Source: Anaerolineae bacterium
GTDB taxonomy: Bacteria; Chloroflexota; Anaerolineae; B4-G1; SLSP01
NCBI GenBank assembly: GCA_049974845.1
Contig: JBNGCP010000016.1
Span: 1 to 54,453, forward strand
Direction of reading: 5' to 3'
Length of the DNA: 54,453 nucleotides
A program made the position numbers and the translations under genes. The notes below the pieces were generated by a model. The model saw only the letters and a program-made list of their open reading frames with translations, was not told the origin of the DNA and did no database searches. This document shows positions 1-54,453 of this stretch, piece by piece; within the stretch, counting starts at the first letter, position 1, and each line of letters starts with the position of its first letter.

Positions 1-33
1 GCGGCGCAGACGCCGGTAGCGGCGCAGACGCCG
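1..33 (+). repeat. 18-bp-period coding tandem repeat (gcggcgcagacgccg x2; AAQTP)
   Basis: Identical 15-mers at 1-15 and 19-33; may extend beyond the window edge. Confidence 0.7.
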
Positions 34-426
34 ATGGCATCGCGGACGTTCAGGGTGGAGGCCGCACCGACGAGTTCGCGAGACTGCGTGCCGCCACGCG
101 AGCCCTACGAGCGCACCTACTTATTGATGCCGCCCGATGCCGATCGCGCGTGGCTGGCGGCGGTGGCGCGCAGCGGTGTCTGGGATCGCTTCCGTTGGAC
201 GATTGGGGCTAGCGCCGACGATGCTGGCATCGGTCCGCCGGTCCGGCGGGTGATCGCGGTAAATCCCGATGGTTGGGGAGATGACCTCGAAGCGTTTTTT
301 GAGGCACACTATCCTGGGGTCCAGTACGGCGAGCTGAATGCTGCGACGCCCGAGGCGCTCGAGGAGATCCTGGAGACGCTGGTCAACAGGCCATTGTCGG
401 CTCGCCGCAGGGGGCGACACCCTTAA
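1..426 (+). CDS. 5'-truncated CDS; low-complexity linker plus a conserved C-terminal domain, probably of a cell-envelope or secreted protein
   Basis: Frame +1 is open from base 1 (AAQTPVAAQTPMAS...) to TAA at 426. The C-terminal block YERTYLL...TIGASADDAGIG...VIAVNP...W...FF...YPGV looks like a folded domain; function not assignable. Confidence 0.65.
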   Translation, partial: AAQTPVAAQTPMASRTFRVEAAPTSSRDCVPPREPYERTYLLMPPDADRAWLAAVARSGVWDRFRWTIGASADDAGIGPPVRRVIAVNPDGWGDDLEAFFEAHYPGVQYGELNAATPEALEEILETLVNRPLSARRRGRHP

Positions 427-478
427 CAAGCGCCGCCTGCGTCAGAGAGGCTGCCGCTGAGCATTCGGCCACCGGCGC

Positions 479-901
479 TCAGATGGACTGAAGTTCCACG
501 CCTCTGATGGTGTAGTAGAAGGCTAGAGACTCGTTCATGCCACGCTGGATGCGCCGTGAGACCTGATCCATCACATCGATGAAGACCAGATCCTTGCCTT
601 TGGAGCAGACAATGCCCAGGCGTGGTCGCCCGCGAGAGTTCTCGATGGCCCACTGGCCCTGATATCGTCGGCGGAAGGTCTCGCCGAGGAACGTGCCCCA
701 CACGGTTCGAATCTCCGAAGAGGGACGCGGGAACTGACGCAGGTGACGCTCTATCCATTCGTCGAGGGTCTGCAGGCCTACCGCGTTGTAGTCGACCTCG
801 ACCCCCGCATACTGGGAGAGGCTGAACCTGGCCCGATCCGCCAGCGCCGTGAGCTGCTGGGATCGCTGGGGCGGGAGAAGTTGTATAGAGCGCTTGGGCA
901 T
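479..901 (-). CDS. hypothetical protein (DUF3806-like helical fold possible)
   Basis: 140-aa ORF, GAGGA RBS before ATG, TG-a-TATAAT upstream; the pattern LxxLDxWI...WGxFLGE...GQW is reminiscent of DUF3806-type proteins. Confidence 0.7.
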   Translation of the reverse strand: MPKRSIQLLPPQRSQQLTALADRARFSLSQYAGVEVDYNAVGLQTLDEWIERHLRQFPRPSSEIRTVWGTFLGETFRRRYQGQWAIENSRGRPRLGIVCSKGKDLVFIDVMDQVSRRIQRGMNESLAFYYTIRGVELQSI

Positions 902-994
902 ACCGTCCTCTTACTTTCAAGGGCCGGATGCATTATATCACGGTCAAGGGGAGAGCACAAAAGGGTGCTGGGAGGCACGCGTCTGCTGATGGTT

Positions 995-1022
995 TTGCCA
1001 GATAGCCCTCAATAGTTATAAT
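995..1022 (+). promoter_or_regulatory. sigma70-type promoter for the MBL-TPR-hypothetical operon
   Basis: TTGCCA-N16-TATAAT upstream of the GGAGG RBS and GTG at 1078. Confidence 0.5.
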
Positions 1023-1077
1023 CGGCATAGTTTGGCGCGCCGGGACCGTCCGGTGGCGCAGTGGAGGAACTAGACTA

Positions 1078-1734
1078 GTGACAGAGTTAGTGTGGTATGG
1101 GCTGGGTTGTTTCCGTCTGGCGGAGCGGGGATATCCTACCGTGGTGACTGACCCCTTTGAGGATGGCGAGACCGGGCTTCGGGGACCGCGGGCTGCGGCG
1201 GAGATCGTGACCTGCAGCCGGCTGATCGATGATCCCATCGATGTTGAGTGGCCGGGGCTGCGCGACGTGAGGTACACGGTGGCTGGCCCTGGCGAGTACG
1301 AGATCGGGGGAGTGTTCATCACCGGCGTCGCTTCGCCGCGTAGCCGTAAGCGTGGTGAGACGGTCGAGCAGAACGTGATCTACACGATCAGCTATCGCGG
1401 GGTGGCGATCTGTCACCTCGGGGAGCTCGGGCGACCACCTACCCAGAAGCAGGTCGAACGCATCGGGCGCGTCAACGTCCTTCTGGTGCCGGTTGGCATC
1501 CCGGGCGGGCTGACGCCGGCGATGGTATCGGAGACGATCAGCATGATCGAGCCCGATGTCGTCGTACCGATGCAGTACAAGACACCGGGCCTGAAGGTCG
1601 AGCGCAGACCGGTGCATGGATTCCTGAAAGAGATGGGTGTAAGCCATCCCGAGACTGTTTCGAGCCTGCAGGCGACATCCAGGGGGGAGCCTGAAGACCT
1701 GCAAATACTCCTCCTGGAACCACAAGAGCGATAG
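1078..1734 (+). CDS. MBL-fold (Lactamase_B_3-like) protein, metal ligands degenerate
   Basis: WYGLGCFRL, VVTDPF, GPGEYEIGGVFITG, ICHLGxLG and VVVPMxY match the short Zn-hydrolase family, but the HxHxDH-type motif reads CSRLIDD. Confidence 0.85.
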   Translation: MTELVWYGLGCFRLAERGYPTVVTDPFEDGETGLRGPRAAAEIVTCSRLIDDPIDVEWPGLRDVRYTVAGPGEYEIGGVFITGVASPRSRKRGETVEQNVIYTISYRGVAICHLGELGRPPTQKQVERIGRVNVLLVPVGIPGGLTPAMVSETISMIEPDVVVPMQYKTPGLKVERRPVHGFLKEMGVSHPETVSSLQATSRGEPEDLQILLLEPQER

Positions 1735-1749
1735 GGTGAGGAGAAAGAG

Positions 1750-2547
1750 ATGAAAAAGCACCTCCTGCTAGGAATCGCCTTGGCGATGGTTCTCATCGGC
1801 GCCGTGGTCGCCGTGATCTATCTCTCCAACCGGCCTTTGCCGTCTGAGGAAGAGGCTGATGCGATGGCCGCCATCCAGGCGGAGATTGATGCTGGTAACT
1901 ATGAGAGTGCCAGAACGCAGTTGGAGGAGGTCCTGGCCGAAGATGAGGGGGATGCGGAGGCCCACTTCAAGCTCGGTCTGGTCTACTTCAACCTGGGTGA
2001 GTACCAGCTTGCACAGGAGCGCTTCTCTCGATCGTTGGAGCTGGAGCCGGACCGTGCCGCCGCTGTGCATCACAATCTGGGTGTTCTCGCGTATCAGACG
2101 GGCGATATGGACGGCGCTCTGGAGGAGTTCCGCGCGGCGCTGAGCGTCGATCCTGACGACCCGGATACGCATTATCAGTTGGGAGCCACCTATCTACTCG
2201 TGGCCTTTCCTACCGGGGCCGAAGAGCCCGACATGGAGAGCCTAGCCTCAGCGGAGGCGGAGTTCGAGCGCGCGCTCGAGGTCGCGTCGGGCAAACCGGA
2301 GGCGCTGGTTGGACTGGCGAATGTCTATATGCTTCGGGGTGAGATGACGGGGGCCATCGATTTGTTGGAGCAGGCCATCGAGCAGGCGCCTGAGATGCGG
2401 GAGGCCCTCTTCGCATTGGGACGCGCCTACGCCGCTGTGGGGGAGCGCGATCGGGCGATAGACACGCTGGAGACGTTCCTGGCTACCGATCCGCCGGCGA
2501 TGTGGGCTCAACAAGCACAGGAGTTGTTGGATGAGTTGGATCAGTAG
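1750..2547 (+). CDS. membrane-anchored tetratricopeptide repeat protein
   Basis: N-terminal KK plus hydrophobic helix; several TPRs (AEAHFKLGLVYF, AVHHNLGVLAY, PDTHYQLGATY, PEALVGLANVY, REALFALGRAY). Confidence 0.9.
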   Translation: MKKHLLLGIALAMVLIGAVVAVIYLSNRPLPSEEEADAMAAIQAEIDAGNYESARTQLEEVLAEDEGDAEAHFKLGLVYFNLGEYQLAQERFSRSLELEPDRAAAVHHNLGVLAYQTGDMDGALEEFRAALSVDPDDPDTHYQLGATYLLVAFPTGAEEPDMESLASAEAEFERALEVASGKPEALVGLANVYMLRGEMTGAIDLLEQAIEQAPEMREALFALGRAYAAVGERDRAIDTLETFLATDPPAMWAQQAQELLDELDQ

Positions 2548-2574
2548 GGTGAACGTGGAGAACGGAGCTGTCCG

Positions 2575-2883
2575 GTGAGTATACCGGTGAAGTTGTTGAT
2601 GACCTGGAATATCGCGCCCGGTCAAGAGGAAGCGTGTTTTGCGTTTATCACTCAGGATCTGCCGAACCATATGCAGGAAGCCGGGCTGGAGCTGGCCGAT
2701 GCATGGTTCACTGCATACGGTGACTGGCCCCAGATCAGAATTGGTTTCATCAGCGCGGAGCTGCAGACGCTGCAGTCTTTCCTGGTCTCGGATGCCTGGC
2801 GTGACGTGAAGCGGGAGTTGCTGGCATACACGCAGGACTACGAAGAAAAGGTCGTGGTCGCCAAGGGAGGGTTCCAGCTCTAG
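2575..2883 (+). CDS. conserved hypothetical protein (NIPSNAP/dimeric alpha-beta barrel-like)
   Basis: 102-aa ORF in the operon; KLLMTWNIxPG...AWFTAYGDxPQI pattern. Confidence 0.75.
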   Translation: MSIPVKLLMTWNIAPGQEEACFAFITQDLPNHMQEAGLELADAWFTAYGDWPQIRIGFISAELQTLQSFLVSDAWRDVKRELLAYTQDYEEKVVVAKGGFQL

Positions 2884-2930
2884 CTGCAGGGCTTGCGCTT
2901 AGGCTGACGATCACGACGCGAGAGCCATGT

Positions 2931-5195
2931 TCACGGTTCTCGCGTCGTCGCGTCCAGGGGAAGTGGGATCTGTGCGGTCTCTTGCTCCACAATGGGATCG
3001 AGGCCGAGGTAGACTTCGATGTCGGAGCGTTGCGTGACCTTTTCCAGCATCCGCCGAAGATGCCGGTACTTCACGAATGTCCATCTGTGTGACTCGACGC
3101 TCTCCGCAAGGCGCGGATCCCTGCGCAGCTTGAGGGCCGTGAGCGCGGCCCGACCGCCGGGCACGATCAGACATCGTTTGCCGTCGCAGGATGGGGGCGG
3201 CGAGAGCAGATGCGGTCCCAGCACCGCCGTCGTGGTGACGCGGAAGAGGTACGGCACGCGTCCTCCCTGCCGCCACGCGATGTCGCCGTTGAGCCGCCGA
3301 GAGACGTTGTATCCCAGCGACCGACCAAGCTCGGTCACATCTCCCCGAATCTGTTGGCTCTCGCCACGACGGTGACGTGGGAGATCCTCAGGTCGGAGTT
3401 GGAGGCTTCCGTCTGCATACTGCGTCGTATACGCATCGATGCAGGCGGCGACCAGTTCTGGCTCGGGTGAGACGACGCCGTTGAACAGCGCGTAGATCCG
3501 GCCGACCAGCCCCTCGGGCCGCCAACGGTCCTGTTCCAGGAGAAGCCGCAGCGTCGCCTCTTCGACGCGATCTGCCAGCGGGCTCTCCGCTCGGGCCGGC
3601 GAGGCGAGCCAGACGAAGCCATTGGGCAGATCCACCAGGCGGGGTCGCTCCTCCGCTGATTCCTCTAGGGCCGCTGCCAGGAAGTCCGTGGGCAGCTTGC
3701 CGCCGTGCTGCATGATCGCGGCGGCCTTAATCTGATCGTGGTGCATAGGCTCTCCACGCTGTTGCAGTATGTGGGTCGCAACGATGACCGGATTGGGTAC
3801 GTCCCGCCCTTCTTCGCGGTCGGGCCGACCTGCGCGGGCCGTGCGCTCTGCATCCGACGTGGGCCTTAGCAGCAGACGGTAGCCAAGTGGTGGGCAAGCG
3901 ATCCACCGGTCGGTGTGCCACCCCGCCTGTGTTGCGCTTTCCACGACGGCTCGCAAAGCTGGCAGAGGCTGGTCGTAGATCAGCGTCAGGGCCGTGGCAT
4001 CCTCCTGCAGCAGGGGTCGGAGCTGGCGAAAGGCGGTCGCCAAGCTGCGCTGATACCATTCCCAATCCAAGCGCCGGCGCTTCAGAAAGCCGCGCAGGGC
4101 AGCCGGCACGCTGTCGCCCCAGAGCCAAGTGGCCCAGAGGATGGAGAGCGCCCAGAACGTGGCGTCGGGCGGCTGAACCTGCAGAACGAGGGCTCGTGCG
4201 GTTTCTCTAAGCTCTTCCCTGTCGAGGTTGCGCAAGGACCTGCCGCTCAGGTGATAGGATGCACCTGAACGGGTGAGGAGCGCAGGTAGAGATGCAGCCG
4301 GTGCCTGCCGCACGACGCGGGGTACCTCCGCGTCCTCATATTCCCGACGGTACGCGGCAAGGGCCTGCTCGAGAAGGGACCAGATATTGTATTCGAGAAA
4401 TCGTTGCGGCGGTCGCAGACTTCGCGGACGCTCGCCGGGACTGTGGTAGGGCGTCAGGCACGTGCCGCGATCCAGCGTGTCCAGCACCAGGGCTGTGAGG
4501 CCTCTGCGCACGTCCTGCGGGGCCTGCACCTGGGGAAGCCGGTTGATGATGTCCATCAGGCTCCCGAGGTTGCGCTGCGTGTAGAGGTGAACGAGCTCCG
4601 CAACTCGGCCGTAGATAGGATCGCCCGGTGACGCCACACGGCCAAGCGCCATGTGAAAGGCAGGATCGGGGGAGGGGGGATAGTCACCGGCGCGAGAGAG
4701 ATCCTCGTCGTCGACAGGACCCTCCCGCGTGACTCCACACTCGCGACAAGGGACGCGCTTGGCAAAGGGCTTACCGGTTGCCCGATCCCACGCGAACCAT
4801 TCCGCTGTCGCCGGTGATCGGCAGTGGGGGCACCGCGTCGCATACCGTCCGTTGATGTGGACCATCACAGGACGACCGCCCTTGAGGAGGTCGCCGAGCT
4901 GTGTCAGGGCAGCCTGGACCTGATGGACGGGCGCGGGGTTGAGATCGAGAGCGAGCCACGAAAGCGCGATGGGGTTACGGTTGAACGCGGCGATGCGACG
5001 TTCTGCGTGCATTGTCTCAGCGAGGGGCAGGGCAGAGTCTATCCCCACAGCCAGAACGAGATCCTCCGGCTGGGTGGTCGACATGACCAGCTCCCTGACA
5101 ACGCCCGCATACGCTGAAGTTCGGTATCGTGCGAGGGGGAAGGATGGCGCTCTGGGCGTGCCAGGGATCAACAGCGCGTCCCCGGCGTCCGCCAT
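2931..5195 (-). CDS. Zn-ribbon-containing DNA methyltransferase-like protein, catalytic motifs degenerate
   Basis: 754 aa with an AGGAGG RBS. CPHC...CREC ribbon, LYTxRNL and the general layout resemble Zn-ribbon adenine MTases, but there is no FxGxG or DPPY. Confidence 0.6.
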   Translation of the reverse strand: MADAGDALLIPGTPRAPSFPLARYRTSAYAGVVRELVMSTTQPEDLVLAVGIDSALPLAETMHAERRIAAFNRNPIALSWLALDLNPAPVHQVQAALTQLGDLLKGGRPVMVHINGRYATRCPHCRSPATAEWFAWDRATGKPFAKRVPCRECGVTREGPVDDEDLSRAGDYPPSPDPAFHMALGRVASPGDPIYGRVAELVHLYTQRNLGSLMDIINRLPQVQAPQDVRRGLTALVLDTLDRGTCLTPYHSPGERPRSLRPPQRFLEYNIWSLLEQALAAYRREYEDAEVPRVVRQAPAASLPALLTRSGASYHLSGRSLRNLDREELRETARALVLQVQPPDATFWALSILWATWLWGDSVPAALRGFLKRRRLDWEWYQRSLATAFRQLRPLLQEDATALTLIYDQPLPALRAVVESATQAGWHTDRWIACPPLGYRLLLRPTSDAERTARAGRPDREEGRDVPNPVIVATHILQQRGEPMHHDQIKAAAIMQHGGKLPTDFLAAALEESAEERPRLVDLPNGFVWLASPARAESPLADRVEEATLRLLLEQDRWRPEGLVGRIYALFNGVVSPEPELVAACIDAYTTQYADGSLQLRPEDLPRHRRGESQQIRGDVTELGRSLGYNVSRRLNGDIAWRQGGRVPYLFRVTTTAVLGPHLLSPPPSCDGKRCLIVPGGRAALTALKLRRDPRLAESVESHRWTFVKYRHLRRMLEKVTQRSDIEVYLGLDPIVEQETAQIPLPLDATTREP

Positions 5196-5215
5196 GGGTC
5201 CTCCTGTGCCTAAGC

Positions 5216-5722
5216 TTAGTTTAGCGAGTCGCTCAACTCCGCAACGGTCGCGCGGATCGCATCCACATCGGGCGCGCCCGCTTGACGATAGGCTATCTCG
5301 CCCTGGTCGTCGAAGATGAAGAAGGTGGGCACGCCGGTGACCTGCCAGCGATATGCCAACGCCTCACCGACGTCGTCCTTAACGTTCAATCGCCAGAGCT
5401 CAGCTTGTTCTGCAATGTCCCTTTCCAACTGGTCGACCTTGGGCTTCGAGGCCAGACAGATGCTGCATGTGTTCGAGTAGAACTCGATGACTGTGGGGCG
5501 CCCTCCCGCAAGTTGGGCCTCCACCTCGCCGATCGAGCCGAAACGGTCCCCAGGGGTCCGCAGTACCAGATACGCGATCACTAGAGCCAGCACAACCGCG
5601 ATGGTGAGCCCATCCTCTTTCAGGAACTGCCAGACCCGGTCCTTCAAGGTTGTGTCCTGCGGCGCTGTGTCCGTTGGGACTTGGTCGTGTGTGACTGCGT
5701 CTTGCTCTGCGTCAGTATCCAT
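5216..5722 (-). CDS. membrane-anchored thioredoxin-family protein
   Basis: GGAGG RBS then ATG 5722; TM helix; EFYSNTCSIC CxxC; VTGVPTF cis-Pro loop. Confidence 0.85.
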   Translation of the reverse strand: MDTDAEQDAVTHDQVPTDTAPQDTTLKDRVWQFLKEDGLTIAVVLALVIAYLVLRTPGDRFGSIGEVEAQLAGGRPTVIEFYSNTCSICLASKPKVDQLERDIAEQAELWRLNVKDDVGEALAYRWQVTGVPTFFIFDDQGEIAYRQAGAPDVDAIRATVAELSDSLN

Positions 5723-5748
5723 TTTACCTCCCACGATATTGTCTGCTG

Positions 5749-6621
5749 CTAGGTGTCCGATGCCGGAGTGTGAACCCCGGTTAATGCACGGAGCTTGGCC
5801 AGGTTCTCGCGGTCTTCGTGCAGATCCTCGCTCTTCGGCGTTTCCAGAATGCCGGGTAATCCATTCAGCCTCGGGTCGGCGACGATGTGCTCGAATCCCT
5901 CAAGTCCAATGTGCCCTTCGCCGATGTGTTCGTGACGGTCCCGATGGCTGCCAAGCGGGTATTTGCTATCGTTCAGGTGGATGACGCGCAATCGATCCAA
6001 CCCTATCCGCGCGTCGAACTCGCCCATCGTCTGCTGATAGCCTTCCTCCGTTCTTAACTCATAGCCGGCCGCAAACGCATGACAGGTATCGAAACAGACA
6101 CCATAATGGTTGTCGGCTGCGGCGCCTTCCAGCAGATACGCAAGGCTCGCCAAATCACCGCCGAGTGCCGTGCCCTGCCCCGCCGTCGTCTCCAGCAGGA
6201 TCAGGATGCGGGATTCCTGCAGCGCCGCGCTTACCTCCTGCAGAGCACGCACGGCCTGATCGTGGCCCTGATCCATGCCAGAGCCGATATGCGCGCCAGG
6301 ATGCAGGACCAGATAGGGTATCCCGAGCTCCTGGCAGCGCCGTGCCTCGACGATCAATGCCTCCACCGACTGACGGTACAGGGCCGGATCCGGCGAGGCG
6401 ATATTGATAAGGTACGAGGCGTGTGCCACGATCGGGCGAATGTCGTGCGCGTCGCGCACCCTCTTGAATTCAGCCACCTCCTCGGGATCCAGCGGTGGCG
6501 CGTGCCACTGACGGCTGTTCTTCGTCCAGATCTGCAAGGACTCGCATCCGACCGAGACCCCGCGCTCTATAGCGCAGTGCAGCCCGCCCGCTATGGACTC
6601 GTGTGCGCCCAGGCGTAACAC
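5749..6621 (-). CDS. nfo: deoxyribonuclease IV (AP endonuclease)
   Basis: LGAHESIAGG, HASYLIN, LHPG, LLETTAGQG, FDTCH, HLNDSK, DRHEHIGEG, LETP motifs. Confidence 0.95.
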   Translation of the reverse strand: MLRLGAHESIAGGLHCAIERGVSVGCESLQIWTKNSRQWHAPPLDPEEVAEFKRVRDAHDIRPIVAHASYLINIASPDPALYRQSVEALIVEARRCQELGIPYLVLHPGAHIGSGMDQGHDQAVRALQEVSAALQESRILILLETTAGQGTALGGDLASLAYLLEGAAADNHYGVCFDTCHAFAAGYELRTEEGYQQTMGEFDARIGLDRLRVIHLNDSKYPLGSHRDRHEHIGEGHIGLEGFEHIVADPRLNGLPGILETPKSEDLHEDRENLAKLRALTGVHTPASDT

Positions 6622-6690
6622 GGCGACAAATCGATGGTAAGGTGCGCCGGGACGAAAGGTCCCGGGATCATCTCACGTTTCCGGCCTGCG

Positions 6691-7161
6691 CTAGCCCTCA
6701 GAGCTCGGGCCCTCGGGGAGGGAGCCGGGTGTCGTCGGGTTGGGTTCGGCCACAATGCGATGGCTGTGTGTGATCTCCGCCGTCTTCTTGAGCATGCCCT
6801 GAACGGGGCAGTATTTCTCCTCAGAGAGCTCGATGGACCGTATCAATGCCTGCTCGTCGATGCCTTCGCCGAACGCGATATACGTCAGATGAATCTTGGT
6901 AAAGACTTTAGGATGATCCTCTGCACGCTCGGCCTCGAGATGCACCTGCAGGTTGGTCAAGGGTTGGCGTTTCTTCTCCATGATGGAGATCACATCCATC
7001 GCCGTGCAGCTCGCGAGGCCAACGGCGACCAACTCCATAGCCGTGAGTCCGGTGTGCGTTCCGTATTTGCCGCCCGCTGAATCCACCACGATGGCCGGGC
7101 TGTTCTCGGTCTCGCCCACCAGGCGGAGGCCCGGACCGATCCAGGTTACCTGTGCTTTCAC
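6691..7161 (-). CDS. OsmC/YhfA family protein
   Basis: MEL...GLASCTAMDV, P-KVFTKIHL, SEEKYCPV; both Cys present. Confidence 0.9.
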   Translation of the reverse strand: MKAQVTWIGPGLRLVGETENSPAIVVDSAGGKYGTHTGLTAMELVAVGLASCTAMDVISIMEKKRQPLTNLQVHLEAERAEDHPKVFTKIHLTYIAFGEGIDEQALIRSIELSEEKYCPVQGMLKKTAEITHSHRIVAEPNPTTPGSLPEGPSSEG

Positions 7162-7547
7162 GTTGTCCCGCTCCTTAAGGTCTTTTTATCTGATTTGGCC
7201 GCGTGCGTCATCGACTGCGCTTGTAGTGGTATGACGCAGATAAACCTTAGCGTTGCCTCGCCGGTGTTACGGTAACCGTGGATCTCATCCGGTTTGACCA
7301 GCAGGAAGCGACCGGGCGCCAAAGCCCCGACATCGCCCTCCGGACCCGTGACCACCCCGCTTCCCTCTAGAACGTAGATCTCGTGCTCATAGGGGTGGTG
7401 GTGCGGATCGAAGACCACACCGGGGTCGAGCTCGATGACGCGCATCGCGAAGTTCGGCGCGTCTTCTTTCTCGCTGATGAGCCAGCGGATGCGTATCCCC
7501 TCCTGAACCACCTCGGGCGTCACGTTGACGGCGTCGTCAAGCAGCAT
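7158..7547 (-). CDS. cupin domain protein
   Basis: APNFAMRVIEL-PG, HHHPYEHEIYVLEG, EIHGYRNTG; ATG 7547 follows GAGGA and overlaps the upstream gene end. Confidence 0.9.
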   Translation of the reverse strand: MLLDDAVNVTPEVVQEGIRIRWLISEKEDAPNFAMRVIELDPGVVFDPHHHPYEHEIYVLEGSGVVTGPEGDVGALAPGRFLLVKPDEIHGYRNTGEATLRFICVIPLQAQSMTHAAKSDKKTLRSGTT

Positions 7548-7860
7548 CGTCGTTATCCTCGGCTTCTGTTGGTTGCTCCATCTCGCCAGGCACATCACTC
7601 TGTATTGCGGTCGCGGCCTCCTCGGCTGCGGACGCATCCGTCTGAGCTGTGGGCACCTCGTCCTCCTCGGATCTGGTTGAGATCCCCAAGAGCATGTAGA
7701 TGCCGCAGTATCCGGTGATGCCCGTTACAAGGCTGACCAGGCCCAAGGCCCCGACGATGATACCAACCACGCCCTGGATGAAGAGGAAACCCAAGAGCAT
7801 CGCATACACCCCGAGAATGGTCCTCAGAAGCTGGTCCCTACCGCCGACGTTCGGTCTCAT
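7537..7860 (-). CDS. DUF2892 (YgaP-like) membrane protein with acidic tail
   Basis: NVGGRDxxLRxILG, two TM helices, TGITGYCGIYxLLGIST. Confidence 0.9.
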   Translation of the reverse strand: MRPNVGGRDQLLRTILGVYAMLLGFLFIQGVVGIIVGALGLVSLVTGITGYCGIYMLLGISTRSEEDEVPTAQTDASAAEEAATAIQSDVPGEMEQPTEAEDNDDAA

Positions 7861-7875
7861 CGCTTGCCTCCTAGA

Positions 7876-8853
7876 TCAGTCAAGGGTCTGAATGAACTCG
7901 CGGATGTCCAGCGCTGCTTTGGTGCCATCGCCCACGGAGACGGTTAGCTGCGCCGGGTTGTCGGCACGCACATCCCCAATCGCGTAAAGACCGGGGACAT
8001 TGGTGCGCATGTGGCTATCGCTCTTGATGTAGCCCCATTGGTTGAGCTCCACCAAATCCTCGACAAACGAGGTGTACGGGGAGTAGCCCACGTAGATGAA
8101 GACCCCGGCTGCGGGGAAGAACTTCTCCTCCTCGGTCTCGCGATCGACTGCTACAACCCCCGTGACAGCCTTGTCGCCCCGAATCTCGGTGACGCGATGG
8201 TTGAAGACCATCGTGCTCTTCTCGTGCTGGCCGACGCGATCCTGGAGGATCTGCTCGGCCCGAGAGTACGGGAGGAACTCAATGACGGTCAACTTGTTGA
8301 CATATTCCAGGAGCGGCAGCGCTTCCTGCAGTCCAGAGTTTCCGGCGCCGATGATGATGACGTCTTTCCCTCGGAAGAGGGGGCCATCGCAGGTCGCGCA
8401 GTAAGAGACGCCCTTGCCGTAATATTCGTCTTCCCCGGGAACGTTGAGCTTCTTCGGGCGGCTACCCGTGGCAATCACCACGGTCTTGCCCTGATAAACG
8501 GCGCCATTTTCGGTCGTGACCTCAATCAGACCCTTTTTGACCGGGTTCACGCCGCTGACTTCCTCAAACTCGACGATCTCAGCGCCGAAGCGTTCTGCTT
8601 GATCCCGGAAGCGTTGCATCAACTCCATCCCGTTGATGCCATTGGGAAACCCCGGATAGTTCTCGACCAACTCCGTGGTTGCAGCAAGCCCGCCGGTGGT
8701 CTCCCGCTCGAGGATCAGGACATCCATTCCGTCGCGACCCGTGTAAATTGCCGTCGTCAGACCGGCCGGGCCGCCGCCAATGATAATGACATCGTAGAGG
8801 ACACTTTCAGACTGCTTCTTGGGGGCGTCTTCGGTGATCTTGAAGTCGAACAT
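7876..8853 (-). CDS. trxB: thioredoxin reductase-like FAD-dependent disulfide reductase
   Basis: GGGPAGL, VENYPGF, SYCATCDG, GAGNSG, YAIGDV; alternative GTG start at 8862. Confidence 0.92.
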   Translation of the reverse strand: MFDFKITEDAPKKQSESVLYDVIIIGGGPAGLTTAIYTGRDGMDVLILERETTGGLAATTELVENYPGFPNGINGMELMQRFRDQAERFGAEIVEFEEVSGVNPVKKGLIEVTTENGAVYQGKTVVIATGSRPKKLNVPGEDEYYGKGVSYCATCDGPLFRGKDVIIIGAGNSGLQEALPLLEYVNKLTVIEFLPYSRAEQILQDRVGQHEKSTMVFNHRVTEIRGDKAVTGVVAVDRETEEEKFFPAAGVFIYVGYSPYTSFVEDLVELNQWGYIKSDSHMRTNVPGLYAIGDVRADNPAQLTVSVGDGTKAALDIREFIQTLD

Positions 8854-8971
8854 AGAACTCACCTCTCCAGTTTAAGTATACTAGAGTTATGCTTGAACTT
8901 GGTTGATGACATCGCTATCTTACCCTTGAGTTGGAGTTAAGGGAAACTTCACAACCCATGCTTATCCAAGA

Positions 8972-9000
8972 TCAGGCCCGGCGTCCATCACCGGGCCTGA
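8972..9000 (-). terminator. hairpin / probable terminator downstream of the PDO gene
   Basis: Perfect 10-bp inverted repeat tcaggcccgg / ccgggcctga; weak U-tract. Confidence 0.55.
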
Positions 9001-9028
9001 CACAATGACACTTCGACAGGATAAGCTG

Positions 9029-9670
9029 TTAGGCGACGGCCTTCCGGATTGCGTCCACGACCATATTGGGTGGTGCAGCGCCCTCGATGCGCTCCTGGTC
9101 GTTGATCACGTTGAGCGGCACGCCCATCACATTGTATTGGTTAGCCAGGTCAGGGAACTCGGCTGCCTCAACCACGTCGGCGTTCACCAGCTCGCTCTCC
9201 ACTGCCATCTCCATCGCCAACACGGCAGCGCGCGGGCAGTAGGGGCAGGTGGGCGTGACGAAGACCTGGAACTCAACTGGCTTGCTCAGACTTGCCAGAT
9301 ACTCCTTAACCGACGCGTCCAGCTCCGACGTCCCATGGCTGGCTCTCTGAATACCGTGAAGCAGGGTTGAGAACTCGTAGCCCGATGGAATGCCAAAGAA
9401 GCGCAGGCCGTAGTCGCGCTCCCCGGTAATCGCAATCGCCGGCGCGCGCGGGATGTTCATAGCCTCCGCCTGGTCGACATGCTCATGAATCTCGAATTGC
9501 TCCACGACCACCTTGTCGCTCGTGGCCGCGACCTCGTTGACCAGTTGCACAATCTCGGTGCAGTACTCACAATTCTGATCGTCGGTGAAAACGGTCAACT
9601 TGACCTCACGCGGCAGATCAGCGAGCATCTCCTTCACGTTTTGTAGGATTTCATCATTCAGTAGAGCCAT
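9029..9670 (-). CDS. protein disulfide oxidoreductase (PDO; AhpF N-terminal-domain-like, two thioredoxin folds)
   Basis: CEYC and CPYC; RFFGIPSGYEFSTL; VFVTPTCPYCP; VMGVP. Confidence 0.92.
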   Translation of the reverse strand: MALLNDEILQNVKEMLADLPREVKLTVFTDDQNCEYCTEIVQLVNEVAATSDKVVVEQFEIHEHVDQAEAMNIPRAPAIAITGERDYGLRFFGIPSGYEFSTLLHGIQRASHGTSELDASVKEYLASLSKPVEFQVFVTPTCPYCPRAAVLAMEMAVESELVNADVVEAAEFPDLANQYNVMGVPLNVINDQERIEGAAPPNMVVDAIRKAVA

Positions 9671-9741
9671 CAGCAGAGTCTCCCTTGTCTCTAGTTTCGT
9701 TTGTGCAACCCTCATTTTAGTAGGTTGCTATCTACGATATG

Positions 9742-9769
9742 ATTATAGCATTGGGCTATATGCAGTCAA
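9742..9769 (-). promoter_or_regulatory. sigma70 promoter of the redox operon with an overlapping palindromic operator
   Basis: Minus strand TTGACT-N16-TATAAT with an extended -10 TG; TATAGC-N5-GCTATA palindrome at 9744-9760. Confidence 0.7.
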
Positions 9770-9893
9770 GGCGGCTGGTGCGTCCGTAAGCGGATCTAAG
9801 GAGTTTCTAACGCTTGTGTTGTGAGGCGCGTTTGTCCTGACGGAAGGCGATAGGGGATTGTCGGAATGCAGATTTGGCGTAGACTTGGGCCTT

Positions 9894-11651
9894 GTGCACG
9901 ATCTAATCTTTCTTCACGCGCCCAGTGTCTACGACTTCCGGAAGCGAGCGACCCTGTGGGGGCCGATTTCAGACCTGGTGCCCTCCACACCGGTCTTCGA
10001 TATGTATCCCCTCGGCTTCGCCACGATGCTGGCACATCTCCAGAACGCCGGCTATCAGGTGCGGATTGCGAACCTGGCGGCGAGGATGGTTCGCTCGTCG
10101 CGCTTTGACCCAGATCGGTTCGTCGCCAACTTGAGTGCTCGGGCCTTCGGGATCGATCTGCATTGGCTGCCGCACGCTCACGGCGCGCTTGAGGTGGCGG
10201 AACGCGTGAAGGCCTACCATCCCGAGTCCCCGGTGATTGTTGGGGGATATTCCGCAAGCTACTTCCACGAGGAACTGATCCGGCATCCCTCGGTCGACTT
10301 CGTCGTGCGGGGAGATTCGGCTGAGATTCCGATGGAGCGACTGATGGCCCACATCCTCGGGGGCACTGCGCCGGAGGACGTGCCGAACCTGACGTGGCAG
10401 GACGCGAGGGACGAGGTGCATGTGAATCCGTTGACGTGCGTGCCCGATTCCCTGGATCACCTAACCCTCGACTATTATCCGGTGGTGCGCTCCGTCGTTC
10501 GGGAGCGGGACCTGCTGAACTACGTTCCGTTCAGCCACTGGTTGGAGTATCCGATCATGGCATCGCTGACGGTGAAGGGATGCACTCAGAACTGCACGAT
10601 CTGCGGCGGCTCTGCCGCTGCTGCGCGCCGTATCTCCAACCGGGGCCGTCCTGCCTATCGGTCGCCGGAGCTGCTGGCAGACGATGTGCGGCGGATGGGG
10701 GAGTTGAGCCGCGCGCCGGTCTTTCTGCTCGGTGACTTGCGGCAGGGTGGTGACGACTATGCACGGCGGTTTCTCCAGGCTGTGCAGGGCTTCGATGGAT
10801 CGGTGATCGTCGAGTTCTTTCGCCCTGTCGACCAGGCATTTGCTGAGGCGTTGGCAGCGGCGCTGCCGAATTTCGTCGTGGAGTTCTCCCCGGAGTCCCA
10901 TGATTCGCGGGTGCGGCGGGCCTCGGGAAAACCCTATAGCACCGAGGGCATCGCACAGACGATCGATGCCTGCCTCGCGGCGGGCGCCCGGCGGTTCGAT
11001 CTCTTCTTTATGATCGGGCTCTCCCAACAGACGCCGGGCTCGGCCCTCGAGACGGTGGACTATTGTCGGGAGCTGCTGACCCGCTTTGATGATGGTCGCC
11101 TCATCCCCTTTACGTCGCCGCTGGCACCGTTCCTCGATCCCGGGAGTCGCGCCTACGAGCAACCGGAGCGCTATGGCTATCTCCGCCGTGCGCATACGCT
11201 GGCGGACCATCGACGACTCCTGCTTCAGCCTACCTGGAAGCATATCCTCTCATACGAGACACGGTGGATGGACCGCGAGACGCTGGTCGACGTCACATAC
11301 GAAGCCGGTTTCCGGCTCAATCGCCTGAAGCGAGAGGTAGGGCTCGTGAGCGTCGAAAAGGCCGAGGAGACCGAAGCGCGCATTGCGGAGGCGAGAGTGC
11401 TGATGGCGGAGATCGACCGGCTTCGGGCTACGTTGGACCCCGCAAGCTTCGATGCTGCATTGCAGAGCCTCAAGCCCCGTATCGATGCTGCCAATACGTC
11501 CACGGTATGTGACAAGTCGGAGCTCGATGTGGACGTGGGCATTGTGCCTTTCAAGCTCCTCAGCCTGGCGCGGATTGGCCTGGGGCTGGGCGCAACGCAT
11601 CGGGAGCCGTTGCGGCACCTTCCTCAGGCGGGGAAGGAGCTGCCGGGCTGA
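9894..11651 (+). CDS. B12-binding domain/radical SAM protein (TIGR04190/Ta0216-like)
   Basis: DLIFLHAPSVYDFR...DLVPSTPVFDMYPLGF, GIDLHWLPHAHG, CTQNCTIC; start uncertain (TTG 9858 or GTG 9894). Confidence 0.88.
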   Translation: MHDLIFLHAPSVYDFRKRATLWGPISDLVPSTPVFDMYPLGFATMLAHLQNAGYQVRIANLAARMVRSSRFDPDRFVANLSARAFGIDLHWLPHAHGALEVAERVKAYHPESPVIVGGYSASYFHEELIRHPSVDFVVRGDSAEIPMERLMAHILGGTAPEDVPNLTWQDARDEVHVNPLTCVPDSLDHLTLDYYPVVRSVVRERDLLNYVPFSHWLEYPIMASLTVKGCTQNCTICGGSAAAARRISNRGRPAYRSPELLADDVRRMGELSRAPVFLLGDLRQGGDDYARRFLQAVQGFDGSVIVEFFRPVDQAFAEALAAALPNFVVEFSPESHDSRVRRASGKPYSTEGIAQTIDACLAAGARRFDLFFMIGLSQQTPGSALETVDYCRELLTRFDDGRLIPFTSPLAPFLDPGSRAYEQPERYGYLRRAHTLADHRRLLLQPTWKHILSYETRWMDRETLVDVTYEAGFRLNRLKREVGLVSVEKAEETEARIAEARVLMAEIDRLRATLDPASFDAALQSLKPRIDAANTSTVCDKSELDVDVGIVPFKLLSLARIGLGLGATHREPLRHLPQAGKELPG

Positions 11652-11739
11652 GGGGGCGCCCGGCTTGGGGTCAGAGGCGACATCAGCGCTGCTGGTGCTG
11701 CGGCGCCCAGCGCCGGGCATCTGTCCCGACCGGGCTACC

Positions 11740-11768
11740 TTGCGCCGGGGGACGGCCGAGGGTACAAT
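11740..11768 (+). promoter_or_regulatory. sigma70 promoter of ppk2-aminotransferase
   Basis: TTGCGC-N17-TACAAT. Confidence 0.6.
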
Positions 11769-11921
11769 CTCGCCTGGAGGAAAGTCCCAGCCATGCGCGT
11801 CAGGGATGGGCGCCTCTCTCTTTCGAGTCCACCGCCCGGTGTGAGCCTTTCGCCCACGCTTGGGGCCGGCAGCCGGAAATTCGTACCGGCTATACCTCGT
11901 GAAAAGGAGGAATCGCACGCT

Positions 11922-12725
11922 ATGGATCGTTATCGAATTGCTCCGAACACCAACGTGGATCTGGCCGCCTGGGATCCACGAGACAAGTCTGCGTTCGATG
12001 GCACGAAGAAGGCCGGCAAAGAGGTGTTGCGCATGCTGAATCGCCGGCTGGAATCGCTCCAAGAGCTGCTCTACGCTGAGGGCAAGCGCAAGATCTTGAT
12101 CGTGCTCCAGGCGATGGACACCGGCGGCAAGGACGGCGTCATCCGGCACGTCTTCGAGGGCGTGAATCCGCAAGGTGTGAAGGTCGCGAACTTCAAAACG
12201 CCGACGCCACGGGAGCTCTCCCACGACTATCTATGGCGCGTCCATCCCCACACGCCCGGACGGGGCGAGATCGTGATCTTCAATCGCAGTCACTATGAGG
12301 ATGTCCTCGTCGTGCGCGTCCATAACCTTGTGCCACCTGAGGTGTGGGAGCGGCGGTATGATCACATCAACGCGTTTGAGCGCATGCTGGCGGATGAGGG
12401 AACGACGATCCTGAAGTTCTACCTGCATATCAGCAAGGAGGAGCAGCGCGAGCGTCTGCAGGCGCGTCTCGACGAGCCGGATAAGCGGTGGAAGTTCAGC
12501 TTAGGGGATCTCGACGAGCGCTTGCTCTGGGACGAGTACATGGCGGCCTATGAGGCCGTTCTGAGCAGGACGTCCACCGAGTGGGCGCCCTGGTATCTCA
12601 TACCGGCGGACCGCAAATGGTATCGCAATCTGGTGATCGGCACGACGCTGGTGTCCACATTGCAGGACCTCGACATGCAGTATCCAGAACTCGACTACGA
12701 TCCCGACGCGGTTGAGGTTGTCTAG
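11922..12725 (+). CDS. ppk2: polyphosphate kinase 2 family (polyphosphate:nucleotide phosphotransferase)
   Basis: QAMDTGGKDG Walker A, FNRSHYEDVL, KRWKF, PADRKWYRN; AAGGAGG RBS before ATG 11922. Confidence 0.93.
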   Translation: MDRYRIAPNTNVDLAAWDPRDKSAFDGTKKAGKEVLRMLNRRLESLQELLYAEGKRKILIVLQAMDTGGKDGVIRHVFEGVNPQGVKVANFKTPTPRELSHDYLWRVHPHTPGRGEIVIFNRSHYEDVLVVRVHNLVPPEVWERRYDHINAFERMLADEGTTILKFYLHISKEEQRERLQARLDEPDKRWKFSLGDLDERLLWDEYMAAYEAVLSRTSTEWAPWYLIPADRKWYRNLVIGTTLVSTLQDLDMQYPELDYDPDAVEVV

Positions 12726-12784
12726 CTAACGGGCGGCATAGGATCAGAAATCGGTATGCAGGCGCCCGCAGTAAGGAGTGGAGG

Positions 12785-13951
12785 ATGAAAGATCGCGAGC
12801 TGTTGATGATTCCCGGACCTATTGAGTTTCGGCCTGCGGTGCTGGCGGCGCTCGGCGCCCCGACGACGAGCCACGTCGCCCCAGATTTCATCGAGGTCTT
12901 CGGGCAGGCGCTGGAGCGGATGCGAGAGGTCTTTCTGGCCCCTGATGGGCAACCGTTCATCGTTGCCGGGTCGGGCACGTTAGCGATGGACCTGGCGGGC
13001 GCAAACCTTATCGAACCGGGGGACAAGGCTCTGGTCGTCAATACGGGCTATTTCGGGGATCGCTATGGCGAGCTGCTCACCCGGTATGGCGCCGAGGTGA
13101 CACACGTTCGCGCGCCGGTCGGTGGGCGTCCACCGCTGCGGGACGTTGAGGCGGAGCTGGAGCGTGGTGACTACAAGCTGATGACGGTCACGCACGTCGA
13201 TACCTCCACCGGTGTGGTCACGGACGTCAAAGGGCTGGCGGAGCTGGCGCGCTCCCACGGAACGCTGATCGTGGTCGATGGCGTCTGCTCCGTCGCCGGT
13301 GAGGCGCTGTACATGCAGGACTGGGGCGTCGACGTGACCTTCACGGCCTCGCAGAAGGCGATCGGGACGCCACCGGGGTTGGCGTTGCTGGTAGCCGGGA
13401 AGCGCGCTATGGATGCCTTCTGGGCTCGCAAAACCCCGGTCCGCAACTATTACGCCGATTGGGACAATTGGCTGCCCATTATGGAGGCTTACGAGGAACG
13501 CCGGCCCAGCTATTTTGGCACGCCGGCGGTTAACCTGATCGCCGCTCTCAACGTCAGCCTGGGGCTGATCCTCCAGGAGGGGATGGATGCGTGCTTCCGA
13601 CGGCACGCGCTCATCAGTCGAGCGTGCAAGACAGCGATCGAGGCTCTTGGATTGGATCAGGTGCCGACCTCCCCGGAGGTCGCAGCCGCCACGATGACGG
13701 CGCCCTGCTTCCCGAAGGGTGTGTCGGGCCAGGAGCTCCTGGCGGAGATCAAGACGGCAGGTGTCGTCGTGGCCGGCGGGCTCCATCCCAAGATCAAAGG
13801 GGAGTACTTCCGCATTGGGCACATGGGCGCGGTCTCGCAGAGTGACCTCCTGGCAACTATCGGTGCGGTGGAAAAGGGCCTCGCTGCCTGCGGCTACGAC
13901 TTCCAGATAGGTGTCGGCGTCGCCGCTGCTATGCAGGCCCTCGCTTCCTGA
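12785..13951 (+). CDS. alanine--glyoxylate / serine--pyruvate aminotransferase family (PLP class V)
   Basis: LLMIPGP, GSGT, HVDTSTG, VDGVCS, TASQKA-PPGL (PLP Lys), FRIGHMG. Confidence 0.93.
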   Translation: MKDRELLMIPGPIEFRPAVLAALGAPTTSHVAPDFIEVFGQALERMREVFLAPDGQPFIVAGSGTLAMDLAGANLIEPGDKALVVNTGYFGDRYGELLTRYGAEVTHVRAPVGGRPPLRDVEAELERGDYKLMTVTHVDTSTGVVTDVKGLAELARSHGTLIVVDGVCSVAGEALYMQDWGVDVTFTASQKAIGTPPGLALLVAGKRAMDAFWARKTPVRNYYADWDNWLPIMEAYEERRPSYFGTPAVNLIAALNVSLGLILQEGMDACFRRHALISRACKTAIEALGLDQVPTSPEVAAATMTAPCFPKGVSGQELLAEIKTAGVVVAGGLHPKIKGEYFRIGHMGAVSQSDLLATIGAVEKGLAACGYDFQIGVGVAAAMQALAS

Positions 13952-13976
13952 GGCGATTCGGCTCTGTGCAGCCCTC

Positions 13977-14010
13977 CGCCTCCGGGGTCTTGAGATCCCG
14001 GAGGCGTTTT
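13977..14010 (+). terminator. intrinsic terminator
   Basis: cgcctccggg / cccggaggcg stem followed by TTTT. Confidence 0.8.
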
Positions 14011-14061
14011 GCGTCCCCCGCCGTGATCGGCTCGGGCATTGCGCCGCGCCGCGGTGCCGGG

Positions 14062-14087
14062 TATAATCATGACAGACTACGGCATAA
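14062..14087 (+). promoter_or_regulatory. -10 box plus putative WYL-regulator operator (autoregulatory)
   Basis: TATAAT at 14062-14067 is followed by ATGAC-N7-GGCAT, similar to GAC-N7-GTC sites of YafY/DriD-type regulators. Confidence 0.6.
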
Positions 14088-14111
14088 TCTGGCTTTCCCC
14101 ACGGAGCAGCT

Positions 14112-15065
14112 ATGGCGAACGTAGCTACACGACTGATCTCGCTGATCATGCTGATGCAATCCCGGCCTATGTGGAAGGCGGCGGAGCTCGCTAAGGAGCT
14201 CAACGTCTCAGAGCGGACGATCCACCGCTACATGGGTATGCTGGAGGAGATGGGGGTTCCGATCTACACAGAGCGGGGCCCCTATGGAGGATTCGCCCTG
14301 GTGCGTGGCTACAAGCTGCCACCACTTATCTTCACCGCTGAGGAGGCGACGGCCCTCTACATGGGCGCCAAGCTCGTTGCGGAGGTGTGGGGTGAAGTCT
14401 ATCAGGAGGCGGTCACGAGTGTCACGGCTAAGCTGGACAACGTGCTCCCCGATGACCTGCGGCGCGAGGTGGCGCAAGCCGAGCAGAGCCTCGTGGTGGG
14501 TGGGCTGGTCGCGCGGGACTACCGTCCTTGGATGAACACCCTACAGGCTCTACGAAAGTGCATCCAGACGCGCCGCTCGGTTCGCATCACCTACCATAGC
14601 TTCAAGTTGGAAGAGACCTGCCGTGAGGTCGATCCGTATGCTTTGACCTTCCGGTGGGGGCTGTGGTACGTCGTAGGCTATTGCAAGCTGCGGGACGATC
14701 TCCGGACGTTCCGAGTCGATCGCATTCGGGATATCGAGGTGCTCGACGCGTCGTTCGAGGTGCCGGATAGTTTCTCTGCCCGTGCCTACGTCGAGGAGTC
14801 CATGCGCTTTGAGAACCGGTACACGATTGAGGTCCATATGGACGCGCGGGTCGCCCCCCATGTTCGCGAACGCACCGAGCACTGGTTGGCCCTGGAGAAC
14901 CACGATGATGGCTCGGTCACCATTCGGCTGAACGTGTCCGACCTGGACTGGGCGACCGGTTGGGTCCTGAGCTACGGCGACGCGGCGAAGGCACTGGCGC
15001 CGCCGGAGCTCATCGAGCGGATACGCGCGGAGGCGAGGGCGGTCCTGTCGCGTTACGCCTTGTGA
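14112..15065 (+). CDS. YafY/DriD-type HTH-WYL transcriptional regulator
   Basis: HTH (ELAKELNVSERTIHRY), GPYGGF, REVDPY, WYVVGYC, RTFRVDRI, C-terminal WCX-like WVLSYG. Confidence 0.95.
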   Translation: MANVATRLISLIMLMQSRPMWKAAELAKELNVSERTIHRYMGMLEEMGVPIYTERGPYGGFALVRGYKLPPLIFTAEEATALYMGAKLVAEVWGEVYQEAVTSVTAKLDNVLPDDLRREVAQAEQSLVVGGLVARDYRPWMNTLQALRKCIQTRRSVRITYHSFKLEETCREVDPYALTFRWGLWYVVGYCKLRDDLRTFRVDRIRDIEVLDASFEVPDSFSARAYVEESMRFENRYTIEVHMDARVAPHVRERTEHWLALENHDDGSVTIRLNVSDLDWATGWVLSYGDAAKALAPPELIERIRAEARAVLSRYAL

Positions 15066-16005
15066 GGGAGGCGCCAGAGCTTCTGAAGACGGCGAGCTTG
15101 AAGGGATCCTCGGCGTTGCCGTCCGCGTTGTGAAGCCACGGCGTTTCAGCCACGATGGGTGTGCAGGGTCCGTAGGTGCAGACGGCGATGGGGCTCTGTT
15201 GCGCTTGCTCTTCGAGCTTCGCCATCACGGCGTGGAGAACCGTGCCGGTGAAGGGCGTGAAGAGGTAGAAGACGTCGCCTTCCCCGTAGCTGACCTCACG
15301 AGCGTCCGCGTTGACGAAGCGCATGGTCTTTTGGATGTCCAGTCCCAGATTCCGCGCCTGAGAACGGGCATAGGCACACAGAGCCGCGTCGATCTCGACA
15401 CCCACGCTGGGCACACCGGTCAGGAGGTGCACGAGCATCGGCACCTTCCCGAGCCCGGTACCGATGTCATAAAACTGCATGTCGGGCCTAAGATCCACAC
15501 GGTCCACGCGCTCCAGGATGACGCTGCCCGGCGTGGCTTGGTAACTCACCATCTCGGAGGTGAGATCTGCCGTAGGGTCCGGCATATCATCGGGCAAGAG
15601 AAGGCCGCTGATCGCGCTGTCGAGGGTGTCAAATCCGAGGTGGCGGTGCTCCCTGTCTCCGGCGCGGTAGGTTGTGTAGGCATTGAGCCGCTCCCGCAGG
15701 GCCTGTCCGCGCAGCGTGCCGGCGCGAATCTGCTGGCGCATTCCGTCAAAGATGGCACGGTCGATGACCTCAAGCTCGTCGGTCAGCGCTGTAAGCGCGT
15801 GTTGCAGCTCCTTGTAGCCCTCCTCGGCTCCGTAGCGCTGGGCCTCGGCAGTCAGCACCTCCAGAGCGAAGTCGATGTAGTCGAGGGCGTCGATCCGCTC
15901 GGCGAGGTTCTCCGGCTGACGAAGTGTCGGATCGTCGAGCATCGCGGTGCAGACGGCGACGAGGGCGTTGATGTCCACAGGTTGGCTATTGAGCTGGGGT
16001 TGCAA
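15010..16005 (-). CDS. class I SAM-dependent methyltransferase (DOT1-like region)
   Basis: YQATP, FYDIGTGLGKV, GVEID, NADA, FYLFTPF; 3' end overlaps the convergent WYL gene. Confidence 0.8.
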   Translation of the reverse strand: MQPQLNSQPVDINALVAVCTAMLDDPTLRQPENLAERIDALDYIDFALEVLTAEAQRYGAEEGYKELQHALTALTDELEVIDRAIFDGMRQQIRAGTLRGQALRERLNAYTTYRAGDREHRHLGFDTLDSAISGLLLPDDMPDPTADLTSEMVSYQATPGSVILERVDRVDLRPDMQFYDIGTGLGKVPMLVHLLTGVPSVGVEIDAALCAYARSQARNLGLDIQKTMRFVNADAREVSYGEGDVFYLFTPFTGTVLHAVMAKLEEQAQQSPIAVCTYGPCTPIVAETPWLHNADGNAEDPFKLAVFRSSGASLTRRNATGPPSPPRVSAR

Positions 16006-16771
16006 AGAGCGTTAGCTGCGTCGCATCAATGGGCTGATAGGGCGTGACGCGGGTCTCGAAACCGTATCGCGCCTGTAGGCGCTCGAGCAGCGCGTAGAGC
16101 TTGCCGGCGTTTGGCGAGTCGCAACTGTAGCGGTCGCGGTAGGTGCGCTCGTAGGTCTCGCGCAGGCCGGGGAAGAGGCGGTCGAGCTGCGCATAGAAAT
16201 GCGCGCGCTGGCGGTCGCGCATCGACAGGCCAAACCAGGGGACGATGTGGCTCGCCCCGGCCTCCATGGCGCGCTCGACGATGGCGGTGACGTTTTCCGG
16301 TGTATCCTCGATGAAGGGCAGTACCGGCATCAGCATGACGCCGGTCTCAATGCCGGCCTGGGCCAAGGCGTGCATTGCGGCGAAGCGACGGGATGAGGGT
16401 GGGGCACCCGGCTCCAGCTTACGCGCCAGCTCATCGTCCGCGGTGGTGATGGTGAAGCTCACGACGGCCTGGGCGCGCCGATGGATCTCCTGGAAGATAG
16501 CAACGTCCCGCAGGGCGAGGTCGCTCTTGGTAAGCGCGTGGACGGGGAAGCCGAACTCGGCGATGACCTCCATTGCTCGCCGCGTCAGCCGGATCTCGCG
16601 CTCCAGCGGCATGTAGCAGTCGTTCATCGAGCCCAGCGCAATCAGGCCCTTGATGCGCTTGCGCGAGAGCTCGTCGCGCAGCAGGTCGATGGCGTTGACC
16701 TTGACCAGCACCTCCCCGTCGAAATCCTCGATGAGGAGGGTCTTGGCCTGGATCTCGCGCACTCTGGTCAT
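15986..16771 (-). pseudogene. SplB/Rv2578c-like radical SAM protein with an in-frame deletion of the CxxxCxxC region
   Basis: EIQAKTLL is joined directly to IEDFDGEVLVKVNA. Downstream GSMNDCY, LTKS, LEPGAP and MPVLPFIED are intact, but no Fe-S Cys triad is present. Confidence 0.75.
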
Positions 16772-16793
16772 GACGGTGTCCGCAGTTTACCTT

Positions 16794-17553
16794 CTACAGG
16801 GCCTCGCTGGAGAAGAGAGCGGCTGCCTCGGCGATGCGGGCGACGGTGGGCACCCCAAAGGGGCATCGTGCTTCGCAGGGGCCGCACTGCGTGCAGCCGT
16901 CGGGCGGGGCGGGCAGCGCCGTGTAGGCGGCCTGCAGCGCCGGTGTCATACCCGACTGCGCCAGATCCAGCAGCCTCAGCGTCTGACCGATATCGATACG
17001 GGCAGGGCACGGCAGACAATGGTTGCAGTAGGTGCAGTCACCCGACACATATTGGCCGAACTCGGCGAGCAGCGCCGAGAAATCGCGCTCATCGGTGCCG
17101 GCTGTCTCGTAGGCAAGAGCCTCCTTGAGCTCCACCACGTTGGCGCACCCTGGAATCGCTGCTACGACGCCCGGCTGCGAGAGCACGTAGGCGAGACAGC
17201 GGACGGGCGGGATCGCGTCCGGCTTGCGCAGTTTCAGCGCCTCTCCTCCTCGGTAGTAGTGACCAAAGCGCACCGTGCGCGGTCCCTGCAGCAGCTTCCC
17301 GCCAGCATAGGGCTTCATTGCCACGACGGCGACGCCGCGGGTCACGCAGAGCCTCAGCAGGTCCAGCTTGCCGGGCACCGTGTGGCTGGTGAGGTTGACG
17401 GGGAACATCAATACGTCGATGAGACCGCTCTCCACGGCCTGTCGGGCCGTCGCGACAGTGTGCCCGCTGAAGCCGAGATGGCGCACCAGCCCTTCCTCTT
17501 TCAGGCGCAGCGCGAGGCCGAGGAATCCGTCCTCGCGAAAAGTGTATCGTCAT
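16794..17553 (-). pseudogene. aldo/keto reductase with C-terminal 4Fe-4S domain; N-terminal part deleted and frameshifted
   Basis: The RBS+ATG at 17553 is out of frame with ...LKEEGLVRHLGFSGH...AMKPYAGG...CTYCNHCLPCP...CTQCGPCEARCP; the N-terminal AKR barrel is missing. Confidence 0.75.
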
Positions 17554-17559
17554 CTGGTG

Positions 17560-17820
17560 CTAACCCTCCGCTGCTTTAAGCTTGTGTAGAATGGCCCGCC
17601 TCAGTTCGTCGACGCCGAACGGTGGCCCGTAGGGTCGGAAAGGCTCGTCGTCAATCCATATACCCTGGTCGATGCCCCACTCGAGCAGGGTAGCGCGATC
17701 CGAGGTGTTGACAACCTCGAGAACGACGTCCTCGAGGCCGGCGGCCTGGCGCACGATCCTGGCGTTGGCGGGCCCGCCTGGGCACCATCCGCTGACGAAG
17801 ACGGTCACGACCACCTTCAT
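17560..17820 (-). CDS. small thioredoxin-like protein resembling the C-terminal domain of GNAT/YoaP-type proteins
   Basis: KVVVTVFVSGWCP...EWGI...IDD...GPP; ATG overlaps the upstream TGA; may be a remnant. Confidence 0.6.
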   Translation of the reverse strand: MKVVVTVFVSGWCPGGPANARIVRQAAGLEDVVLEVVNTSDRATLLEWGIDQGIWIDDEPFRPYGPPFGVDELRRAILHKLKAAEG

Positions 17821-18188
17821 CAGTCTGCGGCGCTTCCCATAGAGCTCGCGTGAATCTCATCCAGGATATGCTGCAGTTCCGGAGCGTGGTCGAGGAACTC
17901 CCTCAGCGTCTCGCACTCGTCGTACGATGCACACTGGGCGCAACTGGATAGCCCCTTAGCTCGGCAGCAAGCACGGATTGGACACTCCGCGCAATAGGTG
18001 AAGCGGCGGCCCTCGTCGACCAGGCAACCGTCACAGAGGAGGGTCTCAGCGGTGACGTCCGGGTCGTACTGCTCGCGCCAGACAGTTACAACGCGCTCGA
18101 TCATCTCCGGATCGCAAGCCTGGGTGGCCTTGTAGGCGTCACATTTCGAGCAGTCCAGCCCGCAGTAAGCGATGATGTGAGGTTCCAT
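17820..18188 (-). CDS. DUF3795 Cys-rich protein
   Basis: IAYCGLDCSKC, CDGC, CAECPIRACC, CAQC; AAGGAG RBS. Confidence 0.88.
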   Translation of the reverse strand: MEPHIIAYCGLDCSKCDAYKATQACDPEMIERVVTVWREQYDPDVTAETLLCDGCLVDEGRRFTYCAECPIRACCRAKGLSSCAQCASYDECETLREFLDHAPELQHILDEIHASSMGSAAD

Positions 18189-18230
18189 CTCTCGTCTCCT
18201 TTTAGATCCTATGTTCTATCCCTGTACGTA

Positions 18231-18264
18231 GTTTACGGGAGATACACGTCAGAACCTGTCATAT
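18231..18264 (-). promoter_or_regulatory. putative WYL-activated promoter (operator plus TAAACT -10)
   Basis: Minus strand atATGAC-aggttct-GACGT, then about 10 nt later TAAACT; same GAC-N7 architecture as the site at 14069. Confidence 0.6.
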
Positions 18265-18324
18265 TGTACCTGGTCAGGTGGCGTCAGCTGCGGGGATACG
18301 GAGGTGATGAGCATGACGCAGATG

Positions 18325-18353
18325 TTGTGCGGCCCCATCCATTATAGTACAAT
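18325..18353 (+). promoter_or_regulatory. sigma70 promoter driving the structured leader and glycosidase operon
   Basis: TTGTGC-N17-TACAAT. Confidence 0.55.
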
Positions 18354-18367
18354 TCGGTCCGTGCACA

Positions 18368-18585
18368 GCGAGATCCCGATAGGGGGCGTGTTTCGCGTTG
18401 GAAGCGACTTGTCGATCAGGCCCAGTACAGGCCGGGACAGGCTGGACTTTGCTCAACGCGAAACACGCCGTGGCAGTTTTGGCCCGCTTCGGGGCGGCGG
18501 GTATCAGGCAAGTTGGGCTAAAACTGCCCACTCTTGCTTCAGAGATGGAATGCACCCCCGATAGAGCGGGGATCTTTGACCTCGC
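18368..18585 (+). ncRNA. candidate structured RNA or leader element of unknown class
   Basis: 16-bp perfect stem 18385-18400/18454-18469; 14-bp stem 18472-18485/18515-18528 with one G-U; small hairpin ~18528-18548; closing helix agatccc/gggatct. Confidence 0.45.
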
Positions 18586-18679
18586 CTAGGGAACAGGCTT
18601 GTCGGAGTTGGGGTCGGCACTCACCGTTCTGTCTGTAGCCGCCCTCGGGGAGGGAGCTTTGACCGGAGAGGAACGTGCG

Positions 18680-20683
18680 ATGAGCGAATGGTGGCATTCG
18701 AACCAGTGGCGCCTAATCCAGACGAACCTGCGCGAGATCGACATGCTCGACATTGATGCCCAGCGCGTCGTGTCCGACCTGCAAGGGTTCGAGGCCAACG
18801 TGTTGATGATCAACGCGGCGGGCATCATCGCCAGCTATCCAACTAAGCTTCCCTTTCACTATCAGAGCCCCTACTTGAGAGGCGACAGCCTCCACGATAT
18901 CCTCGCTGCGTGCCACGAGGCTGGGATTCGTGTCATCGCCCGCACCGACTTCTCGAAGGTGCGGCGTCCCATCTACGAGCAACATCCGGATTGGGCCTAT
19001 GTAAGCCCGGAGGGCGACATCGTCGACTACAACGGCGACGTTCACGTCTGCATCAACGGACCCTATCAGCAGCACTATGCGCTGATGATCATCGAGGAGC
19101 TCCTGGACACGCACAGCTTTGACGGGATCTTCTTCAACATGGGCGGCTATCAGACCCGCGATTACAGCGGGAACGTCTATGGGCCCTGCCATTGCGCGCA
19201 CTGCCAGGCGCGATTCATGGAGATGTACGGTCTACGTCTGCCGGAAGAGGAGGATCTCGCGGATCCGATCTATCGCGCTTATCTCGAGTTCAAGTCCCGT
19301 ACCCTGGCGGCGCATCAGGAGAAGGTCTATCGCTTCATCACCGACCGTTGGCCACACGTGGCGATCGCCAACCATACGCAGTTCCGGCGCGGTTTCATCC
19401 GGCAGGAGTCAAACACGGCGATCGAGCGACCGCTACCGCACTGGCAGTACAGCGCCTCGGATAACACAAAGTGGGCGGTAGGGAGTTTCCCGGAGATGGT
19501 GTCGAGCAACACCACGGTTGACTTCATCGATTTCCCTTACCGGCACGTGGCCGTGTCGCCACACCAACAGGCTCTCAGGCTCGCGCAGAGTCTCGCCAAC
19601 GGTGGCGCCGTGGATTACTATCTCATCGGTCGGTTGGATAACCACGAGGACCGCTCGGGCTTCGAATCGATCAAGAAGATCTTCCACTATCACGCGGCGC
19701 ACGAGGAGACGTACGTGGGCGTGCATCCGAAGGCCTCGGTGATGCTCCTGAAGGCTGGGCTGAACCAGGACGAGTACCGGGGCTGGTTCCGCTTCCTCGT
19801 CGAGAACCACGTGCTCTTCGATGTGGTGCGCCTTGACGCCGCGCTGGATGTGTCGTGGGACGGCTACACGGTCATCGTCGTTCCGGGCGTGGACACGATG
19901 TCCGACGAACTGGCGGAGAGGCTCGACCGCTTCGTGGCTGCCGGAGGTACGCTGATTGTGACGGGTCGTTCGGGCTTCCAGGATCCTTTCCACAATCCCA
20001 GATCTGTGCCGGCGCTGGAGAGCCTCGGCATCGAGGAGGTGCTCACGATCCGCGACGATATGCGGTCGTCGTACCTTCGGTTTGTCGATAAGGATGGGTT
20101 CAGCCGGTTCGACGACACAGAGCTGGTCTACGTCGATGGCTTCTACGTCTACGCGCGTTACACCGAGGCTGCCGTGCGTCGAATGCAACTGATCCCGCCG
20201 CACAACTTCGGCCCGCCGGAGCGCTGCTACTACGACCTGATTGTTGATCGCCCAGCATTTGTGGTCCATCCCTTCGGCACGGGGCGCGCGATCTACGTGC
20301 CCTGGCTGCCCGGCGCGCTTTTCCACCGTCAGGGTCACCCCAACACGGCGTGGTTCTGCGCCGACCTGTTGGAGAACTTCGCCGGTGTCGAGCCGCTTGG
20401 CGGGGGCCTCTCGCCGCAGGTGGAGGCGGCGCTGCTCGAGGCGGACGATGGCAGCTACCAGCTACTCAGCCTGGTCAACGGCTCCGGTCATTTTGGTAAC
20501 AGCTTCTACGCGCCGGAGCCGATGACCGATGTGGAGGTCGTGCTGGGTTGTGTGCGCGAGCCCCGCTCGGTGGAGGGGCTCGTCGCAGGGGCTCCACTAT
20601 CCCACGTGTGGGAAGATGGCAGGCTCACGGTGCGCCTTCCCACGCTGGAGCTCTTTGAAGCGATCAAGATCACGCTATCCTAG
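18680..20683 (+). CDS. putative glycoside hydrolase (GHL6-like TIM barrel plus beta-galactosidase trimerization-like domain)
   Basis: WRLIQTNLREID, GGIIASYPT, RVIARTDFSK, FDGIFFN, CHCAHC, GGTLIVTG. Confidence 0.8.
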   Translation: MSEWWHSNQWRLIQTNLREIDMLDIDAQRVVSDLQGFEANVLMINAAGIIASYPTKLPFHYQSPYLRGDSLHDILAACHEAGIRVIARTDFSKVRRPIYEQHPDWAYVSPEGDIVDYNGDVHVCINGPYQQHYALMIIEELLDTHSFDGIFFNMGGYQTRDYSGNVYGPCHCAHCQARFMEMYGLRLPEEEDLADPIYRAYLEFKSRTLAAHQEKVYRFITDRWPHVAIANHTQFRRGFIRQESNTAIERPLPHWQYSASDNTKWAVGSFPEMVSSNTTVDFIDFPYRHVAVSPHQQALRLAQSLANGGAVDYYLIGRLDNHEDRSGFESIKKIFHYHAAHEETYVGVHPKASVMLLKAGLNQDEYRGWFRFLVENHVLFDVVRLDAALDVSWDGYTVIVVPGVDTMSDELAERLDRFVAAGGTLIVTGRSGFQDPFHNPRSVPALESLGIEEVLTIRDDMRSSYLRFVDKDGFSRFDDTELVYVDGFYVYARYTEAAVRRMQLIPPHNFGPPERCYYDLIVDRPAFVVHPFGTGRAIYVPWLPGALFHRQGHPNTAWFCADLLENFAGVEPLGGGLSPQVEAALLEADDGSYQLLSLVNGSGHFGNSFYAPEPMTDVEVVLGCVREPRSVEGLVAGAPLSHVWEDGRLTVRLPTLELFEAIKITLS

Positions 20684-20700
20684 GAGGTAAGCAAGCGACG

Positions 20701-21480
20701 ATGGTGAACATACGCTCGATGATGGACGTCGCGCCGACGGTCAGCCAGGTGCTTGGCCTACCGGCGCCGCGCGACGCAAAGGGCAGGGCGATCTCGGAGA
20801 TTGTGCGTGATCTCGATGGCGTTGAGCGGGTCGCCATCCTGGCGCCGGATGCCTTTGGCTGGTTTGCGTGGACGTTGTGGCAGGGCGAGATGCTCTTCTT
20901 ACGCTCTCTGCACGCGGATCACAGCTTGATCCTGCGGGCGGTGATGCCCTCGATCACGCCGGTGAACTTCTCGGCGATGGTGACGGGCACTGACCTTGAG
21001 GGGCACGGCGTGCGGAGCAAAGAGCAGGATTTCCAGTGCGAGACGCTCTTCGACGTGGTGCGACGTGCCGGCGGTCGGAGCGCGGCGATCGGGTTGGAGG
21101 GATACACCGGCAGCAAACTGCTTGCCCGCTATGCCGACATCGACGGGACCACCGAGCTGGGGACCGACGACGTGATCGCTGACAAGGTCATCGAGATTGC
21201 AGGCCAGGCGTGCCCGGACTTCGTCATCGCTCAGCTGGGCCGGGTTGACGACGTTTTCCACGCTTTTGGCCCGTCGTCGCCGGAGGTCGTTCCCATGCTT
21301 CGCGAGACAGATGCGCGGCTCGAACGGATGGCGCGGCACCTCAAGCCGTTGGGCTACGGCGTCATCATCCTGGCGGATCACGGGCAGCACGATATCGTCG
21401 ACGACCCCTCGACGACGCTCAAGGGCGGTCACGGGATGGACCGTGACGAGGACCGCCTGGTGCCCTGCACGTGGCTATGA
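20701..21480 (+). CDS. alkaline phosphatase superfamily (nucleotide pyrophosphatase/phosphodiesterase-like) protein
   Basis: PDAFG, PSITPVNFSAMVTG (Thr nucleophile), DDVFH, LADHG, GGHG. Confidence 0.8.
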   Translation: MVNIRSMMDVAPTVSQVLGLPAPRDAKGRAISEIVRDLDGVERVAILAPDAFGWFAWTLWQGEMLFLRSLHADHSLILRAVMPSITPVNFSAMVTGTDLEGHGVRSKEQDFQCETLFDVVRRAGGRSAAIGLEGYTGSKLLARYADIDGTTELGTDDVIADKVIEIAGQACPDFVIAQLGRVDDVFHAFGPSSPEVVPMLRETDARLERMARHLKPLGYGVIILADHGQHDIVDDPSTTLKGGHGMDRDEDRLVPCTWL

Positions 21481-22241
21481 CGCAGCAGATGGTCCTCGAT
21501 GCTCGCGAGAACATCTTCCACGGGGTCGTGGTGGATCCGGCAAGCCTGCCGCGCGATTCCGACAGATTTGCGGACCAACTGTGCTGCTCACTGGAGGCCT
21601 GGCGGGACGAGGGATACAAGGTTGCCTGGCTGGAGATCCCCATCGAGCGCGCGGCGCTGATCCCCGCGGCGGTGACGGCGGGTTTCGTCTTTCACCACAG
21701 CGAGCCAGATCACGTGGTGATGACGTGCCGTCTGGAGCCGGACGCGATGGTCCCGCTCCACCCGACGCACTACATCGGCGCCGGGGGGCTGGTGCTGAAC
21801 ACACGGCAGGAGTTGCTGGTGATCTGGGAGCGCGTGCATCGTCATCGTCGCCCGCACTACTACAAGCTGCCGGGCGGGGCGCTCAAGCCGGGCGAGCATC
21901 TCGTCGAGGGCGTGAAACGCGAGGTGTGGGAGGAGACGGGCATCGAGACACGGTTCCGAGCGCTGATGGGGTTTCGTCATTGGCACGGCTACCGCTTCGG
22001 GAAGTCTGACATCTACTTCATCTGTCGCCTCGATCCGCTGACCGAGGAGATTCGCATCCAGGAGTCGGAGATCCTGGAGGGTCGGTGGATGCCGGTGGCG
22101 GCTTTTCTGGGCCACGAGCAGGTGGGCGTGTTCAATAAGCGCATGGTGGCGGCGGCTCTGGAGGGGACCGGGCTGGTACCGGCATCGTTTGAGGGGTACG
22201 AGGTCAGCCCGGAGACGCACGAGATCTTTGTGCCGGAATAG
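21477..22241 (+). CDS. Nudix hydrolase, NUDT6/plant NUDT2-like with N-terminal extension
   Basis: Nudix box GGALKPGEHLVEGVKREVWEETG; GFVFHH, THYIGAGG, FRHWH, FGKSDIYF; ATGA coupling to the upstream gene. Confidence 0.9.
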   Translation: MTQQMVLDARENIFHGVVVDPASLPRDSDRFADQLCCSLEAWRDEGYKVAWLEIPIERAALIPAAVTAGFVFHHSEPDHVVMTCRLEPDAMVPLHPTHYIGAGGLVLNTRQELLVIWERVHRHRRPHYYKLPGGALKPGEHLVEGVKREVWEETGIETRFRALMGFRHWHGYRFGKSDIYFICRLDPLTEEIRIQESEILEGRWMPVAAFLGHEQVGVFNKRMVAAALEGTGLVPASFEGYEVSPETHEIFVPE

Positions 22242-22337
22242 GCCAGGTGCGATGCACCGGCTCCTGTCAACGGGGGGTGATCTGGCTGCCGGCCGAGTAG
22301 GCCCTGGATACGGTCCACCTGTGGCGTGAGGAGGCGT

Positions 22338-24896
22338 GTGGAAGATAGCGGTCCATCAGGTCGGTTTCCGTGGCCCCGCCCGCGGTGGTGGGCGCACCCG
22401 ATGCGCTGGGCGCAGCTTACGTTGGTCGAGAACGACCCGGCTGATTTCGACGTGTCGTTCTGGCTGGATACCTTCCGACGTATGCGGGCGCAGGGAGCTT
22501 GTTTGAGCGCCGGGGGGTACGTCGCCTACTATCCGACGGAGATTCGGCTCCACTATCGGAGCGCCTGGCTGAGCGATAGCGACCCTTTCGGCGCGTTGGT
22601 GGCGGGGTGTCGGGCGATGGGCATGGCGGTGCTGGCACGAACGGATCCACACGCCGTGCACGATGATGTCTATACTGCGCATCCCGACTGGATCGCCGTG
22701 GATGCGGAGGGGCAGCCTCGTCGCCACTGGTCGACGCCGGAGGCGTGGGTGACCTGCGCCTTAGGCCCCTACAACTTCGAGTTTATGACCGAGGTGCACA
22801 GGGAGATCGTGGCCCGTTACCGCGTCGACGGTATCTTCAGCAACCGCTGGGCGGGGCACGGCATCTGCTATTGCGAGCACTGCCGCCACAACTTCCGCGT
22901 AGCGACGGGGCTGGAGCTTCCGAGAACCCGAGACTTGGAGGACCCCAGCTGGCGTGCCTATATGGACTGGCGTCAGGAGCGGCTTTTCGCCCTGGCGGCA
23001 CGGTGGGATGCGGCGATCCGCGAGATCAGCCCGCACAGCTGCTACATCCCCAACTCGGGAGGTGGCGCGCTGAGCACGCTCGATATGACACGTCTGGCGG
23101 GGATGACGCCACTGCTCTTCGCCGACCGTCAGGCCCGCCATGGCATCCTGCCACCGTGGTCCAGCGGGAAGAACGCCAAGGAGTACCGCGCCGCTTTTGG
23201 GGACAAGCCTATCGGCGGCATCTTCAGCGTGGGGTTGGAGGAGGCCTATCGCTGGAAGGACTCGGTGCAGAGCGGGCCCGAGCTGCGGGTATGGGTCGCT
23301 GACGCGATCGCCAACGGCATGCGTCCCTGGTTCACGAAGTTCTCCGGTCGGATCTACGACGACCGCTGGTTAGGCGTCGTTGAGGAGATCTATAGGTGGC
23401 ACGCGCAGCACGAGCGTTACTGGCGCGACGCGGTGCCGGTAGCAGATGTCGGCGTCGTCTATTCACAGCAGACCGCAGCTTACTACGGAGGCGAGCGCGC
23501 GCAGGAGAGGGTCGAGGATCCCATTCTTGGCACCTATCAGGCCCTCATCGAGGCCCGGATTCCTTTCGAGATGGTGCACGACCGGTTGATGGATGCGGCC
23601 CACTTGGAGGGGCTCACGACCCTGGTGTTGCCCAACGTGGCGGCGCTCTCCGCCGCGCAGTGCGAGCAGCTGCGAGCCTTCGTGGCGCGCGGCGGCAACC
23701 TGGTGGCGACCTTGGAGACTTCGCTCTACAACGAAGTTGGGCGGCGACGGGACAACTTCGGCTTGGCGGATCTTTTTGGTGTCGATTTCGATGGTCAGGT
23801 GGAGGGGCCGCTGAAAAACGCCTATCTCTGGCTGGAGCACGACACCGAGACCGCTCCGGCCTTCCTCGCCGGGCTGGAGGACGCCCGGCGCATCATTTAC
23901 GGCGGCACGCGGGTTCACGTGAGAGCGCGGGAGGAGATGTTGTCGCCGCCGCTGACGCTGGTGCCGCCCTATCCCGACCTGCCTATGGAGGAGGTCTATC
24001 CGCGGGCAGCCCACACGACCATCCCTGGCGTGATCTGTCGTGAGCTGGAGGGAGGTGGACGAGTCGTCTACGTGCCGTGGGATCTGGCCCGTATCTTCTG
24101 GGAGGTGCTCAACGTCGACCACGGCAAGCTATTGGCAAACGCGGTGCGGTGGGCGAGCGGTGAGACGTTGCCGGTGACGGTGGAGGGGCCGGGCGTGCTC
24201 GACGTGACGCTATGGCAGCGACCTGATGCTCTGGTGCTGCATTTGGTCAACCTGACGAACCCGATGATGATGCGCGGCGCTCTCCGAGAGCTGTTGCCGG
24301 TGGGTCCGCAGCGGGTGCGGGCGCGGCTGCCTGCGGATACGGAGGTCTCCCGCGTCCATCTGCTCAAGGCTGAGCGTGACGTCGACTACAGGGTGGAGGG
24401 CGGCGTCGTCAGCCTGACGGTGCCGGAGGTGGTGGACCACGAGGTGGTAGCCATTGATCTGCGGGCGTCTGCCGACGTGGTATCGGGAGGAAGGATGAAT
24501 GAGGGGCAACGGTGGTACCACGGATCGCCGCTCAAGCTGACGGTGTTGCGCGCAGGAAGCACGATCACGCAGTGGCGCGATCTGGCGCGGGTCTTCTCGC
24601 ACAAGCCGGCGGTCGTCTCGGTGTCTGACGGCGACCCGGCAGAGGGCGAGCGGCAGATCCGGCACAATGGCGCGCGACCGGGGTATCTTTACGTCATCGA
24701 CGAGCCCGTGGGACCGGACGACGTCCAACCCCACCCGCGCACGACGATGGCGCCGGGCGACGAATGGCTGACGAATCGCGATCTGCGGCTGCGGTGCATC
24801 GCGGAGACGGCAGTGCAAGCGGAGGAGTTCCTTTCGGATGAGGAGATCGAGGCGCTGCGGCGTATACCGTCTGCCGATGACGGGCCAGCGGACTGA
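22338..24896 (+). CDS. GHL6-like putative glycoside hydrolase fused in frame to a C-terminal ART-like domain
   Basis: RWAQLTLVENDP, LARTDPHA, DGIFSNRW, CYCEHC and VLPNVAALS; hydrolase-like part ends HEVVAIDL, then an internal RBS+ATG at 24495 starts WYHGS.... Confidence 0.8.
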   Translation: MEDSGPSGRFPWPRPRWWAHPMRWAQLTLVENDPADFDVSFWLDTFRRMRAQGACLSAGGYVAYYPTEIRLHYRSAWLSDSDPFGALVAGCRAMGMAVLARTDPHAVHDDVYTAHPDWIAVDAEGQPRRHWSTPEAWVTCALGPYNFEFMTEVHREIVARYRVDGIFSNRWAGHGICYCEHCRHNFRVATGLELPRTRDLEDPSWRAYMDWRQERLFALAARWDAAIREISPHSCYIPNSGGGALSTLDMTRLAGMTPLLFADRQARHGILPPWSSGKNAKEYRAAFGDKPIGGIFSVGLEEAYRWKDSVQSGPELRVWVADAIANGMRPWFTKFSGRIYDDRWLGVVEEIYRWHAQHERYWRDAVPVADVGVVYSQQTAAYYGGERAQERVEDPILGTYQALIEARIPFEMVHDRLMDAAHLEGLTTLVLPNVAALSAAQCEQLRAFVARGGNLVATLETSLYNEVGRRRDNFGLADLFGVDFDGQVEGPLKNAYLWLEHDTETAPAFLAGLEDARRIIYGGTRVHVRAREEMLSPPLTLVPPYPDLPMEEVYPRAAHTTIPGVICRELEGGGRVVYVPWDLARIFWEVLNVDHGKLLANAVRWASGETLPVTVEGPGVLDVTLWQRPDALVLHLVNLTNPMMMRGALRELLPVGPQRVRARLPADTEVSRVHLLKAERDVDYRVEGGVVSLTVPEVVDHEVVAIDLRASADVVSGGRMNEGQRWYHGSPLKLTVLRAGSTITQWRDLARVFSHKPAVVSVSDGDPAEGERQIRHNGARPGYLYVIDEPVGPDDVQPHPRTTMAPGDEWLTNRDLRLRCIAETAVQAEEFLSDEEIEALRRIPSADDGPAD
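24495..24896 (+). CDS. putative stand-alone 133-aa protein, Arr/ADP-ribosyltransferase-like (internal start)
   Basis: GGGAGGAAGG RBS before ATG; WYHGS, GYLYVI and distal EW resemble ART-fold strands. Confidence 0.45.
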   Translation: MNEGQRWYHGSPLKLTVLRAGSTITQWRDLARVFSHKPAVVSVSDGDPAEGERQIRHNGARPGYLYVIDEPVGPDDVQPHPRTTMAPGDEWLTNRDLRLRCIAETAVQAEEFLSDEEIEALRRIPSADDGPAD

Positions 24897-25136
24897 GGCA
24901 TATCTCGACGCAGAGGCCCATCGACGGGCTTGCAGGAGGTTTCCACGGGAGAAGCGCATGAAGCTACGTAGGATACGCGATCATGCTGGGCATGATGGGA
25001 CGGAGTGGCGCCGCGGCTTGTGGAGATACACCTCCACTCTCGGTTATGCGCCAAGGCGATGCGCTAAGGCGCGTTGTCGCCATCGGTCGCTGTGGTACAC
25101 TCATCAAGATTACGGCGCTATCGTAGAGGTGGTGCG

Positions 25137-25686
25137 ACGAAGTACGGTATTTATGTCCCCAATTTCGGACCTTATGGTGAGGCAGCGGCCGTCGCTGATC
25201 TGGCGAGAGCCGCCGAGGACGCCGGCTGGGACGGCTTCTTCCTCTGGGATCACGTCGCGGGCTGGCCGCAGCCGGCGGTTGATCCCTGGGTGGCGCTCAC
25301 TGCGGCGGCGATGGTCACGACACGTCTGCGTCTGGAGACAACGGTGAAACCGCTGCCGCGCCGCCGTCCCTGGAAGTTGGCGCGCGAGACGGTCTATCTC
25401 GACAGGCTCTCAAGATGAACGTGCACAGCTCCAAGCAGCTATTGCCTACGTCGAGGACCACCGCGAGAGCGATGCGGTGCTCGACGTCGTTTGTACGGGC
25501 GTGACACCGCGTGACGATCCGGAGACAGTCACCGAGATCGTCGCTGCTTACGAACGGGTGGGTGCGACGTGGTGGCTGGAGGCGATTGCCCCGTATCGAT
25601 TCGGACAGGGATTTGAGGGTGAGTGGCCGGTGGCGTTGCTCCGTGAGCGGGTCCTTCAAGGGCCTCCGACGGATCGTACCGGCTAG
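25137..25686 (+). pseudogene. LLM-class flavin-dependent oxidoreductase remnant
   Basis: ACG sits in the start-codon position after GAGGTGG. KYGIYVPNFG...AEDAGWDGFFLWDH...DPWVAL...RRRPWKLARE...LDRLS runs into TGA; the C-terminus (GATWWLE...RVLQGPP) continues in another frame and the middle is missing. Confidence 0.8.
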
Positions 25687-25747
25687 ACACCCTTCGGCGG
25701 GCGTTGTATGGCGGGCACTATCTAGTGAAATATAAGGAGTGATACTG

Positions 25748-26863
25748 ATGAGTGAGTCATTGACGTTGCCGACAATCACGCTGGGCGCTACGGGTATTGA
25801 GGTCAGCCGCCTGTGTCTGGGAGGATTCCACCAGGTGGAGATCTCCTCTGAGATCGTGGATGATGTGGTCACGGCCTTTCTGGAGGTCGGGGGTAGCTAT
25901 ATCGAGACGGCGCGGAGCTACGGTGGGGGCGCCTCGGAGGAGAAGCTGGGGCGGGTGCTGGAAGGGCGGCGGGACCAGGTGGTTCTCGCCAGCAAGAGCG
26001 GCGCCAGGGATGCCGTCGGGATCTGGCGCGAGCTGGAGGCGAGCCTGAAAGCATTGCGCACGGATCACATCGAGTTTTACTTCTTCCACGGGGTCAACAC
26101 GCTGGAGGAGCTGGATACCATCACCGGACCGGGCGGTGCGATGGAGGCCTTGCTTGAGGCCAAGGAGGAAGGCTTGATCTCTGGAATGGGCTTCAGCAGC
26201 CACCGCCCGCCTCAGATGTACATGGAGGCTATCAAGCGCATTCCGCTGTCGGTGATCCTGATCTGGGATAACTACCTGGAGGAGCAGTGGATCCCCGAGA
26301 TTCAGAACGACGTCTATCCACTGGCCCGGGAGAAGGGCGTGGGCATCACGGCGATGAAGCCGTTGGCCGATGGTTTCCTCTATCAAGCGCCGGAGCTGGC
26401 CCTGCGCTATGCGTTGGGATCCGGCTCTGAGGTGCTGGTCTGCGGTATGAACCGGGTGGAGCATGTGAAGGAAGCGGCTCGGGCGCTGGCCAAGGGCCCG
26501 TTGAACGAGGAGGAGCGTGCGGCAGCGCTGCGGGATGCACCGGAGCTTGGGCGCTACGTTTGTCGTCAGTGCGGCGTCTGCTCGGAGGAGCTGATGGCGC
26601 TCTTCCGGCTGGAGGGCCACGTCGATCGGCAGATGATCGACTATCTGCCGCACGATCCCGCGGATTACGCGCTGCGATTGCGGCTCGCCGGTTGGTTCGA
26701 TCTTGCCGATATCGCCCGTGAGCGGTTTGCCGCGTCCGGATTGGATGCGAATGCGCTGCAGAGTGAAGCCGCGACCATCACCTGTCCCTACGGCATTGAC
26801 GTTGCCCGCAAGGCGAAGTTTGCGCTGGCCAAGCTGCAGGGTGAGAAACTGAGCGTCCTGTAG
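25748..26863 (+). CDS. aldo/keto reductase with C-terminal Cys motif
   Basis: LGATGIEVSRLCLG, IETARSYG, SEEKLG, LASKS, AMKPLADG, CRQCGVC...CPYG. Confidence 0.88.
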   Translation: MSESLTLPTITLGATGIEVSRLCLGGFHQVEISSEIVDDVVTAFLEVGGSYIETARSYGGGASEEKLGRVLEGRRDQVVLASKSGARDAVGIWRELEASLKALRTDHIEFYFFHGVNTLEELDTITGPGGAMEALLEAKEEGLISGMGFSSHRPPQMYMEAIKRIPLSVILIWDNYLEEQWIPEIQNDVYPLAREKGVGITAMKPLADGFLYQAPELALRYALGSGSEVLVCGMNRVEHVKEAARALAKGPLNEEERAAALRDAPELGRYVCRQCGVCSEELMALFRLEGHVDRQMIDYLPHDPADYALRLRLAGWFDLADIARERFAASGLDANALQSEAATITCPYGIDVARKAKFALAKLQGEKLSVL

Positions 26864-26890
26864 CACCATAACGTCGGCAAGCGTAACTCA

Positions 26891-26988
26891 TTCAGGATGC
26901 CGCGGCACCGGCGACGCGGCGTCACAATCCCTTTGCCGGGGTTGTGGCGCCGCGTGGTCGTGGACCTCGTACATAGCCGGACCATCCT
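26891..26988. repeat. intergenic long imperfect palindrome (REP-like)
   Basis: acgcggcgtcacaatccc / ggggttgtggcgccgcgt core, with outer caggatg / catcctg. Confidence 0.5.
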
Positions 26989-27041
26989 GTTTCGCACCAG
27001 CATCTCCCAAGTCGGCATCTGAGCCAAGGTATGGGTGACCC

Positions 27042-27980
27042 ATGGGTAAATCACAGCGTTTGGAGGATCGACTCGCCTCACTGGGGGCGCTTCGGGCTGA
27101 CCCGACCTCAGAAGAGAGTCTCCAGGCCCTGCAGAAGGCGCTTACCTCGAAGGCAAATCACGTGGTCGCGCGGGCGGCCGAGATCGTCGGGGAGTTTCAG
27201 TTGACGGAGCTCGAGGGCGACGTCGTGGCGGCCTTTGATCGCTTCATGACGAACGCGCAGAAGACGGATCCGGGCTGTGCCGCGAAGACGAGTATCGTCG
27301 AGGCGCTTTACCGCATGGAGGCCTACCAGCCTGACATCTTCCTGCAGGGGATCGGGCACGTACAACTGGAGCCGGTCTACGGGGGCAAGGAGGACACGGC
27401 GGCGAAGCTGCGTGGCGTCTCCGCATTGGGGCTCGTGAGGATCAATTACCCGAATGTGATGCTGCAGCTTGCGCAACTGCTCGCGGACCCAGAAGCCGAT
27501 GCTCGGATGTCGGCGGCCCGGGCGGTCGGTTACTCAGGGCTTGACGCAGGGGTCCCACTTCTCAGGTTCAAGTCCCTGATTGGCGACCCGCATCCGCAGG
27601 TACTCTGCGAGTGCTTTACGGCGCTCCTGCAGCTGTCGCCGGAGCCGTCGCTCTCGTTTGTGGCGGGGTTTCTGCATCAGGACGATGTCGCGGTGCAGGA
27701 GGCCGCCGCCGTCGCATTGGGCGAGTCTCGACTGGTCCAGGCCTTACCCTTTCTCGAGACGGCGTGGGAGGATGCAGTCGATGACGACCTCCGACGGGCG
27801 CTGCTCTTTGCCATTGCTTTCCTGCGCCACGAGCGGGCGCTCGACTTTCTGCTTTCCTTGGTGAAGAAGGGTGGGCGTTCGGGGGAGGACGCACTGGCGG
27901 CGCTGGGGATGTACCGGGGCGACCCACGTGTCTGGGAGCGTGTCGAGGCGGTGTTGGGCGAGCGGGACCGTGCTGGCTGA
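27042..27980 (+). CDS. HEAT-repeat protein
   Basis: Repeated helical motifs (VVARAAEIVGE, LLADPEADARMSAARAVG, VQEAAAVALGE). Confidence 0.8.
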   Translation: MGKSQRLEDRLASLGALRADPTSEESLQALQKALTSKANHVVARAAEIVGEFQLTELEGDVVAAFDRFMTNAQKTDPGCAAKTSIVEALYRMEAYQPDIFLQGIGHVQLEPVYGGKEDTAAKLRGVSALGLVRINYPNVMLQLAQLLADPEADARMSAARAVGYSGLDAGVPLLRFKSLIGDPHPQVLCECFTALLQLSPEPSLSFVAGFLHQDDVAVQEAAAVALGESRLVQALPFLETAWEDAVDDDLRRALLFAIAFLRHERALDFLLSLVKKGGRSGEDALAALGMYRGDPRVWERVEAVLGERDRAG

Positions 27981-28070
27981 GCGTCAGACGCCGAGGGTCG
28001 GCGTGGAGCGCGCGGCCTATCGGGCGACGTGATGACCTTCTCTGGCGAGGATATCAAGGGGAAGTCGACG

Positions 28071-28982
28071 ATGCACCACCGTGAACTGGGCGCCACTGGT
28101 GTCCTGATCTCCGAGGTAGGGATGGGGTGTAATCGCCTAGGTGAAGCCAATGTGCCCGACGCGCACTGGATCGAGCTGGTGAGGCGTGCGGTGGATCTCG
28201 GCGTCAATCTCTTTGACACATCAGAGTCCTACGGCTGGGGACGGAGCGAGGAGATGCTTGGCAGGGCTCTCGAGGGGCGCCAGGATGTGCTCATCGCCAC
28301 CAAGATGGCCCGAATCCGAGAGACCGGAGCCCATGACTTTTCGTGTCAGCGGATGGTCGCGCAGGTTGAGGGCAGCCTTCGACGGTTGCGGCGGGACGTG
28401 ATCGATATCTACCAGCTGCACAGCCCAACCCGAGAGGCGCTGGAGCGGTACGATTGGGCTGCGGGCATGGCGAAGCTGAAGGCACAGGGCAAGATCAGGT
28501 TTGCTGCTGTGGCTGTGCGTGACGAAGCAGATGGGATCTGGCTCATGGAGGAGGGCCTCGTGGACGTGCTTCAGATCACCTACAACATCTTTCACAGCGA
28601 GCCGGAGTCACGTCTGTTCGACCTGGCGTTGGCGAAAGGGGTGGGACTTCTGTGCCGAATGCCTCTGGCCCGCGGAGTCCTTACGGGCAAGTTTGCGCCG
28701 GATCAGGAAGTCGACGAGGGGCATCGTGCGCTCCTGGACGGCGATCGGATGTGGGAGAATATCCGTAGGGCCGAGGATCTGAGATCGATCGCGGCGGAAT
28801 TCCCGGGTGGTATGACCCGGATGGCCCTGCAGTTTAGCCTAACGCCCAGAGCCGTCTCCGCCGTCATCCCAGGGGCCCGCAAGATCAGCCAGCTTGAGGA
28901 GAATGTCGCCGCGTCGAACGGCAGCGGGTTGCCGCCGGACGTGCGCGCTGCTGTTCGGGGCGTGCAAGAGACGTGGTCCTAG
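28071..28982 (+). CDS. aldo/keto reductase
   Basis: ELGATGVLISEVGMG, FDTSESYG, ATK, IDIYQLH, PLARGVLTGK, VIPGA. Confidence 0.92.
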   Translation: MHHRELGATGVLISEVGMGCNRLGEANVPDAHWIELVRRAVDLGVNLFDTSESYGWGRSEEMLGRALEGRQDVLIATKMARIRETGAHDFSCQRMVAQVEGSLRRLRRDVIDIYQLHSPTREALERYDWAAGMAKLKAQGKIRFAAVAVRDEADGIWLMEEGLVDVLQITYNIFHSEPESRLFDLALAKGVGLLCRMPLARGVLTGKFAPDQEVDEGHRALLDGDRMWENIRRAEDLRSIAAEFPGGMTRMALQFSLTPRAVSAVIPGARKISQLEENVAASNGSGLPPDVRAAVRGVQETWS

Positions 28983-29028
28983 GCACGCGGCTCCTGCTTG
29001 GTAGGGCACCTCTCGATCGATGAAACGG

Positions 29029-29095
29029 GCAGCCCCCGAGGGTCTAGACCTTCGGGGGCTGCTGTTGACCGCTGGGCTACGGAACACCGTAGCCC
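29029..29095. terminator. two hairpins between convergent genes (probable bidirectional terminator)
   Basis: gcagcccccga / tcgggggctgc at 29029-29062 and gggctacgg / ccgtagccc at 29074-29095. Confidence 0.7.
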
Positions 29096-29106
29096 TCATC
29101 CTGTTG

Positions 29107-29250
29107 TTATTGGAAGATGCGGATCAGGCCCTTCAGCAGATGCGTCAGCCGAGATGTGCGCTCAAGCTGCAGGCGCTCCCTGCTGCGGTCCCGTATCTTC
29201 TCCTCTGCAATGATCCTTGCCGTGAATATCGGCTCGATGTTGTTTTCCAT
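29107..29250 (-). CDS. 47-aa small protein downstream of the c-di-AMP riboswitch (absent from the ORF track)
   Basis: AGGAGG RBS, ATG 29250 to TAA 29107: MENNIEPIFTARIIAEEKIRDRSRERLQLERTSRLTHLLKGLIRIFQ. Confidence 0.75.
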   Translation of the reverse strand: MENNIEPIFTARIIAEEKIRDRSRERLQLERTSRLTHLLKGLIRIFQ

Positions 29251-29379
29251 CGTTCTCAACCTCCTGTGTCCTTTCCCATGGCCTGAACCTGTGACGGCCC
29301 AAGCGCTCCTTTCGTGTCTGTGAGCAACAACCCACCTCGCCTACAGGCGAGGCCCCTCGTTGCGTTGGGCAAACCCAGC

Positions 29380-29409
29380 AAAAAAGGACACCTCGACTTC
29401 GGTGTCCTT
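29380..29409 (-). terminator. riboswitch expression-platform terminator
   Basis: Minus strand AAGGACACC-gaagtcga-GGTGTCCTT-TTTT immediately after the aptamer. Confidence 0.85.
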
Positions 29410-29411
29410 CT

Positions 29412-29546
29412 TTCACGCCTGCGAAGTTAGCTGTCGGACTCGGGCCAAAGAAGATAGCCCTCCATCGAGGCTTACGCCCCATGATTCGCCCCACACAATT
29501 GGTTCCTCCGCTGGATGCCCACACGGACATCCATTCGGCGGTGCGT
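29412..29546 (-). ncRNA. cyclic di-AMP (ydaO/yuaA) riboswitch
   Basis: Minus strand CGCCGAAT...AGCGGAGGAACC...TGGGGCGAATC...AGGG...GGCCCGAGTCCGACAGCTAACTTCGCAGGCG reproduces the conserved ydaO segments in order. Confidence 0.92.
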
Positions 29547-29598
29547 TCTCTAGCTTGTCCAAGTTCGGTTGCTGCTCTATCAACTTTCGACAATCAAC

Positions 29599-29626
29599 AT
29601 GTTACCCGGATGCTGGTGTAAGTCAA
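29599..29626 (-). promoter_or_regulatory. sigma70 promoter of the riboswitch transcript
   Basis: Minus strand TTGACT-N16-TAACAT about 50 nt before the aptamer. Confidence 0.6.
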
Positions 29627-29892
29627 GGGCGCGCCTAAGAGTGAAGAGCGTGACTGCTCAGAATCTGGGGTGAAAAGCCGACTCCAGATGGAGGAGGCCT
29701 GCACTTAGGGTATTGCGACAAGCTATGGTAGAATGTCCGTATGCGCGCGCTTACGCCCGTTCTCGGGACTCGAGATCTGGCGGGGGATTCTCAATAGGCG
29801 CAAGGGTGCGGGAGGCGATGTGCTGAGCGCGCGCTGTGTACTGCCCAATCAACTACTCAATCTATCGTTCTACATGCAGAGGAGGCATTTGG

Positions 29893-32800
29893 ATGGCACT
29901 GACGTTGGAATGGCAAGATCGCATACGTGCTTGGCGCGAGGAGCTGCCACGGCACTTCTACCACCCTTTGGGCGCGGTGGCCCTGGAGGGGTTCGTGACT
30001 CGGGAGCAGCTGACGCCGGAGGAGGCGATGGCGCGGGAGTTCGCGCCGATGGACCCCGGCACCCGGTGGGGCGCGAAATGGGAATACGGTTGGTTCCGTG
30101 GCGCCTTCACGCTTCCGGAGGCCGCTGCGGGCAAGCGCATCGCTCTGGCGGTCGATGTGGGAGGCGAGAGCATCATCTTCGTGAACGGCGAGCCCGCGGG
30201 CGCACGCGATCGCATGCATCGTGAAATCACATTGGCCACGTCGGGCGAGCCCGGCGCGCGTTACGAGATTCTCATCGAGGCCTATGCAGGACACGGACCT
30301 CGTGTCGCCAGCATCGGCCCGACGCCCCCGGATCGCGAGACGGTGCCGGAGCCCGGTCCTACCCAGGCTACGGTCGGGGAGACCACCTTCGGCATCTGGC
30401 AGGAGGAGGTCTATCAATTGTGGGTCGACGTCGAGACCCTCTGGCAGACGCGGGAGAACTTGGACGAGAACAGCCTCCGCCTCATGGAAATCGACCGGGG
30501 GCTGCGGGACTTCACGCTCACCGTCGACCCTGAGCTCCCACGGGAGATGATGCTGGAGACGGTGCGCGAGGGCCGCAAGCGGCTGCGCCCGTTGCTGACC
30601 TGTGTCAACGGCTCAACGGCTCCGGAGATGTTCGCTTTCGGACACTCGCACATTGACGTCGCGTGGCTCTGGCCACTGGCCGAGACCGAGCGCAAGATGG
30701 GGCGGACGATGGCCACCCAGCTGGCGCTGATGGAGGAGTATCCGGAGTACATCTTCGTTCAGAGCCAACCGCATCTTTACCGGATGGCTGAGGAGCGATA
30801 CCCAGAGATCTACAAGCGGCTTAAGGCTGCCGCGGAGCGGGGACAGCTCATCCCGGAGGGGGCGACCTGGGTGGAACCCGACACCAATATCTCTGGTGGC
30901 GAAAGCCTGATTCGCCAGTTTGTTCACGGGCAGCGCTTCTTCCGAGATGAGTTCGGAGTCGAGTGCGAGATGCTTTGGCTGCCTGACGTCTTCGGCTACT
31001 CGGGCGCCCTGCCGCAGATCATGCGAGGGTGCGGCGTGAAGTACTTCTCCACTCAGAAGATCTTCTGGGCTTACCACGGCGGCGCGCCCTTTCCCTACAA
31101 TACCTTTATCTGGGAGGGCATCGACGGCTCCGAGGTCTACGTCCATCTTCACAACGACTACAACGCGCGCATGAATCCGGAGAGCGTCATCGGTCGGTGG
31201 AACGAGCGGGTGCAGAAGGATGGATTCTCGACCCGGCTCTATCCCTTCGGGTATGGCGATGGCGGCGGCGGTCCAACGCGCAATCACCTGGAGTTCGCGC
31301 GGCGTCTCAAAGATCTCGAGGGCGTGCCCAAGGTCAGGATGGCAGCGCCAAAGGCGTACTTCGAGGATCAGGAGGCCAAGGGGTGGCCCGAGGTGCGGTA
31401 CGTCGGCGAGCTCTACTTCCAGGCGCATCGCGGCACCCTCACCTCACAGGCCCGCACGAAGCGGGGAAATCGCAAGAGCGAGTTCGCGCTGCGGCGCGCG
31501 GAGCTCTGGGGCGTGGCAGCGCGAGCGCTGGCTGATTTCGAGTTTTCGGCTGCGTTGCTCGATGAGGCGTGGAAGGGCGTTTTGCTGAACCAGTTCCACG
31601 ACATCCTCCCGGGCTCGTCGATCGAGCGTGTCTACGAGGAGGCGGAGGCGCTGTACGACGAGGTCATCGACGCGGCGGACTGCGTTGCGACGGATGCGGC
31701 GATGGCTCTAACGCGGGGCGATGAGGGGATGACGGTGTTCAACGACCTCTCCTGGTCGCGCAGTGGGCTGGTGCCCTTGCCCGACGGCTTCGACGGCGCT
31801 GAGGATGACGCCGGAGCGCCGCTGCCGGTGCAACGCGTCGGCGACGACCTGCTCGTGGAGGTCACGGTTCCCTCGTGTGGCTGGACCACCGTGCGAAACA
31901 CTGCGGCTGCCGATGTTCCGAATACGCTTAAGGTGAACGAGCGGCTGTTGGAAAACGCCCATCTTCGCGCCGAGTTCAACGAGCGCGGTGAGATCGTGAG
32001 CCTCGTTCACAAGACGTCCGATCTGGGCGAGCTGGCGGTAGGCCCGTGCAACAGCTTTGAGATGTACAAGGATGTGCCGAGCCGGTGGGATGCCTGGGAC
32101 ATCGACAGCATCTATGAGGAGACGCCCGTCCCGTTGGATGAGCCGGCGGAGATCGAGGTGCTCTCGGAGGGACCGCTGGTCGCAACGCTCAAGGTCACCC
32201 GTAAACTGCACAATTCGGTGATGTCGCAGGAGATCAGCCTCCGGCGCGATAGCCAAAGGCTGGACTTCAAGACCACGATCGACTGGCAGGAACGGCACAA
32301 GCTGCTGAAGGTGGCGTTCCCGGTCAACATCCATGCGAATGAGGCTACGCACGAGATCCAGTTCGGTTACATCGAGCGCCCAAATCACCGGTCCCGGCCC
32401 TTCGATGCCGATCGGTTCGAGGTGGTGAACCACAAGTGGTCGGCGCTGGTCCAGGGTAACGGCGGCGTCGCTGTGCTGAACGACTGCAAATACGGCGTCA
32501 ACGTTCTCGACAAGGCGATCAAGCTGACGCTTCTGAAAGCGCCCCTGGCCCCGGACATGCACGCGGATCTAGGCGTTCAGGAGTTCACCTACGCGCTGTA
32601 CGTGTGGGACGGCGCCTTCGCCGATAGCGATGTCGTGCGCGAGGGCTACGATCTCAACGCGCCGTTGATGACCGCGCCGGGAGATGCCGGCACGCACTCA
32701 CTCTTCGAGGTCGATGCGCCGAGTGTCGTGATCGAGACGGTAAAGCCGGCGGAGGATGGCTCTGATGACGTCATCGTTCGCCTCTACGAGTCCAAGCGCA

Positions 32801-32961
32801 TGGGCGTGCGCTGCAACCTGAAGACCGCGTTGCCGTGCAGGGCGGCCCGGGCCACCGACATGTTGGAGGAAAGCACGATCGAAGAGCTAGCGTGCGAGAA
32901 CGGTGTCGTGCCGTTGAAGTTCCGCCCCTTCGAGGTGAAGACAGTCCGCTTGACGCTATAG
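29893..32961 (+). CDS. alpha-mannosidase, glycoside hydrolase family 38
   Basis: GHSHIDVAWLWP, WVEPD, WLPDVFGYS, GYGDGGGGP, GELY-HRGT, NQFHDILPGSSI; GGAGG RBS. Confidence 0.95.
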   Translation: MALTLEWQDRIRAWREELPRHFYHPLGAVALEGFVTREQLTPEEAMAREFAPMDPGTRWGAKWEYGWFRGAFTLPEAAAGKRIALAVDVGGESIIFVNGEPAGARDRMHREITLATSGEPGARYEILIEAYAGHGPRVASIGPTPPDRETVPEPGPTQATVGETTFGIWQEEVYQLWVDVETLWQTRENLDENSLRLMEIDRGLRDFTLTVDPELPREMMLETVREGRKRLRPLLTCVNGSTAPEMFAFGHSHIDVAWLWPLAETERKMGRTMATQLALMEEYPEYIFVQSQPHLYRMAEERYPEIYKRLKAAAERGQLIPEGATWVEPDTNISGGESLIRQFVHGQRFFRDEFGVECEMLWLPDVFGYSGALPQIMRGCGVKYFSTQKIFWAYHGGAPFPYNTFIWEGIDGSEVYVHLHNDYNARMNPESVIGRWNERVQKDGFSTRLYPFGYGDGGGGPTRNHLEFARRLKDLEGVPKVRMAAPKAYFEDQEAKGWPEVRYVGELYFQAHRGTLTSQARTKRGNRKSEFALRRAELWGVAARALADFEFSAALLDEAWKGVLLNQFHDILPGSSIERVYEEAEALYDEVIDAADCVATDAAMALTRGDEGMTVFNDLSWSRSGLVPLPDGFDGAEDDAGAPLPVQRVGDDLLVEVTVPSCGWTTVRNTAAADVPNTLKVNERLLENAHLRAEFNERGEIVSLVHKTSDLGELAVGPCNSFEMYKDVPSRWDAWDIDSIYEETPVPLDEPAEIEVLSEGPLVATLKVTRKLHNSVMSQEISLRRDSQRLDFKTTIDWQERHKLLKVAFPVNIHANEATHEIQFGYIERPNHRSRPFDADRFEVVNHKWSALVQGNGGVAVLNDCKYGVNVLDKAIKLTLLKAPLAPDMHADLGVQEFTYALYVWDGAFADSDVVREGYDLNAPLMTAPGDAGTHSLFEVDAPSVVIETVKPAEDGSDDVIVRLYESKRMGVRCNLKTALPCRAARATDMLEESTIEELACENGVVPLKFRPFEVKTVRLTL

Positions 32962-32988
32962 GCCTAGGCCTAGGCGTGAGCTTTGGTT

Positions 32989-33059
32989 CCGGAGGCTTCG
33001 CGCTCGCAGGGGTGTCCCACGACAGTCTGTGTGGGATGCCGGCGGCGCGAAGCCCCCGG
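32989..33059. repeat. intergenic long imperfect palindrome (REP-like / mRNA stabiliser)
   Basis: ccggaggcttcgcgc...ggtgtcccac / gtgggatgcc...gcgcgaagcccccgg. Confidence 0.55.
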
Positions 33060-33108
33060 TGTATCTATGTGTTGATTTCGGGTGGCGACCCCGCAGGAGG
33101 GTTGATCT

Positions 33109-34020
33109 ATGGCCTCTGATGATCTCGTCCGCGCGGCGTGGCGAGCGGGCACGATGATCCCCGCGTTCAACGTGCCCTATCTCCCGATGCTGGAGCCCGT
33201 GGTCCGCGCGGTGGTTGACCAGAACGCGCTGGCCTTCATTGAGACGGCGCGTATCGAGTGGCGGACGTTTGAGTGCTACGGACCGGCTGCCGTGCAGGAG
33301 GCTTTCACACGGTACGCCGATCCGAGGCACGTGCGGCTGCACCTCGACCACGTCCCGGTGATCGATGAGGACGGGCTGGAGGTGGATTACCTTCCGATCA
33401 TCCGCAGGGCGATCGACCTGGGCTATGATTCGGTCATGGTCGACGGCTCGCGGCTGGATCTCGAAACCAACATCGCCGCAACGCGCACGGTGGTCGAGAT
33501 GGCCCACGCGGCGGGAATCCCCTGTGAGGCTGAGCTGGGGGCTATCCTGCGGGAGGGTGCCGGGCCGCTGCCACCCTATGACGAGCTCTTCCGATCGGGC
33601 CTTGGGTTCACCGATGTGGGGCAGGCTGCGCGGTTCGTGGAGGAGACCGGGTGCGACTGGCTGTCGGTCGCCGTTGGGAACATCCACGGTGCCGTCTCTA
33701 AGGCGTACAAGGATCGGAAGAAGACGGAAGCGCGGCTGAACCTCGACCATCTTGCGCGCCTGAGGGAGGTCACCGGGATACCGCTGGTGCTTCATGGCGG
33801 CTCGGGCGTGCGGCGTGACGATGTCTTGGCCGCGATCAAGGTGGGCATTGCCAAGATCAACGTCGCGACGGAGATCCGGCAAGCCTACGAGGAAGGGCTG
33901 CGAACGGGCAGGGGGCTTGAGGCCGCAAAGGAAGCCGTCTACGCGCGGACCGTCTGGCTGATTCGGGATCATTTCGAGGTCGCCGGATCGCGCGAGGTCG
34001 TGCTGGAGGCCGGCGAATGA
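33109..34020 (+). CDS. class II fructose-bisphosphate/ketose aldolase family
   Basis: PAFN, HLDH, SVMVDGS, EAELG, GNIHG, VLHGGSG, KINV-TE. Confidence 0.93.
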   Translation: MASDDLVRAAWRAGTMIPAFNVPYLPMLEPVVRAVVDQNALAFIETARIEWRTFECYGPAAVQEAFTRYADPRHVRLHLDHVPVIDEDGLEVDYLPIIRRAIDLGYDSVMVDGSRLDLETNIAATRTVVEMAHAAGIPCEAELGAILREGAGPLPPYDELFRSGLGFTDVGQAARFVEETGCDWLSVAVGNIHGAVSKAYKDRKKTEARLNLDHLARLREVTGIPLVLHGGSGVRRDDVLAAIKVGIAKINVATEIRQAYEEGLRTGRGLEAAKEAVYARTVWLIRDHFEVAGSREVVLEAGE

Positions 34021-35540
34021 GTTTGTTGGGCATCGACGTTGGGACGACCGGCTGCAAGGCAGCCTGTTTTGACCACGATGGTGTTCTGCTTGCGTCGGCC
34101 TATCGCGAATATGACGTGCGACATCCGCAACCCGGCTGGGCAGAACTGGACGCTGCAGCGGTCTGGTCGGAGGTAAAGGCTGTGATTGGCGAAGTCGCGG
34201 CGAGCGTTGGCTCGCGCGCCATCGAGGCCCTCTCCGTCTCGTCGTTGGGGGAGGCCGTCGTGCCGGTCACGGAGAGCCGAGATATCCTGGGGCCGTCCAT
34301 CCTCAACTTCGACGTGCGTGGCGCGGCGTATCTGCCGTCTCTGAGGAACACGATCGACGATGGCACGCTCTACGCGATCAACGGCAACACGCTGGGCAAC
34401 CACTACGGACTGACCAAGCTGCTATGGATCCGAGATGAAGCGCCGGCACGCTATGCTCAGGCCGACAAGTTCCTGCTGTGGAGCAGCTTTGTGGCCTATA
34501 TGCTCGGCGCCGCTCCGGTCGTGGATTACTCGCTGGCCAATCGGACACTTCTGTTCGATGTAGAGCGGAAAACCTGGTCCGAGAGGCTGATCGATCTCAC
34601 CGGGCTGGACCGGTGCAAGCTGCCCGAGACGGCACCGTCCGGCAAGGTGGTGGGCACCGTGGCCCCGCACGTGGCGGCGGAGCTCGGGCTTTCCGCGGAT
34701 GTCAAGATCGTGACCGGGGCGCATGATCAATGCGCCAATGCCGTCGGCTGCGGCGTGGTCAGGGAGGGACGGGCCGTCTACGGCATGGGCACCTTTCTCT
34801 GCGTCACTCCAGTCTTCGCCGAGCGCATCGAGGCCGATACGATGATCGAGCGCGGCCTTAACACCGAGCATCATGCTGTCCCCGGCAAGTACGTGAGCTT
34901 TATCTATAACCAGGGTGGATCGCTGGTGAAATGGTATCGTGATACCTTCGCGGCGGAGGAGCACAGACAGGCCGAGGCCGCGGGACGCGATGTCTACGCT
35001 AAGCTCTTTGCGGAGGCGCCTCAGGAGCCAAGCGGGCTGCTGGTGCTCCCTCACTTCACCACGACCGGCCCGCCCGACTTCATCGCTGCCTCCAGCGGCG
35101 TGATCGCTGGCCTGCACCTTGAGACGCCGCGGGGCGCGATCCTGAAAGGCATCATCGAGGGCGCCACGTTCTATCTTCGGGACTGCGTCGAGACGCTACC
35201 AGCGACGGGCATACACATCGAGGACTTCCGTGCCGTCGGTGGGGGCAGCAAGTCCGATCTCTGGGTGCAGATGTCGGCGGATATCCTCAACCGCCCGCTT
35301 ACGCGACCGGTGGTGACGGAAGCGGGCGCGTTGGGCGCGGCGATTATAGCCGGCGTCGGTGCCGGGGTGTTCGACTCGTTTGAGGAGGGCAGCGAGGCGA
35401 TGGTCTCGCTGGAGCGCACGTTTGAGCCCGATCCCCGCCGCCACGTTCTCTATGAGCCCTGGTTTGAGCAGTACAAGAGGCTGTGGCCTTTGATGCAGGA
35501 GTTTCTGAGGGAGCAGGCAGCGCTGCAGGCGCCAGGGTAG
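34017..35540 (+). CDS. FGGY-family carbohydrate kinase (xylulokinase-like)
   Basis: LGIDVGTTGCK, GAHDQ, GMGT, VGGGSKS, EAGALGAA; ATGA overlap with the aldolase. Confidence 0.92.
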   Translation: MSLLGIDVGTTGCKAACFDHDGVLLASAYREYDVRHPQPGWAELDAAAVWSEVKAVIGEVAASVGSRAIEALSVSSLGEAVVPVTESRDILGPSILNFDVRGAAYLPSLRNTIDDGTLYAINGNTLGNHYGLTKLLWIRDEAPARYAQADKFLLWSSFVAYMLGAAPVVDYSLANRTLLFDVERKTWSERLIDLTGLDRCKLPETAPSGKVVGTVAPHVAAELGLSADVKIVTGAHDQCANAVGCGVVREGRAVYGMGTFLCVTPVFAERIEADTMIERGLNTEHHAVPGKYVSFIYNQGGSLVKWYRDTFAAEEHRQAEAAGRDVYAKLFAEAPQEPSGLLVLPHFTTTGPPDFIAASSGVIAGLHLETPRGAILKGIIEGATFYLRDCVETLPATGIHIEDFRAVGGGSKSDLWVQMSADILNRPLTRPVVTEAGALGAAIIAGVGAGVFDSFEEGSEAMVSLERTFEPDPRRHVLYEPWFEQYKRLWPLMQEFLREQAALQAPG

Positions 35541-35817
35541 CGTGCGCGCTGGGACGTGAGCGGGTGTGGTCGACCGCGATTACGCATCGATTCCCGCCGA
35601 GGCAAGGCGCGTTAGCTCTGGGGACGAAATACGACGACTTCATGGCGATGCCGGATGCGTAACAGTAACATGGTCGGTCTGCCCGTGCTGCAAGCGCCTC
35701 GATAAGGTTACCATCCACGGATTGCGCTATCGCCAGGCCGTGCTATGCTCCGACGAAGGAATCTTGGGCACAACCGCGCTCTCACCCATCGAGCGCCTCT
35801 CAACTCTGAGGTAGTCT

Positions 35818-36705
35818 ATGCGCCAACGCCGTTACGATCTTGACGGTCCCTGGTTCAAGGGCAACACCCACATTCACAGCACGGCCTCCGATGGCGGCTT
35901 GACGTTCCGCGAGCTTACGGATGCCTATGCCGGTGCAGGCTATGATTTCTTGGTGCTCACGGATCACTGGGTGACCTCCGATGTAGGTGCGCGCGATGAC
36001 GGTGGGACGGCCCCCCTGCTGTGGCTTGATGGAATTGAGCTCGATGGTTTTGATGAGCAGGGCAGCTACTACCACGTAGTCTGCATTGGGCGCTTCACGT
36101 CGCTCGAGCTCGAGATGGGCTTCCCTGCAGCATTGCAGGCTGCCCGCGATCAGGGCGGGCTGCTGATCCTGGCGCACCCTCTCTGGACGGGAAACTCGTT
36201 TGCCGAGGCGTGCCGGTGGGGGTTCGACGGGGTCGAGATCTACAACCACGTCTGTCGCTGGCTCAATGGCAAGGGGGATGGATTGGCGTACTGGCAGGCG
36301 ATGCTGCGTGACGTGCCGACGACACTCGCCGTGGCGAGCGATGATGCCCATATCAAGCCCGAGCATCCCGGCTGGAACGGCGGCTGGGTGATGGTCCAAG
36401 CGCCGACGCTGACAACCGATGCGATTCTGTCGGGCCTGCGAGCCGGGAACTTCTACAGCACCACCGGACCGGTGTTCGAGCGGATAGAGGTGACGGGCGA
36501 TCACGTCCGTGTCGAGACGTCGCCGGTGAGTTTCATTCGGCTGGTAGGCCCGGCCTATCTCGGGCAGCGGGTGGGTAGTTTCGACGGCCCGCTGTTGGCA
36601 GGGGGCGACTTCGAACTGCCGGAGGCATGGCCTTATGCTTACCTTGACATCGAGGATGATCGGGGCCGGCGGGCCTGGACGAACACGCTGTGGGTCGACG
36701 CGTAG
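35818..36705 (+). CDS. PHP-domain (CehA/McbA-like) metallohydrolase
   Basis: KGNTHIHSTASDG, LTDH, GIE, AHP-W, VEIYN, SDDAH, GNFYSTTGP. Confidence 0.88.
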   Translation: MRQRRYDLDGPWFKGNTHIHSTASDGGLTFRELTDAYAGAGYDFLVLTDHWVTSDVGARDDGGTAPLLWLDGIELDGFDEQGSYYHVVCIGRFTSLELEMGFPAALQAARDQGGLLILAHPLWTGNSFAEACRWGFDGVEIYNHVCRWLNGKGDGLAYWQAMLRDVPTTLAVASDDAHIKPEHPGWNGGWVMVQAPTLTTDAILSGLRAGNFYSTTGPVFERIEVTGDHVRVETSPVSFIRLVGPAYLGQRVGSFDGPLLAGGDFELPEAWPYAYLDIEDDRGRRAWTNTLWVDA

Positions 36706-36797
36706 GCCTTCAGACTCGTGATGGGAATTCAGGTGCAATTGTCGTGCAAAGGGATGCCGCGGTGGTCTGATGGCATCGTTACGGTAGAGGAGGACTG

Positions 36798-38327
36798 ATG
36801 GCGAGCATGGATCCGAATAGGCCCAACATTGTCTTTGTGCTGACGGATGACCAGGGCCATTGGGCCATGGGATGCGCCGGAAATGATGAGGTGCAAACCC
36901 CCAACCTCGACCGTATTGCCAGAGTGGGCATACGCTTTGAGCATTTCTTCTGTGCCTCTCCGGTCTGCTCCCCGGCGAGGGCCTCGATCCTGACCGGACG
37001 GATTCCGTCGCAGCACGGCGTTCACGACTGGATCCGCAAGGGGAACCTTCTGGATGGCAGGGTACCGGGCGCCGGTTGGGACGACGACCGGGAGATCGAA
37101 TACCTCCGGGGCATGACCGCCTACACCGAGATACTGGCGGCGAACGGTTATCGGTGCGGAATCAGCGGCAAGTGGCACCTCGGCGACAGCCTCAATCCTC
37201 AGAAAGGATTCTCCTACTGGCACATCTTCCCCTACGGCGGCGGCAGCTACTATGGCAGCCCCATCATCCGCGAAGGGAAGATCGATCGGGACCCCCGCTA
37301 TCTCACCGACGTCATCACCGAGGGTGGCCTGAGGTTTTTGGACGCCCAAACCGACGGCGACGCCCCCTTCTATCTGAGTGTTCACTACACGGCGCCCCAC
37401 TCACCGTGGCACGCGGGAGAGCATCCCCAGGAGCTCGTGGATCTCTACGCGGGTTGCGCCTTTGACACCTGCCCGGAGGTCCCGGGCGGGCATCCGTGGC
37501 AGATCAACAGCGCGCCGCGGGGCAGCGGTGAGCGGCGGCGAGAGCTGCTGAGCGGCTACTACGCCGCGATCTCAGGTGCGGATCGAGGGGTCGGTCAGAT
37601 CCTAACCAAGCTGGAGAAGATGGGTGCATTGGAGAACACGCTGATCGTCTTTACTGGCGATAACGGGATGAATATGGGGCATCACGGAATCTGGGGCAAG
37701 GGCAACGGCACGTTCCCACAGAACATGTACGATACCTCGGTCAAGGTCCCGATGTTGATCGCACGGCCCGGGCATGTGCCGCATGCGGTCGAGACGCAGC
37801 ACCTGCTGAGCCATTACGACCTGATGCCGACGCTTCTGGACTACCTTGGACTGGATAACCCGGTTGCGGACGACCTTCCCGGCCGGAGCTTCGCGCCGCT
37901 CTTGCGTGGGGATCCACTTCCCGAGCGTGAGCATATCGTTGTTTTCGATGAGTACGGGCCGGTTCGGATGATCCGCACGAAGGCGTGGAAGTACGTCCAG
38001 CGGTATCCCTACGGGCCCGATGAGCTCTACGATCTCGTCAACGATCCGAATGAGGAGCACAATCTGGCCGGCGATCCAGACCAAGCGGTTCGCAGGCGGA
38101 CGTTGGAGGCTGAGCTGGAAGCCTGGTTCGTACGCTATGCGGACCCGAGGCTGGATGGAACCCGGGAACCGGTGACAGGCAAAGGGCAGGTCGACCTGGC
38201 CGGCGTCGCCGGTGAGGGTCGCCGTGCCTTTGAGGACGACTGGTGGTACATCGACGAGGATGGCGTCCGACGGGATGATAAGGTCTGGTTCATTGGCAAG
38301 ATCATCGAGAAGAGAGAAAGGAGTTGA
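36798..38327 (+). CDS. sulfatase (Cys-type, formylglycine-dependent)
   Basis: PNIVFVLTDDQ, CSPARASILTG, GKWHLG, APH, GDNG. Confidence 0.95.
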   Translation: MASMDPNRPNIVFVLTDDQGHWAMGCAGNDEVQTPNLDRIARVGIRFEHFFCASPVCSPARASILTGRIPSQHGVHDWIRKGNLLDGRVPGAGWDDDREIEYLRGMTAYTEILAANGYRCGISGKWHLGDSLNPQKGFSYWHIFPYGGGSYYGSPIIREGKIDRDPRYLTDVITEGGLRFLDAQTDGDAPFYLSVHYTAPHSPWHAGEHPQELVDLYAGCAFDTCPEVPGGHPWQINSAPRGSGERRRELLSGYYAAISGADRGVGQILTKLEKMGALENTLIVFTGDNGMNMGHHGIWGKGNGTFPQNMYDTSVKVPMLIARPGHVPHAVETQHLLSHYDLMPTLLDYLGLDNPVADDLPGRSFAPLLRGDPLPEREHIVVFDEYGPVRMIRTKAWKYVQRYPYGPDELYDLVNDPNEEHNLAGDPDQAVRRRTLEAELEAWFVRYADPRLDGTREPVTGKGQVDLAGVAGEGRRAFEDDWWYIDEDGVRRDDKVWFIGKIIEKRERS

Positions 38328-38336
38328 GAATTACCT

Positions 38337-40394
38337 ATGGCACCGAAGAGACACTCGTATAAGCGACCGGCTTCGCTGGAGCGCTTCTACTACGGAGCGA
38401 CCTACTACCCCGAGCACTGGGCGGATGCTGAGCGCGAGGAAGATCCAGCTCGGATGGCGGAGGCGGGCTTCAACTGCGTCCGTATGGCGGAGTTTGCATG
38501 GGACCGCATGGAGCCGGAGGAGGGCGTCTATGACTTCTCCCTCTTCGACGAAACGATCCGGCGCCTCGGCGCCCAGGGGATTGACACCATCTTGGGCACG
38601 CCGACGGCGACGCCGCCGCGCTGGCTGACGCTGGCGCATCCCGAGATGCTACGGGTCGACGCCGACGGCGTCCCTATGCAGCACGGATCGCGACAGCACG
38701 TCTGCCCGAGCAGCGCAGTCTTTCGAGAGCATTCCCGGAAGATCACTCGTGCGATGGCTGAGCACTTTGCCGACAATGAGCACGTGATCGGCTGGCAGAC
38801 CGACAACGAACTGAACTGCCACTTCTCGGAGTGCCATTGCGCCAACTGTCAGGCCGAGTTCCAGGCCTATCTACGAAGCACCTACGGCGACGATATCGCG
38901 GCGTTGAACACGGCGTGGGGCAATAGCTTTTGGTCGCTCACCTACCGCGGGTTCGACGAGATTCCCACGCCCAAGAACAGTAAGCCTGCCTATGCCAATC
39001 CGGCACATCTGCTCGACTACTATCGCTTCATCTCCTGGAACGTGACGCGCTTCCAGCATGAGCAGGTTGAGATCCTGCGCGAGGTGCAGCCCCGCTGGTT
39101 CGTCATGCACAATGGCACCTTCGCGCACATCGACTACCGGGGGCGTTTCGGCGAGGACCTGGATTTCTTGGGCTACGACATCTACCCCTTCTTCGATCCC
39201 GATCCCGAGCGTCGCCCATTCACCCAGGCCTTCAATCTGGACCACACCAGAGCTTGGACGGGCAACTTCATGATCCCTGAACAGCAGTCCGGGCCAGGCG
39301 GGCAAGGGGGCTACTTCCACGACACCCCGGAACCCGGCGAGATGCGGCGCATGGCCTATACGTCGATCGCGCGCGGCGCCGACAGCCTGTTGTTCTTTCG
39401 GTGGCGCACGTGCCGTTTCGGCGCCGAGGAGTACTGGTGCGGTATCCTGGATCATGACAACATCCCGCGAGAGCGCTATAAGGAAGTTCAGCAGCTGGGG
39501 CAGGAGCTCAAGACCATTGGCCCTGAGGTTCTCGGCACGTCAGTGCACGTCGATGTTGGGATCGCCGCGGCAGATATGGACGTATATGACGCCCACGAGA
39601 GCCTCTCCCTCGGCCTGCCCTCTCCCAAGGACATTGCGCGGGAGATCCATGCCACGTTGATGAAGAATGGCTACGCGGTTGGATGCGTACATCCCTCCGA
39701 CGATCTGAGCGGTCTCAAGGTCTACATCATCCCGCACTGGGCGCTGTTCAAGCCGGAGTGGGTGCCGAATCTGGAGGCTTTCGTCGAGAACGGTGGGCTT
39801 CTGGTCATCGGCGCTCGAACGGGGACCAAGGATTGGCGGAATAACGTCGTGTCCGATACGCCGCCTGGCGTCCTGTTCCCACTCGCTCGCGTCCGGGTCA
39901 GGAGCTACGGCCACCAGAATGCCCCTGAGAAGCGGCCCATCGGCGTGCGGTTCTACCCGACGGGTGGACGGGCGCAGTCACAGCATTGGTGGGAGTTCCT
40001 CAACCCTCTGCCCGGGACGCGAACCATTGCGAGATGGGACGGTCGACATCTCTCGCTCAAAGGAGCTGTGGTCGCCCGGAAGGTTGGGGAGGGGAACGTG
40101 ATCTACGTCGGCACCTATCTCACGGCGCCGCTCGTGGAAGCGATGCTGCCGGCCCTGCAGGAGCGCTGCGAGGGGCTGACCCCTCTGTGGGAGGATGCCC
40201 CGGAGGGTGTCCACGCTGTGCTGCGAGAGGGCCCTGGGAAGCGTCTCTGGTTCTTCATCAACGACAGCGACCAAGCCGCGATCCTTCCCCGCCCTCCGGC
40301 GGGACGGGAGTTGATCAGCGGTAAGGAGAATCAGTCTCGTATATTCCTCAGCAGGAATGAGGTCGCGGTGATCAAAGAGATCCTGACCGATTGA
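38337..40394 (+). CDS. beta-galactosidase, glycoside hydrolase family 42
   Basis: YYPEHW, RMAEFAW, GTPTATPPRW, WQTDNE, FFRWR, GAEEYW-G. Confidence 0.93.
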   Translation: MAPKRHSYKRPASLERFYYGATYYPEHWADAEREEDPARMAEAGFNCVRMAEFAWDRMEPEEGVYDFSLFDETIRRLGAQGIDTILGTPTATPPRWLTLAHPEMLRVDADGVPMQHGSRQHVCPSSAVFREHSRKITRAMAEHFADNEHVIGWQTDNELNCHFSECHCANCQAEFQAYLRSTYGDDIAALNTAWGNSFWSLTYRGFDEIPTPKNSKPAYANPAHLLDYYRFISWNVTRFQHEQVEILREVQPRWFVMHNGTFAHIDYRGRFGEDLDFLGYDIYPFFDPDPERRPFTQAFNLDHTRAWTGNFMIPEQQSGPGGQGGYFHDTPEPGEMRRMAYTSIARGADSLLFFRWRTCRFGAEEYWCGILDHDNIPRERYKEVQQLGQELKTIGPEVLGTSVHVDVGIAAADMDVYDAHESLSLGLPSPKDIAREIHATLMKNGYAVGCVHPSDDLSGLKVYIIPHWALFKPEWVPNLEAFVENGGLLVIGARTGTKDWRNNVVSDTPPGVLFPLARVRVRSYGHQNAPEKRPIGVRFYPTGGRAQSQHWWEFLNPLPGTRTIARWDGRHLSLKGAVVARKVGEGNVIYVGTYLTAPLVEAMLPALQERCEGLTPLWEDAPEGVHAVLREGPGKRLWFFINDSDQAAILPRPPAGRELISGKENQSRIFLSRNEVAVIKEILTD

Positions 40395-40415
40395 CCTATG
40401 AGGTCCGGTCTGACG

Positions 40416-40449
40416 CAGAGCCCCTCGCTCGTTAGCAAGGGGCTCTGCG
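40416..40449 (+). terminator. terminator hairpin
   Basis: gcagagcccct / aggggctctgc after the GH42 stop codon. Confidence 0.7.
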
Positions 40450-40532
40450 ATTTAGGGTCTGCGTGACAAGAGACGCGTCATCGCAAACCTGACGATTGCC
40501 TAACGACTTAGTTAGAATGTTTGATCTGGTCG

Positions 40533-40561
40533 TTGACAAAACGCGCCTTCGATGTTATTAT
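40533..40561 (+). promoter_or_regulatory. sigma70 promoter of nrdD
   Basis: TTGACA-N17-TATTAT with an extended -10 TG. Confidence 0.8.
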
Positions 40562-40605
40562 GATGGCAGGCCAATGATGATTTGATTGCATCGGCCTTTT
40601 TTTGC

Positions 40606-40652
40606 CCCCCACATCTTGTGTCTTGGATGCGTCGAGAAACGAGATGGGGGTC
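40606..40652 (+). promoter_or_regulatory. tandem NrdR boxes
   Basis: cccccacatcttgtgt (40606-40621) and aaacgagatgggggtc (40637-40652), 31 bp apart, resembling acaCwAtATaTwGtgt upstream of an RNR. Confidence 0.75.
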
Positions 40653-40972
40653 ATACACGATAAATAAGCGATGCCGAGTCATTTTGCATTGCTTATTTCC
40701 TTCTGGCGGGCCTGGTTAAGAGCACCTCGCGAGCGAAGTCATCTCGGGCTGGGGACACAGCATGAGGCTCCGGTCGGGGATCCCAGGATGTGGCAGCGGC
40801 AGTCGTGGTATTCTGCTGTGAGTACGGTTCGCCCTCCGTTTCGGTCGCCGTCTTCAGAGACCTACGCTTCTGGGGCGTCTTGTTTTGTTTGCACTTCGAT
40901 GACCGCCTATAGCTGTTGACAATTGGAGCCGCAGGTTTGGCGCGGTGCAACGTGGAAAGGAGTGATCCTGGC

Positions 40973-43000
40973 ATGGCGGTTGAGCAGGTCATCAAGCGAG
41001 ACGGCGCGGTTGAGCCATTCGATCGCAAGCGCATCGAGGATGCAATTTACGCGGCGGCGCGAGCCACCGGCAATGGGGTGGGGCGGACTTGGGCGGAGAC
41101 GCTGTCGTGGGCGGTGACGGCGTTGCTCGATGAGCGGGTGAACAGGGCCGGCGAGATTCCGCACGTCGAGGAGATTCAGGACATCGTGGAGGAGGTGCTG
41201 GTCAAGTCCGGCAATCCCAAAGTTGCCAAAGCGTACATCCTCTATCGTCAGCAGCGCGCGCAGGCACGCGAGACCCAACGTATGCTGCTCGACTCGGAGA
41301 AGCTGGTCGACGATTACCTCCAACGCGCCGATTGGCGGGTCAATGAGAACAGCAACATGAATTACTCATTGCAGGGCTTGAACTTCTACCTGGCCTCCTC
41401 GATCGGAGCTCGTTATTGGCTTCATCGAGTCTACCCACGTGAAGTTCAGGACGCGCACATCAACGCGGATGTGCACGTCCACGATTTGGGCATGCTATCG
41501 GTCTATTGTTGTGGGTGGGACCTGCAGGATCTGCTGGAGCAGGGCTTTGGCGGTGTCCCGGCGAAGGTCGAGAGCAAGCCGCCGCGCCATCTGAGAACTG
41601 CGCTGGGGCAGCTCGTCAACTTCTTCTACACGCTTCAGGGGGAATCCGCAGGCGCCGTGGCGGTCTCCAACTTCGACACGTTGTTGGCACCGTTTATCCA
41701 CTACGATCGGCTCGATTACGCTCAGGTGAAGCAGGCCGTGCAGGAGTTCGTGTTCAACATCAATGTGCCCACACGGGTGGGCTTTCAGACGCCGTTTACG
41801 AACGTGACACTGGACCTCACGCCACCAGCGACGCTCGCCGACGAACCGGTGATCATCGGCGGCGAGCAGAGGGACGCCGTCTACGGTGACTTTCAGGCGG
41901 AGATGGATCTCATCAACCGTGCCTTTGCCGAGATCATGCTGGAGGGTGATGCACGGGGAAGGGTCTTCACCTTCCCCATCCCCACCTACAACATCACGCC
42001 AGACTTCGACTGGGAAAAGGCAGAGCTGGCCCCGATTTGGGCCATGACGGCGCGCTATGGCATTCCCTACTTCGCCAATTTCGTCAACAGCGACATGAGC
42101 CCTGAGGATGCCCGCAGCATGTGCTGCCGCCTGCGTCTCGACAACCGGGAACTGCGAAAGCGGGCCGGCGGGCTCTTCGCAGCGGCGCCGCTGACCGGGT
42201 CTGTGGGCGTTGTGACGATGAACCTGGCCCGGCTTGGTTATGTTGCGCGGAACGAGCGTGACTTTCGCGAGCAGCTAGAGCGGTTGATGGAGACGGCGAA
42301 GACGAGCCTGGAAATCAAGCGGAAGATGCTCGAGTCGCTGACACTGCGAGGCCTGTATCCTTACAGCCAGCACTACCTCCGGAACATCCATGCAGCGACC
42401 GGCGGGTATTGGTCCAATCACTTCTCAACGATCGGTCTCAACGGCATGAACGAAGCTTGCCTGAACTTCCTGGGGGTCAGCATTGGTCATCCCGACGGTC
42501 AGGCATTTGCCCTGCGCACGCTGCGGTTCATGCGGGAGGTCTTGCAGCGCTTTCAGGGCGAGACCGGGAATCTCTATAACCTGGAGGCTACGCCGGCCGA
42601 GGGCGCTACGTTCAGATTGGCAAGGTCGGATAAGGAGCGGTATCCTGACATCGTGACCGCAGGCACTGACGCCGCGCCCTATTATACCAACTCGACACAC
42701 CTGCCCGTGAACTACAGCGATGATTTGTTCGAGGTGCTCGACCTTCAGGACGAGCTCCAGACTCTGTACACCGGCGGGACGGTGCTTCATATCTTCCTAG
42801 GCGAGCAGATCGACGACTGGCGCCAGGCGCGGAGGCTAGTGCGCACCGTGGCAGAGAACTACCGCCTGCCCTACTACACGCTCACGCCGACGTTCAGCAT
42901 CTGCCCGGTGCACGGCTATATTGCCGGGGAGCACGAGTATTGTCCGTATGAGCATACCGCGGAGGAGCTGGCGCGGTTTGGCCGCGAGGTGCCGGTCTAG
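40973..43000 (+). CDS. nrdD: anaerobic (class III) ribonucleoside-triphosphate reductase, ATP-cone, lacking the glycyl-radical C-terminus
   Basis: ATP cone VIKRDG; ENSN, HVHDL, YCCGW, FTFPIPT, RSMCCRL, EATPAEG, YTGGT, SICPVHGY; stops before the RxxGY motif. Confidence 0.93.
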   Translation: MAVEQVIKRDGAVEPFDRKRIEDAIYAAARATGNGVGRTWAETLSWAVTALLDERVNRAGEIPHVEEIQDIVEEVLVKSGNPKVAKAYILYRQQRAQARETQRMLLDSEKLVDDYLQRADWRVNENSNMNYSLQGLNFYLASSIGARYWLHRVYPREVQDAHINADVHVHDLGMLSVYCCGWDLQDLLEQGFGGVPAKVESKPPRHLRTALGQLVNFFYTLQGESAGAVAVSNFDTLLAPFIHYDRLDYAQVKQAVQEFVFNINVPTRVGFQTPFTNVTLDLTPPATLADEPVIIGGEQRDAVYGDFQAEMDLINRAFAEIMLEGDARGRVFTFPIPTYNITPDFDWEKAELAPIWAMTARYGIPYFANFVNSDMSPEDARSMCCRLRLDNRELRKRAGGLFAAAPLTGSVGVVTMNLARLGYVARNERDFREQLERLMETAKTSLEIKRKMLESLTLRGLYPYSQHYLRNIHAATGGYWSNHFSTIGLNGMNEACLNFLGVSIGHPDGQAFALRTLRFMREVLQRFQGETGNLYNLEATPAEGATFRLARSDKERYPDIVTAGTDAAPYYTNSTHLPVNYSDDLFEVLDLQDELQTLYTGGTVLHIFLGEQIDDWRQARRLVRTVAENYRLPYYTLTPTFSICPVHGYIAGEHEYCPYEHTAEELARFGREVPV

Positions 43001-43040
43001 CGCGGGCGCTCAGATAGTCCATACGAAGGAGATCAGGATC

Positions 43041-43223
43041 ATGGTTGAGACAACAAAAGGATCGAAGCAGGAAATCAAGACTGAGGTGAAGGTGCCGTGC
43101 GAGGTCTACTCGCGCATCGTCGGATACCTTCGGCCCGTGCAAGCTTGGAACAAGGGCAAACGCCAGGAGTTCCTAGAACGGAAGACCTTCGATCCCTCGG
43201 TGACGGAGGAGTCCGAAGCCTAG
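43041..43223 (+). CDS. stand-alone NrdD glycyl-radical domain (60 aa)
   Basis: AAGGAG RBS, ATG; CEVYSRIVGYLRPVQAWNKGKRQEF. Confidence 0.88.
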   Translation: MVETTKGSKQEIKTEVKVPCEVYSRIVGYLRPVQAWNKGKRQEFLERKTFDPSVTEESEA

Positions 43224-43276
43224 GGGCGGACCGCCTGTGGCAGATGGGCTTGGCGGGTTGACATAGAAGAGACGGC

Positions 43277-43311
43277 GAGCCAGCGCGGTGCCGCCAGGCC
43301 CGCGCTGGTTT
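43277..43311 (+). terminator. hairpin between the Gly-radical ORF and nrdG
   Basis: ccagcgcgg / ccgcgctgg followed by TTT. Confidence 0.5.
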
Positions 43312-43340
43312 GCGTCTCTGTATAAAGGGGAATTGAACCT

Positions 43341-44060
43341 GTGGATATAGATCTGAGAGGGTGGGCAAGGACATCGCTGATTGATTTCCCAGGCCACATT
43401 GCCACCGTCCTGTTTACGGCAGGCTGCAACTTCAGGTGTCCGATGTGCCATAATGCCGATTTGGTGCTGCGACCGCGGTCATTGCCGCCGGTCGCCGTCT
43501 CAGAGGTGATCGACTTTCTGCAGCAGCGAGCGGGCAAGATCACGGGGGTGGTGCTCACAGGGGGGGAACCTACGCTGCAGCCGGGCTTGGGTTCGCTGTT
43601 GACGGCTGTGCGAGATCTCGGCTATGCCGTCAAGCTTGACACCAATGGCTACCAGCCTGAGGTACTGACGGAGCTCCTTGATGCGGGTCTCCTGGACTAC
43701 GTCGCGATGGACGTCAAGGCGCCTCTACCGAAGTATCCGCTGCTCGCCGGGATTCCCGATCTAAAGGCTGAGAGGATCGAGCGATCTGTGGCAGAGCTCT
43801 GCCGCCGGCGCGTCCCCTGTGAGCTGCGGACGACGGTGGTGCCCGAACTTCTGGAGCCAGATGACATCGAGGCCATCGCCAGATGGATCGCTGACCGGGA
43901 GCCACAAGACAAGCTTTCCTATGTTCTGCAGCAGTTCCGCAGCCAGGGCACGCTCGACCCCGAGCTGCGTGACGTATCTCCCTATCCGTCGACGACGTTG
44001 CATAAGATGGCTGACCTGGCACGGCGTTGGGTGCAGCCCGTTGCCGTGCGAGGCGTGTAG
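43341..44060 (+). CDS. nrdG: anaerobic RNR activating enzyme (radical SAM)
   Basis: SLIDFPG, GCNFRCPMCHN, TGGEPT, KLDTNG, AMDVK, RTTVVP. Confidence 0.93.
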   Translation: MDIDLRGWARTSLIDFPGHIATVLFTAGCNFRCPMCHNADLVLRPRSLPPVAVSEVIDFLQQRAGKITGVVLTGGEPTLQPGLGSLLTAVRDLGYAVKLDTNGYQPEVLTELLDAGLLDYVAMDVKAPLPKYPLLAGIPDLKAERIERSVAELCRRRVPCELRTTVVPELLEPDDIEAIARWIADREPQDKLSYVLQQFRSQGTLDPELRDVSPYPSTTLHKMADLARRWVQPVAVRGV

Positions 44061-44150
44061 GCCAGACACTCATTCCTCGCTGTCGTGACCACAGGTAGGC
44101 CCTGAACTTCCTGCGTGCTTGAGGGTACCGCATCCAAACTGCGCGAAGCT

Positions 44151-44178
44151 GGAACTTTGCCGGCTCCGGTGGCGTCTA
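44151..44178 (+). promoter_or_regulatory. putative ECF-sigma promoter of the macroglobulin gene
   Basis: GGAAC-N17-CGTCTA about 110 nt upstream of the start codon. Confidence 0.55.
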
Positions 44179-44287
44179 TGAGATGAGAAACGCCTGCAAT
44201 CCCATTGAAGCATCACCGGTCGCTGCCGTCGTCACCAGTGCGCTGTAAAGCGTACGTCGGCGTGGCAGCAGGAAGGAGAGCGTCCCC

Positions 44288-47200
44288 ATGGCCCGGAAAA
44301 GGTGGCTGGTCTTTGGCATCGGTCTGTTGATCCTCTCTCTTATCGGCAGTGCCATCGCCGTAGCTTTCTACATTGAGCATCTCCCCGAGCGTCTGAGTCA
44401 GCACGAGACGATCGTCCTCGGACAGTCACGCTTGGTTCTGGGCAGCACCGCTGCGCTGCGGGTGCTCGTACGTGACACGCGCGATGGCGCGCCTCTACCG
44501 GGCGCAAGGGTGAAGGTGCTTCTCCGTCCGACGGATGTGGGTCGCTCGGGCGCTGGGCGCGCGGTCTTCGAAGGGACCACGCAGGAGAACGGCACGCTCG
44601 ATGTGAGCTTCACGGTTCCCGATGATGGCGCTGGGGCGCGTGGCGCTGAAGCGCGTGGCGCCGAAGCGCACACACTCGTGGTGGAGACGTCCTCCGCGCT
44701 GGGCTCTGATCGTGTGGAACAGCCGGTCACCGTGGCCCGGGACTACCGGCTGTTGGTGACGTCAGACAAGCCACTCTATCAGCCGGGCCAGGTGATACAT
44801 CTGCGCGCGCTGGCCTTGGGCAGTTTCGATCGGCTTCCGGCCGCGCACCAGGATATCGAGCTCACGGTCGCCGATGGCAAGGGCAACACCGTGTTTCGCA
44901 AGACCGTGACGGCATCGGCTTTCGGCGTGGCCTCCACCGATTTCCAGCTTGCGGACGAAGTCAATGGCGGCAGCTACAAGATCACGGCGAAGCTGGGCGA
45001 CACGGTCTCCGAGAAGACAGTCACCGTCGAGCACTACGTGCTTCCGAAGTTTGACGTTGTGGTTGAGACGGACCGCACTTACTATCGCCCTGGCGAGCGC
45101 GTTGAGGGGACCTTGACTGCGCGTTACTTCTTCGGCAAGGACGTCGCAGGCGGCGCTGTGGCCTTGGAGGGCTATACCTTCGATGTCGAGCGCAACGTCG
45201 CCGTCCAGATCGAGGGCGAGACCGACGACGCAGGGGCCTTCTCCTTCGAGTTCGACCTGCCGGCCTATGTCGCCGGCAGCGAGCTGGAGGAGGGTCGCGC
45301 ACGATTCTACGTTGAGGCGCGGGTCACCGACCAGACCGGCCATACCGAGGTCGGTCAGCTTTCGCTGCCGGTGGCGCAGAGCGCCTTGGTCATCGACGCC
45401 ATTCCGGAGGGGGGCAGGTTGAGGCCGGGCGTCGAGAACATCCTCTACCTCCTCACAAGCTATCCCGACGGCGCCCCTGCGGAGGCCGCGGTGACGGTGA
45501 CCCTCAATGACACCGGCGAGCGGCTGGTTGTGCAGACGGGGCGTTACGGCCTAGCGGAGCTTCCGATCGTGCCTACCTCCTCCTACATGAGCCTCGTCAT
45601 CGAGGCGCAGGATGCCGCGGGCGCCCGCGCACGGCGGGCATTCTCGTTTGAGGGCGAGGGTGGCGACGACGCGGTGCTTCTCCGCCCGGACGGCGCCGTC
45701 TATCGCGTCGGGGACACGATGGTCCTCAGCGTGTTGTCCGCGCAGCGTCAAGGCACCGTCTACGTCGATATCGTGCGGGAGGGACAGACCGTCAGCACCC
45801 GGGCTGTCGACATCGCCGACGGACACGCCGAGATTGCCGTTGATCTCACACCGGATCTGTACGGCACGCTGGCGTTGCACGCCTACAAGATTCGTCGCAA
45901 CGGGCACATCGTGAGGGACACGCGGCTCGTGGTGGTTGACGAGGCCGACGAGCTCGCGGTGAGCTTGAGGGCCGGCGCGGAGACGTATCGCCCTGGCGAG
46001 GACGCCGATCTGCACGTTCGCGTGGGCGATGGGGCGGCCGCGGGCGTCCGGGCCGCGCTGGGTCTGGCGGTCGTCGACGAGTCGCTCTTCGCACTGGCGG
46101 AGCAGGACCCTGGTTTCGCTAAGCTTTACTTTATGTTGGAGCAGGAGTTGCTGACGCCCAAGTATGAGCTGCACGGATTCAGCATCCCTGACCTCGTTCG
46201 CGATCCCTGTCGTGAGGGTGGCGATCCCGAGACCTGTCCTCCACCGTTGCGCGGGGCGCAGACCGGTGCGGGCAAAGCGGCGCTGGCCTCGGCGCTCTCG
46301 GATGCGGATCCTTTCTCCCTGCGCGCGAATTCCCACGAGCAGGCCATGGCGCGAGCACGCACCCGCCAGCATCAGCTCTATGGCGCCTTCGCTGCCACTT
46401 TGGGCGGTATGTTTGCATTGCTGTCGGTTGCCACGATGGCGCTGAGCTTTGTAAGCGTGGTGCGTGATGATCGGTTCTGGCGCAGTCTTGGCCTCGGCGT
46501 CGCCACCTTGGTGGTGATGGGCTTGAGCCTGTTCGGGATCCTGTGGCTGGCCGATGAGGTGTTCTGGCGGCTGGAGGACCTCATCCTGACCATGGTGATG
46601 GCGTCGGTGGGCTGCGCTGGGGTCGTGGGGATCGTGTCGCTAATCGTCTCGGCGATACGTCGCCGAGACGGGCTTCTGGGCATCATGATCGTGCTGTTGA
46701 CGCTTGCTGTGGCGCTCGGCGTGGGCGCGATCTGGGCTGCCGCCAGGGCGGATGTCACGCCGCCTAGCTGGACCCTCTATGGGGCGTTGTTCACCAGCTT
46801 GTTGTTCCCGCTTGCTTACGTGGTGCGAGGCGCCGGTGATATCTGGCAGCGACGCGTGATCACCGGGTTGGCGGCGTTGGCGGTGGGAATCGCCTTGCTC
46901 ACCGCCACGACCACCGTCGTCGCGCTTACGACCATTGGGAGGGCTCAGACGGAGAACGTGGCGTTAGCGGAGCCCGGTATGTGGGCAGCAGATGCTGAGG
47001 CCCCGGCGCTGATGGGTCGTGCCGTGATGCAGGACGCAGCGGTCGCGGTCGAGAAGAGGGTCGAGGTCGAGGAAGCAGGCGCTGCACCGCGCGAGGAGAC
47101 GGCGCAAAGCTCGACCGCGCCCCGGCTGCGTCAGTACTTCCCCGAGACGATGTTGTGGCTTCCCGACGAGGTCACCGATGCCGATGGTGAGCTACGCCTC

Positions 47201-49291
47201 TCCTTCCCCGTCGCCGATAGCATCACGACATGGCGCGTGACCGCGCTGGCGTCGTCTCAGGATGGACGGCTCGGTAGCGCGACCGCACCCCTGCGCGTCT
47301 TCCAGGACTTCTTCATCGATCTGGATCTACCAGCCTCACTGACGGTGGGCGACGAAATCGCCGTGCCGGTCGGTGTCTTCAACTACCTGCCGGAGAGCCA
47401 GACGGTGCGACTGGAGGTCGAGGGGGCGGCGTGGTTCGAGCTTCTTGACGATCCTGTCAAGGAGATCCAGATCGCGCCAAATGAGATCGACGTCGTCAGC
47501 TTCCGCATCCGGGCGCGTGACTTCGGTAGACAGCCCTTTCAGGTGACGGCCTATGGCTCTGCCATGTCCGATGCCATCCGCAAGGAGATCCGGGTCTTCC
47601 CCGACGGCAAGGAGCTGCGTTTCAGCTCGTCGGACCGACTTTCGCCGACGGCTCCCGTCACTGAGCGCGTGCAGCTTCCCGCAGACGTGATCGCCGGGAC
47701 CCAGAAGCTCACGGTCAAGATCTATCCCGGCGTGGTCAGCCAGCTCGTCGAGGGGCTGGACGCCCTGTTGCGGATGCCCTATGGCTGCTTCGAACAGACG
47801 TCATCGGCCACCTATCCGAATGTGCTGGTGCTGGACTACCTGAAGACTACCGGGCAGACATCGCCCGAGGTGCAGATGGAGGCGGAGCAGTACATCAATC
47901 TCGGCTACCAGCGTCTGATGACGTTTGAGGTCAATGGAGAGCCGGGCGGATTCAGCCTCTTTGGGGACGCACCGGCGGACCCTATGCTCACCGCTTACGG
48001 GCTGCAGGAGTTCGGGGATATGAGCCGGGTCTACGATGTGGATCCAGCCCTCATCGCCCGCATCGCGGAGTGGTTGTTCGCGCATCAGGCGTCCGACGGT
48101 TCGTGGCAGGGCGTGGCAGGGTTCCACGAGACGAACCTCACCAACCAGACCGGGCGGATCCCGGTCACGGCCTTCGTGGTCTGGGGCCTGGCCGATGCGG
48201 GCTATGGCGACGATGGGCGCACGCAGAGGGGAGCGGACTTCCTGCGCGAGTCGGCCTCACAGGCCGATACCGCGTATGATCTGGCGCTGGTCGCCAATGC
48301 GCTCGTGGCGGTCGATCTCCAGACCGGCGGCGTGAGCTCCGCCACCGCAGCGGTGCTTGATCGCCTGGCCGGCATGGCGCAACGCGAGGGGACCTCGGTC
48401 TACTGGGAACCCGGGCGCGAGACGTATATGGGCGGATATGGGATCAGCGGGCGGCTTGAGACGACGGCGTCTGTAGCTCTGGCGCTGCTGCGCGCGGGAC
48501 ACGATCCGGAGCTCGCCAACGCCGCGTTGACCTACCTTGTGCGGAATAAGGATACCTTCGGTACCTGGGAGACGACGTCGGCGACGGTGATGGCGCTCAA
48601 AGCCCTCATTGAGAGTGTCCGAGCAGGCACGGAGGATGTCGACGCCTCGATCACCGTGATGGTAAATGGGGCTCAGACGCGGAGGGTGCGTGTGATGCCT
48701 GAGACCCTTGACGTCGTGCAGACCCTCGTCTTCGCCGACGCCGAGCTGGGTTCAGAGAATGAGGTGACCCTGGCGATGGAGGGGCGCGGGAGCCTGATGT
48801 ATCAGGTGACCACGAGCTATGTACTGCCCTGGGCATCGCTGGATCGCTATCCCGAGTTCGTCGGTGATCAGGACCTGGTGACCATCGACGTCGTCTACGA
48901 CCGCACCGAGCTCTCCGTCGATGACACCGTGGGCGTTGACGTCACGGTAACCCTCAACGAGCCCGAGGGCGCCGCAGAGCAGTCGATCATCGACCTGGGC
49001 GTTCCCCCGGGCTTCTCTGTGGAGACCGAGGACCTGGCGCGGCTGGTTGCCGGCTACCGGGATCTGCCCGAGGGCTATGTGGGTGCCAGGATCCGCCGCT
49101 TTGAGCTGACGGGGCGCCAGATCATCCTCTACGTGACGGATCTAAATGGGGCTGAGCCATTGAGCTTCAACTACCGGTTGCGGGCCAAGTATCCGTTGAT
49201 CGCCCAGACACCCGCTAGCAGCGCCTACGACTATTACAACCCGGCGACGGCGGGTGAGGTGGCGCCTACGACGCTGACGGTGGTGGAATAG
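44288..49291 (+). CDS. alpha-2-macroglobulin family thioester protein with N-terminal anchor and internal six-TM insertion
   Basis: SDKPLYQPGQ, EHYVLPKF, LAVVDES, RQYFPETMLW, DSITTWR, PYGCFEQT thioester, GGFSLFG, AYDYYNP; AAGGAG RBS. Confidence 0.93.
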   Translation: MARKRWLVFGIGLLILSLIGSAIAVAFYIEHLPERLSQHETIVLGQSRLVLGSTAALRVLVRDTRDGAPLPGARVKVLLRPTDVGRSGAGRAVFEGTTQENGTLDVSFTVPDDGAGARGAEARGAEAHTLVVETSSALGSDRVEQPVTVARDYRLLVTSDKPLYQPGQVIHLRALALGSFDRLPAAHQDIELTVADGKGNTVFRKTVTASAFGVASTDFQLADEVNGGSYKITAKLGDTVSEKTVTVEHYVLPKFDVVVETDRTYYRPGERVEGTLTARYFFGKDVAGGAVALEGYTFDVERNVAVQIEGETDDAGAFSFEFDLPAYVAGSELEEGRARFYVEARVTDQTGHTEVGQLSLPVAQSALVIDAIPEGGRLRPGVENILYLLTSYPDGAPAEAAVTVTLNDTGERLVVQTGRYGLAELPIVPTSSYMSLVIEAQDAAGARARRAFSFEGEGGDDAVLLRPDGAVYRVGDTMVLSVLSAQRQGTVYVDIVREGQTVSTRAVDIADGHAEIAVDLTPDLYGTLALHAYKIRRNGHIVRDTRLVVVDEADELAVSLRAGAETYRPGEDADLHVRVGDGAAAGVRAALGLAVVDESLFALAEQDPGFAKLYFMLEQELLTPKYELHGFSIPDLVRDPCREGGDPETCPPPLRGAQTGAGKAALASALSDADPFSLRANSHEQAMARARTRQHQLYGAFAATLGGMFALLSVATMALSFVSVVRDDRFWRSLGLGVATLVVMGLSLFGILWLADEVFWRLEDLILTMVMASVGCAGVVGIVSLIVSAIRRRDGLLGIMIVLLTLAVALGVGAIWAAARADVTPPSWTLYGALFTSLLFPLAYVVRGAGDIWQRRVITGLAALAVGIALLTATTTVVALTTIGRAQTENVALAEPGMWAADAEAPALMGRAVMQDAAVAVEKRVEVEEAGAAPREETAQSSTAPRLRQYFPETMLWLPDEVTDADGELRLSFPVADSITTWRVTALASSQDGRLGSATAPLRVFQDFFIDLDLPASLTVGDEIAVPVGVFNYLPESQTVRLEVEGAAWFELLDDPVKEIQIAPNEIDVVSFRIRARDFGRQPFQVTAYGSAMSDAIRKEIRVFPDGKELRFSSSDRLSPTAPVTERVQLPADVIAGTQKLTVKIYPGVVSQLVEGLDALLRMPYGCFEQTSSATYPNVLVLDYLKTTGQTSPEVQMEAEQYINLGYQRLMTFEVNGEPGGFSLFGDAPADPMLTAYGLQEFGDMSRVYDVDPALIARIAEWLFAHQASDGSWQGVAGFHETNLTNQTGRIPVTAFVVWGLADAGYGDDGRTQRGADFLRESASQADTAYDLALVANALVAVDLQTGGVSSATAAVLDRLAGMAQREGTSVYWEPGRETYMGGYGISGRLETTASVALALLRAGHDPELANAALTYLVRNKDTFGTWETTSATVMALKALIESVRAGTEDVDASITVMVNGAQTRRVRVMPETLDVVQTLVFADAELGSENEVTLAMEGRGSLMYQVTTSYVLPWASLDRYPEFVGDQDLVTIDVVYDRTELSVDDTVGVDVTVTLNEPEGAAEQSIIDLGVPPGFSVETEDLARLVAGYRDLPEGYVGARIRRFELTGRQIILYVTDLNGAEPLSFNYRLRAKYPLIAQTPASSAYDYYNPATAGEVAPTTLTVVE

Positions 49292-49375
49292 CGGCGAAGA
49301 GGCGGCCTCACGTGGGGGGATCCGCGTTCGATGGCTGCCCCTTGGCGAGAGCGGGATAAGCCCGATACACGAAAC

Positions 49376-49408
49376 GGCGCCGGATCATGTGTTAGGTGAT
49401 CCGGCGCC
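49376..49408. terminator. terminator hairpin between convergent genes
   Basis: ggcgccggatca / tgatccggcgcc 12-bp stem. Confidence 0.75.
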
Positions 49409-49444
49409 TGCCTGAATACGTTCTAAGGCGGCCGGCGAATGGAC

Positions 49445-50449
49445 CTATTTCTTCGTTAGTTGCGCACTGAACATATCGCCCGCCTTTTCCTCCGATCGAT
49501 CGGTCGCGGGCGGGGGTTCCAGGGAGAGCGCTGAGATCTCCGCGCGGAGCTCAGGGGTCATCTCGATATCGAGCGCCCCAAGGGAGCCCTCCAGCTGGCT
49601 GACGTTGCGCGCTCCTATGATGGGCGCGGTGACGGCGGGGTGGGCAGCCACCCACGCGACCGCCAGACTAACAGGATCGTAACCGCGGTCTTGTGCGAAC
49701 GCCGTGAAGTCACCAGCGACCTCATAGACCCACTCGTCGCCATAGCGCCTTTGGTACATAGCGTTGGTCACCAGACGCCCCTCGTCCGGACGCTTTTCGG
49801 CGCTGTACTTGCCGGTTAGGAGGCCGCCGCCGAGCGGGCTGTAAGGGATCACGCCCAGATTTTCGGCCTGAGCCATCGGCAGGATTTCCACCTCCGCCTG
49901 ACGTTTGACCAAGTTGTACATCGGCTGCAGCACCTCAAAGGGGGCCCAGTTGTGCAGGGCGGCGAGGCCTAGCGCTTTCTCCACCTGCCAGGCCGCAAAG
50001 TTGCTGGCACCAGGGTAGAGGATTTTGCCCTGTTTCACAAGGTCATCCAGCGCGCGCAGCGTCTCCTCCAGTGGTGTCTCCTCGTCGAAGCGATGGATGA
50101 AGTAGACGTCGATGTAATCGGTGCCCAGGCGGCGCAAGCTGCCCTCGACGGCCTGCATGATGTGCCGGCGATGCGCACCGCGGGCGTTGACGTCCTCGCC
50201 CATCGGGAAGTAGACCTTGCTGGTGATCACGATCTCGTCGCGACAATCGCGGATGAGGTTGCCCAGGATCTCCTCTGCGCGTCCCTGCTGATAGACGTTT
50301 GCCGAATCGAAGAAGTTGATGCCGGCGTCGCGACAACGATTGAACATCGCCGCGGACGTGGCCTCATCGGCGTCCCCGCCGAACGACATCGTGCCGAAGC
50401 AGAGTGATGAGACCTTTACACCGGTCCTTCCGAGTGTCCTGTATTCCAT
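49445..50449 (-). CDS. aldo/keto reductase
   Basis: [47 protein letters not shown]. Confidence 0.93.
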
Positions 50450-50478
50450 ATGCCCTCCTTAATGGTTCTCAAGTAACC

Positions 50479-51276
50479 TTAATGGATGCTACGCCGGTCA
50501 AGCACCCCGGCCTTGCCACGTGCCGTCGGGGATGACCCCTCCTGGGTGGCTGACGACCCTTGCCTCGCCCGCCAGAGGTTGCTCTTTTCCGGGGCCTCAA
50601 ACTTGAGGAAGATCTCTGTGGCGGCGCTCAGGTCGCTATAGTACCCTCGATAGCGCGGCGGCAGCAGGGCCGCGATCTGGTACATCATTTCGTCGACAAC
50701 CTGTTGTCGTACAGGGCCTGTGATCTTGACGCCTCGGGTGTCCACGTGGAAGGGATTGCCGACAACGACGTAGAAGTCAGTGCGGCGCAGACGCTTGAGG
50801 TTTTGCGTAAACGTCTCCCCGCCATAGCACGCGATGGGCCAGATCGGCGCGCCGCTGCGCTCCGCCATCAACACGACGCCCGGCTTTCCCTGCTGGAGGC
50901 GCCCGTGATGGCTGCGGGTGCCCTCCGGCGTGATGAAGAGAATGCGGCCCTCCTCCAGCGCGCGCAGGCCCTTGCGCAGCGCCGTGACATCGACTTCGTC
51001 GCGCTCAATTGGGATCAGGTCCCAGTTCGTGAAGAGCGTTCTGAAGAGGAGATTGTTCCAGTTCTCGGCTTTCGAGTAACCAACCCCGAGATCGCTGGGG
51101 ATGCGCGGGTAGATGATGGGGAGTTCGAGGAAGTTCACGTGGTTGACGATGATGATGATCGGTCCCCGTAACGGAATCTTGGTCAGGGATTTCGCGTGAA
51201 CCCTGCACACGATGCCCGTCAACAGCCGGGCAACCCCGTTGAAGATGCGACGAACGATCAGTTTGGATGGCTTCAT
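50479..51276 (-). CDS. plsC: lysophospholipid (1-acyl-G3P) acyltransferase family
   Basis: NHVNFLE (HX4D variant), IPIER, PEGTRS, KPG, IWPI. Confidence 0.8.
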   Translation of the reverse strand: MKPSKLIVRRIFNGVARLLTGIVCRVHAKSLTKIPLRGPIIIIVNHVNFLELPIIYPRIPSDLGVGYSKAENWNNLLFRTLFTNWDLIPIERDEVDVTALRKGLRALEEGRILFITPEGTRSHHGRLQQGKPGVVLMAERSGAPIWPIACYGGETFTQNLKRLRRTDFYVVVGNPFHVDTRGVKITGPVRQQVVDEMMYQIAALLPPRYRGYYSDLSAATEIFLKFEAPEKSNLWRARQGSSATQEGSSPTARGKAGVLDRRSIH

Positions 51277-51310
51277 GATCAACTATCGAAGCGATGGGTC
51301 GGTGGAGGCA

Positions 51311-52258
51311 TCAGCTCGAATGGCCGCCCTCCAGAACTGCGTTGACCGCCGCAAGCTCGTCGTCGGTGAGGTGCCAGCCGGCTGCCCTGGCATTCTCCTG
51401 TACGTGCGACACCTTGGTCGCCCCGGAGATGACCGAGGAGACTTGGGGATGCGCGAGCAGCCAGGCGTGGGCAAGCTCGGCCATCGTGTGATCGCGGGCC
51501 TGTGCCCATGCCGTTAGTTGCTCGACCCGATCGTAGTTTGCGTCAGTCATGTAGCTCTGAACATAGCGGCTGGACTCTCCCCGCGAGCCAGAGGGAGCCG
51601 ATTGCCCACGCCGGTACTTGCCGGTGAGGAACCCACCGGCTAGCGGGAAGTACGGCAGAATTCCCACATTATAGGCCTGGCAGTAGGGGAGCATCTCCCT
51701 CTCCAGACCGCGCTCCAGCATGTGATAATGGTTCTGGATGGTGACAAAGGGCTCCCAACCCTGCACCTCGGCCAGCAGATTCGCGCGCGCCAGCTGCCAC
51801 GCGGCGAAGTTCGAAGCTCCAATGTAGCGCACCTTGCCCGACGAGATGAGGTCGTCCAGTGTGCGCAACGTCTCCTCAATCGGAGTCTCATCATCCCAGG
51901 AATGGATCTGATAGAGGTCGATGTGGTCGGTCTGGAGGCGGCGCAGGCTGGCCTCGATGGCTGCCATGATATGGTAGCGCGAGGCACCGTAGTCGTTCGG
52001 CCCATCACCGGTTGCGTGTTCGACCTTCGTGGCGAGCACGACCCTGTCCCACCGCCCGCTCAGCGCCACACCGAGCGTTGTCTCCGAGCGACCGCCCTGA
52101 TACGTGTTGGCTGTGTCGATGAGGTTGGTGCCGAGATCCAGCGCTGCGTCGACGATGTCGTTGACGCTAGCTTGGTCGACTTTGCCGCCAAACTGATTCG
52201 TGCCCAACCCGACGGTGGAGACGTGAATGCCTGTGTTGCCCAGTGATCGATATTCCAC
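51311..52258 (-). CDS. aldo/keto reductase
   Basis: LGNTGIHVSTVGLGTN, IDTANTY, LATK, IDLYQIH, YFPLAGGFLTGKY. Confidence 0.93.
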   Translation of the reverse strand: MEYRSLGNTGIHVSTVGLGTNQFGGKVDQASVNDIVDAALDLGTNLIDTANTYQGGRSETTLGVALSGRWDRVVLATKVEHATGDGPNDYGASRYHIMAAIEASLRRLQTDHIDLYQIHSWDDETPIEETLRTLDDLISSGKVRYIGASNFAAWQLARANLLAEVQGWEPFVTIQNHYHMLERGLEREMLPYCQAYNVGILPYFPLAGGFLTGKYRRGQSAPSGSRGESSRYVQSYMTDANYDRVEQLTAWAQARDHTMAELAHAWLLAHPQVSSVISGATKVSHVQENARAAGWHLTDDELAAVNAVLEGGHSS

Positions 52259-52359
52259 GCTATTTCTCCTATTCGTAATCGAACCTGCTCAACCGAACCT
52301 GAGAGCCGCCCAGGGGACGGAGGGAAGGAGCCGCTTGGTGTCGTGATCCGACAGCAGAT

Positions 52360-53055
52360 CTATGATCCTCGAAATCCCTCAACCGCCGCCTCATCCTGCG
52401 ACAGGATCACGCGTTCCACGCAGAGGTCGCCGGGCCAGATCTCCGGTAGGCTCGTGTCTAGCGCGCGCTGTGCGATAGGGCGCAAGCCAAGGCCCCACCG
52501 GTTGAGCCTGAGCCGCGTGATGGCAACCTCGGGCATACACTGCGATGCCTGGATGCGCAGCGTAGCGCTGAGATCGAGATCGCCCCGGAACTGCCGCGGT
52601 ATGTCGAGACCGCTTTGTTCAAGGACAGAAGCGTCGGCGCTGACGTCGACGACCATCTCACCGGTATCGAATCCCACCGCGGCGCTTGCCTCACCGCTCA
52701 TTTCAGCCTCTATGGCCGCCGCAATCATCCGATTCAGATCGGCCTCGGTCACGACGATGCGTACGCGCTCACCCTCCTCGATTTCCTCCAACTGCTCCAG
52801 ATCCTCGAAGTCGGTGATGCGATACTCGGGCAGCGTCGGGTCTGGCGTGACTTCCACCGGTGGCGGCGGCGCCACAACGCCTAACCGCTGGAGTAGCGGT
52901 CCCACGATGGGCCATTCGGGCAGGGGAGGCAAAGCGTGGGTGTTCGCGGCGAGCGCTGGAGCTCCGGACACCGATGCAGCAGCGCGTGCCGGTGTGAGGC
53001 TCAGCAAGACAACGGAAACGATCAGCAGCGTAAGGATGCGGTGTCTGTGTGTCAT
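52360..53055 (-). CDS. secreted hypothetical protein (possible DUF2993/LmeA-like fold)
   Basis: Signal peptide ending PARA-AA, Pro-rich linker, VTEADLN motif, two Cys. Confidence 0.7.
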   Translation of the reverse strand: MTHRHRILTLLIVSVVLLSLTPARAAASVSGAPALAANTHALPPLPEWPIVGPLLQRLGVVAPPPPVEVTPDPTLPEYRITDFEDLEQLEEIEEGERVRIVVTEADLNRMIAAAIEAEMSGEASAAVGFDTGEMVVDVSADASVLEQSGLDIPRQFRGDLDLSATLRIQASQCMPEVAITRLRLNRWGLGLRPIAQRALDTSLPEIWPGDLCVERVILSQDEAAVEGFRGS

Positions 53056-53228
53056 AGCCTGTCATTCCTCTCAAGGCCGGCTTCAGCCGGCGCGATTCCG
53101 TACAACGCCAACGCATCGTCTGGGGCCGCCTCTCGGCGCCTGTCCCCGGACACCTAAGTCAGATCTCTATCTTGTTATCTAAATCATTTTACCGGTCGGA
53201 GACCAGAATGCAACCCTCATCCTGCGGC

Positions 53229-53280
53229 AGTTGCCGCTACACTTCAGCGGTTGCCTCTCCACTTCAGCGGTTGCCGCTCC
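53229..53280. repeat. 20-bp tandem repeat (~2.5 copies)
   Basis: acttcagcggttgcctctcc / acttcagcggttgccgctcc preceded by the partial copy agttgccgctac. Confidence 0.75.
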
Positions 53281-53303
53281 ACCCGGTGCGAGGTTCATCG
53301 AGG

Positions 53304-54305
53304 CTAGTCGTCCTCGTCAATGCCCCACCAGTACATATCGGCCAACTTACGATGCTCCTGGTGGAGGCGCACGTAGCTCTCATAGCGGTGCTCGTCGATC
53401 TCACCGGCCTCCAGCGCCTCGAGGACTGCGCAGCCAGGCTCAACGGTGTGACTGCAGTCTGAGAAGGCGCAATGCGGCACGTAGGGGGCGATGTCGGGGA
53501 AGTAGGCATCCACCTCCTCTGGATCGAGATCGAAGAGGGCCAGGGCGCGTATGCCCGGGGTGTCTGCCACCCAGCCGCCAACTTCGAGGGGCACCAGCTC
53601 GGTCACGGTCGTCGTGTGACGTCCTTTGCCCGTCGCGCTGCTGATCTCCATGACACGCTGGCCGAGGCCAGGCTCCAGAGCGTTGAGCAGACTCGACTTG
53701 CCCACGCCCGAAGGCCCGATGAGGGCGGATGTCTTCCCACGGAGCTGAGCACGCAGAGCGTCAAGGCCGTGACCGGTCAGGGCGCTGGTGTAGAGCACGG
53801 TGTAGCCGATACGCTCATAGACACCGAACAGCTCCTTGGCTTCCTCGAGGCCGACAAGATCGATCTTGTTCGCGCAGATGATGGGTGGGATCCGTTGGCG
53901 TTCTGCTCCCACCAAGAGCCGATCCAGCATCTTAAGCCGTGGGGTGGGCTTGGCACAGGACACGACGAAGACGACCTGATCGGGATTGGCGATGATGACC
54001 TGCTCTTGCTCTCGCAGGTAGCCCTGCCGATCCCAGCGGCGGGATCCGCGCCCGTAGGGCAGGGGTTTGAGGCGCGCCAGGGCGCGCTCACGGTCATAGA
54101 CCTCTTCGATGATGTTGCTGCCGTCGGGCAGCGCACGCCACTGGACGCGGTCCCCGACAGCGACAATCGTCGTGTCGCTCCGTTCCCGCTTGAGACGGCC
54201 CCGGATTCGGGCGACGACCTGCTCGTCGTCCTCTGTGAGTAGTGTGTAAAAGCCGCTCTGTGATTTGATGACGAGTCCGTCCCGCACTTGCGTGTTCTCA
54301 CTCAT
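53304..54305 (-). CDS. rsgA: ribosome small subunit-dependent GTPase A
   Basis: OB fold (AVGDRV), NKID, GPSGVGKSS, GKGRHTTT, DTPG, CxFxDCxHxxEPGC. Confidence 0.96.
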   Translation of the reverse strand: MSENTQVRDGLVIKSQSGFYTLLTEDDEQVVARIRGRLKRERSDTTIVAVGDRVQWRALPDGSNIIEEVYDRERALARLKPLPYGRGSRRWDRQGYLREQEQVIIANPDQVVFVVSCAKPTPRLKMLDRLLVGAERQRIPPIICANKIDLVGLEEAKELFGVYERIGYTVLYTSALTGHGLDALRAQLRGKTSALIGPSGVGKSSLLNALEPGLGQRVMEISSATGKGRHTTTVTELVPLEVGGWVADTPGIRALALFDLDPEEVDAYFPDIAPYVPHCAFSDCSHTVEPGCAVLEALEAGEIDEHRYESYVRLHQEHRKLADMYWWGIDEDD

Positions 54306-54354
54306 AAGATCGGGTCAAATGCGCACCTCACTCTCTTTGCCGTTCTCGAAGCTG

Positions 54355-54382
54355 ATTGTACCGACAACCTCGTTGTCGGCAA
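54355..54382 (-). promoter_or_regulatory. rsgA promoter with palindromic operator in the spacer
   Basis: Minus strand TTGCCG-N16-TACAAT; CCGACAAC-N3-GTTGTCGG perfect IR at 54361-54379. Confidence 0.6.
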
Positions 54383-54453
54383 CCTTGAAGGGCGCTGGGC
54401 GATGGACCCGTCTGCCAATCGCTGCTCCAACGATGGTGCGCATTCCAGAAGGC

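Follow-up and report, generated by a model that had tools for sequence, protein, structure and literature searches.

Riboswitches that sense cyclic di-AMP (c-di-AMP) usually have transporters, cell-wall enzymes or the operons for them as their outputs, and the solved c-di-AMP aptamers contain a pseudoknot between a loop and the tail. Small proteins that act in stress responses are familiar from a different setting, namely the enterobacteria, where MntS, SgrT, AcrZ, and KdpF are stress-induced proteins of fewer than 50 amino acids (aa) that bind a larger transport protein and that stand under protein or sRNA regulators, not under a riboswitch. The characterized c-di-AMP riboswitches with terminators turn genes OFF upon ligand binding (PMC10636490). 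The closest working analogue of the locus described here is the CD1980.2 family of C. difficile, whose members are 58-aa membrane-associated proteins; their genes stand alone, headed by class I c-di-GMP riboswitches working by premature termination, and the family is described as multi-copy and lineage-restricted, with certain paralogs that have no riboswitch, with membrane association and a sporulation phenotype demonstrated, and with no homologs outside C. difficile (PMC13724677). A literature search returned no c-di-AMP riboswitch with a small protein as its entire cargo; the founding ydaO gene-association surveys and their supplements lie outside the scope of that search, and a prior listing there is possible.

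This report deals with a locus in the window, i.e., the whole stretch of 54,453 nt of Anaerolineae DNA that was analyzed. It resembles the RF00379 (ydaO/yuaA) class of c-di-AMP riboswitches, exemplified by the kimA and ktrAB leaders of B. subtilis, in that it matches the covariance model over its full length, bears an intrinsic terminator directly after the aptamer, resides in a host with a diadenylate cyclase and has sister copies ahead of transporters. By these marks the RNA element appears to be an ordinary member of its class. It is the predicted cargo that is unusual: a lone 47-codon gene outside known families, known here from sequence alone, instead of a transporter, a cell-wall hydrolase or an operon. 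With the CD1980.2 family the locus has its architecture in common and its architecture only, that is, a cyclic-dinucleotide riboswitch with a terminator and a stand-alone small gene as the only cargo; both families are multi-copy and lineage-restricted and include paralogs without a riboswitch (here at G461:C37). The two differ in ligand and aptamer class (c-di-GMP there, c-di-AMP here), in protein length (58 aa there, 45–52 aa here), and in that membrane association and a phenotype are known there and the genes alone here (PMC13724677). No 58-aa protein was present among the 26 profile matches to the family described below in 1.84 billion proteins, a distinction drawn by profile search. The enterobacterial proteins, which have no sequence relation to the family, provide by analogy only its working model, that of a small partner-binding modulator. 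Our core reading of the locus, which we regard as probable, is that of a riboswitch-gated and translated small-protein gene that is the sole cargo of its switch.

Organization of the Unit

The unit occupies the minus strand and is flanked by plus-strand genes for an aldo/keto reductase (28029–28982) and a GH38 alpha-mannosidase (ORF from 29836). Its features are the following:

29626–29599, minus strand: candidate promoter, sigma-70-like (TTGACT-16-TAACAT), proposed by consensus match only, ~48 nt 5′ of the aptamer
29550–29401, minus strand: c-di-AMP riboswitch aptamer, RF00379 (ydaO/yuaA class), 80.6 bits over the full model
29414–29379, minus strand: predicted intrinsic terminator serving as expression platform, core GGACACC/GGUGUCC followed by U6, the 5′ arm continuing the 3′ tail of the aptamer
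29378–29266, minus strand: spacer with two hairpins (z −1.57, unexceptional), unconserved in length and sequence
29265–29260, minus strand: Shine-Dalgarno (SD) sequence AGGAGG, 9 nt 5′ of the ATG
29250–29107, minus strand: small-protein gene of 47 codons and a TAA stop, ATG at 29250, product predicted to form two helices
29095–29074 and 29062–29029, minus strand: hairpin pair 3′ of the stop codon (−54.7 kcal/mol, z −7.25)

An earlier note on this DNA had described a complete minus-strand unit, and each of its parts, i.e., the promoter-like site, the aptamer, the terminator, the AGGAGG, the 47-aa ORF and the double hairpin, could be located. Its spacer of ~130 nt exists, the figure being an approximation, as the ATG lies 150 nt from the aptamer end and the SD ~113 nt from the terminator; likewise, the double hairpin is present, only just beyond the interval that had been assigned to the unit (29095–29029). 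The promoter-like pair is the sole such site in 28700–30000, where shuffles give 0.3 ± 0.6, and 13 of 17 homologous loci have a −35/−10-like pair 38–54 nt 5′ of their aptamer, with L017–L020 deviating. At the other end, the hairpin at 29062–29029 is a perfect 11+3-pair G+C hairpin between the small gene and the convergent aldo/keto reductase gene. The unit likely ends at the hairpin pair, which may also serve as a two-way terminator common to the small gene and the reductase gene; because the T-run behind the hairpins is weak (CCGUUUCAU), we can only infer such a terminator role.

The Riboswitch and Its Expression Platform

RF00379 is the sole Rfam match in the 54 kb window. The covariance model aligned to 29550–29401 over positions 1–134 of 134; the score of 80.6 bits (E 3.3e-17) is well above the cut-off of 38 and bears out the ydaO riboswitch of the earlier note. 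The A/G-rich 3′ tail of the aptamer leads directly into the terminator hairpin, which consists of GAAAGAAGGACACC, 8 nt and GGUGUCCUUUUUUG (29414–29379). The minimum-energy fold of 29550–29378 contains both the aptamer helices and the terminator, and folding of the leader identified no antiterminator helix. The terminator hairpin and its T-run recur in 16 of the 16 readable homologous loci (L017 is N-masked), the T-run being interrupted (TTTCTT) in two of them. By sequence reading, the loop CUUCUUU (29453–29447) is complementary over 7 nt to the tail AAAGAAG (29413–29407), a tail stretch that is near-invariant across loci. The element is identified, as judged from the model match and the predicted hairpin, as a c-di-AMP riboswitch whose expression platform is of the terminator type.

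The genome holds three RF00379 copies, this unit included, and the other two precede an ABC_membrane protein and an MFS transporter. A diadenylate cyclase gene is found in the same genome (PF02457, E 1.2e-41), and the ligand c-di-AMP is therefore plausibly present in the host. Class precedent, as represented by PMC10636490, together with the coexistence of aptamer and terminator in one fold, points to an OFF switch.

A Conserved Protein-Coding Gene

Of the 21 other species in the genus, 16 yielded homologs of the 47-aa peptide in a six-frame search of 61 related genomes; every genome of at least 90% completeness (14 of 14) had one, as did two of the seven below 90%. Fifteen of the 16 were retrieved at E ≤ 0.002 and one at E 0.11, the latter being matched by the later family profile at E 1.4e-19. 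All of these homologs start with ATG, measure 45–50 aa, have an open frame and are 28–51% identical to the window peptide, and each of the 16 readable loci has a GGAG/AGGA-type SD 6–10 nt 5′ of the start codon.

Nucleotide substitutions among these sequences are those of a coding frame. The dN/dS ratio (Nei-Gojobori) ranges from 0.11 to 0.34 in the 15 closest pairs, and its median is 0.33 among the 77 pairs, out of 136, for which dS is finite; differences by codon position number 3094, 2165, and 3895, with the third position in excess; and the median pN/pS is 0.58 in frame vs. 0.92 and 1.44 in the shifted-frame controls. The other frames are interrupted by stops in 16/17 and 17/17 sequences. 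ORF length is steady at 45–50 codons, whereas aptamer and ATG stand 74–190 nt apart in the single-ORF loci, and in the pair L004/L005 identity reaches 0.73 in the ORF vs. 0.50 in the spacer. On this comparative evidence the ORF is established as protein-coding and under purifying selection, with homologs in 16 of 21 species and dN/dS of 0.11–0.34 bearing out the protein that had been read from the letters of the window, and we infer that it is translated in vivo.

The same note had held the protein to be unannotated and probably missed by annotation, which proved mistaken, for gene callers do predict the ORF: the window's peptide and many of its homologs already figure in predicted-protein collections, and two homologs are deposited at NCBI as “hypothetical protein [Anaerolineae bacterium].” The gene is therefore uncharacterized rather than missed. 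Positions 28463–29219 are covered by one RNA-library Logan contig, which comprises the 3′ end of the reductase gene and 113 nt of the ORF and from which strand, ends and level cannot be read, so that it is uninformative about transcription; over the aptamer the RNA library gave nothing usable. The stretch itself occurs in oil-field and crude-oil metagenome runs.

The Small Gene as Sole Cargo

Beyond the small gene, the first long ORF is encoded on the opposite strand in all 17 loci, as assessed by ORF length and likeness to the window's reductase, Pfam having been applied to the window's neighbors only. These convergent neighbors are reductase-like in 11 loci, a 215–225-aa protein in four and a HEAT-repeat protein in two, and the divergent upstream neighbor likewise differs among loci. 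That the riboswitch controls nothing but the 47-aa ORF thus agrees with the lack of a co-directional long ORF next to it in all 17 loci, and the ORF is the only predicted cargo of the riboswitch.

Relatives of the protein were sought at any length. When 1.84 billion representative proteins were searched exhaustively with the profile, 26 matched at E ≤ 0.001, of which 25 are 45–52 aa and match end-to-end and one is a 73-aa call matched at residues 25–73; a word-indexed search of 5.8 billion proteins gave 42 matches at E ≤ 0.01, all of 45–50 aa save one 75-aa variant. A 293-aa “cluster member” turned out to be an unrelated LysR-type protein, i.e., clustering noise. Since the relatives are small whatever the length searched, the ORF is not the stump of a longer deleted gene; this was one of the refuting outcomes that the earlier note had named, none of which came about.

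Linkage to the Riboswitch and Spread of the Family

All 16 homolog loci of the genus have a same-strand RF00379 upstream of the ORF, with scores of 63.9–94.7 bits; the three loci fetched for chance-level peptide matches have none. Gene and riboswitch thus co-occur wherever a genus homolog was found, although the count of 16 overstates the independent support because species of one genus are kin. A family-wide RF00379 search of 41 genomes gave g1 4/4, g7 1/1, g15 2/3, and g16 4/4, and none in the other 16 sampled genera. Divergent members of the protein family occur 85–88 nt 3′ of RF00379 in the sister genera g15 and g16, where they are the first SD-preceded ORFs; they follow the pattern MEMW...ITEERL...REPVVL...WLRPIVKSLVGLFL and are matched by the family profile at E 3e-8 to 1.5e-16.

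Several loci hold more than one copy. On the g16 contig G461:C67:15931-16750 (L042/L054), two full units of RF00379 and a 49-aa ORF stand in direct tandem ~435 nt apart, an arrangement that reads as a duplication of the entire switch-plus-gene module. Elsewhere, tandem paralogous ORFs follow a single aptamer, three of them in L018 (990–1653) and two in L019 (1203–1653), and these paralogs come from different subfamilies (MDxWY... and MENDL... types). Altogether, 22 units headed by the riboswitch contained 25 distinct ORFs of the family. When ten more genomes were searched in full with the profile, one extra locus emerged, G461:C37 (L065 1212–1644, g16). It encodes a 49-aa member of the family and, adjoining it, an 88-aa frame with a family-like inner segment, and RF00379 is absent within 1.5 kb at E ≤ 1. 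The ORFs of this locus are read as riboswitch-independent paralogs, and by this evidence the link between gene and riboswitch is not absolute.

A class-wide profile search of 401 genomes returned only seven weak matches (E 3e-4 to 8e-3), which lie in open frames of 150–524 aa and are read as chance; its prefilter overlooked true divergent members in the sister genera sampled, so that absence from the class at large is not to be inferred from it. As delimited by these searches, the family appears to be undescribed and confined to a few genera of one Anaerolineae family.

Other cargoes of RF00379 in these genera deserve a separate mention. The commonest in this bacterial family is an ABC_membrane protein (L002, i.e., G000:C58; L031, L032, L045, L049, and L051) with a conserved N-terminal extension of ~230 aa that contains SDLGxDGxFGEQWLL and Cys-x2-Cys...Cys-x2-Cys and is unrecognized by Pfam. 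A DUF362-domain protein of ~430 aa is another recurrent cargo (L055 1715–3013, G007:C34; L047, L052, and L058), and the riboswitch link could help assign DUF362 a role. At G010:C23 of a congener (L037; RF00379 at 298136–298283, minus strand), an SD-preceded 51-aa ORF (MDSFLMADVERQ...) follows 185 nt on; it was not counted as a family member, the family profile not having reached E 0.01, and could represent either another small cargo or a family member that has diverged strongly.

Features of the Small Protein

In an alignment of 40 sequences, Met1 and Glu17 are invariant and Ala11 is present in at least 90% of the sequences. Conservation extends to an (I/V)-A-E-E-K-(L/I/V)-R core, to the basic block RxxRRE and to the C-terminal end, L-x3-L-x-R-L-F; the linker is variable. 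AlphaFold2 predicted helices at residues 5/6–23 and 34–46 with a modest mean pLDDT of 70.7, equal with 17 or 40 rows, and a homodimer prediction from two copies and the 40-row alignment scored 0.02 where the mark is 0.42, which speaks neither for nor against a dimer. In the C-terminal helix, the best hydrophobic moment over 11 residues is 0.77 both for the window protein and as the family median, vs. 0.51 in shuffles, so that the amphipathic end that had been noticed in the peptide is real; the amphipathicity of the N-terminal helix is indistinguishable from that of shuffles (0.52 vs. 0.54). The median net charge of the family is +2 with about one-third of the residues charged, and no transmembrane segment was found among the 40 family members (maximal 19-residue Kyte-Doolittle mean ≤1.07). 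The membrane-associating effector put forward in the earlier note is conjectural, the amphipathic C-terminal helix being the feature that could be confirmed.

Resemblance to known proteins was sought in several collections. Pfam gave no family for the window peptide, the best value among the 40 members being E 0.0046 (DUF5865, three members); neither NCBIfam (best E 0.045) nor the PDB sequences (best E 0.96) gave a significant match; and Foldseek gave no match at E ≤ 10 for the AlphaFold2 model against the PDB. The best feature scores in the ESM Atlas, 0.79–0.80, belong to unnamed clusters of 44–47 aa, and shuffled proteins reach the same range.

Alternative Readings

The long transporter genes that follow the genome's other RF00379 copies invite the thought that the ORF is what is left of a longer, deleted riboswitch-controlled gene, or else a leader peptide for a downstream gene, but next to no probability attaches to either: the 26 relatives among 1.84 billion proteins match the whole profile at 45–52 aa (the one of 73 aa at residues 25–73), the 293-aa cluster member is unrelated (LysR-type), and no co-directional long ORF comes next in 17 of 17 loci. 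Hardly more credible is a conserved regulatory or antisense RNA gated by the riboswitch, with the ORF incidental to it. Read-through transcripts would be antisense to the convergent neighbor and the strong 3′ hairpins would stabilize such an RNA; however, selection is specific to the frame (pN/pS of 0.58 vs. 0.92 and 1.44), third positions show an excess of differences, both ATG and SD are preserved, and an ORF length of 45–50 aa is kept behind spacers of 74–190 nt. Homology is moreover detectable at the protein level at 28–50% identity, and the convergent neighbor changes between loci (a reductase, a 215–225-aa protein, a HEAT protein). A reversal of polarity is unlikely, though by a lesser degree. 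Polarity could in principle be reversed because the A-rich lower 5′ arm of the terminator is the very stretch complementary to the aptamer loop: the tail AAAGAAG is complementary to the loop CUUCUUU and also makes up the lower 5′ arm of a 13-pair terminator stem, and a ligand that drew this tail into loop-tail pairing would weaken the terminator, the protein then being made at high c-di-AMP. Yet the 7-pair G+C core of the terminator shares just one base with the tail, and the A:U extension cannot pair as long as the U-tract remains within the RNA:DNA hybrid, as is textbook knowledge of intrinsic terminators. The minimum-energy fold, too, accommodates aptamer and terminator together, and the characterized terminator-bearing members of the class are OFF switches (PMC10636490).

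The remaining alternative concerns the protein and is about as improbable as an ON switch. It holds that the product is itself membrane-active, i.e., a cationic amphipathic, toxin- or modulin-like protein that perturbs the membrane or arrests growth at low c-di-AMP. The strongly amphipathic C-terminal helix (median moment 0.77 vs. 0.51), the median net charge of +2 and the abundance of Trp, Phe, and Leu at both ends of the g16 members would all suit such a protein, as would a faint PSMalpha match in one of 40 members (E 0.19), although a match of this kind is at chance level. Against it, the family is devoid of a hydrophobic segment of transmembrane length (maximal 19-residue mean 1.07) and about one-third of its residues are charged, the invariant Glu and the conserved basic RxxRRE block suggest a specific interface, and a toxic product is ill-matched to tandem multi-copy arrays.

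Proposed Mechanism and Implications

Under the preferred reading, that of a riboswitch-gated small-protein gene, the locus would be a self-contained transcription unit composed of a promoter, a c-di-AMP riboswitch with its terminator, and a single gene for a 47-residue protein of helix-linker-helix design. At high c-di-AMP, the folded aptamer would permit the adjacent terminator to form and transcription would end at ~29379. At low c-di-AMP, when the cell is short of K+ or osmolytes, RNA polymerase would read through, the strong SD would drive translation of the ORF, and the small protein would be made alongside the transport proteins of the genome's other RF00379 copies. It could then bind a larger partner through a conserved face (invariant Glu17, and Ala11) and the amphipathic C-terminal helix (L38, L42, and the R-L-F end), the most plausible partners being proteins of transport or of c-di-AMP turnover within the same stress response. 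Binding of a larger partner is the most likely mode of action because the small protein has no enzyme-sized fold; that the protein is a binder or modulator of a larger protein is nonetheless offered as a tentative proposal, one that may well not hold.

The tiny protein looks like a direct output of the c-di-AMP second messenger. If it is made and has a target, it would represent a new type of node in c-di-AMP signaling, the c-di-AMP counterpart to the c-di-GMP small-protein output of C. difficile, and a compact, synthesizable handle (47 residues, one invariant Glu) on osmotic and potassium control in uncultured Anaerolineae. More speculatively, and with a likelihood that we put on the doubtful side, the family may constitute a new class of c-di-AMP “third messengers” that are made only when the nucleotide is scarce and that dock, by the Glu17 face and the C-terminal helix, onto a transporter or onto a diadenylate cyclase or phosphodiesterase, thereby resetting K+/osmolyte balance or c-di-AMP itself. 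Should this third-messenger reading be true, then together with the C. difficile c-di-GMP case it would make the coupling of a cyclic-dinucleotide riboswitch to a stand-alone small protein a general and repeatedly evolved architecture.

Follow-up and report, generated by a model that had tools for sequence, protein, structure and literature searches.

A gene in the window, by which is meant the whole 54,453-nucleotide stretch of DNA analysed here, encodes a thioester-containing protein (P0001) of the α2-macroglobulin (A2M)/CD109/C3 type that is probably integral to the cytoplasmic membrane and is likely to act there as a covalent protease trap. Six predicted transmembrane (TM) helices are set into its bait-region domain, and the description of P0001 as an integral-membrane A2M, with an out/out six-pass insert and both halves outside the cell, holds up on hydropathy, charge bias and AlphaFold2 modelling. 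The six-TM bundle in the A2M bait-region domain is a conserved design of which we could find no description in the literature within reach.

The gene, its domains and the membrane insert

P0001 has the eukaryote-type A2M/TEP domain set in canonical order, with six Pfam families above curated cut-offs. The full A2M scaffold and the coordinates given for it in an earlier, sequence-only reading of the window prove exact, since ORF, landmarks (LAVVDES at aa 593-599 and RQYFPETMLW at aa 948-957) and Pfam set agree. The features are as follows.

44288..49291, plus strand: whole gene of P0001, a thioester A2M/TEP-type protein (ORF, 1667 aa)
44303..44371, plus strand: signal-anchor helix, aa ~6-28, after MARKR (hydropathy peak 2.6)
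44750..45019, plus strand: MG2 domain, aa 155-244 (Pfam PF01835, E 7e-23)
aa 249-323: MG3 domain (Pfam, above curated cut-off)
45680..46096, plus strand: A2M_BRD, aa 465-603, comprising MG5 and the first half of MG6 (PF07703, E 7e-15)
46097..46330, plus strand: pre-insert segment of the bait-region domain, aa 604-681 (alignment; helices of low pLDDT in the model)
46331..46375, plus strand: Arg-rich helix NSHEQAMARARTRQHQ, running into TM1 (one long helix with TM1 in the model)
46376..46465, plus strand: TM1, aa 697-726 (hydropathy, AlphaFold2)
46484..46555, plus strand: TM2, aa 733-756 (hydropathy, AlphaFold2)
46577..46657, plus strand: TM3, aa 764-790 (hydropathy, AlphaFold2)
46670..46747, plus strand: TM4, aa 795-820 (hydropathy, AlphaFold2)
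46769..46828, plus strand: TM5, aa 828-847 (weakest in hydropathy, modelled as a helix)
46853..46939, plus strand: TM6, aa 856-884 (hydropathy, AlphaFold2)
46940..47119, plus strand: hypervariable disordered linker, aa 885-944, candidate bait (pLDDT about 30; alignment)
47120..47416, plus strand: second half of MG6 and MG7, Pfam A2M at aa 954-1043 (PF00207, E 3e-25)
47735..48610, plus strand: thioester domain TED (TED_complement), aa 1150-1441 (PF07678, E 3e-43)
47786..47797, plus strand: thioester motif CFEQ, with Cys1167 and Gln1170, aa 1167-1170 (ORF translation)
48125..48127, plus strand: His1280 in GFHET (alignment with CD109 and human A2M)
48977..49249, plus strand: A2M_recep, the C-terminal MG8/receptor-binding-type domain, aa 1564-1654 (PF07677, E 2e-8)

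The A2M_BRD match forms beta strands in the AlphaFold2 model and ends in ..GLAVVDES, which has ..LRAVDQS.. as its human A2M counterpart, and the MG6b/MG7 part begins with PRLRQYFPET at aa 945. The intervening residues 604-953 form a 350-aa stretch without any Pfam match, and an NCBIfam scan of the whole protein gave no match. The six helices (aa 697-884) sit between the landmarks that flank the human A2M bait region, VDES corresponding to VDQS and RQYFPETMLW to RKYFPETWIW. The G-C-x-E-Q signature is present as GCFEQ (aa 1166-1170); the thioester motif, which had been reported as intact at these same nucleotides, is so, and it is invariant in 38/38 aligned homologues.

Hydrophobic segments were scored by Kyte-Doolittle hydropathy with a 19-aa window. 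At the bait site there are six in succession, with mean values of 1.5-2.7, and the six hydrophobic helices that had been proposed between LAVVDES and RQYFPETMLW are recovered by hydropathy and AlphaFold2 alike. TM5 is the least hydrophobic helix of P0001 (peak 1.5, against 1.8-2.8 in homologues). The pre-insert segment contains a conserved helix, EQDPGFAKLYFMLEQELL, a Cys-x-Cys loop restricted to the subclade of P0001 and the helix AGKAALAS. The Arg-rich helix that follows, which in many family members contains an NS(H/R) motif, probably lies at the membrane interface. Modelled alone, the insert gives a confident six-helix bundle (mean pLDDT 91.4, pTM 0.81), and its helices have pLDDT values of 80-94 when the flanking MG domains are included; domain packing is uncertain in the 710-aa model (pTM 0.44).

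The topology of the bundle is indicated by its loops. Across 39 aligned inserts, the net charges of loops 1-2, 3-4 and 5-6 are +2.4, +1.2 and +1.6, whilst loops 2-3 and 4-5 each carry -1.2, and the cytoplasmic loops are short, with means of 6-10 aa. Natural variants have two, four or six helices at the bait site and never an odd number. At the other end of the protein, a hydrophobic segment spans aa 5-32, and the MARKR that starts the chain ahead of the helix is compatible with an N-in orientation. The proposal that an even number of helices keeps both halves of the cage outside is therefore supported by the loop charges, the MARKR start and the two-, four- and six-helix variants. The N-terminal helix itself is conserved, 38 aligned N-termini reading MSRK, about 22 hydrophobic residues and then YYE.LPE.LSQHET, with no conserved AXA cleavage motif at the signal-anchor among them. 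The first 32 residues of P0001 contain no Cys, so there is no lipobox; hydropathy and this lack of Cys bear out the TM/signal helix without a lipobox described in the sequence-only reading.

No specific solved relative of the modelled insert was found with Foldseek or VIA-align. A Pfam search with the 216-aa insert at E <= 10 returned only DUF7937 (E 0.016; 14.5 bits, where the cut-off is 31) and EamA (E 7.2), the ESM Atlas gave no usable match to the same 216 residues, and Foldseek gave no match in the PDB at E <= 0.001. The best VIA-align wide hits, at Z 9.4 where about 13 is advised for helical bundles, were designed helical bundles, and are treated as reflecting a generic helical arrangement. 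The insert alignment has no invariant column. Its helix cores keep only Leu, Pro, Ala and Phe, and conserve no polar or charged residue, which disfavours an enzyme or transporter; that function for the bundle was rejected on the strength of both observations.

Distribution and integrity of the insert

The same six helices are found in 38/41 homologous protein clusters and in 43/73 scorable genome loci, with two further loci reaching six at a lower threshold, which contradicts the possibility, allowed for in the sequence-only reading, that the insert is absent in all homologues. Applied to 26 related loci without the insert, two of them fragments, the same scan gives 0-1 hydrophobic segments at the bait site; insert-less relatives include members of the Armatimonadota. 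Insert-bearing loci are mostly from Chloroflexota, but also from Vulcanimicrobiota and Planctomycetota. In a tree from which the insert columns were left out, the 45 insert-bearing rows all fall on one side of a branch and the 22 insert-less rows on the other, with 99% SH-like support for the branch. When 1.84 billion representatives were searched with a profile built from 39 inserts, 126 matched at E <= 1e-3. A2M flanks are present in 93 of the 124 new matches, and the remaining 31, each of 339 aa or less, look like fragments and provide no clear case of a bundle standing on its own.

This distribution bears on whether the architecture could be an artefact, either a chimeric assembly or mis-joined ORF, or a buried soluble helical domain mistaken for a membrane domain. 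Such an explanation is scarcely credible. Dozens of assemblies made independently of one another, and belonging to several phyla, have the same architecture. Both insert junctions are crossed by a single contig in each of two sequencing runs, one contig of 4266 nt from an RNA library (X1, three differences) and one of 5011 nt (X2, ten differences), and contigs of two other studies cross the 3' junction. The GC content is uniform through the insert, with no break, and the insert has six successive hydrophobic segments with alternating loop charges. Chimeric assembly was rejected because single contigs bridge the junctions and independent assemblies repeat the design.

Relatives of P0001 vary at the thioester and at the N-terminus. 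In 16/80 fetched loci, TGA, a selenocysteine candidate, replaces the thioester Cys codon. These 16 genes have one in-frame stop each, always at the thioester Cys position, and an alternative genetic code was rejected on those grounds. If real, the TGA forms, which lie in sister clades, would amount to a thioester protein that uses a selenoester instead. A GTACGTC-GGC-GACGTAC hairpin is a candidate element for reading through the TGA in these forms. Separately, an N-terminal zf-HC2 motif occurs in 16/165 proteins collected at that stage, with Pfam PF13490 confirmed in all four of the 16 that were scanned, and the JGI automatic name for several zf-HC2 relatives is 'anti-sigma factor RsiW'.

Upstream of P0001 lie nrdD and nrdG, and downstream, on the opposite strand, there is an aldo/keto reductase gene. 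There is no pbpC within 36.8-54.4 kb and no sigma factor gene was seen nearby; no gene neighbour is conserved, as no family occurs in more than four of 32 loci when ORFs within 6 kb are clustered. These neighbours, with the missing lipobox, uphold the earlier statement that pbpC does not lie beside the gene, and the contrast with the YfhM and MagD types drawn from it. Searches for Omp85/BamA and LpxC gave no match in the genome of P0001 (93% complete), whilst the named control genomes matched, and the host thus appears to have no outer membrane. The Planctomycetota are a diderm phylum. Since insert-bearing forms are also present in Planctomycetota MAGs (L042, L044, L061), the absence of an outer membrane is not the whole reason for the bundle.

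Possible roles in trapping, tagging and sensing

A2M and complement-type proteins are the textbook examples of protease traps and opsonins that are either soluble or tethered by a lipid. The element of P0001 that may serve as the lure is the linker that follows TM6, which is rich in Ala, Glu, Gly, Pro and Met and lies directly N-terminal of the PRLRQYFPETMLW motif, itself aligned to human A2M ETVRKYFPETWIW. In alignments and AlphaFold2 models no other part of the family's protein is as variable or as disordered, and in 37 sequences the linker has a mean pairwise identity of 0.19 and lengths of 27-65 aa. Hypervariability is typical of A2M baits. Thus, aa 885-944 are the candidate bait, and are predicted to be protease-sensitive.

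From its family membership alone we infer that P0001 forms a thioester, is cleaved in its bait and traps the attacker. An uncleaved N-terminal signal-anchor would place MG1-MG6a outside the cell; the chain would then make six membrane passes within the bait-region domain and return outside, to continue as the 60-aa disordered hypervariable linker, MG6b, MG7, CUB, TED and MG8. Given the apparent lack of an outer membrane, seven helices would keep the entire cage at the cell surface. A foreign endopeptidase might cut the linker, close to the membrane, and this would free the C-terminal half from constraint, as in A2M, CD109 and C3, and expose the buried Cys1167-Gln1170 thioester. With help from His1280, the thioester could then acylate the attacker or a nearby nucleophile, leaving the protease covalently tethered to the membrane-bound protein, whilst the split MG6 domain would keep the two halves together. 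In this scheme the six-helix bundle would have a structural role, anchoring the bait to the membrane by its N-terminal end. The result is a concrete model of a 180-kDa trap kept on the surface by bacteria without an outer membrane.

The chemistry of the thioester could also be put to another use. The column of His1280 has His in CD109 (VIHSEL) and Asn in human A2M (LLNNAI), and His is present in 34/38 close homologues. The C3/CD109-type His steers the thioester reaction towards hydroxyl groups, and in C3 and C4B it does so by forming an acyl-imidazole. His1280 would therefore fit surface tagging as well as trapping, and a protein permanently bound to its cell might use a membrane-held thioester to join that cell covalently to carbohydrate or protein surfaces, in a complement-like adhesion that inhibits no protease. 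We consider this quite improbable, and equally so that the targets would be neighbouring cells, the sheath or the substrate. In the wider set of insert-bearing proteins His1280 is not retained, the bait position is taken by a hypervariable disordered linker that resembles a protease lure, and no anaphylatoxin domain, C345c domain or convertase-type partner was seen by Pfam or in the neighbourhood.

A trap thus remains the preferred reading of P0001, but the N-terminal anchor alone would tether such a trap, so anchoring leaves the six extra helices unexplained. There are hints that the bundle does more than anchor, as a homologous bundle is carried by relatives whose N-terminus forms a cytoplasmic anti-sigma domain of the zf-HC2 type. 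With one of these as the query, a search gave 51 proteins, a sample biased to close relatives of that query, and the zf-HC2 motif is present in 41. Two of the 41 stop before the bait site; among the 39 that reach it, all of which carry TM helices, 38 have six and one has two. The ten motif-less proteins from the same search comprise one with six helices (P0197) and nine with 0-1 segments. In both flanked loci examined (L025 and L042), an ECF sigma gene lies directly upstream, and its end meets the beginning of the A2M-like gene or overlaps with it.

These relatives raise the possibility, doubtful for P0001, of a transmembrane protease sensor, in which cleavage outside or thioester activation would rearrange the bundle, perhaps against the N-terminal helix, with trapping secondary. 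That a signal passes into or within the membrane seems unlikely on the same scale, and only tentatively can the bundle be called a transducer and the family an innate-immune-type receptor whose outside bait/thioester switch is read across the membrane. The coupling of bait to bundle for sensing, suggested in the sequence-only reading, finds its support in the relatives, through the TM helices of the 39/39 zf-HC2 forms reaching the bait site and the ECF sigma genes upstream in L025 and L042. For P0001 itself the idea finds no support. The five residues MARKR are all that precede its first helix in the cytoplasm, PF13490 has no match in the protein, the cytoplasmic loops have means of 6-10 aa, there is no sigma factor or conserved neighbour, and no zf-HC2 paralogue was found in its genome; the skew of the zf-HC2-seeded sample towards its query also tells against the sensor reading. 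If the transducer reading were true, the zf-HC2 relatives would respond by setting free an ECF sigma factor and P0001 by a change in the seven-helix assembly or in a partner protein, and in sister clades a selenocysteine version of the thioester would adjust how reactive this switch is. The anti-sigma relatives would in that case offer a testable route from extracellular proteolysis to transcription.

Comparison with known systems

In literature outside subscription journals and supplements, no published description was found of TM helices inside an A2M bait region, of a selenocysteine A2M or selenoester thioester-protein, or of an anti-sigma factor that combines an ectodomain of the A2M type with a multi-pass insert; the accessible part of PMC7406223 does not mention macroglobulin, and that of 10.1101/2025.09.22.677704 concerns an unrelated CAGE complex. 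Among solved structures, P0001 comes nearest in sequence and in fold to CD109, human A2M, A2ML1, TEP1 and C3/C4/C5, and human CD109 (PDB 8s3o, 9fx2, 9fx3) is its best match (sequence E 1.2e-69, fold E 7.8e-20). Like P0001, CD109 is a cell-surface-tethered A2M-family protein with a thioester, a bait and a His at the 1280 position. Unlike P0001, it is eukaryotic, and its bait region is soluble, with no TM helices in the bait-region domain. The CD109 tether is a C-terminal GPI anchor.

The bacterial macroglobulins are more distant. Type I A2Ms are CxEQ proteins at the cytoplasmic membrane, proposed to trap invading proteases, according to the accessible part of PMC5764988. YfhM/ECAM and SaA2M, of this type, share the fold of P0001 (4u48 and 5a42, at ranks 41 and 43), but are absent from its 54 PDB sequence matches at E <= 1e-5, and the bacterial MG-domain Pfam families (bMG3 and others) have no match in P0001 at E <= 0.01. 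P0001 also differs from them in lacking both lipobox and adjacent pbpC, and in having six TM helices at the bait site where their bait is soluble. The Type II A2M MagD of P. aeruginosa resembles P0001 as a bacterial macroglobulin whose membrane association matters, the TM protein MagB tethering it to the inner membrane (PMC5764988, part accessible). However, MagD has no thioester and belongs to a magABCDEF-type operon, whereas P0001 has an intact thioester motif, an anchor in cis and no operon. The RsiW-type class I (zf-HC2) ECF anti-sigma factors are resembled by the relatives of P0001, which share with them the zf-HC2 domain, TM helix and upstream ECF sigma gene, but not by P0001 itself, in which zf-HC2 domain and sigma gene are missing.

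The complement proteins C3/C4/C5 resemble P0001 in domain order, in the insertion point inside MG6 and in the acidic linker before MG6b, and the C3-type His is present as His1280. Residue 948 of P0001 has residue 16 of the C3b alpha' chain as its counterpart, which puts the bundle at the site of the anaphylatoxin domain, although neither an anaphylatoxin nor a C345c domain has a Pfam match in P0001. The insert of C3 is a secreted four-helix domain, that of P0001 a six-pass membrane bundle. The MG6 insertion site is occupied by the bait in A2M and by the anaphylatoxin domain in C3, and P0001 indicates that it can take a membrane bundle as well.

The insert and its position in P0001

The ORF at 44288-49291 (+) encodes a protein of 1667 aa (P0001), whose Pfam domains all exceed the curated cut-offs and lie in canonical order.

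Features of P0001 (residues; strand; identity)
155-244; +; MG2 (Pfam)
249-323; +; MG3 (Pfam)
465-603; +; A2M_BRD (Pfam)
697-726, 733-756, 764-790, 795-820, 828-847, 856-884; +; six hydrophobic segments (Kyte-Doolittle)
954-1043; +; A2M (Pfam)
1150-1441; +; TED_complement (Pfam)
1166-1170; +; thioester motif GCFEQ (CFEQ, nt 47786-47797)
1564-1654; +; A2M_recep (Pfam)

Residues 604-953 have no Pfam match, and the protein as a whole fits no NCBIfam model. The fifth hydrophobic segment (aa 828-847) is the weakest of the six, and the insert does not differ from its surroundings in GC content. Every element described by the sequence-only reading (the ORF, the A2M scaffold, the thioester motif and the six hydrophobic segments) lies at the coordinates it gave, that of CFEQ included. 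An N-terminal hydrophobic helix (aa ~6-28, Kyte-Doolittle) follows MARKR and has no Cys, and so is free of a lipobox, as that reading had it. Ahead of the insert, the window's subclade carries a Cys-x(7-11)-Cys loop (DPCREGGDPETCPP; window 46163-46216, aa ~626-643), which may form a disulfide on the outer side of the membrane; other subclades align with a short PVD.DP stretch instead.

Every one of the closest solved proteins in a PDB sequence search is eukaryotic: CD109 (E 1.2e-69), human A2M, A2ML1, insect TEP1 and complement C3/C4/C5. The 54 matches at E <= 1e-5 include neither E. coli ECAM nor Salmonella A2M. Residue-level alignment pairs ..GLAVVDESLFALA, before the insert, with ..LRAVDQSVLLM of human A2M, and PRLRQYFPETMLW, after it, with ETVRKYFPETWIW of human A2M, PHVRKHFPETWIW of CD109 and residue 16 of the C3b alpha' chain. 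In A2M the bait-region domain lies between these two positions, and in C3 the anaphylatoxin domain; the landmarks are about 345 residues apart in P0001 and about 118 in human A2M. An AlphaFold2 model of aa 441-1150 (37-sequence alignment; mean pLDDT 75.4, pTM 0.44) places six long helices at aa 682-893 (pLDDT 80-94) between beta-sandwich MG domains, with pLDDT falling to about 30 over aa ~890-944. Its Foldseek matches include CD109, C4b, C3, A2M and A2ML1, SaA2M and ECAM ranking 41 and 43. Folded by itself, the insert gives a six-helix bundle (mean pLDDT 91.4, pTM 0.81).

A chimeric assembly is ruled out by conservation in homologues and by contigs of two runs that cross both junctions, one of 4266 nt from an RNA-library run (3 differences) and one of 5011 nt from a DNA run (10 differences); contigs from another two studies reach across the 3' junction. 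Contigs near-identical to window 44100-49400 occur in runs of three studies recorded as crude-oil or oil-field metagenomes, two RNA libraries among them; a contig from an RNA library is no proof that the gene is transcribed.

Net loop charges averaged over 39 aligned inserts alternate, being +2.4, +1.2 and +1.6 for loops 1-2, 3-4 and 5-6 and -1.2 for both loops 2-3 and 4-5, a positive-inside pattern that indicates an N-out/C-out six-pass domain. Together with an N-in signal-anchor, this would leave both large parts of P0001 outside. The helix count of natural variants of the insert is even throughout (2, 4 or 6), and this agrees with the charge alternation in supporting the earlier proposal that an even count keeps both halves outside.

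Distribution and nature of the helix bundle

The insert picked out in this one gene recurs in many homologues. A cluster search with aa 620-950 only returned 41 protein clusters, most of 1628-1676 aa, the nine with an organism name all being Anaerolineae or Anaerolineales. CFEQ is present in 41/41, with six hydrophobic peaks at the insert site in 38 and two in the other three (P0039-P0041, about 1500 aa). A scan of one genome per species gave 80 loci, of which 73 could be scored (three frameshifted loci and four without an in-frame motif were left out). Six helices were found in 43 of the 73 and 0-1 hydrophobic segments in 26, two of these being fragments; L025 and L053 have five helices at threshold 1.6 and six when it is lowered, L042 has four, and L051 is a fragment beginning within the insert. 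Insert-bearing loci belong to Chloroflexota (Anaerolineae, Ardenticatenaceae, Thermoflexales, Caldilineaceae), two Vulcanimicrobiota MAGs and three Planctomycetota MAGs, and those without the insert to Armatimonadota, Hydrogenedentota, WOR-3, Pirellulales, Cyanobacteriota and Acidobacteriota.

In a midpoint-rooted FastTree tree of 67 rows, with insert columns, fragments and frameshifted loci removed, one branch (99% SH-like support) splits 45 insert-bearing from 22 insert-less rows, and P0039-P0041 are nested within the six-helix Chloroflexota clade. A single gain of the insert with a later loss of four helices would account for this. The two-helix variants thus look like secondary deletions that keep an even number. 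Two helices are also seen in P0203, which is not on the tree, and four in L042.

The bundle has no significant relative in Pfam, Atlas or solved structures. Across its alignment, columns average 29% identity and none is invariant, and the conserved residues of the helix cores are only Leu, Pro, Ala and Phe, which argues against an enzyme or transporter; the bundle is therefore read as a structural membrane module. An insert profile run against 1.84 billion representative proteins gave 126 matches, 124 of them new, with A2M flanks in 93 of the new ones and the other 31 being apparent fragments of <= 339 aa. As far as can be seen from these sequences, the module occurs solely inside A2M-like proteins.

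Candidate bait, thioester and possible signalling relatives

The segment between TM6 and PRLRQYFPET (27-65 aa, rich in Ala, Glu, Gly, Pro, Val and Met) is both the least confidently modelled and the most variable part of the region, with a mean pairwise identity of 0.19 compared with 0.25 for the helices and, for the MG domains on either side, 0.54 and 0.63. P0001 is a family member with an intact thioester motif, a located insertion site, a linker in the bait position that is hypervariable and disordered, a six-pass topology supported by charge bias and the even-number rule, and no operon partners. It probably acts as a protease trap: cleavage of the linker by a foreign endopeptidase at the membrane surface would be followed by rearrangement of the C-terminal half (MG6b-MG7-CUB-TED-MG8), as in A2M, CD109 and C3, and the Cys1167-Gln1170 thioester would capture the attacker. 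A live alternative is that the thioester covalently tags nearby surfaces. It is kept because His1280 aligns with the CD109 His (Asn in human A2M), and in C3/C4B this His directs the acyl group to hydroxyls; 34/38 close homologues have His1280, but its conservation does not extend to the wider family.

In 16 of the 80 loci a single in-frame TGA replaces the thioester Cys codon (G-TGA-FEQ), and the frame runs on to a normal C-terminus.

TGA loci (example codon, L024:13379-13381)
L021, L022, L023, L024, L027, L028, L029, L033, L041, L042, L047, L049, L052, L053, L055, L080

A further 14 of the 124 representative proteins have ..P[FHYS]G as their C-terminus, so their gene calls were cut at this codon. 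A near-perfect palindrome (6-7-bp stem, GTACGTC-GGC-GACGTAC type) begins 13 nt past the TGA in 14 of the 16, L028 having a shorter 5-bp stem and L042 a different sequence with no evident stem. It is absent from the window's gene and from 14/15 Cys forms checked; the other, L034, keeps a 5-bp remnant and is nested among TGA forms. On the tree, TGA forms make up 13/17 rows of one Chloroflexota clade, L042 (Planctomycetota) being a separate case. SelA is full-length in 5/5 TGA-form genomes tested (E 1e-133 to 4e-143), whereas the window organism's own genome gives a weak partial match (48.7 bits). The TGA forms are candidate selenocysteine ('selenoester') A2Ms, of which none was found in the literature searched.

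An N-terminal zf-HC2 (anti-sigma) motif occurs in 16 of a set of 165 proteins and in loci L025 and L042, PF13490 being confirmed by Pfam in both loci and in the 4 of these 16 proteins scanned.

zf-HC2 forms with the same TM bundle
L025:452-6173; locus
L042:8790-14659; locus
P0077, P0079, P0080, P0086, P0096, P0102, P0104, P0107, P0122, P0129, P0132, P0134, P0144, P0148, P0151, P0160, P0166-P0196, P0198-P0203; proteins

A search seeded with one zf-HC2 protein listed 51 proteins, 41 with the motif. Two of these stop short of the bait site; of the 39 that reach it, 38 have six helices and one has two. Of the ten that lack the motif, nine have 0-1 hydrophobic segments and one, P0197, has six helices. 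Many zf-HC2 forms stop after MG7 (about 1160-1210 aa) and lack the TED. In the zf-HC2 clade (P0194, P0122, P0202) a conserved ..ALYAGP.GWL(T/V)GC.. directly follows the sixth helix; it is absent from the window's clade. In L025 and L042, the two loci with flanks, the ORF directly upstream is an ECF sigma factor (Sigma70_r2 + r4_2). The zf-HC2 forms are a candidate family of protease-sensing anti-sigma factors, and they provide the strongest hint that the bundle can take part in transmembrane signalling. P0001 itself lacks both a zf-HC2 domain and a sigma gene, and no zf-HC2 paralogue was found in its genome. The earlier suggestion of sensing through the bundle draws support from these relatives but not from P0001, and a signalling role is on balance unlikely.

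Genomic setting and relation to known macroglobulins

The gene lies downstream of nrdD and nrdG, with aldo/keto reductases beyond it on the opposite strand; as noted before, it does not adjoin pbpC. Upstream of it, window 36798-44060 encodes a sulfatase, a GH42 beta-galactosidase, NrdD (anaerobic ribonucleotide reductase) and NrdG (the radical-SAM activase of NrdD), which fits an anaerobic, polysaccharide-degrading lifestyle. No gene family is common to more than 4 of 32 related loci. Chloroflexota are reported to have an envelope without an outer membrane, and the lack of Omp85/BamA and LpxC matches in this genome (93% complete), where the named control genomes do match, fits such an envelope. 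Three more very long ORFs (2063, 2068 and 2018 aa) may, from their weak matches, encode bacterial-type macroglobulins.

Long ORFs of the same genome (G000) with weak TED or A2M matches
C76 ~7995-13787
C28 ~18543-24839
C5 ~86948-90229

The architecture of P0001 is essentially certain. The A2M/TEP type is known; no description of one with a multi-pass membrane anchor at the bait site was found in the literature, subscription journals and supplements lying outside the scope. According to PMC5764988, bacterial Type I A2Ms have a thioester and are paired with PBP1c, and Type II A2Ms lack the thioester, belong to the mag operon and are held at the membrane by MagB. P0001 differs from Type I in lipobox, pbpC and sequence and does not conform to Type II either, so the contrast with characterised bacterial A2Ms drawn earlier holds. 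The description that suits P0001 best is that of a eukaryote-type A2M/TEP whose bait site carries a multi-pass anchor acting in cis.
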